Position numbers and translations under genes: made by a program. Below, in pieces: positions 1 through 38,646 of a DNA stretch of 38,646 bases (positions within the stretch are counted from its first letter, which is position 1; the number at the start of each line of letters is the position of its first letter). The notes beneath the pieces are model-generated. The model made no database searches, was not told where the DNA came from, and saw only the letters and a list, made by a program, of their open reading frames with translations. This DNA comes from Candidatus Rifleibacteriota bacterium. GTDB taxonomy: Bacteria; Muiribacteriota; Ozemobacteria; Ozemobacterales; Ozemobacteraceae. The stretch lies in NCBI GenBank assembly GCA_051747585.1, contig JBNJGH010000024.1, forward strand, positions 1-38,646. The letters run 5' to 3'.

Positions 1-110
1 GTTGCCACGGGCAAAATATCTTGCGGGAAAAGGAGCAAGATATTCGCCCAAAAACGTGGCAATCCCCTCGCGATAAATCGCTCGGCGGCCGCTGAGCCCA
101 GGCGTTATGC
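1..110 (+). mobile_element. Integron attC site, right-hand part (5' part lies outside the window)
   Basis: Imperfect palindrome TTGCCACG-GGC-AAAATATCTTGC...GCAAGATATTCGCCC...CGTGGCAA. It is followed by an attC-like end GCTGAGCCCAGGC-GTTATGC, with core site GTTRRRY = GTTATGC at 104-110. Confidence 0.75.
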
Positions 111-117
111 AGTTAAA

Positions 118-149
118 TTGACGCAATAGTATCAAAATGATATTATAAT
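118..149 (+). promoter_or_regulatory. Sigma70-type promoter of hicAB with overlapping palindromic operator
   Basis: TTGACG (118-123), 17-bp spacer, TATTAT (141-146); TATAAT also at 144-149. Inverted repeat ATAGTATCA-AAA-TGATATTAT at 126-146. ATG at 153 has no SD sequence. Confidence 0.7.
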
Positions 150-152
150 AGT

Positions 153-362
153 ATGCCTCCAAAAATTCGTGAATTAATAAAATTATTAAAAGAAAATTCC
201 TTCGTTGATCGAGGAGGTAAAGGTAGTCATCGAAATTTTTTGCACCCTTCGGGGGCAAAAATTACAATTTCAGGTAACCTTGGTAATGATGCAAAGCCTT
301 ATCAGGAAAAAGAAGTTAAAAAGGTAGTAAAGGAGGTTCAAGAAAATGAAAAAAAAGGATAA
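153..362 (+). CDS. hicA: HicA family toxin (mRNA interferase)
   Basis: 69-aa basic protein with the HicA-type motif ELIKLLKENSF...GKGSHRNFLHP; lies upstream of and overlaps a HicB-type gene. Confidence 0.9.
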   Translation: MPPKIRELIKLLKENSFVDRGGKGSHRNFLHPSGAKITISGNLGNDAKPYQEKEVKKVVKEVQENEKKG

Positions 363-696
363 ATATCTAAAAATAGTTGAATGGTCAGATGAAGATAACT
401 GCTATGTTGGATCTATCCCTGGTTTTTTGGGCCCATGCTGTCATGGAGACAATGAACAAGACGTTTACAAACAGCTTTGCAAAATTCTGGACGAATGGAT
501 TGAGATCCATGAAAATGATCAAATTCCTTTACCTAAAGAGACTGTAAGCAAAGAATACTCCGGCAAATTTGTTCTTAGGGTTAATAAAGAACTTCATAAA
601 TTACTTGCTATAAAGGCTTTACAATCCAATTTGAGTCTAAATCAACTGTGTGAAAATCTTTTGAAAAATTCAATATTAAATAAAAAAAATGCATAA
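346..696 (+). CDS. hicB: HicB family antitoxin (partial RNase H fold plus ribbon-helix-helix)
   Basis: N-terminal VEWSDEDNCYVGSIPG..CCHGD motif and C-terminal YSGKFVLRVNKELHKLLA..LSLNQ RHH motif; overlaps hicA by 17 nt. Confidence 0.9.
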   Translation: MKKKDKYLKIVEWSDEDNCYVGSIPGFLGPCCHGDNEQDVYKQLCKILDEWIEIHENDQIPLPKETVSKEYSGKFVLRVNKELHKLLAIKALQSNLSLNQLCENLLKNSILNKKNA

Positions 697-731
697 CAAG
701 TGCGTAGACGCGGAACGTCGAAGCTGTCACA

Positions 732-834
732 ATAGTTCAGCGTGCTTGTAGCCCGAATCCTTGAAGTGATCTACGAATAGGATTTTCTGGACTTCAGTTA
801 CGGTTATCGTCCGGAAAGAAGCCCGCAGGCTGTA
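732..834 (+). pseudogene. Degenerate fragment of a group II intron reverse transcriptase/maturase
   Basis: Manual translation gives IVQRA /frameshift near 747/ VARILEVIYE*DFLDFSYGYRPERSPQAV. This matches the group II RT motif (D)xIVQxA...ILExIYExDF...SYGFRPxRS, with an in-frame TAG at 778-780. Confidence 0.75.
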
Positions 835-936
835 AAGTTTTGGCCTACGTCAAAAGTTTAAAAAAGACTGGCTTAAAGGGTGTGTCTGGCAATAAATTAT
901 CAAAGTTTGCCGGGTGTATTTCCAAGGTTGGTAACC

Positions 937-2358
937 CTAAGGCTTTTCAGGAGCTAATTTAAAAGACAACAGAAATTTTTCCCCAGGCAATTCTAGCTCG
1001 GATTTTGGCGTGGAATCTATATCCCAACGGCTATAAGTGTGTTTAAGCGAAAGGGAGACATGCGAAAAAGTGCTGCTGGCTTTTTTCAATTCTTTCTGGA
1101 GGGCCTTGGCCTGAGCAGCCTGAGCTGTGGAACCAATTAGAAAGTCTGAGTTGCCCCTTTGTATCTGCAAGCGAAAGACGGGCAGGAGACTGCCTCTTGT
1201 TTGTTCTGTTGAGGATGTTTGATATGCAAAGCGAACACGTCGTAAGAGCTGGGAAATCGTCTTAATGGTGACAACCTGTTTGGGCTGATTGCTTGAAGTC
1301 ATAGGAAATTCAACCTCATACGTCAAATTGGTATCGACAAGCCCTTCACTGCTCGGGAACTTATTCTGAACGGGTAGAACTTTACACAGGGTGAGGAAAA
1401 TGTGGTGATTGGGCGAATTGAAGTTAATCACACGCTCTAATAGTTTGCCGACATGGTCTTTGGGTAGTGAAGCCATAATCGTCATGCGCATGGTAAAACT
1501 GTTTTCGGTTCGAATCAGGGAGGAAAAGCTTAAACGATAGGGAATCCAGTCCTGTTGATCGAAGATGGCTTGTAGCAACGGCACTATCTTCCAGGCAAAG
1601 GAGTTCGTAAGCCTAGTCATTTTATTTTGAGGCTTCGGTGTTTCGAAACTTGTGTAGCATGTTGCTCGAATTTGGTTTGCCGCGCCTGGATGGGGAGGAT
1701 TCAGTTCTGTTAGAAAGAATTCGCCAAACTTTGCCTTCAGGTCGAGAATTTCTTGAAACGAGTCTGCCCAAAAGCTGAGCTGACGGGGGGAATCATAGGC
1801 CGTTATTTCGGCCCAGGCAATACCTGGATGCGAAGCAAGCAAGTCGAGAAGCTTTTTGAGCTCAGCAACGCTTCCAGGGGCCAGAACAGTATTGCCTTGT
1901 TTGCCATACTGAATTCGAATGTTCAATTCTGTGGTTACGGTTGAGAAGGCTTCCGGGCGGTTTCCTGGTGACAGTCGCTTTCGTTTTAGAACCATGGAAG
2001 CTCTCGTCTCAACACCCTTCTTAGAATGGGTTTCAAGGGAGCGTAATGCCTTCAGAGTTGCTTCGAGAGACCCGACTGTTATAATGCGGGCTTTAGAATA
2101 AGGGCCATTGGTCCCAGAGAGATTCACCTTCACATCCTTAAGCTTAGCGGGTAAATGATGCGCGTCAAAAGATCTTTGTATCTCAAAGAAAACCTGCATG
2201 ACCTCTTGATCACTCAAATTGGAAGAGCATCCTGTAACACTCAAGGTAAGCAGAGTAATGCCGAAAGCAAGTGCAATAAGACGCCTAAGAGGCTTAATGC
2301 GAAGCTTCTTGATGTCATTATCAATATTATATGGCCTCATGTGCGAATTAATCTCCAA
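937..2358 (-). CDS. Hypothetical lipoprotein, possibly with repeated PilN/PilO (GspL/M)-like domains
   Basis: 473-aa ORF with a basic/hydrophobic signal ending in lipobox-like VTG-C. It lies 25 bp downstream of the pilin genes on the same strand. The start may be the ATG at 2340. Confidence 0.6.
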   Translation of the reverse strand: MEINSHMRPYNIDNDIKKLRIKPLRRLIALAFGITLLTLSVTGCSSNLSDQEVMQVFFEIQRSFDAHHLPAKLKDVKVNLSGTNGPYSKARIITVGSLEATLKALRSLETHSKKGVETRASMVLKRKRLSPGNRPEAFSTVTTELNIRIQYGKQGNTVLAPGSVAELKKLLDLLASHPGIAWAEITAYDSPRQLSFWADSFQEILDLKAKFGEFFLTELNPPHPGAANQIRATCYTSFETPKPQNKMTRLTNSFAWKIVPLLQAIFDQQDWIPYRLSFSSLIRTENSFTMRMTIMASLPKDHVGKLLERVINFNSPNHHIFLTLCKVLPVQNKFPSSEGLVDTNLTYEVEFPMTSSNQPKQVVTIKTISQLLRRVRFAYQTSSTEQTRGSLLPVFRLQIQRGNSDFLIGSTAQAAQAKALQKELKKASSTFSHVSLSLKHTYSRWDIDSTPKSELELPGEKFLLSFKLAPEKP

Positions 2359-2383
2359 TTCTGCGCCGAAATTTTGGCACGGG

Positions 2384-2947
2384 TTAAAAAATGGAAGGAG
2401 CGAGAAAAAAACTCATTTTTAAAAGCTTATGCTGTTCATTGGATTTTTGAGTTTTCGGTTGTAATTCTATATCTGTAAATAGCAGATCATAGTATTTTTG
2501 ACCTGTTTGTTTGCCCGAAAACAAGGCGACAAAATTTGCTTTTTTTATTCGGTTCGGACCAAGTAATTTTTTCCTGGAACTTTCTCTTACCAGGGCATTT
2601 TTTTCTTTATAATATTTTACTTTATTCCCGTCGGATAAAGTAATTATAAGGCGACGGTTTTTGGTTTCCGGTATGGGCATACTCCCATCAAAGGTTTTAT
2701 CAGAAATTGAAGGAATAGCATTATTAGCAGAATTCCGGATTTCGAAATTTTTAGATTTAAGCATGTCTTCCTGTAACAAACTGTAAATCTCGTTTAAAAC
2801 AGCAGACGAGTCCAGCATTGAAGTTCCTTTGGTGCTTTGCCTTGTATAGCTTGATAGAAGTGAATAGACCGTCATCACAATTAGCGAAAAGAGAGTAACA
2901 GCAATTATTATTTCAACAAAAGTAAAGCCTGTTTTATTATTTGTCAT
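2384..2947 (-). CDS. Prepilin-type N-terminal cleavage/methylation domain protein (PilW/PulJ-like minor pilin)
   Basis: Class III signal peptide MTNNKTG|FTFVEIIIAVTLFSLIVMTVY. Confidence 0.85.
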   Translation of the reverse strand: MTNNKTGFTFVEIIIAVTLFSLIVMTVYSLLSSYTRQSTKGTSMLDSSAVLNEIYSLLQEDMLKSKNFEIRNSANNAIPSISDKTFDGSMPIPETKNRRLIITLSDGNKVKYYKEKNALVRESSRKKLLGPNRIKKANFVALFSGKQTGQKYYDLLFTDIELQPKTQKSNEQHKLLKMSFFLAPSIF

Positions 2948-3471
2948 GGTTTTACTCCGACAAACAAATAGCTTTCTCGTTCGACTTCTTTATCTGCGGT
3001 TTCGTTCCACGCAACCTTTATGGTTATTTTATACCAGTCCTGGGATAGATCGCTGCTTTTGTTGTCTAAGACTTTAGTTACAAGCAGAGTGCGCCGAAAA
3101 AAGCCTTCTGGTAGAGGTGAAATTGAAAGCCCTGCTTCATTACTGCCTGACAAGCAAAGCTTTTGTGGATATTTGAGTCCAGTATCACTCAATTGTCCAT
3201 TTAAAGCTTCAAGAGTTTTTTTCAGGTCGCGCGGCGAAGGAATTATGGCTTCATATCCTGGAGATTGGCTAATATTTAACAGTTGTTGACATAGTTCATT
3301 TATCAAAACTTGTGACTGAAAATGATTTACTCCTCTTTGTATCTTGTTGGAGGTGACATTAAGAGCGCTGGAAAGAGGCAAAATTGCAATGAGGATAACG
3401 CAGGAAGCTACCAGGATTTCGACCAACGTAACCCCGGATTCTTTAGTTTGCACCTTTGATTTCAAATCCAC
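2944..3471 (-). CDS. Prepilin-type minor pilin (PilV/PulI-like)
   Basis: KESG|VTLVEILVASCVILIAILPL class III signal; C-terminal YKITIKVAW strand typical of PilV/GspI-like pilins; 4-nt overlap with the next gene. Confidence 0.8.
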   Translation of the reverse strand: MDLKSKVQTKESGVTLVEILVASCVILIAILPLSSALNVTSNKIQRGVNHFQSQVLINELCQQLLNISQSPGYEAIIPSPRDLKKTLEALNGQLSDTGLKYPQKLCLSGSNEAGLSISPLPEGFFRRTLLVTKVLDNKSSDLSQDWYKITIKVAWNETADKEVERESYLFVGVKP

Positions 3472-5917
3472 TCTCCCCCTCCATCATAATCCTGAAACCA
3501 TATCTCTGGTTGTTTTTAACTCTCTGGACAGGATTAAAAATGGGGTTATATCTGATAATTCCGCCATCTTTCTTATAATCTTTAAATAAACCATCAATAG
3601 AGGCAATTGCGAGTCCACCATCTAAATAAAGACCGTTTCCGGCTTCCTTTTTAATTGTTCCAGAATTTTGCTTTGATAAAGATACCAGATAAGCATTTAG
3701 CGGATAGGCTGCTTTGGAGTTACTATAACTGTTGACCTTGATTATTGAATCTAAACAAATAATCGAAAAAGCATGATCTGCCTGGTTCAGATTTGTTTTT
3801 GACTCAGAAAGAGGAGTGATTCCCTTGAGTGAGAGTTCAGCATTTTCAACAATCAGGATTCCACCGCAACCGGTAATAATATTTGATTCAAAATCTAAAT
3901 ATTCAAGGGTTGGAGTTCCTCCAACCTTAATGCGAAAAATACCAGGAGAATGGAATTCAAGATTGTTGTTTTTTTCTACAAATACCCCTTCTTCAATCAA
4001 TATTTCCTGATATTTTTTTTGTATCTGTGAAGCATTAACTCCTGCCGCAAGCAAACTTTTTTTCGCCGGTAGCCTTATAGTTTTTGTAACTCTTTGGAGT
4101 AAAGCGTCGCGAAATTTTATGTTATCAAAATTACATTTTTTCAAGGAAGCTTCAAAAAAAACTTCTTCGGATTTGTCTCCAATTTGAGGATTTGTTGCAC
4201 TGTACAACCATACAGGCAGAGCTTCAGCAGATTGAAAATAGGCATAACTGCTTGGTTGAGCCTCAGGCGGTGCCCATATCGAGTTGCCGGGTATCGCTGA
4301 CCGATCATTTACTGAGCGAAGAGAATCAGTCGCATCACTTTGAAGTTTAAAAAAATCAAGGTTCTGATATTTGCCATGAACGACTTCAAACAAAAAGTTG
4401 AAGGGTATGTATGGAAAAGGTTGGGCTGGATAATTAGCGAAACTCCACATTAGAGCCTTTATTCCGGTTTGATCATTTTCATCGATTACATCGCCCATAG
4501 TGAGCATTGTCCCGTTAGTGATGCCAAGACTGTTGTTGAATTTGGTCAGTGGGGTTTGCGACACAAAATAAGCAAGATCATTCTTGCCTTTATTCATGTC
4601 TCCTGTAAAAGATCTGGTCATTAACGCGAAGTTGTTATTTCTAATGTATTTTTTTACATCGTAGCTATTAAAATAAAACCTGGTATCAAAATTCTGACCC
4701 GGTTTCGATATAACCACTGACGATAGATAACCGGCTAGAACAGGGCCGACTATAAGTGTAGGTGATGGAAAATGCTGGGTTCCAAAGGGAAGAAGCCAAC
4801 TGGAAAGACATTTGTCGGCTCCAAGTTTTTTAGCTTCGCCAGAAAAATAATCAGGTTCACCCCAACAGCCGTATCCGTTTGCCCCCCAGAATATCCCAAA
4901 GGTTTTTATAATTGGCTGTAGGCCATTGCGCAAGTTGAGGTTTTTGAGACGATAACTTGCAGCATCATTGCTGGAGGCAGCCGGTTTGGCCAGATAGAAG
5001 CCCGCCCCGATACCAGATTTAATTTTATCTGGGTATTCCTGAAATGGGTCTGGTGAATTAACTGTTATTCCTGAATGATAGCCGGCGGGAATATTTAATA
5101 CGTGTGTGTCTTTGCTTTGGTTTGGATCATTGCCAAGATAAAGCCAACCACTTTTTTTTAAAATTTCTGCAGAATTCTTATTTATTGATGTTTCGGTATC
5201 TGGATTATTTATCAGAATCAACCGTTTATAGTCATTTAAGTATTTTCCATTTATATTTGATTTGACCACGTTAAAATAAGGGTTGGAACCTTTCCAAGAT
5301 GAGTTTCTTTGCGAACTCGAATGTACAAATAGATTAAACCTGCTATAAGGCCCCGGAATAAAACTGAATAGTTTAAAATCTCTGGTTATCTCAGCTTTTC
5401 TTTTGATTATTCCACCTATGGCAACAACGCATGTTAGCTTAATCTTGCCTTTTTTTTCATGATAGTCACGCCCTGTCTTTAGAGAGGGGAGCGCTCCTGT
5501 GCGGCTCATAAAGCTGACTTTTGAAATTTCTGCAGAAATTTCCTCACAGGCAATTCCCGGAAAAACATCAATACTGTCAACACATGAGTTTTGAAATACT
5601 TCTGTAATTCTTTTAAAAAATTTGCCGTTTTTTGCAATCAAGTATTTTTTTGAAGGGTTTTTGCTGGAAAGCAGTGCCTGTACAGTCTTATCTTCAAAGA
5701 ATAAGGATCTAAAAGCTTTTTCGTTATGAATTGCCGACAAAGAAAATTTAATTCCTGCAACTGCAACATTGTCTGCAATTCTGGTTAGTTCTTCGTGGTG
5801 CCCCTTAATTAGTTGATATCTGGCGTATTTATGAAAAGAAAAAACAATTATTACTAAAATAATGAGAGTTACAAAAACTATGAAAAGAGCCATTCCTTTT
5901 TTAGACTGATTTTTCAT
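3443..5917 (-). CDS. Large PilX/GspK-like pilin-related protein (824 aa)
   Basis: N-terminus KKG|MALFIVFVTLIILVIIVFSF is a class III signal lacking Glu5, as in PilX/GspK. It is the first gene of an overlapping three-pilin operon. Confidence 0.7.
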   Translation of the reverse strand: MKNQSKKGMALFIVFVTLIILVIIVFSFHKYARYQLIKGHHEELTRIADNVAVAGIKFSLSAIHNEKAFRSLFFEDKTVQALLSSKNPSKKYLIAKNGKFFKRITEVFQNSCVDSIDVFPGIACEEISAEISKVSFMSRTGALPSLKTGRDYHEKKGKIKLTCVVAIGGIIKRKAEITRDFKLFSFIPGPYSRFNLFVHSSSQRNSSWKGSNPYFNVVKSNINGKYLNDYKRLILINNPDTETSINKNSAEILKKSGWLYLGNDPNQSKDTHVLNIPAGYHSGITVNSPDPFQEYPDKIKSGIGAGFYLAKPAASSNDAASYRLKNLNLRNGLQPIIKTFGIFWGANGYGCWGEPDYFSGEAKKLGADKCLSSWLLPFGTQHFPSPTLIVGPVLAGYLSSVVISKPGQNFDTRFYFNSYDVKKYIRNNNFALMTRSFTGDMNKGKNDLAYFVSQTPLTKFNNSLGITNGTMLTMGDVIDENDQTGIKALMWSFANYPAQPFPYIPFNFLFEVVHGKYQNLDFFKLQSDATDSLRSVNDRSAIPGNSIWAPPEAQPSSYAYFQSAEALPVWLYSATNPQIGDKSEEVFFEASLKKCNFDNIKFRDALLQRVTKTIRLPAKKSLLAAGVNASQIQKKYQEILIEEGVFVEKNNNLEFHSPGIFRIKVGGTPTLEYLDFESNIITGCGGILIVENAELSLKGITPLSESKTNLNQADHAFSIICLDSIIKVNSYSNSKAAYPLNAYLVSLSKQNSGTIKKEAGNGLYLDGGLAIASIDGLFKDYKKDGGIIRYNPIFNPVQRVKNNQRYGFRIMMEGESGFEIKGAN

Positions 5918-5936
5918 ATAGTATAATTATACTATA
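5917..5936. promoter_or_regulatory. Perfect 20-bp palindrome with TATAAT on both strands (putative bidirectional promoter or operator)
   Basis: TATAGTATAATTATACTATA between divergent genes; TATAAT at 5922-5927 (+) and 5931-5926 (-). Confidence 0.6.
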
Positions 5937-5979
5937 AAAATTTGAATATGATACAATTAGATTAGAGTTGAGGTGTTTT

Positions 5980-6441
5980 ATGAGGATTATATTTGCTCTA
6001 ATTTTTTTTATGGTTTTATTGTCCTATGTTGGCATCCAGGCTCAGCCTCCTGATTTATCAATTCTGGGTAGTGAAGATCATGTCCCTGACGAAACGCAAA
6101 AAGGGTATGAGGGATATTCTACTCAGTACAAGCTGACTTCTGATGGAAAAATTTCAATCAGCATTTCTCAGCCGACAAACGAAGAAGAAACGCCTCCTTT
6201 ACCTGCTGCGGCTCCCCAGGTTACCGAGCCAACCCCTGCGGAGCCTGTTGAGACAAGATCAGAAGAAGACCCGGTTATTGGCTGGGAATTTCATTATGGA
6301 ACTCCTTCTGGTGAGCAAATTATTTATCGTTCAAAAGAAGAATTTGGCGCAGATTATAATAATAAAGACGCAGTTCCAATACCCGATGATTGGACTTATT
6401 GGAATTCAAACCCTGTCAGGGAGAGCGGCGCCAGAGAATAA
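5980..6441 (+). CDS. Secreted hypothetical protein with Pro/Glu-rich linker
   Basis: Signal peptide MRIIFALIFFMVLLSYVGIQA. GAGGTG SD precedes the ATG at 5980 (the ORF track starts at TTG 5968). Confidence 0.7.
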   Translation: MRIIFALIFFMVLLSYVGIQAQPPDLSILGSEDHVPDETQKGYEGYSTQYKLTSDGKISISISQPTNEEETPPLPAAAPQVTEPTPAEPVETRSEEDPVIGWEFHYGTPSGEQIIYRSKEEFGADYNNKDAVPIPDDWTYWNSNPVRESGARE

Positions 6442-6510
6442 GCCGTATTTAAATTTCTTAAATTAAATTTTATTGCTGGATTGTAATACGAAATTTTGAG
6501 GAGATGTGCT

Positions 6511-8643
6511 ATGAAAAAACTGTTCCTTGCAATCATGGTTCTTATAGGATGTTTGTTTTTGCCATGTAGGACTTATGGAGCAGCAAATGTTAGTCTGCAT
6601 CGCAATTTTGATTCTGTAAATGAAATCCCTATCGGCGCTGACGTTTGCCCTTTTTGTGGGTCAGGTACCGATGAAGGAATTGATAATTCTGGGAAATCGC
6701 TTCCAGACAGCAAAAAGGCCGGACTGGTATTGTTTTTTGAAGCTAGAAAAGAAATTATGGCCCGGTATCGCCAGGAATTGGCAAAAATTAAAGCTGGAAC
6801 AGGCTCAGATGAATATACCGATGAAGAAATTGCCAGCGATGAAGTTGAAGATGATCTTGATGACGCAGATGTCAGCTATGAAACTGACGAAGACTCTGAT
6901 GCTGATAGTTCTTCAAAAGGAAAAGGACTTCTTAAAAGCTTTATAGAAAAAGCGATATTAAAAAAGGCTGCTTTTGAAGAAGGGCTTTCAAAACTTGAAA
7001 AAATTAGACAGCTTAGAATTGAACGTAATAAACGTATTGCAGAAGCAAGAAAAAAATACATTTTAAATCCGGTTGCTTCATTTTTAAAGGGGGATGGAAA
7101 TTCTTTCAGAGGCGAAGCCACACCTGGCGAAATCGTCGCGGTTAAGCGCATTATGGCAGTTAAAAAGCTGCTAAAAACTGGCGAATGGCCCTATCAGTGT
7201 AAATGCGGCATAGCTCTTACCGAAGAGCAGCAGGATAATATTAGCGAACCCGAGGACATTGCCACGCCCGAAGGAATGGTTCTTGAAACCAAGCCGATAG
7301 TTGAAGGCCAGACAATTGGTGACAGTGAAGAACTTGATGCTATCTATGAAGAAAAAGAAATAGGTCAGACTGGTTCGCAATTTGAGCAAGATACGGGAGA
7401 CACCGGTGGAAGTTCGGTCTTTGGCGATGCTGGTGATATTGATACTGGTTCCGGTGCTGGCCAGTCTGACGCTGGCGTTATTTCAGATTCAACTGGTGAT
7501 GCAACCGAAATTGGAGAATTCACTGACAGCGTTATTGCCCGATGCGTTTATATTTCTCAGAGGTCTGGTTGGAGATGCAATGCACATTATCGTGGTTGTG
7601 GCTGGACTTCTTTGGCTATGATATTAAGAACTCTTGGCGTCAATGTTGATCCCGATGTGCTTTTTGCCCAGACTGAAATGTACAATTCGGAAGTTGCTAA
7701 AACCGGAATAGGTTACCAGGAAGTCGAAAGACTGGCCCATAAGTATTTGCCTTCTGCAACTTTTTCAACAAAAGGCAAAATAAATGATTTGATGGAAATG
7801 ATTAATCTGGGTCGTCCGGCAATTGTTTCGACCACCGAATACGGCGGACACTTCATGGTAGTTATTGGCTATGGCGACAAAGACGGGCAATCGTGCATTA
7901 TTGCCCACGACCCGGAGAAAAAAGCCAACAGAGTTTATCCTCTGGATGAGTTTACGAAAATCTGGGATAAAATATACATGAACTTTAATGAAACAACGCC
8001 TGACCCCAGTGGTCCCGCTTTGCCCGATGATGCTAATACAGTTGTTTCTAATTCTGGGTCTGGGTCATCAGGTGGTAGTTCCTCGGATGGCGATGAAGGC
8101 GAAGAAGACGGCAGCAGCACTGGCGAAGCTAATCAGCCTGAAATCAGCGAAAATTCTGTTGTTTTAGAAGTGCCTAAACTCAATCAAAGAAAAAATGCAC
8201 CACCTCTTGCAGCAAATGTTGCTGGAATGAGTTGTGGTCCGACTTCTACTCTGATGATTCTTAATTACTTTGGAATTAACCCGGGAATTGAAGCCGTGGT
8301 CGACAAAGCAGAGTGTACATCTGGTGGAAGCATGTTTTATAAAAATGTCGAAGCGGCGCAAGGTTATGGCTTGAAGTCAGAAAATGTAGGCATAGGTTAC
8401 GGGGCTTTTCAAAAAGCTCTTGAAGCTAATAAGCCTGTTTTTGTTCGAACCCTGGATTGGGAAGGACATTTCGTTGTTGTTACCGGCATTAAAAACGGTA
8501 AAGTAATTGTTAACGACCCGTATCCTCGGAATTATGGCGCTCATGGCTATAATGACCTTGGCAGCAACCTTTATCGTGAATATGATGCAGATGAATTTTT
8601 CAGCTCAGGCTTTGTAACAAACGCCTGTTCAATCTATAACTGA
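6511..8643 (+). CDS. Secreted protein with two C39-like (papain-fold) cysteine peptidase domains
   Basis: Signal peptide; GAGGAG SD before ATG 6511. Domain 1: Q..GCGWTSLAM...GHFMVVIGY...IAHDP. Domain 2: Q..SCGPTSTLM...GHFVVVTG...IVNDP. Confidence 0.8.
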   Translation: MKKLFLAIMVLIGCLFLPCRTYGAANVSLHRNFDSVNEIPIGADVCPFCGSGTDEGIDNSGKSLPDSKKAGLVLFFEARKEIMARYRQELAKIKAGTGSDEYTDEEIASDEVEDDLDDADVSYETDEDSDADSSSKGKGLLKSFIEKAILKKAAFEEGLSKLEKIRQLRIERNKRIAEARKKYILNPVASFLKGDGNSFRGEATPGEIVAVKRIMAVKKLLKTGEWPYQCKCGIALTEEQQDNISEPEDIATPEGMVLETKPIVEGQTIGDSEELDAIYEEKEIGQTGSQFEQDTGDTGGSSVFGDAGDIDTGSGAGQSDAGVISDSTGDATEIGEFTDSVIARCVYISQRSGWRCNAHYRGCGWTSLAMILRTLGVNVDPDVLFAQTEMYNSEVAKTGIGYQEVERLAHKYLPSATFSTKGKINDLMEMINLGRPAIVSTTEYGGHFMVVIGYGDKDGQSCIIAHDPEKKANRVYPLDEFTKIWDKIYMNFNETTPDPSGPALPDDANTVVSNSGSGSSGGSSSDGDEGEEDGSSTGEANQPEISENSVVLEVPKLNQRKNAPPLAANVAGMSCGPTSTLMILNYFGINPGIEAVVDKAECTSGGSMFYKNVEAAQGYGLKSENVGIGYGAFQKALEANKPVFVRTLDWEGHFVVVTGIKNGKVIVNDPYPRNYGAHGYNDLGSNLYREYDADEFFSSGFVTNACSIYN

Positions 8644-8657
8644 GATGGGATTATAAT

Positions 8658-9497
8658 ATGAAGAACATTATTCTGGTTATGCTTATGATGACTTTAACTA
8701 TTAATATTGTTTCGGCATCTTCTATGACGGTTCAAAAAATTGCCGAATTCGATGCCGGATTCAAATCAATGGCTTATTATTCCGGCCATATTTATATTCT
8801 TACAAAAGAAAATTGTATTATTAAAGTTTCTTCTTTAGACGGAACAATGGAAAAAATACATTTCGCCAATCCGACAAATTCAAGTTTTACCGACTTATCA
8901 GTTTTTAATGAAAAAGTCTATTTATGCCAGTATTCTGGTTCGCATATTTATATTTTAGATCTTAATCAGCCAGGAAAGGGTCTTGCGCAAATCAGTTGCA
9001 AATCAGAAAACATCGGAAGAATAAACGGAATTTCGGCCAATTCATCTGCGCTAATAATTAAAGACGATATTAATAATCTTTATATGCTGAACTCCAAAGG
9101 ACAAACAAAAAAAATTAGTGATGATGCACAGTTTATTAATGATGGTTCTCCTCTTATTTCAACCTGTAAAGTTTCTTCAGGAAAATGGAAGATTACCCTG
9201 GGTAATAAAAATTATGCATACAATGATAAAAGCAAAGGCCCTATTGTACAGCTTTCACCCATTGGTAAAACACCCACAGAGGAAATAATATTTCTTGAAG
9301 TTACCGGGGAAGGAACATTCAATTCAAAATTCTTTTTAACAAAATTACAAAACGGTGAATTTGAACGTTTGCTTCAAATTCAGCCGCCTGCTCTTTTTGG
9401 TATAAACATAACTAACATTGGAGATTCAGGAGAAATATATATTGCCAGAAGAAACTTAAGCGACAACCGGATTCAAATCGAAAGAATTAACAAATAA
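8658..9497 (+). CDS. Secreted hypothetical protein, probable beta-propeller-like fold
   Basis: Signal peptide; repeated short beta-strand blocks (HIYILT, KVYLC, HIYILD, EIYIA); 14 bp downstream of the peptidase gene. Confidence 0.65.
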   Translation: MKNIILVMLMMTLTINIVSASSMTVQKIAEFDAGFKSMAYYSGHIYILTKENCIIKVSSLDGTMEKIHFANPTNSSFTDLSVFNEKVYLCQYSGSHIYILDLNQPGKGLAQISCKSENIGRINGISANSSALIIKDDINNLYMLNSKGQTKKISDDAQFINDGSPLISTCKVSSGKWKITLGNKNYAYNDKSKGPIVQLSPIGKTPTEEIIFLEVTGEGTFNSKFFLTKLQNGEFERLLQIQPPALFGINITNIGDSGEIYIARRNLSDNRIQIERINK

Positions 9498-9551
9498 GAA
9501 AAGTTCTTGCAGTCCTGCATAAATGAATCCTAACCAGAAAAAAACTTGTGC

Positions 9552-9581
9552 ATGGCGGACAAGCCTCCATTATTTTTTTTT
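9552..9581 (+). terminator. Possible weak intrinsic terminator
   Basis: Imperfect stem ATGGCGG-ACAAG-CCTCCAT followed by a T-rich run, downstream of the 8658-9497 gene. Confidence 0.35.
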
Positions 9582-9899
9582 GCCACTTGTGCATTATACC
9601 AAGAGGATTTTCATTTTCAGGCAGGCTGAAAGTAAATTTCATCAAGTTTCTGAGCAAAGCAACCTGAATAGAATATAAAAGAAACAGTTAATGATCCCGA
9701 AACAAGGCTTATAAGGCTTATAACAATTTTCGCTTGTTAATATGATTTCAATTTCCAATTGCTACTATCATCAAAAAAGTGCATAGATTAAAAAAAAATA
9801 TTTAATAATAAATCAAAGAAATAAATTAAAAGATTAAAATAAACCTGGGGTGAAACTACGAGAAAAATATGTTAGGTAGAACAAAAAGGAGGAGTTCTT

Positions 9900-10868
9900 A
9901 TGTTAAAAAAACTGATTTTCAACTTTTTGTTAACGACTTTCGTTTTCCTGGGGTTTACAACCTGTTATGCTCAGGAAGATATTGAAGGAAGCAAAGACCA
10001 CCCGATGATTTCCCGCTATGAAGGTTCTCATATTCGCGGGTATGAACATTTTGATTATGATCGTTTGACCTTTTATCCTGGAAAAGAAGATGACGAGCTT
10101 CAGGAGTTTGTGCCTGAAGGTGAAGTAACCAGAATCTTGTATTTTTACCCTGAAGGTTTGTCTGTATTGCAGATACAGCGAAATTTCCAGATGGCATTAA
10201 AAAAAGCCGGTTTCGAAATTGTGTATGAATGTTTTGGAGGGATGGATGAGATTCCGAATGAAATTTATTGGGATCGTGAAAATATCAAAGGCGATCATAG
10301 CAAAGATGTGGGTATGGGAAAAGATCAAAGCTACTTTTTTGCCCGTTTTCCACAAGAAGACGGAGACGTTTATGTTTCTGCCCATACCTGGATCAGCTCC
10401 TGGGCCGATTTTGACAATCAGGCCGTAACTGCCCTTCAAATTCTTGAAGAAAAACCCATGACCACCGGCAAGGTAAATGTTGAAATAGATGAAGAGAAAA
10501 TGGAAAAAGATATTGATGAAAAAGGAAGTGTCAGCATTTATGGGATTCACTTTGATACAAATAAGGCAACAATCAAACAAAAATCAGAATCTGTTTTGAA
10601 GAAAATTGCAAATCTTCTGGAGCGGAAACCTGAACTCAGGCTTGGGGTTGTGGGGCATACAGATGCTACTGGAAATGAGCAACACAACATGGAACTATCT
10701 AAACAACGTGCTCAAGCAGTTGTAAAATTTCTGACATCAGAATATGGAATCTCAAAAGACAGGCTGAAACCTCGCGGATTAGGTCCATGGGCACCAGTTG
10801 CCAGCAATGAAGTTGAAGATGGCCGCGCCCGTAACCGCAGGGTTGAATTAATTAAAATAGTAGAATAA
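9900..10868 (+). CDS. OmpA family protein with N-terminal DUF4892-like domain
   Basis: Signal peptide; DIEGSKDHPMISRYEGS N-terminal motif; C-terminal OmpA-like domain (GIHFDT...VVGHTDATG..HNMELSKQRAQAV...GRARNRRVE); strong AGGAGG SD. Confidence 0.9.
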   Translation: MLKKLIFNFLLTTFVFLGFTTCYAQEDIEGSKDHPMISRYEGSHIRGYEHFDYDRLTFYPGKEDDELQEFVPEGEVTRILYFYPEGLSVLQIQRNFQMALKKAGFEIVYECFGGMDEIPNEIYWDRENIKGDHSKDVGMGKDQSYFFARFPQEDGDVYVSAHTWISSWADFDNQAVTALQILEEKPMTTGKVNVEIDEEKMEKDIDEKGSVSIYGIHFDTNKATIKQKSESVLKKIANLLERKPELRLGVVGHTDATGNEQHNMELSKQRAQAVVKFLTSEYGISKDRLKPRGLGPWAPVASNEVEDGRARNRRVELIKIVE

Positions 10869-10886
10869 AAAAACTTTAACGAATTC

Positions 10887-10939
10887 TGAGTGCGGTCTGA
10901 AAAGGTGCTAAAAACCTTTCAGACCGCACTCATTTTTTT
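10887..10939 (+). terminator. Rho-independent terminator
   Basis: Long stem TGAGTGCGGTCTGAAAAGGT / ACCTTTCAGACCGCACTCA followed by a T tract, just after the OmpA gene. Confidence 0.85.
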
Positions 10940-11102
10940 AAACTTTATATTTATGAATAGAAACTAAGAAAAGAAACAACTTTTGAATTCAAATTCTGGC
11001 GGGATAGTAACGGTTAATTCTGATATTATATTAAAAAATGAAGAAATGTTTTATGTCAGGAATAGTATTGAGAACTAAATGTAAAATACAAAAAGTAAAG
11101 CA

Positions 11103-12122
11103 ATGAGTCTATCTTTAGCGATTTTAATATTTTTTATTGCCACTCTGGTTGTCATTTTTGCCGGAACTTCATTAACCAGGTATGCCGACAAACTTGCGGA
11201 TAAAACCGGCTTGGGAGAGGCTCTTGTAGGTGCTGTTCTCCTGGGTGGAGTGACCTCAATAGCAGGTATTATCACCTCAATTGTTGCAGCATATAATAAT
11301 CATCCACAATTAGCTATAAGCAATGCAATAGGCGGCATTGCTGCGCAAACGGCCTTTCTTTCTATTGCGGATATTTCATACTTTAAAGTCAATCTGGAAC
11401 ATGCCTCTGTATCTTTGGCTAATTTAATGCAGGGAATATTGCTTATTGGATTGTTAACCCTTGTTATTCTAGGTATTGCCAGTCCGAATATTACGTGGTT
11501 TAACATTCATCCTTTATCTTTTATTATAATAATGGTTTATCTGTGTGGCTCGAAGATGATTGCGCGGGCTAAAGAAAAGCCGATGTGGGAGCCTAAACTC
11601 ACTATTTCGACAGTGAAAGACATCCCGGATAAAGACAATATCAAAAAAACGAAATTAAGCACTTTGATTGTTAAATTTACCCTGTTGTCTATCCTTGTTG
11701 GCGGTTCAGGCTATGCAATAGGGTTGTCAGGAATTACTATTGCCAATAAAACAGCATTGAGTGAGAGTTTTGTAGGAACATTATTTACTGCTGTGGCAAC
11801 CTCATTCCCGGAACTGATTGTTTCATTAGCTGCCGTCCGGCAGGGGGCTTTGACTTTAGCCGTTGGCAACATTATCGGGGGCAACTGTTTTGATGTGCTT
11901 TTTGTTGCTTTTTCAGACATCGCTTATCAAAAGGGCAGCATTTTACATAATATAACAAATGCTCAATCATTTATTATAGCTTTAACTATGTTCATGGTGA
12001 GCATATTGATAATGGGTTTATTATACAGACAGCCTAAAGGAATTGCTAATATAGGCTGGGAGAGTGCATTTATAATTGTGTTGTATTTTATTGGAAACCT
12101 TTCTTTATATTTTCTTTTTTAG
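11103..12122 (+). CDS. Sodium:calcium (CaCA/YrbG-like) antiporter
   Basis: About 10 hydrophobic helices in two repeats with alpha-repeat motifs (GAVLLGGVTSIAG..SNAIGG and GTLFTAVATSFPEL..GNIIGGNCFD). Confidence 0.9.
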   Translation: MSLSLAILIFFIATLVVIFAGTSLTRYADKLADKTGLGEALVGAVLLGGVTSIAGIITSIVAAYNNHPQLAISNAIGGIAAQTAFLSIADISYFKVNLEHASVSLANLMQGILLIGLLTLVILGIASPNITWFNIHPLSFIIIMVYLCGSKMIARAKEKPMWEPKLTISTVKDIPDKDNIKKTKLSTLIVKFTLLSILVGGSGYAIGLSGITIANKTALSESFVGTLFTAVATSFPELIVSLAAVRQGALTLAVGNIIGGNCFDVLFVAFSDIAYQKGSILHNITNAQSFIIALTMFMVSILIMGLLYRQPKGIANIGWESAFIIVLYFIGNLSLYFLF

Positions 12123-12173
12123 AATAAACTATAAATTCATTAGGATTTAAGGAAAAAATAATTCAGGGCTGAC

Positions 12174-12202
12174 TTGACGCTTTTGCCTGCCATCAGTAAA
12201 CT
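12174..12202 (+). promoter_or_regulatory. Sigma70-type promoter
   Basis: TTGACG (12174-12179), 17-bp spacer, TAAACT (12197-12202), upstream of the 12256 gene. Confidence 0.6.
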
Positions 12203-12255
12203 TAATAGTAAATCCACAGGTACACACTATCTGAAGATTAAACAGGGGGTTCCTT

Positions 12256-13122
12256 ATGAATATCAGGCGAAGCAAAATTAGAATTCCGCTCTGCATAATG
12301 CTTTCATTGCTGATGCTGGTTGACTACGCGATCTTTACTCCAGCACCGGCTCAAGCTCTTGACAAGAAAAGCGTTCTGGTTGGCGCCGGAGTTGGTGCAG
12401 CAGCCGGAGCAGGTATCGCACTTGCAGCTCCTGCAATCGGTGGTGCTATAGGCGCAGCCGGAGGTATTGCCGGTATTGGTACCGCAATAGCCGGTGGTGT
12501 TGCTGCTGTTGCAGGTGGCCTTGTTGGCGCGGTAACCGCAGTCGGCGGTGCAATTGCCTCAGCAGTAGGTGCGGTCGGTGGTTTCTTTGCCGGTATATTT
12601 GCCAGCCCTCTTTTTGTGCCGGCACTCTTAATTATCGGTGCGGCAGCTGTGGGATATTTCCTCTACAAACGCTACAAAGCTAAAAAGAATGCTTCTGCAC
12701 CCGGAGAAAGCGACGAAGTTTTACCTGAATCAGATGAAATATTTGTTACACCAGGTGACTATGAAATGTCTGATGTAGTTCCTGAGGGTGATGCCGCGGA
12801 ACCGGTGAGCATCGGCGACGATGATACCATTACCATTGGAGGTGATGGTGAAGAAGTCGCTATATCAGATGAAGCACCCAGTGTTTCAATTCCTGCTCAG
12901 AGCCCGACCAGCGGCGATGACGAAATTACTGATACTTCCGTGCCAAATGCCAATGATTCGCTCAAAGCGGCTCATGACAGATATATTGCCGCTTACCAGA
13001 AATATACAAGTCTGGTAACTAACAGTGGTGGCGCAGATCCTGGAGAAGTAAAAGAAGCATTGGCTACCTATCGCCAGGCATACAACGACTATCAGAATTT
13101 GAAAGCGTCTTCCGGAAACTAA
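12256..13122 (+). CDS. Glycine-zipper membrane/secreted hypothetical protein
   Basis: Signal peptide, then about 95 aa of Gly/Ala-rich GxxxG-type repeats and a TM helix, an acidic disordered linker and a C-terminal helical hairpin. Confidence 0.75.
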   Translation: MNIRRSKIRIPLCIMLSLLMLVDYAIFTPAPAQALDKKSVLVGAGVGAAAGAGIALAAPAIGGAIGAAGGIAGIGTAIAGGVAAVAGGLVGAVTAVGGAIASAVGAVGGFFAGIFASPLFVPALLIIGAAAVGYFLYKRYKAKKNASAPGESDEVLPESDEIFVTPGDYEMSDVVPEGDAAEPVSIGDDDTITIGGDGEEVAISDEAPSVSIPAQSPTSGDDEITDTSVPNANDSLKAAHDRYIAAYQKYTSLVTNSGGADPGEVKEALATYRQAYNDYQNLKASSGN

Positions 13123-13140
13123 CCCTGGATTAAATAAAAT

Positions 13141-13175
13141 AAAAATGCCCCGCGATTTGCGGGGCATTTTTTTTT
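13141..13175. terminator. Bidirectional intrinsic terminator
   Basis: AAAAATGCCCCGC-GATTT-GCGGGGCATTTTTTTTT between convergent genes. Confidence 0.9.
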
Positions 13176-13189
13176 GCAAATATTTTGGC

Positions 13190-13741
13190 TTAAGCTATCT
13201 TGAAAAAAGTTAAAACTGTGTCACCAAAGTTGCGTTCATCAGTTTGAATGTATTCTGATCTATTTTCCAGATTAATTTCATCTTTCTTTTGCCGCTCAAT
13301 AATAAAAAGGGTTTGCCGGTTAAAACAGGGATACTGGTGAATATAATCTAACAAAGGTTCCAGCAGGCCTTTCAAATAGGGGGGATCGATAAAAACTACA
13401 TCAAAGGGCTCGGCAAACTGCTTCTTTTTCAAAAATTTCAGGCAATCCATCGTAAAAACCGAAGCATTTTTTTCAAGCCGGGTTAATTGTAAATTTTCTT
13501 TTATAGTTCTGGTGCATTCCCGGGAGGCATCGACAAAAACTGCATGACTGGCACCTCTACTGAGCGCTTCTATGCCAAGGTTGCCCGAGCCGGCAAAGAG
13601 ATCAAGAAATCTGGAATCGGGGACAAGTCGAGCAATGATGTTAAAAGTAGAACCTTTTACTTTATCCATTGCAGGGCGGGTTTTTCCGCCTTTGGGCATT
13701 TTCAGTTTTCTTCCTTTGGCTGTGCCAGTAATTATGCGCAT
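13190..13741 (-). CDS. rsmD: 16S rRNA (guanine(966)-N2)-methyltransferase RsmD
   Basis: MRIITGTAKGRKL...TRP...FLDLFAGSGNLGIEALSRGA...FIDPPY motifs; follows recG, a common arrangement. Confidence 0.95.
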   Translation of the reverse strand: MRIITGTAKGRKLKMPKGGKTRPAMDKVKGSTFNIIARLVPDSRFLDLFAGSGNLGIEALSRGASHAVFVDASRECTRTIKENLQLTRLEKNASVFTMDCLKFLKKKQFAEPFDVVFIDPPYLKGLLEPLLDYIHQYPCFNRQTLFIIERQKKDEINLENRSEYIQTDERNFGDTVLTFFKIA

Positions 13742-13743
13742 TT

Positions 13744-15819
13744 TTACCCGCCTTCCATAAAGGTTTTATAAGTGTCACCGAAACTTGCGATCATTTTTTC
13801 CTTGAACCAGTCTCGGGTAGAAGGTTTCTCGATGGTCAGTATTTCAAAAGCCCTTTTTCTTGCGTTTTCGATCATTCCGGCCGTTATTTTGTGGGAAAAA
13901 CATGGATGCGAAAGCCCACTCTGGCGTGTGCCGACCAGATCACCGGGGCCGCGCAACTTAAGGTCATACATAGCAAGTTCAAAGCCATCATGGCACTGGC
14001 AGAGAATTTTAAGCCGATTTGAAGATTCAGCCATGTGTGAAACAAGTATACATTCAGAATCTTTTTCGCTTCTGCCGACTCTACCTCGCAATTGGTGAAG
14101 CTGAGAAAGACCGAAGCCATGAGCATTTTCTATGATCATTAAGGTTGCATCAGGATGATCAACGCCAACTTCAATAACTGTAGTCGATATAAGAATATCA
14201 ATTTGCCCCTCTTTGAAAGTTTTCATAATCAGTTCTTTTTCCTGCCAGTTCTGTTGGCCGGTAAGGGTCTTTATATTCGCTTCGGGAAACATCTGGCTGA
14301 TAAGTTCAAAAGCTTCCTGAACAGAGGTCCGTTCAAATTTTTCGGAAAATTCAATTAAAGGACAAACAAGATAAACTTTATTATGGTCGGCAAGTGTTTG
14401 GTCAATTTTATTTCGGGTCTTGGCCAGATCAGAAATAATTGAAGTTTCTACCGGTTTTCGGCCAGGTGGGAGCTCGTCGATAATGCTGGTTTCCATGTCG
14501 CCGAAAATAGTTAAAGAAAGAGTTCTGGGTATAGGAGTCGCCGACAGCAGTAACTGATGCGGATTGAAGCCTTTGCGATAAAAGCTGCGCCGGTGGTTTA
14601 CACCGAATCTTTGTTGCTCGTCAACGATGCAGTATGAAAGATTTTTAAAAACAACCTTATCCTGAAAAAGGGCATGGGTGCCAAAAATAAAATTAAGCTC
14701 GCCTTCTTTAATTTGACGATTTATTTCATTTCTTTCAGCTGTTTTCTGGCTACCGGTTAAAATGGCGGTTTTGTTGGCAAATTCAGTAAAGAAATTTTTA
14801 AAAGTGGCTAGTTGCTGTCTAGCGAGCACTTCGGTGGGTGCCATAAACGCAATTTGAGTTTGATGGCCATGTTTTTTGAAGTGTTCGAGCATTGTAATAA
14901 AAGCAACCAGAGTTTTTCCGCATCCCACGTCTCCTTGAAGCAGTCTGTTCATTGGGTGCCTTGCTGACTCTATATCGCCAAGGATTTCATTTATTGTTTT
15001 AATTTGTGAGTTGGTAAGATTGAAGGGCAGTTCGTAGTCGAGGTTGTTTTTATCGGTTTTATTTTTATCCGGCAGGCTTAGGGTTCCGGTAAGATGTTTT
15101 CTTCGTTGTAGAACACCTATCTGAAACAGAACCTGATCAAAAAATGCCATGGTAAACTCGGCTTTTTTGGCTTGTTTTTCTTCAGCAGGAAAGTGAAGAT
15201 TTTTAAAAGCATTTGCAATAGCCGGAAAAGGTGAATCAGCTGAAAAAACAGGAAAAGAGCCGGGCCAGTCAATTTCTGCCAGAATGCGGGTGATAAGTTT
15301 TCTAAGAGCAAGAGGTGAAATTTTTGCCTGCGACAAGGCACTTTTTGAGGGATATACCGGGGTAAGATTCTGCTGTTGCAGCTCTTCATCTTTTACAGGC
15401 TCAATTTCGGGATTACTCAAAACAGGCTGGCCCTTCATTTCGACTGCCGGGCCAAAAAGCCAGTATTCATTTTCGACTTTAAGCTGGCGGGTTAAGTAGG
15501 TTTTGTTAAACCATCTTGCTTTTACTTCTGTGCTTGAGTCATAAAAAGTGGCATTTATAATTGCCAGACCCCGACGAATTCTAAAAGATTTAAGAGCTTT
15601 AAGTTTTGCCTTGAAAAGCCCCTGAGCCGTATTGTCGGGGAGAAGTCTACACAGAGGGACTATCTGGCTGCGGTCCTGGTAGCGAATGGGGGAAATCCGC
15701 AAAAGATCGAGCAGAGAAAAAAAACCGGCCTGTTTAAGCGCCTGAGCTTTTTTGGGGCCGATACCCTTCAGGTCTTGAACTGGTGTGTCAAGAATGAGTT
15801 TTGTGCAGGACCTGGTCAA
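13744..15819 (-). CDS. recG: ATP-dependent DNA helicase RecG
   Basis: LKGIGPKK N-terminus, RLLQGDVGCGKT, MAPTEVLARQ, DEQQRFG, SATPIPRTL, QLHQLRGRVGR, DLKLRGPG. Start probably TTG at 15819 rather than 15903. Confidence 0.95.
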   Translation of the reverse strand: MTRSCTKLILDTPVQDLKGIGPKKAQALKQAGFFSLLDLLRISPIRYQDRSQIVPLCRLLPDNTAQGLFKAKLKALKSFRIRRGLAIINATFYDSSTEVKARWFNKTYLTRQLKVENEYWLFGPAVEMKGQPVLSNPEIEPVKDEELQQQNLTPVYPSKSALSQAKISPLALRKLITRILAEIDWPGSFPVFSADSPFPAIANAFKNLHFPAEEKQAKKAEFTMAFFDQVLFQIGVLQRRKHLTGTLSLPDKNKTDKNNLDYELPFNLTNSQIKTINEILGDIESARHPMNRLLQGDVGCGKTLVAFITMLEHFKKHGHQTQIAFMAPTEVLARQQLATFKNFFTEFANKTAILTGSQKTAERNEINRQIKEGELNFIFGTHALFQDKVVFKNLSYCIVDEQQRFGVNHRRSFYRKGFNPHQLLLSATPIPRTLSLTIFGDMETSIIDELPPGRKPVETSIISDLAKTRNKIDQTLADHNKVYLVCPLIEFSEKFERTSVQEAFELISQMFPEANIKTLTGQQNWQEKELIMKTFKEGQIDILISTTVIEVGVDHPDATLMIIENAHGFGLSQLHQLRGRVGRSEKDSECILVSHMAESSNRLKILCQCHDGFELAMYDLKLRGPGDLVGTRQSGLSHPCFSHKITAGMIENARKRAFEILTIEKPSTRDWFKEKMIASFGDTYKTFMEGG

Positions 15820-15836
15820 AATAAGGTATAAACTTT

Positions 15837-16022
15837 TTAGTCTTTGACAATGAAAAGTTGTTTCATAATCATATAATCTTCGCTCATGTAAGCCAGTTCC
15901 CAACCGTTGCGCCCGGCTTCGTCAAGAACCTGACCGAGACGATCGATAAAATCGGGGCCTTTGTATGGCTGAAGATCGAGTACTTTATAATTCCAGCGTT
16001 TTGGAGATTTTTCAAGACTCAT
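15837..16022 (-). CDS. DUF4177-like small protein
   Basis: RWNYKV...LDEAGRNGWELA motif; AGGAG SD before the ATG at 16022; overlaps the end of the upstream HEAT/TPR gene. Confidence 0.7.
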   Translation of the reverse strand: MSLEKSPKRWNYKVLDLQPYKGPDFIDRLGQVLDEAGRNGWELAYMSEDYMIMKQLFIVKD

Positions 16023-18474
16023 AAGTTGCTCCTGATTGAATTGGTTTTTGTTCTTCAATAATTGAATTAAGGTAGATGTAGCTTCTTAAAAGCTGGCGGG
16101 TGGCCAACTCCGGTTGAGCAGACTGGGCGCAGGCCTGTAAGGTAAGATCCATTGCACTGAATGCTCTCTGGTCGTCGCCAATCAAATTGAAGCAGTAAGC
16201 CAGCAGCAAGTTAGATTCAACATCTACAGGTGAAAGTTCAATTGCGGTTTGCAATGTTTTTATGGCGTTATTGAAATCGCTGTTTTTGATATGTTGGGTG
16301 GCAAGCTTTTGATAAATAATCGGATTTCTTGGCGATAAAGATGCGGCTTTCGATAACAGCTTTATGCTTTCGTTTGTTTTGCCCGCAATCTGGTAAATTT
16401 GTGCCAGAAGCATGTAAGCGCCAAGAATCTTTGGATAAATATTAAGAGCTTTTACCAAATGTTTGGCAGCTTGCTGGTATTTTCTTACATAATAATAAAT
16501 TGAACCCAGATTATAATGGGCTTTAACCAGATTTGGGTTGATTTCTAAAGCAGAAGTGTAATATCCGGCAGCTTCAGAATAATTTTTTTGCATAAAATGA
16601 ATATTGCCAAGTCCGAGAATTGCTTTTAAGTGATCTTTTTTGGAACTGAGAATTTTTTTGAAAATTTTCTCGGCCATTTCAAAATTTTTGGCGGCAACAA
16701 AACTGTTAGCCATTTCGATTTCATCGCTATAAGACTGTTCAGGCATAAGCGGTCTGGTAATTTTTTCTACCGGAGCGGGTGCAGCCTGTTGCGGTTCAGG
16801 TTGTAGTTTCTCTTTTTTTTCTGGAGGTGCCGGTTTTTCCGTTTCAGGAGCTTTAGTTTCGGGCTTGGGCTCTTCTTCTTTTGCTTCAGCCTCAGATTCA
16901 GGACTTGCTGTGGTCTCTTCTCCGGTTGGCTGGGCCAATTTTTCTTTTGTCTGTTGTGTTTCTTTAAAGCTTGCATTGATCGAAGCTGCAATTTTTTCGG
17001 GATTCTCGATAAGCTGAGAAATAAGATTATTTACTGCGGGAAGAAGTTCTTTTGATTTACTTATTTCACTACCGATTTCACCGAGCACAAAGGTTGCCGA
17101 TTTAATCAAAGCTTCATCGTTGCTGGCAAAAAGTTCTTTGAGATTGTCGAGAACTTCATATTCGCCACATACCCAGAGTGTTTTTATTGCAGTGCTCTTA
17201 ACCCTGTTGTCTTCGTGTTTGAGTAATTGTTTGAGGGTTACGATAAAGTCTTTTCCGGGCTTTCCTGAAAGAAGTTTAAGAGCTTCGATAGTATTGGAAA
17301 CCACTCTGGGGTCTTCGCTTTCAAGAAACTTTGTAATCTTGTCGACCATATCTGCATTGCCGATTTGGCCAATACAGGAGATAATTGTGGCCTGAACAAT
17401 GAAGTTTTCTTCTATTTGAAGCCTTTCAATCAGAAGTTCACCGGCTTTATCCGGTGCACATCTCGCTAAAGCAAGGCTGGCCTGAACCCTTACATCAAAA
17501 TTCGGATCGCTTAACATTGGTTTTAAATGCGGAAAAGCGTCAGGATATTCTATCTTTCTCAGTGCATTTGCTGCATTTCTTCTTACATCAGGATCTTCGT
17601 CTTTTAAACACCTGGAAAGCTGCCTGATGAATTTGGAATCTTTGATTTCACCAATGGCGTATGCCGCTGAAGCTCTGTACCATTTATCAGAATGTTTCAG
17701 CATCTGCTTGAGTGTGTCTGAAACGTCATAATCACCATATTTCCAGATAGCTTTGGCCACATTAGCTTTTACCCTGTTACTTGGATCATCAAGGTAGGGC
17801 TGAATTATGCCGACAATCGAGCCGGATTTAAGGCTTTCGATTGCTTCGATTGCGTTGGCACGTACCCTTGGGTCATCGTCACGGAGAGCAGATTGAAAAA
17901 CGGGCATAAGTCGTTCATTCGACATCATGCCCAAAGACATAATAATCGAAGCTCTAATTCGCGGGCTTTTTTCCTGGGCCAGAATCTTTTTGAGCAGCGA
18001 AGCTGACTGCCAGTTCATTAGTTTTCCCAGGGCAAGAATGGCAGAAATTATAGCTTCTTCTTCGAAAAATAATTGAGTAGTTGGCTCGTCAGATTCGGTT
18101 ATATCTTCTTCGGATGGATTCAAGCCGGTCTCTGCATAGCTGTTGAGAGCTTCCATCAAAATATTGAAAGCTTCAGGATTTTCCATCATTCCCAGGGCTT
18201 GGGCGGCATTAAATCTAACTTCCTGCTGAGAGTCATTGAGTGCGTTGATCAAAAGTTTGACCGCTTTTGAACTGTCAATGTTTCCGAGAGCAAGCGCCAT
18301 AAAATCCTGGATGTTGTCGCTCTCGTAAGTTTGTAATAAAAAGTCTGTAGCGCATTCACCCTTAAATTTTGAAAGAGCGATGGCTGACTCTCTTCTTTGT
18401 TGATAATCACCGTTTAAAAAATTGTTAATTAAATGGGCTAGCAATGGTTGTAGACTATCTAGAACAGCTTTCAT
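16012..18474 (-). CDS. HEAT-repeat (PBS-lyase-like) plus C-terminal TPR protein
   Basis: Many HEAT units (DSQQEVRFNAAQALG, DDDPRVRANAIEAI, DEDPDVRRNAANAL), a Pro/Glu/Lys linker, then TPRs (ALEINPNLVKAHYNLG); GAGGA SD. Confidence 0.9.
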   Translation of the reverse strand: MKAVLDSLQPLLAHLINNFLNGDYQQRRESAIALSKFKGECATDFLLQTYESDNIQDFMALALGNIDSSKAVKLLINALNDSQQEVRFNAAQALGMMENPEAFNILMEALNSYAETGLNPSEEDITESDEPTTQLFFEEEAIISAILALGKLMNWQSASLLKKILAQEKSPRIRASIIMSLGMMSNERLMPVFQSALRDDDPRVRANAIEAIESLKSGSIVGIIQPYLDDPSNRVKANVAKAIWKYGDYDVSDTLKQMLKHSDKWYRASAAYAIGEIKDSKFIRQLSRCLKDEDPDVRRNAANALRKIEYPDAFPHLKPMLSDPNFDVRVQASLALARCAPDKAGELLIERLQIEENFIVQATIISCIGQIGNADMVDKITKFLESEDPRVVSNTIEALKLLSGKPGKDFIVTLKQLLKHEDNRVKSTAIKTLWVCGEYEVLDNLKELFASNDEALIKSATFVLGEIGSEISKSKELLPAVNNLISQLIENPEKIAASINASFKETQQTKEKLAQPTGEETTASPESEAEAKEEEPKPETKAPETEKPAPPEKKEKLQPEPQQAAPAPVEKITRPLMPEQSYSDEIEMANSFVAAKNFEMAEKIFKKILSSKKDHLKAILGLGNIHFMQKNYSEAAGYYTSALEINPNLVKAHYNLGSIYYYVRKYQQAAKHLVKALNIYPKILGAYMLLAQIYQIAGKTNESIKLLSKAASLSPRNPIIYQKLATQHIKNSDFNNAIKTLQTAIELSPVDVESNLLLAYCFNLIGDDQRAFSAMDLTLQACAQSAQPELATRQLLRSYIYLNSIIEEQKPIQSGATYES

Positions 18475-18570
18475 TTATTTCCTCAATCTTTTATATAGTA
18501 ACTTTCCTTTGATACTAGCAGATTGCGATTTTTTTTTAAACGTAATTTTTGCGATAAAACCTGATTAAAA

Positions 18571-18684
18571 AGATTGCTTTGTTGCTATGCACCTCGCAAT
18601 GACAATTTGCGGCTGTCATTATATATTGCTCATTGAGCGTTAGTCGAAGTGCCTGTGCTGAGCGGAGTCGAAGCAAAGCAATCT
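18571..18684. repeat. Composite REP-like palindromic element
   Basis: Terminal 11-bp inverted repeat AGATTGCTTTG / CAAAGCAATCT; inner AATGACA/TGTCATT stem; two tandem TGAGCG(n)AGTCGAAG units at 18634-18649 and 18659-18673. Confidence 0.65.
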
Positions 18685-18747
18685 AAATGGCTTGAAACAG
18701 CCGTTAAAAATTAAATGGAAAACTACTGGTCGTATGGTTATAAATCG

Positions 18748-18777
18748 TTGTAACTGTAAACAAGAATAGGGTATAAT
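18748..18777 (+). promoter_or_regulatory. Putative promoter of the pilT cluster (leaderless start)
   Basis: TTGTAA (18748-18753), 18-bp spacer, TATAAT (18772-18777); ATG 7 nt downstream with no SD. Confidence 0.55.
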
Positions 18778-18784
18778 TCAAAAC

Positions 18785-19858
18785 ATGCCAGACGATAAAA
18801 GCCTTTATAAATTACTTAAACTAACTTTTGACGAGAAGGGATCAGATTTACATTTAAAAGCGGGCAGGGTTCCGGCAATAAGAGTTGATGGTCATATTCG
18901 TCATCTCGAGGGGTTCCGTTTCAATAAAAGAGATTTTAAAGATATTATAGAAACTCTTTTGACACCGGAACAGCAGGAACTGTTTTTACAGAAACATGAG
19001 CTCGATTTTGCCCATACACTTGAGGGTGTGTGCCGCTTCAGAGTAAATCTATATATGGATCTTAACGGCTATGGTGCAGTTTTCAGGGTAATACCATACA
19101 GAGTTATGGATTTCGATGAAATTGGTTTGCCTCAGGCTGCTCGAAAATTAATAGAACAACCCAATGGCCTGATTCTTTTAACAGGTCCGACTGGAGCAGG
19201 TAAAACCTCTACCCTGGCAAGTTTTTTGAACTATGTTAATCATACTGCCGCGCGTCATATTGTAACCATCGAAGATCCTATTGAATATCAGTTTGATGAT
19301 GTTAAAAGCTTCTTCAATCAAAGACAGGTCGGAGTAGATTGTCTGGGATTTTATGAAGGGTTGCTGACGGTATTGCGCCAGGACCCTGATATCATTGTCG
19401 TGGGAGAAATGAGAGAGCCTGAAACAATTGCTCTCACTCTTAATGCCGCCGAGACCGGCAAACTGGTGCTGGCAACTTTGCATACCAGTTCTGCGGTTTC
19501 TACCGCTGAGCGCATTGTTAATGTTTTTCCCGAATCACGACATCATCAGATCCTTTTGCAGCTTTCAATGGTGCTTAGAGGGGTTATTTCCCAGAGCCTG
19601 GTGCAAAAAATAGATGGCGGCCGGGTAGCTGCTTTTGAATTGCTTTTAAATACTTCTGCCATACGGTCTTTGATTGCAGACGGTAAAATTCACATGCTGC
19701 CCTCATACCTGGAAACGGGTACCGAATATGGCATGACAACAATGGAACTTTCGTTGGCCAAGCTGGTAAAAGAAAAAATTATAAAAAAAGAAGAAGCTTT
19801 TGCAGTTGCACCAAATTTGAATGCCCTTAAAAAAATACTGCTCGAGCCGCCAAGCTGA
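18785..19858 (+). CDS. pilT: PilT/PilU family type IV pilus retraction ATPase (paralogue 1, canonical motifs)
   Basis: SDLHL, Walker A GPTGAGKTST, Asp box TIEDPIE, Walker B DPDIIVVGEMR, ATLHT, AIRSLI. Confidence 0.9.
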   Translation: MPDDKSLYKLLKLTFDEKGSDLHLKAGRVPAIRVDGHIRHLEGFRFNKRDFKDIIETLLTPEQQELFLQKHELDFAHTLEGVCRFRVNLYMDLNGYGAVFRVIPYRVMDFDEIGLPQAARKLIEQPNGLILLTGPTGAGKTSTLASFLNYVNHTAARHIVTIEDPIEYQFDDVKSFFNQRQVGVDCLGFYEGLLTVLRQDPDIIVVGEMREPETIALTLNAAETGKLVLATLHTSSAVSTAERIVNVFPESRHHQILLQLSMVLRGVISQSLVQKIDGGRVAAFELLLNTSAIRSLIADGKIHMLPSYLETGTEYGMTTMELSLAKLVKEKIIKKEEAFAVAPNLNALKKILLEPPS

Positions 19859-19869
19859 GGAATGATTTA

Positions 19870-20907
19870 ATGCTGAGAATTCATAAATACTTCAAAATCG
19901 CACTTGCAAGAAATGCCTCTGATCTGCATCTAAAAGCAGGAAGCCCGCCGATGATAAGGGTGGGGGGGCGTATTCTTGTATTGCCCGAAGAACCACTGGC
20001 ATATCAGGAAATGCCGAATCTTTTTCTGCCTTTGATGGACGTTAAATCGCAGAATGATTTGCGAGCTGCCTTTGAAACAAACTTCATGACCAGATATAAA
20101 AATCGCTGGCGTATCAGAACCAGCATTTTCAGACAAAGAGGTTGCCTTTCGGGCTCATTCAGGTTTATACCCCTGCATCCACCTTCTATTGACAGTCTTA
20201 GTCTGCCGGTTCTTTTAAAAGATATTGCAGGTAAACCAAGGGGGTTGTTTCTTGTTACCGGCCCTGCAAATTCAGGTAAAACCCATACTCTTGCCGCTAT
20301 AGTCAATGAAATTAACCGTATTTCAGCCAGGCATATAATAACTATTGAGGACCCGATTGAATTTGTTCACAAACCTAAAAAATCTATTTTTACTCAGAGA
20401 GAAATAGGTATTACGGCAAATGGCTATAACAGCGCTTTAATGAATGCTTTACGCGAAGACCCCGATGTTATTCTTGTTGGCGAAATGCGTGATACCAATA
20501 CAATTGAGATGGTCTTAACCGCTGCTGAAACAGGGCATCTCGTGTTTTCGACGCTACATACTGTGGGTGCTGTCCAAACCATAGATAGAATTATTAATGT
20601 TTTTCCCGGTCACAGACACGAAGAAATTAGAACGCAACTTTCAATGTCTCTTATCGGAATGATTTCGCAGATACTTTTACCCAGCATCCATAAAAAAGAA
20701 AGAGTGATGGCCTACGAATTAATGATTATTAATTCGGCAATGCGCAACCTTATAAGGGAAAAGAAAACTAACCAGTTAAAGTCGGCTTTGATGCTTGCCC
20801 GAAAAGACGGCTGTAAAACTCTGCGTGATTCATTGACAGAAATGCTTAAAGATGAGCGGGTTGATGGCAAGCTGGTATCTACGCTTTTGAAGGAGATAGT
20901 TGAATAA
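19870..20907 (+). CDS. pilT: PilT/PilU family ATPase (paralogue 2, canonical motifs)
   Basis: ASDLHL, GPANSGKTHT, TIEDPIE, ALREDPDVILVGEMRD, His box GHLVFSTLHT, AMRNLIRE. Confidence 0.9.
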   Translation: MLRIHKYFKIALARNASDLHLKAGSPPMIRVGGRILVLPEEPLAYQEMPNLFLPLMDVKSQNDLRAAFETNFMTRYKNRWRIRTSIFRQRGCLSGSFRFIPLHPPSIDSLSLPVLLKDIAGKPRGLFLVTGPANSGKTHTLAAIVNEINRISARHIITIEDPIEFVHKPKKSIFTQREIGITANGYNSALMNALREDPDVILVGEMRDTNTIEMVLTAAETGHLVFSTLHTVGAVQTIDRIINVFPGHRHEEIRTQLSMSLIGMISQILLPSIHKKERVMAYELMIINSAMRNLIREKKTNQLKSALMLARKDGCKTLRDSLTEMLKDERVDGKLVSTLLKEIVE

Positions 20908-23057
20908 TGGCAGAATTTAATGAAATTGAATCCTTCAGATATGTAAAAGCGGTCAAAAAAATACTTGAGCCGGCAAGCCGTTTTCTGGAAAAACTACAGC
21001 AAGAAAGTTGCTCAGATGAAGTGAAGCTCGAAGCTTTGATAAGTCTGGGAAAAATTGGTGACAATGGGTCTTTAAATATTTTAATAAAGGCCTTTGAAAA
21101 TTTTCCTGATTATATTGAACCCATTACAGCCCTGGGATTATACAAAAACAGTACGCCGGTGCCAAAACTGCTGGAGCGTTTAGAAGATCCTGATGCCCTG
21201 TATAAAGATGAAATAGTAAGGGTGTTAGGGGAAATCGGCGATCCTATGGCTACCAAACCTTTGATTGAATTGCTTCACGATGAAGATCGAATGGTAAGAT
21301 ATTATGCTGCCCGTGCCCTTTATAAAATGGGCGGCCGCGATGTAGTTCAGAGCCTGTGCGGATTGTTGAACGATCCGGATGAATGGATTGTTATAAATGT
21401 TCTTGAAATATTGGCCAGCCTCAAAGACCCTGAAGCAATACCTTCTCTGGTCGGGCAATTCGAAGTTGCCAGAGATTCAAGGTTAAAGGCGATAATAATT
21501 TCTTCGCTTTCGGCTTTTGATGAAGGAAAGTTGCTCAAAACATTTGAAAGTGGTCTTACTTCTTTTGATCCGAGAATTCAGGCAAATTCTGTTGAGGCTA
21601 TTTCGCGACTTAAGATTCCAGCCCTGGAAATGAAACGCAAGCTTAAAAAATTCTATGGACACGAGAATAACAGGGTGCGTGCCAATGTCTGTATCGCTTT
21701 GGCTCAGGCCGACAGAGAAGCCATCGAGAAAGAAATAGAAGCGATGCTTAACAGCAGAGACGCTTCAACCAGGCGATCAGCAGCCTATGTGCTTATGAAC
21801 ATCGATTCGGAAAACCGGGTCGAAAGGATACACCAACTATTACAGGATGAAAATTTCGGGGTTAGAAAAATGGCTCTAAAAGCAGCCTTAGCCCTGGATG
21901 AAAATATCGGAATCAATGAAATTATTCCATTGCTTGAAGATAAAAACCAATGGGTGAGAAGGCAGGCGGTTGAATGTGCTGTTCGGGTGAATGATTTCCC
22001 TGCAGATAGAATTCTGGAGCTTTTTGAAAATGAAGATAGTTCGGCAGTAGTTGAAAGTATTCTTAAATTCATCAATTCAAGAAGCTTAAAAACGGCAGTC
22101 CCCATGATTTTTGACCGAATCAAGCTCGAACCCGAAGATGAATTGCCCTGGTTAATTGCTTCACTTGGGCATCTTGGCGCACGAGAGGAATTAAAAAAGG
22201 TTAAGAGATTCCTGGGAGCGGTCAGAACAGAGGTGTTTGCTCAATATTACCAGGCTTTACTTATAAACGGTGATCTGACTGTGTTTGATGAGATTGTTTC
22301 TTTCCTTACTGCTAAAAAACGTAATCAAGATCTTCTGGTATGGTCAGGTATTACTGGTGAAGTAGGGGCTTTCGCTACCGACCCCGATAATTATTCTCGG
22401 TCTCTAATCGCAGCACTCGAACCTGAGGTTAAAAAAGATATGCAGGGTGTTGTTACTGCGTTTGATGAGCCCGACGAAGAAAAGAACTATGAGCGGCAAC
22501 TGGAGCAGGCAATGGAACTGCATGATTCAGGAAATTACAGCAAAGCAGCCAGGCTCTTCAAGAAAATAGTAGATAATCAACCCGAGAATTCAGATGCTGC
22601 TTATTATCTTGCAAGTTCATACTATAATCTTGGAGATGTTAAAAAGGCAATCGAGCAGTTGAACAATAATATAAGAAGATTTTCTGATAATTTTTCTTCT
22701 TCTTTGTTGCTCGGGCAGATTTTATTTAGAAAAAAAGAATGGCAGAAGCTTATTGACTGTTACGAAAAAGTAACAGAGAAGATTGCAGAGAGCGATAAAA
22801 GAAATAAAATCAGAGTCTTTGGCGCACTGGGGCTGGCTTATTTCCATACAAAGGCTTACAAAAAGGCGATTAATGCTTTGAAAGCAGCTCTCGAAATAAA
22901 CCCGAGAGACTTGTCTTCTTCTTATCATCTGGCTTTATGCTACTATGCAACCGGAAAAAACGAGCAGGCCAAAACAATTCTCGAATCTTTGCGAAAAAGG
23001 CTGCCATCAGACAGTAAAGTGCTTAAAAACGTTATTGAGCTGCTACAAAGAATTTAG
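20907..23057 (+). CDS. HEAT-repeat plus C-terminal TPR protein
   Basis: HEAT units (DEDRMVRYYAARAL, DPRIQANSVEAI, ENNRVRANVCIAL) and TPRs (ALEINPRDLSSSYHLALCY); coupled to pilT2 by a TAATG overlap. Confidence 0.9.
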   Translation: MAEFNEIESFRYVKAVKKILEPASRFLEKLQQESCSDEVKLEALISLGKIGDNGSLNILIKAFENFPDYIEPITALGLYKNSTPVPKLLERLEDPDALYKDEIVRVLGEIGDPMATKPLIELLHDEDRMVRYYAARALYKMGGRDVVQSLCGLLNDPDEWIVINVLEILASLKDPEAIPSLVGQFEVARDSRLKAIIISSLSAFDEGKLLKTFESGLTSFDPRIQANSVEAISRLKIPALEMKRKLKKFYGHENNRVRANVCIALAQADREAIEKEIEAMLNSRDASTRRSAAYVLMNIDSENRVERIHQLLQDENFGVRKMALKAALALDENIGINEIIPLLEDKNQWVRRQAVECAVRVNDFPADRILELFENEDSSAVVESILKFINSRSLKTAVPMIFDRIKLEPEDELPWLIASLGHLGAREELKKVKRFLGAVRTEVFAQYYQALLINGDLTVFDEIVSFLTAKKRNQDLLVWSGITGEVGAFATDPDNYSRSLIAALEPEVKKDMQGVVTAFDEPDEEKNYERQLEQAMELHDSGNYSKAARLFKKIVDNQPENSDAAYYLASSYYNLGDVKKAIEQLNNNIRRFSDNFSSSLLLGQILFRKKEWQKLIDCYEKVTEKIAESDKRNKIRVFGALGLAYFHTKAYKKAINALKAALEINPRDLSSSYHLALCYYATGKNEQAKTILESLRKRLPSDSKVLKNVIELLQRI

Positions 23058-23124
23058 ATTGGATTGGTGAAATAATCATGGCATTGTGTCGATACGCCGT
23101 TAAACATAAAATTGCGAGGTCTGT

Positions 23125-24177
23125 ATGTCGGATTTAGTTAAGCTGTGTCAGGAAGTAACGACCAAGAATGGTTCTGACATTCATGTGTTCCCAGGGCAGC
23201 CTGTTTTTTATCGGGTTAACGGATTGTTAAATCGACTGGATGATTTTATTTTTAGTGAAGAACAGGTAAAGAAATTTATTCTTGAGACCAGTTCGCCCAA
23301 GGCTCGAGAAATACTTGGGCGACAGCGACAGGTTACCTATGCAGTAGATGTTGAGGGGGTAGGCCGGGTAAGGTTTTCTGTATTTCTCGATAAGGGAAAA
23401 TTTGCTATTGAAATGCGAATTCTGGCCGAAAAATTTTATGAACTCGAGCATCTGGGTTTTACTGAAGGAATAAGAAAAGTTATTTCTCAGGCAAACGGAC
23501 TTATCCTGGTTGCCAGCCCCTCCGGAGAAGGCAAAACCTCAACTATAGCAGCAATTTTAAATTTTATTAACAAACATTTCGAGAAAAGTATTTTTACCAT
23601 CGAAAATCCGGTTGAATTTGTATTTAAAGATGATAAATCTGCATTTATTCAGCGAAGTATTCCGGTTGATATAACCAACTTTTACAGCGGATTGTGTGAA
23701 GCCTATCGAGTTGATCCGGATGTAGTAGTTTCTGATTCAATAAACTACCCGGATGCAATGGATCAGGCCTTGACTCTTTGTGAGTCAGGTTGTCTGGTAA
23801 TTGGTTCAACCGAGGGAGGGGATTGTCAGCAGATTATTGATAGAATAATTAATTCGCGAGAGCCCCAGGAGCGTGAAGCTTTAAGAACTAAGCTGGCTTC
23901 CCAGCTCAAAATGATTATCAGCCAAAGGCTTGTTCCGGTTGAACATATGAAGGGAGTGGAAGCAATCTTTGATATAATGATCAATACTCCCCAGTTGAAA
24001 GGTTTGATTCGAAATAACAATATGAGTATGTTTAGAGCCTTGCAGAGCCAGGGCGAAATTGCCGGAATGAGAACCTTTGATTCACAGCTTTCGAGCCTTG
24101 CACGAAAAGGGGTTATTAATCCCAAAATCGCCAGAGAATTCGCAATCGATAAAAACAGATTTGTTGGAAAAAGTTGA
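23125..24177 (+). CDS. PilT-like ATPase paralogue 3 with degenerate Walker B and His box
   Basis: GSDIHV; Walker A SPSGEGKTST retained; Asp box TIENPVE; Walker B DPDVVVSDSI lacks GE; His box replaced by GCLVIGSTEG. Confidence 0.85.
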   Translation: MSDLVKLCQEVTTKNGSDIHVFPGQPVFYRVNGLLNRLDDFIFSEEQVKKFILETSSPKAREILGRQRQVTYAVDVEGVGRVRFSVFLDKGKFAIEMRILAEKFYELEHLGFTEGIRKVISQANGLILVASPSGEGKTSTIAAILNFINKHFEKSIFTIENPVEFVFKDDKSAFIQRSIPVDITNFYSGLCEAYRVDPDVVVSDSINYPDAMDQALTLCESGCLVIGSTEGGDCQQIIDRIINSREPQEREALRTKLASQLKMIISQRLVPVEHMKGVEAIFDIMINTPQLKGLIRNNNMSMFRALQSQGEIAGMRTFDSQLSSLARKGVINPKIAREFAIDKNRFVGKS

Positions 24178-24191
24178 TGGGAGCAGTTTGA

Positions 24192-25232
24192 ATGGATACT
24201 AGAAAATTAATTGAAGATGTAAAAAACGCCGGCGGTACTGAGCTCCATCTTAAAATCGGTTCCAAGCCTTTAATGAGAAGAAGCAAGTTTTTGCGAAAAA
24301 TCAGCTCTCCTGTTCTGCAGGAAGATGACATGAAGAGTTTAATCGAAGAATTTCTCAGTGCAGAAGATCAAAAAAAGTTTGCCAGATTAAGCTCTTTTGA
24401 AGCCAACTTTTTTGGTCAGCCGCCCTGCAACTTTAGAATGACTCTGTTTCATTCTCAACAAAAACCAATCGCTATTATAAAAATTATAAGTGGCGATATT
24501 CCAAAACTTAAGGAAATAAATTTTCCTGATGCACTTGTACCTGCTACAAATTCGAGAAGGGGAATTTTTATTCTGGCTGGGCCTGCACGGTCAGGCATTT
24601 CGACAACTCTGGCTTCGATAATCGAGCAGGTCAATCAGACTGATAAAAAACATATTCTGGTTATAGAAGACCCGATCGAATTTAATTTCAAACCCAAGGG
24701 TTGCAGAATTTCGCAACGGCAGTTTCGCAAAGATATTTATAGAATTGAACAGGGCATAAATTTTGCCAAACGAATGGATGTAGATATACTGGTAATAGGT
24801 GATCTTAAAAGAGATATACCTTTTAGAAGCGTTTTAGAATATGTTGCCGGCGGGCATTTTGTTATTTTATCAATGCAGACTCTTGGAATAGCAAACACAC
24901 TGGAGAAATTTATTTTTTCTTTTCCCGAATCAGATAGAAATTATGTTTGTCAGGTACTTGCAGAAAATCTTCTGGGTCTTTGCTCGCAAACCCTTATAAC
25001 TGATCCGGCCGGGCAAAAAGTTGTTCCTGTCCAGGAAGTCCTGGTGATGAATCAAACTGCTGCAAGTATAATTCAGAAGGGCAAGGTAGCTCAGCTTGAG
25101 CCCAATATCATGAGTGCAGGCGAGGGGAGCCAGGTATTTGCACAACATCTGCAAAAATTGTATATGAATAATGAGCTCGATCGAAATTCGGGCGAAAATT
25201 TTCTTGAATTTTATAGAGGTATGAGAGCTTAG
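24192..25232 (+). CDS. PilT-like paralogue 4, probably catalytically inactive
   Basis: TELHLK; Walker A GPARSGISTT lacks the Lys; VIEDPIE retained; Walker B DILVIGDLK has Glu replaced by Asp; GHFVILSMQT. Confidence 0.85.
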   Translation: MDTRKLIEDVKNAGGTELHLKIGSKPLMRRSKFLRKISSPVLQEDDMKSLIEEFLSAEDQKKFARLSSFEANFFGQPPCNFRMTLFHSQQKPIAIIKIISGDIPKLKEINFPDALVPATNSRRGIFILAGPARSGISTTLASIIEQVNQTDKKHILVIEDPIEFNFKPKGCRISQRQFRKDIYRIEQGINFAKRMDVDILVIGDLKRDIPFRSVLEYVAGGHFVILSMQTLGIANTLEKFIFSFPESDRNYVCQVLAENLLGLCSQTLITDPAGQKVVPVQEVLVMNQTAASIIQKGKVAQLEPNIMSAGEGSQVFAQHLQKLYMNNELDRNSGENFLEFYRGMRA

Positions 25233-25235
25233 AAT

Positions 25236-25613
25236 ATGAATTTAAAAAAGCGATTTGGTTTTACCATGATAGAAATGAGCGTTGTTGTGGCTATTATAGG
25301 TATTTTATATGTAACAGTAGTACCTATGTATGGTAAAACAATTATAAGAGGTAAAGAAACTGCCTTGAAAAAAGATTTGTATGTTTTTCGCAAAACCATC
25401 GATGCTTATTACAAAGATTATGGAAATTGGCCTGAAAGCTTAGACTCTCTGGTTGAGCAGGGGTATTTGCGCAGCATACCACCCGATCCTTTTACCGAAA
25501 GCAAAGATACCTGGAAAACCATACCTTCGGAAGACGGGGCCGGAGATGTTTACGATGTGAAATCCGGCTCAGACAAAACCGGTCTCGATGGCAAAAAGTA
25601 TTCCGAGTTTTAG
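25236..25613 (+). CDS. GspG/PulG-like pseudopilin
   Basis: RFG|FTMIEMSVVVAIIGIL class III signal and the KETALKKDL...WPESLDSLVEQGYLRSIPPDPFT motif of short GspG-like pilins. Confidence 0.9.
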   Translation: MNLKKRFGFTMIEMSVVVAIIGILYVTVVPMYGKTIIRGKETALKKDLYVFRKTIDAYYKDYGNWPESLDSLVEQGYLRSIPPDPFTESKDTWKTIPSEDGAGDVYDVKSGSDKTGLDGKKYSEF

Positions 25614-25620
25614 CCGGCTG

Positions 25621-26019
25621 ATGAGTAAAATAATTAATAAAACGCTTTTAAAACAAAAAAACGGCGTAGCTTTACTTACTGTTACTATTTCGGTTATTAC
25701 TTTAAGCATTGCTGTTGCCGTTGCTTTGCCTGGTGTTAAAAATAATGTTCGCCGTGAAAAAGAAGATAATCTGAGATTTATACTTGGTGAATTTCGTCGA
25801 GCTGTTGGTAAATACCAAAGATGCCACAATAGTTATCCGCAAAGTTTGCAAGACCTTTTAAAAGATGAAGAAGGCAACAGATTTCTTCGGCGCGCATATA
25901 GAGACCCATTTACCGGTAAATTCGACTGGAAAGTTACCACCGCAAGCAATAGCTTCATTGTCCATTCTTCTTCAAATCAGAAAAGTATAAGCGGTATACC
26001 TTACAGTAATTTTAAATAG
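25621..26019 (+). CDS. Second GspG-like pseudopilin (no Glu5)
   Basis: KNG|VALLTVTISVITLSIAVAV, then REKEDNLRF...YPQSLQDLL...FLRRAYRDPFTG. The start could be 25588 instead. Confidence 0.8.
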   Translation: MSKIINKTLLKQKNGVALLTVTISVITLSIAVAVALPGVKNNVRREKEDNLRFILGEFRRAVGKYQRCHNSYPQSLQDLLKDEEGNRFLRRAYRDPFTGKFDWKVTTASNSFIVHSSSNQKSISGIPYSNFK

Positions 26020-26284
26020 ATTGCTTAAGCTCTTTAAAAGGGGCAAATTTAATTTTATTTCTTTCAGGTGCCTTGATTGAATTACCGTTTGGCAGGGTAA
26101 TATTTCTTGCTTTGGCTTCAATCAAGCTGAATTTACCAAAACCTGAAATTTTTAATTCTTTTCGGGTTTTTAACTGCTCGGCAAGAACCTTTACAAAAGA
26201 ATTGTAAAAGGCTTCTGTCTCGACATTGGTAATTCGGGCTTTTATTCTGATTTCTTTCAATAATTGTTTTCTGGTTTTCTGCAT
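26012..26284 (-). CDS. HU/IHF family DNA-binding protein
   Basis: 90-aa basic protein with LKISGFGKFS...AR...I..PERNKIKFAP.KELK. Confidence 0.9.
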   Translation of the reverse strand: MQKTRKQLLKEIRIKARITNVETEAFYNSFVKVLAEQLKTRKELKISGFGKFSLIEAKARNITLPNGNSIKAPERNKIKFAPFKELKQSI

Positions 26285-26301
26285 AGAAGTAAATCCTTTA
26301 A

Positions 26302-27978
26302 TTAAGCAGATTTTTGTAAAAGATTGCGGGCGAATGCTATTCCCTCAGAGTCAGTGTGACCAAGCATTCTGGCAATTTCACTAATACGCTTGTCTTCTTG
26401 TAGAAGCTCTATTTCTACAATTGTACTGTTATTTTCAATCTTTTTAATTACACTGAAATGGTATTTGCCTTCTTTGGCAATCTGGTGAAGATGAGTAACC
26501 AGTAACACCTGCTTTTCACCGGCTAATGAGCTTAAACTGGCAGCTACGGCCTCGGCTGTTTTGCCACCGATTCCGGCGTCTATCTCGTCAAATAGCAGGG
26601 TAGGTAAGTCGTCATTTTTTGCCAGAACTTTTTTTATCGCAAGCGCAACTCTGGATAATTCGCCGCCCGAGGCAATTTTTCTTAACGGACCACCCGGCAT
26701 ACCAGGGTTTAAGGAAACCATAAACTCAATTTGCTCGGCACCATTTTGGGTAGCCGTAATTTCCTGGAGTTTGACTTTAAAATTGGCAGCATTGAAGCCT
26801 AGATTATGCATCTCTTTACTTACAGCTTTTTCAAGCCGGGCGGCAAGTTTTTTTCTGCTATTGCTTATTTCTTCTAATAAACGGTTAAACTTTGAATTAA
26901 TCTCATCAAGTTGCCTTCGAAGTTTTTGCCGTTTATTGTCAGGCTCAAAAAGATCTGACAATTCATTGCTTGCCCTGTTGCGTAGAACAAATAAATCTTT
27001 GAAGCTGCTGTTATGCTTGCGGCATAGTCTTGATATTTCAGAGAGGCGTGCCTGAATATCATAGAGTTTGTCGGGGTCAAGGTCTGTTGTTTCTGCAAAA
27101 GAGCTTAGTTCAGTTTCAAGGTCTTGAAGCTCATGATAAAGGTTATTGGCACGACCAGAAAAAGTTTCAAGTTCAGGACCAAAGTCTGATATCTGTCTAA
27201 GTGAATCACTTGCTTTATAACATAAAGAAGTAGCTCCGGAAATTTCGTCTTCGCCTTTCAAGGCAATAGAGGCAGCTTGTAACATCGAAAGAATCTGCTC
27301 TGAATGGCTGAGTTTTTTAAGTTCTTCTTTAAGTTCTTCCTCTTCATTTTCATCATTCAGGCCCAGTTTTTCGAGTTCTTGAAGCAAATCCTGCAGTTCT
27401 TGAACACGCTGCGAAGAATGCTGCTGACGTTGCTCAAGTTCGAGAAATTCCTGTTGAAGTTTTTGTCTTTCTTTAAAGACTTTTTTCAATTCATTGAGAT
27501 TGGTAAGATGAGTCTCGTTGCCGGTTCGATCTAGATATTTTCTCTGTGTGTCTGGCTGTAGTAACGTCTGGTGCTCATTTTGTCCGTGTATCTCCATAAG
27601 ATGGGGACCCAGTTGTTTTAAAAATCCAACCGTCGTCAGCATGCCGTTTACCATAATTCTACCGGGAGCGTCTTGCCTGAATGTTCGCGATATAGTCAGT
27701 ATTTCCGGGGCATCTTCATTTAAAAATCCGCTGGATTCAAGAAAATTCTGCAGCTCAGGTTGTTCGCTGATACAAAATTGTGCCTGAACTCTAGCACTTC
27801 GTTTCTGAGGCATTATTATGCGACTTCTTGCCTTTTTGCCAAGCAGCAGTCTTACCGCTTCAAGTAAAACACTTTTACCTGCACCGGTTTCACCGGTAAT
27901 AACATTCAGACCCCGGCAAAACGAAAGCTCGGCTTTTGTCATAAATAAAAAATTTTCAAGGCATATTTCCTGAATCAT
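26302..27978 (-). CDS. recN: DNA repair protein RecN
   Basis: GLNVITGETGAGKS, IHGQNEHQ, coiled coil, IASGGELSR, LLFDEIDAGIGG, VTHLHQIA, EIARML. Confidence 0.95.
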   Translation of the reverse strand: MIQEICLENFLFMTKAELSFCRGLNVITGETGAGKSVLLEAVRLLLGKKARSRIIMPQKRSARVQAQFCISEQPELQNFLESSGFLNEDAPEILTISRTFRQDAPGRIMVNGMLTTVGFLKQLGPHLMEIHGQNEHQTLLQPDTQRKYLDRTGNETHLTNLNELKKVFKERQKLQQEFLELEQRQQHSSQRVQELQDLLQELEKLGLNDENEEEELKEELKKLSHSEQILSMLQAASIALKGEDEISGATSLCYKASDSLRQISDFGPELETFSGRANNLYHELQDLETELSSFAETTDLDPDKLYDIQARLSEISRLCRKHNSSFKDLFVLRNRASNELSDLFEPDNKRQKLRRQLDEINSKFNRLLEEISNSRKKLAARLEKAVSKEMHNLGFNAANFKVKLQEITATQNGAEQIEFMVSLNPGMPGGPLRKIASGGELSRVALAIKKVLAKNDDLPTLLFDEIDAGIGGKTAEAVAASLSSLAGEKQVLLVTHLHQIAKEGKYHFSVIKKIENNSTIVEIELLQEDKRISEIARMLGHTDSEGIAFARNLLQKSA

Positions 27979-27996
27979 TCCGGGGCAAGCTCCTTG

Positions 27997-29367
27997 TTAA
28001 TTCCTGGAAGAGGACTTTAAAATATTAGGCTGAGCGTTATTAAAGAAAACTTTTTTAAAATCAGTTTTTTTTTCATACTGTTTTTGCGAAATTTCTTTCA
28101 ATGTATTCAAAACAGATTTCGCATCTTTAGATCTGCTGTTTCGCAACGTTTTTAACAAGAGTTGTTGGGTCGGGTTTAGAGGGGTTTTGCTATCTTTATC
28201 GGCATTTGCGGTTGATTCTGTTTCAGAGGGTTTCATAGCAATAACAATTCTTTCGGGTGGTTGCTGCAATTTGGGTGGTTCTGGTTCTTGAATCTTTTCT
28301 CTTGCATAATTAAGGGTTACAAGGCGGGTTCCCGGATAATAAAAGCCAAGTATTTCTCGGTAGGAATAACCGATTGCTCCCATTCCAATAGAGCCATCCT
28401 GACACATTCCGACTCTGTGGCCAAAATTACTGTGATATTTTTTTCTGGTTTGGGATGGAAAATATTTTACCACCAGATTTTTAACCGGTTTCTGTAGCGT
28501 ATTTTTGTTTAGTTTTCTTCTTTTAAACTGCTTTCCAACAGTGCAGAACAAAGGTTTGCCTTTAACCCCGTCACGATGAGAAACAAGATAAGGAACCTTC
28601 CGGCCTCCCCAGGCAGCAGTACTGCAAATGAGAATGCCTCCGCAGTTAGCATGATAAACTGTATTGGCAGGTGTATGGTTAAAGGTTAAAATTTTGCCGT
28701 ATGTCTCTTTTACTGCATTAGCTGCAGCTTTGATTTCTTTTACCATGCCTTTATATGCCTGGCAGTGAACCGTGTCGCAAATGTCATAATTACTGTGCTT
28801 GCGATGTCGGTCAATATTTCTTACCGCATAGGTGCGTGCGGCAACCGCCTGTGCCTGCATAGAAGCATCAGGTGCGCTATTATAAATCTCAGATGGAACA
28901 ACAGACTTCAAGTAATTTTCCATATCGATTTGATTTATCGCAAAAAGGTATCGACCCTGAGCTTCAATTGCTATCGAACCCCTGTAGCTGCGGTTTTTAC
29001 GTCCATATACCTTTGCTTTCAAATAATTTGGTGATCGGCCTACTGGCGAAAAAAGCATTTCGTTTTTTAAATTTAAAAAGTTCTTTTTACCATCAATGGT
29101 AATTTTGAAAAGATTTTTCTTAAGTGCCTTAACAGTTATAACAGAGGCTTTTCCCGAAAAAACTGCCTGCTTTTTTTGGTTGTCGAAAATTTCAATATAG
29201 CCATTGCTCGGTTCAAGTTTAAAGGTTTTGTGTCTTCCAAGAGATTTTAAACCTACTCTGATCGTTCGGTCTATATCGAGGAAGTCATCTGTTGCCAGGA
29301 GGCTGGAACAGACAGCTGTAAAAAAGCTTATCAATAGTAAAAAATAAGTACGGTGCATAAGTCTCAT
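27997..29367 (-). CDS. SpoIID/LytB domain protein (putative lytic transglycosylase)
   Basis: Signal peptide; YRG..., MENYLKSVVPSE, AQAVAARTYA, DICDTVHCQAY, GHRVGMCQ.G, EILGFYYPG. Confidence 0.9.
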   Translation of the reverse strand: MRLMHRTYFLLLISFFTAVCSSLLATDDFLDIDRTIRVGLKSLGRHKTFKLEPSNGYIEIFDNQKKQAVFSGKASVITVKALKKNLFKITIDGKKNFLNLKNEMLFSPVGRSPNYLKAKVYGRKNRSYRGSIAIEAQGRYLFAINQIDMENYLKSVVPSEIYNSAPDASMQAQAVAARTYAVRNIDRHRKHSNYDICDTVHCQAYKGMVKEIKAAANAVKETYGKILTFNHTPANTVYHANCGGILICSTAAWGGRKVPYLVSHRDGVKGKPLFCTVGKQFKRRKLNKNTLQKPVKNLVVKYFPSQTRKKYHSNFGHRVGMCQDGSIGMGAIGYSYREILGFYYPGTRLVTLNYAREKIQEPEPPKLQQPPERIVIAMKPSETESTANADKDSKTPLNPTQQLLLKTLRNSRSKDAKSVLNTLKEISQKQYEKKTDFKKVFFNNAQPNILKSSSRN

Positions 29368-29373
29368 GACCGG

Positions 29374-29402
29374 ATTCTACCTTGAACAGGCGAATTCGTC
29401 AA
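29374..29402 (-). promoter_or_regulatory. Near-consensus sigma70 promoter, leaderless start of the SpoIID-recN-HU unit
   Basis: Minus strand: TTGACG, 17-bp spacer, TAGAAT, 6 nt, ATG (29367). Confidence 0.7.
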
Positions 29403-29427
29403 CTGTGGAAAAAAATCAGGAGAGGGT

Positions 29428-30741
29428 TTAAAGCAGGCGGCCTTTGTAGCCAAGCTCGTTAACAGATTCCGGAAGTACAGAAGGGTTCGCGATTTCTGCA
29501 GTAACGCTGGCCTGCTGATTTTTTAAACTTACATCGGCTTTTATGACGCCCGGTATTTCTTCAAGTGTTCTTTTAACTGCTTTGACACAGTTTCCACAGG
29601 TCATTCCTTTAACTTCGAGGGTAAAAACCTTACCCTTTGAGTTTTCAAGGCTGGTTTTGCAGGTAGAGTCATCGCTTGAGCAACCGCAGCCGGGTTCTTC
29701 AGAGGTTCGTGCCTTATACCAGCTGTATAAAAGTATGACTACCATAAGTAAAGCTGACAGATGGCCAAACCATCCAAGTCCGTGCGCTCCGTGTTTAAGC
29801 TGATCCATAACATTGATTGAAAAAGTCTGGTTAAGCGAATCAAAGGCTATACCACTTGCCAGTGAGCCAATAATTACGGTTAAAAGATAAATTATAGCTG
29901 ACTTTTTGCCAAGAACATTTATAACAACTGAAATCGCCGCAGCGTTTGTAGCCGGGCCGGATATGAGAAAAACAAGTGCCGCTCCGGGGCTGACACCTAG
30001 ATGAATAAAGCCTAAAGCAATAGGAATGGAGGACGTTGAGCAAACATAAAGTGGAACACCAATTACAAGCATCAAGATCATGGTCAGATAGTAGTTTGTA
30101 AGATATTGGTTTAGAAAGTTGCTGGCCACAAAAGATGAAATGATACCGGCAATTATTATTCCTATAATAAGAGGACGGGCAATTTCACCCGGAAGGGTAA
30201 CTAGACCGTATTTAAGAGCAGAAGATATTTTCTGACCAAAACCAGTCTTCGTTTTATCTTCTTCTTCTTGTGAATTATTGTCATTCCTCGAATCGCTATC
30301 AAAATCGCTTGAATCTTTATCGAACAAAGAGACAAGAACACCGCCTAAAATTCCCGTAATAAGTGCGGCAATCGGTCTGAAAATTGCAAAGAAGCCTCCG
30401 AGAAGGCCCCAGGTCGCCAGTATTGAGTCTACTCCTGTTTGCGGTGTAGACAATAAAAATGAGGTGGTAGCAGATTTACTTGCTCCATGTTTTTTTAATG
30501 ATGCGGCAACCGGGATAACACCGCATGAACAAAGAGGTAGAGGGATGCCGAAAAGAGTAGCTTTGAGTACAGATGAAAATTTACCTTTACCCAGGTGTTT
30601 TTCTACCCATAAGGGTGAGATAAACACCGATAGAATTCCCGAGAGTAAAAAACCCAACAGGAGATAGGGCGACATCTGTGCCAGGACTGTCCAGGTGTTT
30701 AACAAAAATAATTTTATATCAGCCGGCATAATAAACCTCAT
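29428..30741 (-). CDS. DUF318/SO_0444-type metal permease with C-terminal heavy-metal-associated (HMA) domain
   Basis: PLPLCSCGVIP, STPQTGVDS, PLYVCSTSSIP and GPATN motifs; C-terminal VKGMTCGNCV HMA motif. The start may be ATG 30729 (GAGG SD). Confidence 0.9.
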   Translation of the reverse strand: MRFIMPADIKLFLLNTWTVLAQMSPYLLLGFLLSGILSVFISPLWVEKHLGKGKFSSVLKATLFGIPLPLCSCGVIPVAASLKKHGASKSATTSFLLSTPQTGVDSILATWGLLGGFFAIFRPIAALITGILGGVLVSLFDKDSSDFDSDSRNDNNSQEEEDKTKTGFGQKISSALKYGLVTLPGEIARPLIIGIIIAGIISSFVASNFLNQYLTNYYLTMILMLVIGVPLYVCSTSSIPIALGFIHLGVSPGAALVFLISGPATNAAAISVVINVLGKKSAIIYLLTVIIGSLASGIAFDSLNQTFSINVMDQLKHGAHGLGWFGHLSALLMVVILLYSWYKARTSEEPGCGCSSDDSTCKTSLENSKGKVFTLEVKGMTCGNCVKAVKRTLEEIPGVIKADVSLKNQQASVTAEIANPSVLPESVNELGYKGRLL

Positions 30742-30822
30742 AACGTATTGCTATTAATAAAGTATCAAAAAGCAGATTTTTGTAAAATACTTTAATGTTA
30801 AACTTATCTGCCTGCTTTTTTA

Positions 30823-32076
30823 TCAATGCAATAAACGGTTAATTCTTTCGAGCAGATTTTTGGCTTTATAATTTGAAGGATTCTTTTGTAAAACCTTATT
30901 GCAAAGCTCTTCGGCATTTGGTAAATCACCAAGCTGAAAATAAGACTCTGCCAGGGCAAGATTAATACCGCTGTCATTCGGGTTGTTCCTTTGAATGCCC
31001 TGAAGCCGTTCTATAGCAGTTGCCCCTTCGCCTTTATAATAGCAGGCTTTAAAATATTTAAGCATAATATCAGCGTCTTTGTTATTGAGCTTTAATGCTT
31101 GATCAAATGCTTCTTTTGCTCGAACGAATTTGCGGTTTTCAAAGGCGTTATCACCAAGTAAAACAATAGCGTCATAATAATCAGGTTCCAGGTCAAGTGC
31201 CTGCCTCAGGGCTTGTCTTCCTTCAGGACCCTGGTTCTTTGCCAGGAGTGTTTTTGCCTGTTTAAAAAGTTCGACCGCCCTTGGGTTTAAATTTGAAGTA
31301 GAAGGATCCTGTTTTTTTGACACCGAGGTTTGAACCGGCTGGCTGAATGTTTTTACGCTTGTATGTTGTTGTGGCTTCGCGACTGTAGACTGCGCGTCTG
31401 CAGGAGCGTTAAGGGCTTTTAATTTACGGTTAACTTCAGCTCTGAACTGACGTGCCAGGTTTGAGTGGCTTGCAGGAGGGGCAACCATCAGGGCTTTTTT
31501 ATAAAGACTGATTTTTCCTTTGATGTTTTTGGCTGGCAGAACGTCTGCTTTTTTTGCAAATCTGCGGCAAAGAGATAAATCTGGAGCGGCTGACTGGTTT
31601 TCTAAATTTTGTGCCGCTTTTTGCATATCTGCTGAATCATAGGTAACGGAAAATTTTATTGTTAAATCTGTAACACCGGATTTAGTCTTCTTTAATTCAG
31701 ATAAATCAGCCTGGAATTTAAGATTTTCAAGGTTAAGAGTGGTTAAGTTGCTTCCCTTTTGAAGACCAGGATTAATATTAATTTTTTCAGTATTTTTGGC
31801 TACGAGCTTGCGACCATTTTTCCGGGCGCTGACTTCGAAATAAATTTGATTTATAGTTTCGGGTGAAGTTTTGCTGTTCCAATTTTCGTAAAAGCGGACT
31901 TCAATATCTGCAAGGGTATTGTTAACAGGCATTTGCTCAGGAAATACGGCAGTTGACGGATGCGGGTCATAACTGAAAAGACGAGAAAACGACTGTTGAG
32001 CAGAGAAGGCTGGAATAATAAGTGAGAAAGAGAACAGGAATAAAAATATTATTGTTTTTGCCGAATTCATAACCAC
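30823..32076 (-). CDS. Secreted tetratricopeptide repeat protein
   Basis: Signal peptide, N-terminal beta-rich region and C-terminal TPRs (ALDLEPDYYDAIVLLG, LALAESYFQLG). Confidence 0.8.
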   Translation of the reverse strand: MVMNSAKTIIFLFLFSFSLIIPAFSAQQSFSRLFSYDPHPSTAVFPEQMPVNNTLADIEVRFYENWNSKTSPETINQIYFEVSARKNGRKLVAKNTEKININPGLQKGSNLTTLNLENLKFQADLSELKKTKSGVTDLTIKFSVTYDSADMQKAAQNLENQSAAPDLSLCRRFAKKADVLPAKNIKGKISLYKKALMVAPPASHSNLARQFRAEVNRKLKALNAPADAQSTVAKPQQHTSVKTFSQPVQTSVSKKQDPSTSNLNPRAVELFKQAKTLLAKNQGPEGRQALRQALDLEPDYYDAIVLLGDNAFENRKFVRAKEAFDQALKLNNKDADIMLKYFKACYYKGEGATAIERLQGIQRNNPNDSGINLALAESYFQLGDLPNAEELCNKVLQKNPSNYKAKNLLERINRLLH

Positions 32077-32091
32077 TCCTGATTAACTTAG

Positions 32092-35000
32092 TTACATAGA
32101 TACAATCTTGCCACCAGAATTGCGAACATTTTCACCTCTGGTGTTGGTGAAACGGTTTTTTCCGAGTTTTACAACAGCTTTGTTGCCTCTTATATAAATA
32201 CCATCTCTGTTATTTTTATCAAAAATATTGTTTTTTATAGATTGAGGCTGGGCATCCCAGACTTCGATTCCCGAGTAATTATTGTTGCTCAGTCTGTTAC
32301 CTTCGTAATTGCCCGAAGCATTGGCATAAATAAGCATACCATTCTCGCCGTTATTTGCAATTAAATTTGAACGGAAACTCGGTGAAGCATGATTCTTTAC
32401 ACCAACTCCTGATTTCCCGTTGTTTTTTATGGTATTTTCGCTGACCTGAGCTTTTGAGCGGCCGTTAAACCAGATTCCGTATATCTGGCATGCTTCAATA
32501 TTGTTGTGGGAAATTACCGGAGAACCGCCGGTTACAGTAATTCCCATGCCTTTACTTTTATTGAGCTGATTGGATTTTATTACAGGTGAGCCACCGGAAA
32601 CTGCGATAATTTCAGTATAATTTGGCCTGGTTGCCGGGGTGCTGTTGCTGAGCATGCATTCGCTGATTTCAGAATTGCCTGAAGAAATTGCAATTGTCGG
32701 GAAGGATTTTTTTGAAGAATTAGAAAGCATAAGGTTTTTTACAACCGCATTCGCGGTTATAGTAATTGTCGGACCATTATTGCAGTTTAATCTGCAGGCT
32801 GAAACTGATTCGCCGACTATTATTACAGGTTTGTTTACATAAACCTTTTCATTATAATTACCCGGTTTAATTTTTATGGTCATACCATTGGGAGCCGCTT
32901 TTATGGCCTGGTTAATAGATTTGTATTTCTGACCCGGACCCACAACGAATTCCTGCGGGGTGCTTGCGGCTTTTTTCGCCTGGGCTATTTGAACTTGAAG
33001 CCTTTGAGCAGCGTCAGAGCCGGGCGAAAATTGTTTGGCAAGTCTTACGGCCTGCTCTGCTCTGGTGAAATCTTTGCTGGCAAGATGTTGATTGCCGTTT
33101 TTCAACAGGGCATTCACAATTTTGCCATTAAAAGCATCAACTTTATCGGGAGCGTTGTCTTTAAGAAAAACCTGTGTGTCAAAAAGTTCATCAGCTCTTT
33201 CATAGATCTGATTTTGAGCTATAATTTCTTCGGCGTTATTAAGAAGGTTTCCGGTAACCTGTTCGGATTTATTTTGTTCCACAAGCTTTTGCAGTCTGTT
33301 TTCATATTTAACTAATTCAGAGTCGTTTGTGAATTCCGGAATTTTTTGCAGGGTTTTAAGTAAGCCATAAGCTACTTTGGGGTCATTTTGCCTGTTAATT
33401 TTTTCTATGTAATTATTTTTGAGCTCATTTAATGCCTGAGTTTTCTTGTCAGTCTGGTTCCAGGTGTTAAAAATGCCAAGTTTGTTAGTAACAGGTGAAA
33501 TATTGGTTTTGGGTTCAAAATTGCTGATAAGTTTTATGGCCGACTCAACCTTTTCAGATGAAAGTTTATTTACGGCACTTTGAGTAGAGCCGGCGGAATC
33601 CGGAGTGAGGGCAACCAGCATTCTATGGCGTTTAAAAGCCTGGTCCGGGTTTGATGAATTTTCGAAATAATCGGTCAGATTTTTACTGACTTTGCGACGA
33701 TATTTTGTTGCTTCAGTTTTAGAGACTTCGGTTTCAAGTTTTTCAAGGGCTTTTCTAATATTGCCTAATTTATTTTCGTCGGGAGATTTAATAAAGCTTT
33801 CGATCTGGTTAATTAAAGGCGCAGCAGCTCTTTTTCTTGCTTCAACCTGCTTTTGTTGCTCGATATGATCTTTTTTGTCAGATAGATAAGTTAGAAAATC
33901 AGGATCATGAGCAAAGACCACCTTTGCAGTGTCTATTGTATTTTCGGCCTTAGTTATATCTACGGGGACAGAGGCTTCAATTTCTTCTTTGACTCTGTCT
34001 TGTAAATGTTGCATAAGTTTTTCAGGCGCTTCTGAATCGGGGTATTCTCGCCATAAAGCGCTGATCTCGGCGGCAATTTTATCCATATCTTCAGGAATAG
34101 GGTCTTTTTTTATTCCGGTATAGATGGAATTTTTTGCAACTTTGAGTCTTTCGGCTCTTTCTTTTTCTTCTGCCGCTTTTCTTCGAGCTTCTTCTTCCTG
34201 TATCTTTTTTTCTATATTTTTAGCAATTTCTTTGATGCCAGGAGCTTCAGGATTAATCTCATAGCAGTAATCAAGGATTTGCTTTGCAGTTTGCGGCGAC
34301 TTTTTAAGCTCGGTAGTAACAGCATTAAAATATTTTTCAAAAAGTGTGTTTCTTAAACTGCGAACTTTTTTGCTGCTATCTGCATATCTGGCTAATTCTT
34401 TTAATTTCGCCTGAATCGGGGCAATATCCTGGGGGGGCTCTATCTGGGCTATATCTTTTGAAATTTCATTAGCCAGTTCGTCACGTTCGGCTTTCATTTC
34501 TTCAGAGGAACGAAGGGTTGAAAGGCTTTCGCTTGCCAGTTGCATGCTGGTTTCGAGGCCCTCAAGCCCGGGCCAGGTATTTTTGGCATTTTCAAAAAGT
34601 GCAAGAGCTTTTCCAGGCTCATTAACAATAAGCTTTTCGCCTTCATTTTTAATTTTTTCTGCAAGCTTCTGTTTAAGATTTTCAGCCTGTTTCTTTTCTC
34701 CCAGCTCTTCAACCTTATTGATCTGCTTGAGAATAAATTCAATTTCCTGATCGCCGGTATAATTGTCTATTGCGGCACTCAGGGCAGACTTAAGCGAATC
34801 GAGTTTCTGAGCATCAGCCAGTTCTGTTTTTAATTCTTCGTTTTTGTTTCTTGCCCGCTCTATTAAACTTTCAACTCCTTCAAGTTCAGGAAAGTTCTGC
34901 TTTAATTCGGTAAAATATTGTAAAGCCTTTTCGGGCTGATCATTGATAAAGCTGCTGCCGCTGGCTATAAATCTGGTTTGCCATCGTGCCACGAGCTGAG

Positions 35001-37335
35001 TGGCAAAAGTAGCCAGACCTAATTGTTTGAGTTCATCAATATTATCGCTTAGCAGCGCAGTTCCCGAGCCGGGTTCCAGGCCTGCGATCAAGCTGTTTGC
35101 ATTCGTTTTGAGTTCTTCAATTCTTGCTTTTTTTGCTGCAACCTTTTCAAAGTCCTGCTGCAGTTTAGTTAAATTCATGGCGGCTTTGGGGTTTGCCGGG
35201 TTAAGAACTATTGCCTTGGCATAAAGGTCGATGGCTTCTTTGTATTCAAGTTTAGAAGCCAGCTGGTCAGCTTTTCCAATCATTGCATTGCTTAGAGAAA
35301 CTTGTAAAAAAGAAGCTTTTGCTTTGCCTTCTTCAGTCTGGCGATATTCTTCTATCAGTTTCTGTGCATCATCAAACTCATTTGCATCTATTTTTGCTTT
35401 TATTGTTTTTTCATAATTAACTTTAGGTTTAGCTTTTTTGCGGATCGAGCTGTAATAAAAAACACCGCCTGCAACAAGAATTATAATAATTACAGCGGCC
35501 AGAATTTTGCTTTTGTTTGACTTATTCTGCTGCTGTTCAGCTGATTGAACAAAATTAGAAACAGACTCGGAACTTCGTTTTGTAGAATGTCTGGCTGAAC
35601 TTTTGCGGGGCAGGGCCTCGGGCTGATGTTCTTCAAGATATTCTTCCAGACAGTCGATTATATAATCGGTGTCCGGCCTTGCTGAAGGGTCTTTATCGAG
35701 CATTTTTCTGGTCAGAGAAATAATTTTAACCAGACTCATGTCAGGGAGGGCTTGCTGCACTGGCAACGTTGCTTCAATGTGTTTGAGTGCGACTGACAAT
35801 TCAGGGTTCGTGTTTGCGTCAGCTTTAAATGGTACTTTGCCAAAAAGCATTTCCCAGAAAATAATACCGAGAGAATAAATATCAGAGCTGCTTGTAAGAT
35901 TTTTGCTTCCGGTACATTGCTCGGGTGACATATACTCTGGAGTTCCGACTGTCATACCGGTTTTGGTTAGATTGGCTTCGGTTTTGGCAATTCCAAAATC
36001 AAGAATTTTTACCAGGCCCGCATTGTTTATAATTATATTGCCCGGCTTGAGGTCTCTATGGATAATGCCGCGCTCATGACAGGCGTCAAGACCTTCTGCC
36101 AGCTGAAGCATTATTGGCACAATCTGCGATTTATCTTTTCTTAGAGCGTCTTTAAGTTTTGATAAAGACCGCCCTTCAATATATTCCATTACCAGGAATG
36201 GGCGCCCGGTTCTTTTGTCAATCGACGAGGCATAAATGCCCATAACATTACGGTGGCCCACCGTGGCCAGAACCTGGCCTTCCTGAATAAAGCGATCAAC
36301 TACCGACTTATCTTTTGCCGTGCTGTCATGAAGAACTTTTATGGCAACTGACCGGTTTAAAGCTGTGTCGAGGGCTTTGTAAACTTTTCCCATTCCGCCT
36401 GAGCCAAGCTCTGCCTGAATACGGTAAATTTCACCGATCATATTTTCGCCGCCACTTTGAACTGCGGCATGAGCAACTGTAGGTTTTTCGGAATCATCAA
36501 GCAGTTTAGAAATCTTATTTAGCTCTCTGATTATTTCAGGGACTCCGGGCCTGTCTTCAGGTTTTTTGGCAATCATTCTTTCAATGAGCGGTCGAAAATC
36601 ATTACCCATTGGAACTTTGTCGAATTCGCTGAAATCAGCCTGATCATTAAGATGTTTAAGGGCAATAGTAAGGGCCGGATCGTCGACATGGCCGTCAATT
36701 TTAAATGGCAGAGATCCGGTTAAAATTTCATAAAGCATTATTCCGGCAGCATATACATCGGTTTTTGCTGTTATATCCTGCTTGCCCAGACATTGTTCCG
36801 GTGACATGTAGTGGGGGGTTCCCAGTGCCATGCCGGTTTTGGTATGCTTGCTTGCTGATTTGGCGATGCCGAAGTCGACAATTTTGAGTTGTCCCTGCTT
36901 GTTTATCAGCAGGTTTTCAGGTTTGAGATCGCGATGAATGATTTCTTTGTTATGGCATGAATTCATCCCGCTCATCAGCTGAATAAAGTGTTTTAACAGC
37001 TCAGGGGTATCGGTGCGCAATCTATCTTTTATTTTGTCGAGGCTTTTGCCATCGACGTATTCCATGACCAGAAAAGGCACACCATTTGATTCTTCAACGT
37101 CTGAAGCATAAACCGAAATAACCGCCGGATGATTAATGGTAGCCATTACCCGGCCTTCATTTAAAAATCTTTTTACGATATCTTCATCTTTGGCGATGTC
37201 GGGTAAAAGAAACTTAATAGCAACTTCGCGACCAAGGTTTACATCGAGAGCCTTGTACACAAGACCCATGCCACCTTCGCCGAGCTGGGAAATTACTTTG
37301 TAATGTCTGCCAATAATCTGGTCTTTTTCAAACAT
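32092..37335 (-). CDS. Membrane Ser/Thr protein kinase with two tandem Hanks-type domains, helical/TPR-like ectodomain and C-terminal right-handed beta-helix
   Basis: Two complete motif sets (GxGGMG, VAIK, HRDLKP, DFG, GTPxYMSPE); one TM helix (ILAAVIIIILVAGGVFYY); C-terminal YKSINQAI..IKPGNYNE and N-x-I beta-helix repeats. Confidence 0.92.
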   Translation of the reverse strand: MFEKDQIIGRHYKVISQLGEGGMGLVYKALDVNLGREVAIKFLLPDIAKDEDIVKRFLNEGRVMATINHPAVISVYASDVEESNGVPFLVMEYVDGKSLDKIKDRLRTDTPELLKHFIQLMSGMNSCHNKEIIHRDLKPENLLINKQGQLKIVDFGIAKSASKHTKTGMALGTPHYMSPEQCLGKQDITAKTDVYAAGIMLYEILTGSLPFKIDGHVDDPALTIALKHLNDQADFSEFDKVPMGNDFRPLIERMIAKKPEDRPGVPEIIRELNKISKLLDDSEKPTVAHAAVQSGGENMIGEIYRIQAELGSGGMGKVYKALDTALNRSVAIKVLHDSTAKDKSVVDRFIQEGQVLATVGHRNVMGIYASSIDKRTGRPFLVMEYIEGRSLSKLKDALRKDKSQIVPIMLQLAEGLDACHERGIIHRDLKPGNIIINNAGLVKILDFGIAKTEANLTKTGMTVGTPEYMSPEQCTGSKNLTSSSDIYSLGIIFWEMLFGKVPFKADANTNPELSVALKHIEATLPVQQALPDMSLVKIISLTRKMLDKDPSARPDTDYIIDCLEEYLEEHQPEALPRKSSARHSTKRSSESVSNFVQSAEQQQNKSNKSKILAAVIIIILVAGGVFYYSSIRKKAKPKVNYEKTIKAKIDANEFDDAQKLIEEYRQTEEGKAKASFLQVSLSNAMIGKADQLASKLEYKEAIDLYAKAIVLNPANPKAAMNLTKLQQDFEKVAAKKARIEELKTNANSLIAGLEPGSGTALLSDNIDELKQLGLATFATQLVARWQTRFIASGSSFINDQPEKALQYFTELKQNFPELEGVESLIERARNKNEELKTELADAQKLDSLKSALSAAIDNYTGDQEIEFILKQINKVEELGEKKQAENLKQKLAEKIKNEGEKLIVNEPGKALALFENAKNTWPGLEGLETSMQLASESLSTLRSSEEMKAERDELANEISKDIAQIEPPQDIAPIQAKLKELARYADSSKKVRSLRNTLFEKYFNAVTTELKKSPQTAKQILDYCYEINPEAPGIKEIAKNIEKKIQEEEARRKAAEEKERAERLKVAKNSIYTGIKKDPIPEDMDKIAAEISALWREYPDSEAPEKLMQHLQDRVKEEIEASVPVDITKAENTIDTAKVVFAHDPDFLTYLSDKKDHIEQQKQVEARKRAAAPLINQIESFIKSPDENKLGNIRKALEKLETEVSKTEATKYRRKVSKNLTDYFENSSNPDQAFKRHRMLVALTPDSAGSTQSAVNKLSSEKVESAIKLISNFEPKTNISPVTNKLGIFNTWNQTDKKTQALNELKNNYIEKINRQNDPKVAYGLLKTLQKIPEFTNDSELVKYENRLQKLVEQNKSEQVTGNLLNNAEEIIAQNQIYERADELFDTQVFLKDNAPDKVDAFNGKIVNALLKNGNQHLASKDFTRAEQAVRLAKQFSPGSDAAQRLQVQIAQAKKAASTPQEFVVGPGQKYKSINQAIKAAPNGMTIKIKPGNYNEKVYVNKPVIIVGESVSACRLNCNNGPTITITANAVVKNLMLSNSSKKSFPTIAISSGNSEISECMLSNSTPATRPNYTEIIAVSGGSPVIKSNQLNKSKGMGITVTGGSPVISHNNIEACQIYGIWFNGRSKAQVSENTIKNNGKSGVGVKNHASPSFRSNLIANNGENGMLIYANASGNYEGNRLSNNNYSGIEVWDAQPQSIKNNIFDKNNRDGIYIRGNKAVVKLGKNRFTNTRGENVRNSGGKIVSM

Positions 37336-37342
37336 GAGGCTT

Positions 37343-37371
37343 AATTTACGCTAATTTAATTTAAAAATCAA
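37343..37371 (-). promoter_or_regulatory. Putative sigma70 promoter, leaderless kinase gene
   Basis: Minus strand: TTGATT, 17-bp spacer, TAAATT, 7 nt, ATG (37335); no SD. Confidence 0.5.
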
Positions 37372-37415
37372 CCATAATGCAGCTTCGACAATGGCAATCA
37401 ATTTTTTAATATTAA

Positions 37416-37630
37416 TTAACCACAGAGCCCACAGAGATACACAGAGAAATCTTTTTCAGCCAGTGTTTCCAGCAGCATCAAGCCCTCATAAAAACACTTG
37501 TGTTTTTATGAGGGCTTGATGCTGCTGGAAAAGCCGGGCGGTTTCCCGCCGGCTTATTGTCCGCAGGACAATACACGGCTGATAAAGATTTAAAAGTCAG
37601 CTCCGTGACCTCTGAGAGCTCGGTGGTTAA
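37416..37630. repeat. Nested multi-hairpin palindromic element (MITE/REP-like or structured RNA)
   Basis: Outer arms TTAAC(CACAGAG)x3 and CTCCGTG-CTCTGAG-CTCGGTGGTTAA; second stem AAATCTTTTTCAGCCAGTGT / ACACGGCTGATAAAGATTT; three inner hairpins, one a perfect 32-bp inverted repeat. Confidence 0.8.
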
Positions 37631-37693
37631 ATTTTTTTTGTGCCCTATTTAAAATGTGAAAAAAGGGTGGGGCTATGATAAAATTTCTTTATA

Positions 37694-38646
37694 ATGGATA
37701 AAAAGACCTCACAACGCCTCGACACAATAGCTCGCGAACTTAACCGGCGCCGTCAGGAACACGGAAAAGGAAGCTCGAGAAGGCGTAATATCAGAAGAAT
37801 TGTGCGCAAGCTTCTTGTGGTTATTGCTCTCGTGTTTTTTGTTCTGGCCGGAATATTTATTTTTAACTTCTTCAGGCTGAATGCAGACCTTGTCGAGGGC
37901 CATATTAAGCAGGGTATTATTCCCAATCTGACTCAGGGGCGGTTTAATCTTAACATTGGCACCATATCAGGAAATCTAATTAATGGTGTAGAGCTTGAAA
38001 ATGTTCAAATTTTAAATCCCCATTTTGACTCAGGCGCGACTATTATGACTGTGCCACGGGTGTCGATGAATTATTCACTCTGGGGTATTTTCTGGGGAAA
38101 TATCACTCTACAGAAACTTCATATCGAGAACCCGGTTTTAACTCTCAAAAGAAAGGAACTTGGCAGAGGAATATGGGATTTCAGTAGGCCCGAAGAACCC
38201 AGAAATGACGAAAAAGATCTTACTACCTGGCAGCAGCAGGAACAGGCCCGGGCTTTGGCAGACAATTACCTGACCGATATTACCGTCGATAACCTTTCTA
38301 TTTTGATTCCTTCGCCTGATCAGCTTATTACCGACGAATTCATGGCAAAATTAACAAGCTTCCCCGGTAAAACCTACCAGTTTTCAAATATAGATTTAAA
38401 GCTGAAAAAATACCCCGCTGTAAAATTCGTTTCCCATATTTTCAGCGTTTCCGTGCCCAAAGACCCGGACTTTTTAAGGTTTCAGTTCACCAGAACCAGA
38501 AGCAATGGCAATTTCACCCTTTCTTTTGATGCTGTTGGTCAAAATTTTAATTTTGCAGTAGAAAATCTCGGACTCGATGGTAGAAGAATAAATTTTTATG
38601 ACGGTCGCATGAAAGACAGGCTCAATCTTGAATGGGTCTGGGCTCG
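37694..38646 (+). CDS. AsmA/TamB-like membrane-anchored protein, 5' part (runs off the window)
   Basis: Manual translation is open from ATG 37694 to the window end: MDKKTSQRL..., TM helix LLVVIALVFFVLAGIFIF, then beta-rich IGTISGNLINGVELENVQI...LQKLHIENPVLTL...IWDF typical of AsmA-like N-termini. Absent from the ORF track because it has no stop in the window. Confidence 0.75.
   Translation, partial: MDKKTSQRLDTIARELNRRRQEHGKGSSRRRNIRRIVRKLLVVIALVFFVLAGIFIFNFFRLNADLVEGHIKQGIIPNLTQGRFNLNIGTISGNLINGVELENVQILNPHFDSGATIMTVPRVSMNYSLWGIFWGNITLQKLHIENPVLTLKRKELGRGIWDFSRPEEPRNDEKDLTTWQQQEQARALADNYLTDITVDNLSILIPSPDQLITDEFMAKLTSFPGKTYQFSNIDLKLKKYPAVKFVSHIFSVSVPKDPDFLRFQFTRTRSNGNFTLSFDAVGQNFNFAVENLGLDGRRINFYDGRMKDRLNLEWVWA

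Follow-up and report, generated by a model that had tools for sequence, protein, structure and literature searches.

The locus analysed here consists of two juxtaposed modules, T1–T2–HEAT_B and T3–T4, rather than one stand-alone system. The first contains two PilT-family ATPases and a HEAT/TPR protein, the second two PilT pseudo-ATPases. With slightly better than even confidence, we propose that both are accessory modules for filament machines encoded elsewhere, in which the HEAT-TPR protein would bind an alternating ring made by T1 and T2, while T3 and T4 would serve as a non-hydrolysing adaptor or brake. The original prediction had described an operon-like run of these genes, with gaps of about 0–70 bp and a second HEAT/TPR gene divergent from pilT1. 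This observation is confirmed, all eight open reading frames (ORFs) being present at the positions given there; the accompanying interpretation is partly supported. The features are:

16012..18474, minus strand: HEAT_A, HEAT/TPR protein of 820 aa (Pfam and conservation profile)
18785..19858, plus strand: T1, PilT-family ATPase (TIGR01420, 411.7 bits; motif tables)
19870..20907, plus strand: T2, PilT-family ATPase (TIGR01420, 377.6 bits; motif tables)
20907..23057, plus strand: HEAT_B, HEAT/TPR protein of 716 aa (Pfam and conservation profile)
23125..24177, plus strand: T3, PilT pseudo-ATPase (residue losses, dN/dS, family distribution)
24192..25232, plus strand: T4, PilT pseudo-ATPase (residue losses, AF2/Foldseek fold, dN/dS, family distribution)
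25236..25613, plus strand: pil1, type IV prepilin of 125 aa (N_methyl match)
25588..26019, plus strand: pil2, pil1 paralogue (29% identity to pil1)

Organisation of the locus and module boundaries

The window, meaning the whole stretch of 38,646 nucleotides that was analysed, contains 25 ORFs, which were scanned with Pfam and NCBIfam profiles. From T1 to pil1 the intergenic gaps are 11, −1, 67, 14 and 3 bp, and pil1 and pil2 overlap by 26 bp; the probable start of pil2 is the ATG at 25621, which matches its orthologues and gives a pil1–pil2 gap of 7 bp. HEAT_A is divergent and lies 310 bp from T1. The curated cut-off of TIGR01420 (PilT/PilU family) is 319.1 bits; T1 and T2 score above it, while T3 (273.9 bits) and T4 (227.8 bits) fall below it, yet it is the best family for both. 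HEAT_A and HEAT_B each have N-terminal HEAT repeats and C-terminal TPR repeats. A promoter and terminator scan returned 27 against 22.1±5.0 in shuffles and 16 against 10.4±3.1, respectively, and is given no weight here. None of the 25 ORFs matches PilB/GspE, PilC/GspF or a secretin, as originally noted. The absence of assembly machinery from the locus is not unusual, since it is plentiful elsewhere in this genome (8 secretin matches, 18 PilC-domain matches on 10 contigs, 11 PilB-like ORFs and 65 prepilin-motif genes); with secretins (8 genes) and PilB-like ATPases (about 11) available, the modules likely act in trans.

Within Ca. Riflebacteria (Ozemobacteraceae) the order pilT1–pilT2–HEAT/TPR–pilT3*–pilT4* is kept, in agreement with the synteny expected from the original prediction. 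Of 38 related loci traced by tblastn, 28 have all five genes in this order, nine run into a contig end within the run, and one has a broken order. T1 and T3 were each found in 48 of 50 other genomes of the family and T4 in 49 of 50; all three are absent from 36 genomes of other families of the phylum. HEAT_B occurs in 50/51 family genomes, mostly as two copies, and HEAT_A in 49/51.

The T1–T2–HEAT_B triad is duplicated elsewhere, stays unsplit when the locus splits and has been lost together in one genome, and these three observations define the two modules. A second copy, T1'–T2'–HEAT_B', was found in loci L039, L047 and L049; of 30 additional loci, 28 have it too. T1 with T1' (support 99/99) and T2 with T2' (100/100) are sister groups in the tree, so that duplication involved the whole triad at once. 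In G013 and G024, two genomes of one genus, the triad and T3–T4–pilin lie at separate places, and G019 (a single assembly, 96% complete) lacks T1, T2, T2' and HEAT_B and keeps T3–T4. HEAT_A is a conserved looser neighbour rather than a triad member; it is directly divergent from T1 in 34 of the 47 genomes with both (by-eye reading), keeps company with recG and persists where the triad is lost.

Complementary residue losses in T1 and T2

In the comparison of ring contacts, residues are numbered as in PilT of Geobacter metallireducens (Gm). According to passages of McCallum 2019 (PMC6858323), the inter-subunit contacts of PilT are H230–T221, T221–T133, R195–D161 and G277–D32, and the substitutions R123D and R294E reduce PilC binding; the own-site and neighbour-site sides of each contact were taken from that text and not from coordinates. 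In both T1 and T2 the Walker A Lys, the Walker B Glu and the His-box H229 are present in 28/28 sequences, except for E204 in T2 (27/28). T1 has the full catalytic residue set and has neither R124 nor the Arg of AIRNLIRE (Gm R296). T2 is altered in the residues that close its own site (T133A, G134N, D32G, G277E) and retains R124, R195, T221 and the motif AMRNLIRE, with R, N, R and E of this helix in 28/28. The same division is seen more widely, in counts drawn from related sequences that represent about two independent origins rather than 59: T1-type proteins keep D32, T133, H230 and G277 in 59/59, with R296 in 0/59 and R124 in 5/59, and T2-type proteins have D32, T133 and G277 in 0/59 and R124, R195, T221 and R296 in 59/59.

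Judged at the residue level, the losses in T1-type and T2-type proteins fall on complementary halves of known ring contacts, and this pattern is most complete in the duplicate triad. There, R195 is found in 0/31 and T221 in 3/31 T1' sequences, the changes being conservative (R195K in 19/31, T221S in 28/31), and T2' has D161 in 0/31 and H230P in 31/31. In a separate pair, a HEAT-fused PilT carries D161R/K and H230N with R195 and T221 intact, and its partner carries R195K and T221M (3/3 genomes read for each). The window-type proteins retain more: R195 and T221 in T1 (28/28), and K137, D161 and H230 (28/28) with E205 (27/28) in T2. This asymmetry is only partial, so T1 and T2 could each form an active homohexamer. 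Taken as a whole, the complementary losses point to alternating mixed T1/T2 hexamers, which would be new relative to the described homohexamers of PilT and PilU; T1 is likely the catalytic subunit and T2 likely the platform-facing one.

Among the closest known arrangements is PilT–PilU of V. cholerae, P. aeruginosa and A. baylyi, where, in the parts of the literature consulted, PilT-family genes are likewise adjacent, one with AIRNLIRE and one without, and a catalytically dead PilT can serve as an adaptor. PilT and PilU of V. cholerae are described in passages of two papers as independent homohexamers (PMC6821130; PMC6762196). By analogy, T1 and T2 might form stacked homohexamers, in which T2 sits on PilC and T1 acts as a booster below it; T3 and T4 would be separate dead adaptor rings. 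We regard this as unlikely, even though stacking is the established PilT–PilU arrangement and a Walker A-dead PilT still bridges PilU (excerpts of 10.1101/2025.10.30.685630). The presence of AIRNLIRE in T2 and not T1 mirrors PilT and PilU, T1-type proteins share a nearly invariant Lys350, and at least three of the four PilT residues required for PilU docking (passages of Teipen 2026) are kept in 24/37 T4 sequences versus 4/77 background PilTs, in a post-hoc test on one clade. However, the C-terminal extension of PilU docks on D2/E53/R35/K36 of PilT, and these residues are missing from T2 (0/28 with three of four); the T1 tail is short. In PilT–PilU the AIRNLIRE-less ATPase is encoded second, whereas here it is encoded first (T1) and is without a long tail. 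Both sites are intact in the two stacked rings of PilT–PilU (PMC6821130), in contrast to the reciprocal loss of contacts here: T1' and T2' have lost both halves of three contacts, and in the fused pair an Arg or Lys at D161 faces R195, so that same-subunit rings would be crippled. PilT–PilU also differs from this locus in that here a HEAT-TPR gene and two naturally dead paralogues are coupled to the pair.

HEAT-TPR proteins, pseudo-ATPases and pilins

HEAT_A has HEAT repeats at about residues 1–495, an unconserved linker and TPR repeats at about 570–800, with no evident signal peptide at its N-terminus. HEAT_B has a HEAT region with a conserved core at about 100–300, followed by a linker and TPR repeats. 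In a predicted T1+T2+HEAT_B complex HEAT_B scored 0.47 (best control 0.03), with a partner pLDDT of 78 and at least 70% of contacts shared between runs, and the predicted binding vanished when T1 was replaced. The mark used for such predictions is reached by 116/157 solved and 2/215 mismatched pairs; at 0.60 or below it is reached by only 18 of the 157 solved pairs and by both mismatches, so that binding of HEAT_B to T1/T2 is weakly predicted. The HEAT part of the HEAT–PilT fusions shows generic likeness only to HEAT_B (E 3.8e-5), and the fusions therefore provide no specific Rosetta link to it; used as a homologue query, the fusion returned 54 proteins, of which the named ones are nearly all from Riflebacteria. 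The originally proposed link between PilT and HEAT genes is supported by the duplicated triad, the co-loss and the fusions, and weakly by the complex prediction. No MglB/Roadblock protein, as a possible polarity partner for the TPR ends, was found in the three genomes searched.

The rings might instead be nucleotide-dependent switches in a HEAT-scaffold signalling network with cyclases and kinases, and not pilus motors. In G000, L041 and L053 the HEAT–PilT fusion and a HEAT-adenylate/guanylate cyclase gene are convergent neighbours, in L052 the two lie 2.4 kb apart, a cyclase-like gene follows a HEAT_A paralogue, and this genome encodes a cNMP-like PilT fusion. We nevertheless consider a switch distinctly improbable, given that platform-facing residues are kept in all 59 T2-type proteins, that the second triad adjoins a pilin–pilB cluster in L039 and L049, that pilin genes follow T4 in 39 of the 41 genomes with pilins, and that neither a kinase nor a cyclase is encoded in this locus.

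The pilins were originally taken to be two GspG-type pseudopilins. The prepilin assignment holds for pil1, which has a class III signal with the G↓F...E5 motif; the GspG type does not, since pil1 reaches 40.4 bits with the GspG profile TIGR01710 (cut-off 88.85 bits) and pil2 does not match it. Like GspG/PulG, pil1 is a short pilin, and the name T2SS protein G family is attached to its neighbours in the Atlas; unlike GspG/PulG, it is accompanied by no T2SS genes in the locus. The Atlas search returned only generic PilT and pilin clusters. Pil2 has a cleavage site and hydrophobic helix but lacks Glu+5, a pattern that we take to be that of a minor, PilX/GspK-type pilin. In this genome a pilC–pilB–pilM operon on C2 contains the closest relatives. 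Pil1 accompanies T3–T4, adjoining T4 in 39 of the 41 genomes (of 51) that have it, but is dispensable, being found in 0/7 genomes of genus g12, all of which retain the four ATPases.

This dispensability bears on the interpretation first proposed, in which a single dedicated motor, composed of the four ATPases with the two HEAT-TPR proteins, acts on a short pseudopilus built from both pilins. Gene spacing is tight, the pilins adjoin T4, and in 41/50 genomes no more than 2 kb separates T4 from HEAT_B. Against this stand the g12 genomes, the split loci of G013 and G024, the survival of T3–T4 alone in G019 and the lack of a platform and an assembly ATPase at the locus. The ATPase phylogeny is also contrary: a clade of T1–T4 alone was rejected (p-AU 9e-72), and T1 and T2 are each nearer to a paralogue at another locus than to one another. 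A T3+T4 clade (p 0.26) and a grouping of all six triad and dead groups (p 0.08) were not rejected, and T3 joined the first gene of the C209 pair with support of only 79/74. A single dedicated motor is thus very unlikely.

T3 and T4 are degenerate, as had been predicted, and are kept by selection. In T3 the Walker A Lys is kept (35/35), the catalytic Glu is Ser (35/35), the His-box His is Glu or Asp (His in 0/35) and Asp161 is Asn; T3 is predicted to bind ATP without hydrolysing it. In T4 the Walker A Lys is Ile and a P-loop Gly is Arg (37/37 each), the Glu is Asp (37/37), the His is Gln (35/37; His in 0/37) and T221 is Gly, and this protein is predicted not to bind ATP normally. T4 lacks AIRNLIRE and T3 has only part of it (K292 and R/K296, 35/35 each), which makes platform binding by either unsure. 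The AF2 model of T4 (pLDDT 87.5) has the two-domain PilT fold and matches Geobacter PilT4 structures in Foldseek (E 2e-34, TM 0.85). Despite the catalytic losses, T3–T4 are under strong purifying selection, with dN/dS of 0.005–0.013 (T3) and 0.017–0.033 (T4), resembling the T1/T2 values. That T3 and T4 are decaying duplicates, with HEAT neighbours by chance in a genome with 33 HEAT-like genes, is hardly credible despite their long branches in the tree: their frames are open without stops in 49 and 50 genomes, which together with this dN/dS refutes decay; their replacements are invariant, and only 54/3220 other genes (1.7%) in this genome adjoin a HEAT-like gene.

T3–T4 fusions were also considered and rejected. 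When 1.84 billion representatives were searched with the T4 profile, the top two-domain matches were tandem PilT–PilT proteins whose halves score higher with T1 than with T4, so that they owe their rank to the summing of two scores. Among these matches P0055, P0062 and P0077 alone are T4-specific; their residue patterns are mixed, with no clear reciprocal signal.

Proposed mechanism and wider significance

In the favoured reading of two accessory modules, T1 and T2 would alternate in a single ring of six subunits, to which the HEAT-TPR protein binds. ATP would be enclosed and hydrolysed at the three T1 sites, to which T2 contributes R195 and T221; T2 would remain open, its AIRNLIRE helix touching the PilC platform, and would bias the ring towards the three-fold open–closed state of PilT crystals. 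The conserved HEAT core of HEAT_B may grip the ring, leaving its TPR end to bind another partner for localisation or signalling. T3, with ATP bound without turnover, and T4, with no ATP bound, would either anchor a second motor on the platform or take up the platform themselves. The analogy is with engineered Walker A mutants, which do not leave the pilus machine and are still able to bridge another motor. The PilU-docking residues kept in most T4 sequences would fit such a role as well.

The alternating interfaces envisaged here resemble those of PilT4 from Geobacter metallireducens (OCOCOC; PDB 6OJY, 6OK2, 6OLK), whose structures are the best matches to the T4 model (TM 0.84–0.86). PilT4 visits the OCOCOC state as a single protein; in the ring proposed here, the state would be fixed by two. 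Genomes with several PilT paralogues, most of them off the main pil cluster, are also known from Geobacter sulfurreducens (PilT1–4) and Myxococcus xanthus (PilT, PilU (MXAN_1995), MXAN_0415, MXAN_6705/6706); in the latter, deletion of MXAN_0415 or MXAN_6706 partly impairs motility (passages of 10.64898/2026.05.11.724270). The four Geobacter genes are scattered, whereas those described here are clustered. Unlike T3 and T4, these paralogues all have Walker A, Walker B, Asp and His boxes, and the multi-PilT passages of both papers make no mention of 'HEAT repeat' partners (PMC5065972; 10.64898/2026.05.11.724270). In the literature searched, which comprised main texts with few subscription journals, no paper was found that describes this cluster, a HEAT partner of PilT or a natural PilT pseudo-ATPase, nor any cultured or assayed member; within that scope, the expectation that the cluster matches no described system holds.

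A broader proposal is offered tentatively, with rather less than even confidence. Riflebacteria may build obligate mixed PilT hexamers, with HEAT-TPR proteins clamping three catalytic subunits and three structural ones, together with a dedicated all-dead PilT ring as adaptor or brake, and so assign about ten retraction motors to about ten filament machines. This split of labour would have at least two separate origins and may be general among HEAT-linked PilT pairs.

Whether PilT paralogues mix in one ring has previously been answered 'no' for PilT and PilU; the genes described here are named, testable candidates for a 'yes', with a residue-level prediction of the catalytic subunit. If the proposal is true, a ring fixed in the open–closed state would test which PilT conformation drives retraction, a question left open by McCallum 2019, and natural, conserved PilT pseudo-ATPases would be evolved equivalents of the Walker mutants that serve as adaptors in the laboratory. 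Such pseudo-ATPases would also illustrate a way for cells that have many type IV filament systems to gate their motors or share them.

Gene content, order and range

The locus (window 16012..26019) holds four PilT-family ATPase genes, T1 to T4, two pilin genes and two HEAT/TPR genes: HEAT_A, divergent from T1, and HEAT_B, between T2 and T3. All eight ORFs lie where the original prediction placed them. In a profile scan of the window ORFs, T1 and T2 scored above the cut-off of the PilT/PilU family, T3 and T4 had this family as best match with scores below the cut-off, and HEAT_A and HEAT_B each carried HEAT and TPR repeats. No PilB, PilC or secretin was found among the 25 window ORFs scanned with family profiles, and the earlier claim that the locus lacks these genes holds for those ORFs. 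Conserved order was likewise borne out among relatives: the five genes T1-T2-HEAT_B-T3-T4 keep their order in 28 of 38 related loci; a contig end truncates the run in nine, and it is broken in one.

The locus is real and family-wide. Under strict thresholds, T1, T3 and T4 were found in 48, 48 and 49, respectively, of 50 other genomes of the family, and each in none of 36 from the phylum's other families (for T3, the search covered the phylum); genomes missing T3 or T4 are 64–67% complete. Only three T4-specific proteins (one whole, two partial) occur among 1.84 billion representatives. No published description of this gene cluster was found in the literature searched. The cluster also appears at 56–76% identity in records labelled as other phyla (L018, L023, L024, L037, L038); these are more likely to be Riflebacteria assemblies under a wrong name than cases of transfer.

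The locus is not a stand-alone machine. Its genome encodes 11 PilT-like and 11 PilB-like ORFs, eight secretin matches and 18 PilC-domain matches spread over 10 contigs. A prepilin motif occurs in 65 of its genes, and one contig (C1) carries a canonical run of pilB, pilT, pilC-like, pilin and prepilin peptidase genes. The two pilins of the locus most resemble a pilin pair inside a pilC-pilB-pilM operon on C2. Further PilT paralogues in this genome (C209:1-2009, C31:4813-6645, C91:936-2429) include a tandem pair on C209, the second gene sharing its P-loop Asn with T2; a protein whose fused N-terminal domain is cNMP-binding-like; and a protein, encoded behind pilB, whose N-terminus is long and Pro-rich. 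Other features of the window are:

937-5917 (minus strand): three consecutive genes for prepilin-like proteins of 824, 175 and 187 aa (Glu+5 is absent from the 824-aa one), and a 473-aa gene that matches nothing in Pfam; C11 and C63 carry minor-pilin runs of a similar kind
6496-8643 (plus strand): 715-aa protein with two C39-type peptidase domains
15837-16058 (minus strand): small ORF between HEAT_A and recG, about 61 aa from ATG, 54–75% conserved among relatives
32092-37335 (minus strand): 1747-aa protein combining a tandem pair of Ser/Thr kinase domains with TPR and, at its C-terminus, a beta-helix; a TPR gene adjoins

Two modules and a predicted non-catalytic pair

The locus comprises two modules, the T1-T2-HEAT_B triad and T3-T4. 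A second locus carries a paralogous triad, T1'-T2'-HEAT_B'; in a tree of 30 rows, built without PilB or the 150 representatives, T1 groups with T1' (99/99) and T2 with T2' (100/100), and a clade of T1-T4 alone was rejected by a tree test. Two genomes (G013, G024) hold the triad and T3-T4-pilin at separate places, and G019 (96% complete) retains T3-T4 and HEAT_A, with no T1, T2, T2' or HEAT_B found. In 48 of the 49 genomes with T3, T4 comes after it on the same contig; the remaining one has a contig break. No more than 2 kb separates T4 from HEAT_B in 41/50 genomes (the rest: six contig breaks, two split, one absent). The first pilin is present in 41/51 genomes and in none of seven from genus g12, where all four ATPases remain. 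HEAT_A, preceded by recG, and T1 are immediate divergent neighbours in 34 of the 47 genomes having both, as read by eye; three have a 1.6–1.9 kb insert, three are unresolved and seven have the genes separated. Genus g12 has a third triad copy (L087:3000-8272) whose two ATPases both appear inactive (H230Q and H230P, D161N and D161K); it possibly replays the origin of T3-T4.

T3 and T4 are maintained proteins, predicted to be non-catalytic. Among full-length orthologues (partial rows dropped: one T1, two T2, three T3, two T4), T3 retains the Walker A Lys (35/35), its catalytic Glu being replaced by Ser (35/35) and its His-box His by Glu or Asp; in T4 the Walker A Lys is Ile and the catalytic Glu is Asp (each 37/37), and the His-box His is Gln (35/37). 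In Pseudomonas aeruginosa PilT, E204A and H229A are each reported to abolish twitching (PMC6858323). Gene decay is ruled out by the uniformity of these changes, by dN/dS values over four close loci (T3 0.005–0.013, T4 0.017–0.033) comparable to those of T1 and T2, and by the PilT fold retained in a predicted model of T4. In contrast, published work reports intact motifs in the PilT paralogues of Geobacter (four) and Myxococcus (five).

Walker A-dead PilT is reported to remain on the pilus machine and still bridge PilU, using D2, R35, K36 and E53, and a model puts the AIRNLIRE motif where PilT meets PilC (10.1101/2025.10.30.685630). Three or more of the four bridging residues occur in 24/37 T4 and 18/35 T3 sequences, in 0/28 for T1 and for T2, and in 4/77 background PilTs, a comparison made after the fact; T3 also retains both basic positions of the AIRNLIRE helix. 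By analogy, T3-T4 may form an adaptor ring; a brake that blocks the platform would fit as well. In one locus where T3-T4 has no triad nearby (L035), R35 and K36 are gone.

Division of residues between T1-type and T2-type ATPases

Contacts between PilT packing units (defined in PMC5424180) are reported to be H230-T221, T221-T133, R195-D161 and G277/P271-D32, T221 being supplied by the adjacent unit, and R123D and R294E to weaken PilC binding (McCallum 2019, PMC6858323). In Geobacter metallireducens PilT4 numbering, which also applies to the genome's canonical PilT at these positions, the paper's text is read here to mean that T133, D161, H230, D32 and G277 would form a subunit's own site, R195 and T221 being given to its neighbour. 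T1-type sequences (28 T1 and 31 T1'; the latter from 29 of 30 new loci with full-length sequences and two earlier ones) retain the own-site set in 59/59, with R296 in 0/59 and R124 in 5/59. T2-type sequences have each lost D32, T133 and G277 (0/59) and retain R124, R195, T221 and R296 (59/59). The split is complete in the duplicate, T1' keeping R195 in 0/31 and T221 in 3/31, and T2' keeping D161 in 0/31 with H230P in 31/31; both halves remain only in the T2'-to-T1' contact. A second pair, a HEAT-fused PilT and its partner in G013, G024 and G006, follows the same pattern on separate tree branches.

Since these losses are complementary and recur in the second pair, the simplest reading is that the triad ATPases would alternate around a ring in which three sites work. 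Several points count against it: in the window, T1 and T2 both retain the core catalytic residues as well as those given to the neighbour, so that each could form a homohexamer; part of the T1' substitutions are conservative; the residue counts are drawn from kin; and PilT and PilU are reported as homohexamers (PMC6762196, PMC6821130). Hetero-oligomers are treated as an open possibility in a review of motor regulation (PMC11656802). The HEAT-fused PilT and partner (L045:7370-10698, L084:2839-6320, L085:4079-7430), with reciprocal losses including Asp161 to Arg or Lys, are a separate, strong candidate for an obligate mixed ring. Tandem PilT-PilT fusions in other bacteria (P0056-P0067, P0076, P0078; one is from a named Ca. 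Eremiobacterota) are natural two-subunit PilT units, and degenerate halves occur in some of them.

The HEAT link and comparison with PilT-PilU

Of all genes in the window's genome only 1.7% adjoin a HEAT gene, but 4 of its 11 PilT ORFs adjoin or are fused with one, three of them in this locus. HEAT_B and its paralogue share a conserved core (about 100–300), and the TPR end is conserved too. A complex prediction for T1, T2 and HEAT_B (60-355) scored 0.47 against 0.03 for the best control (partner pLDDT 78), with at least 70% of contacts agreeing between runs. This gives weak support to such a complex and moves the odds little, because this score level took in only 18/157 solved pairs, together with the two pairs that passed falsely among 215 mismatches. 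HEAT-PilT fusions are common, making up 8 of the 39 long representative proteins that were scanned (one of them named as Ca. Wallbacteria), but their HEAT part has no specific relation to HEAT_B. One such fusion (about 930 aa, motifs intact) lies convergent with or close by a 1010-aa HEAT-adenylate/guanylate cyclase gene (C39:10050-15905, L041, L052, L053), and some genomes have a second HEAT-PilT paralogue (L040, L052).

The locus would work most like the PilT-PilU arrangement, yet is no member of it, because it differs in gene order, tail and docking residues, in its coupling to a HEAT-TPR gene and in having two naturally dead paralogues. It is probably a variant of accessory PilT motors, and the mechanism we infer for it would be easily testable in vitro.
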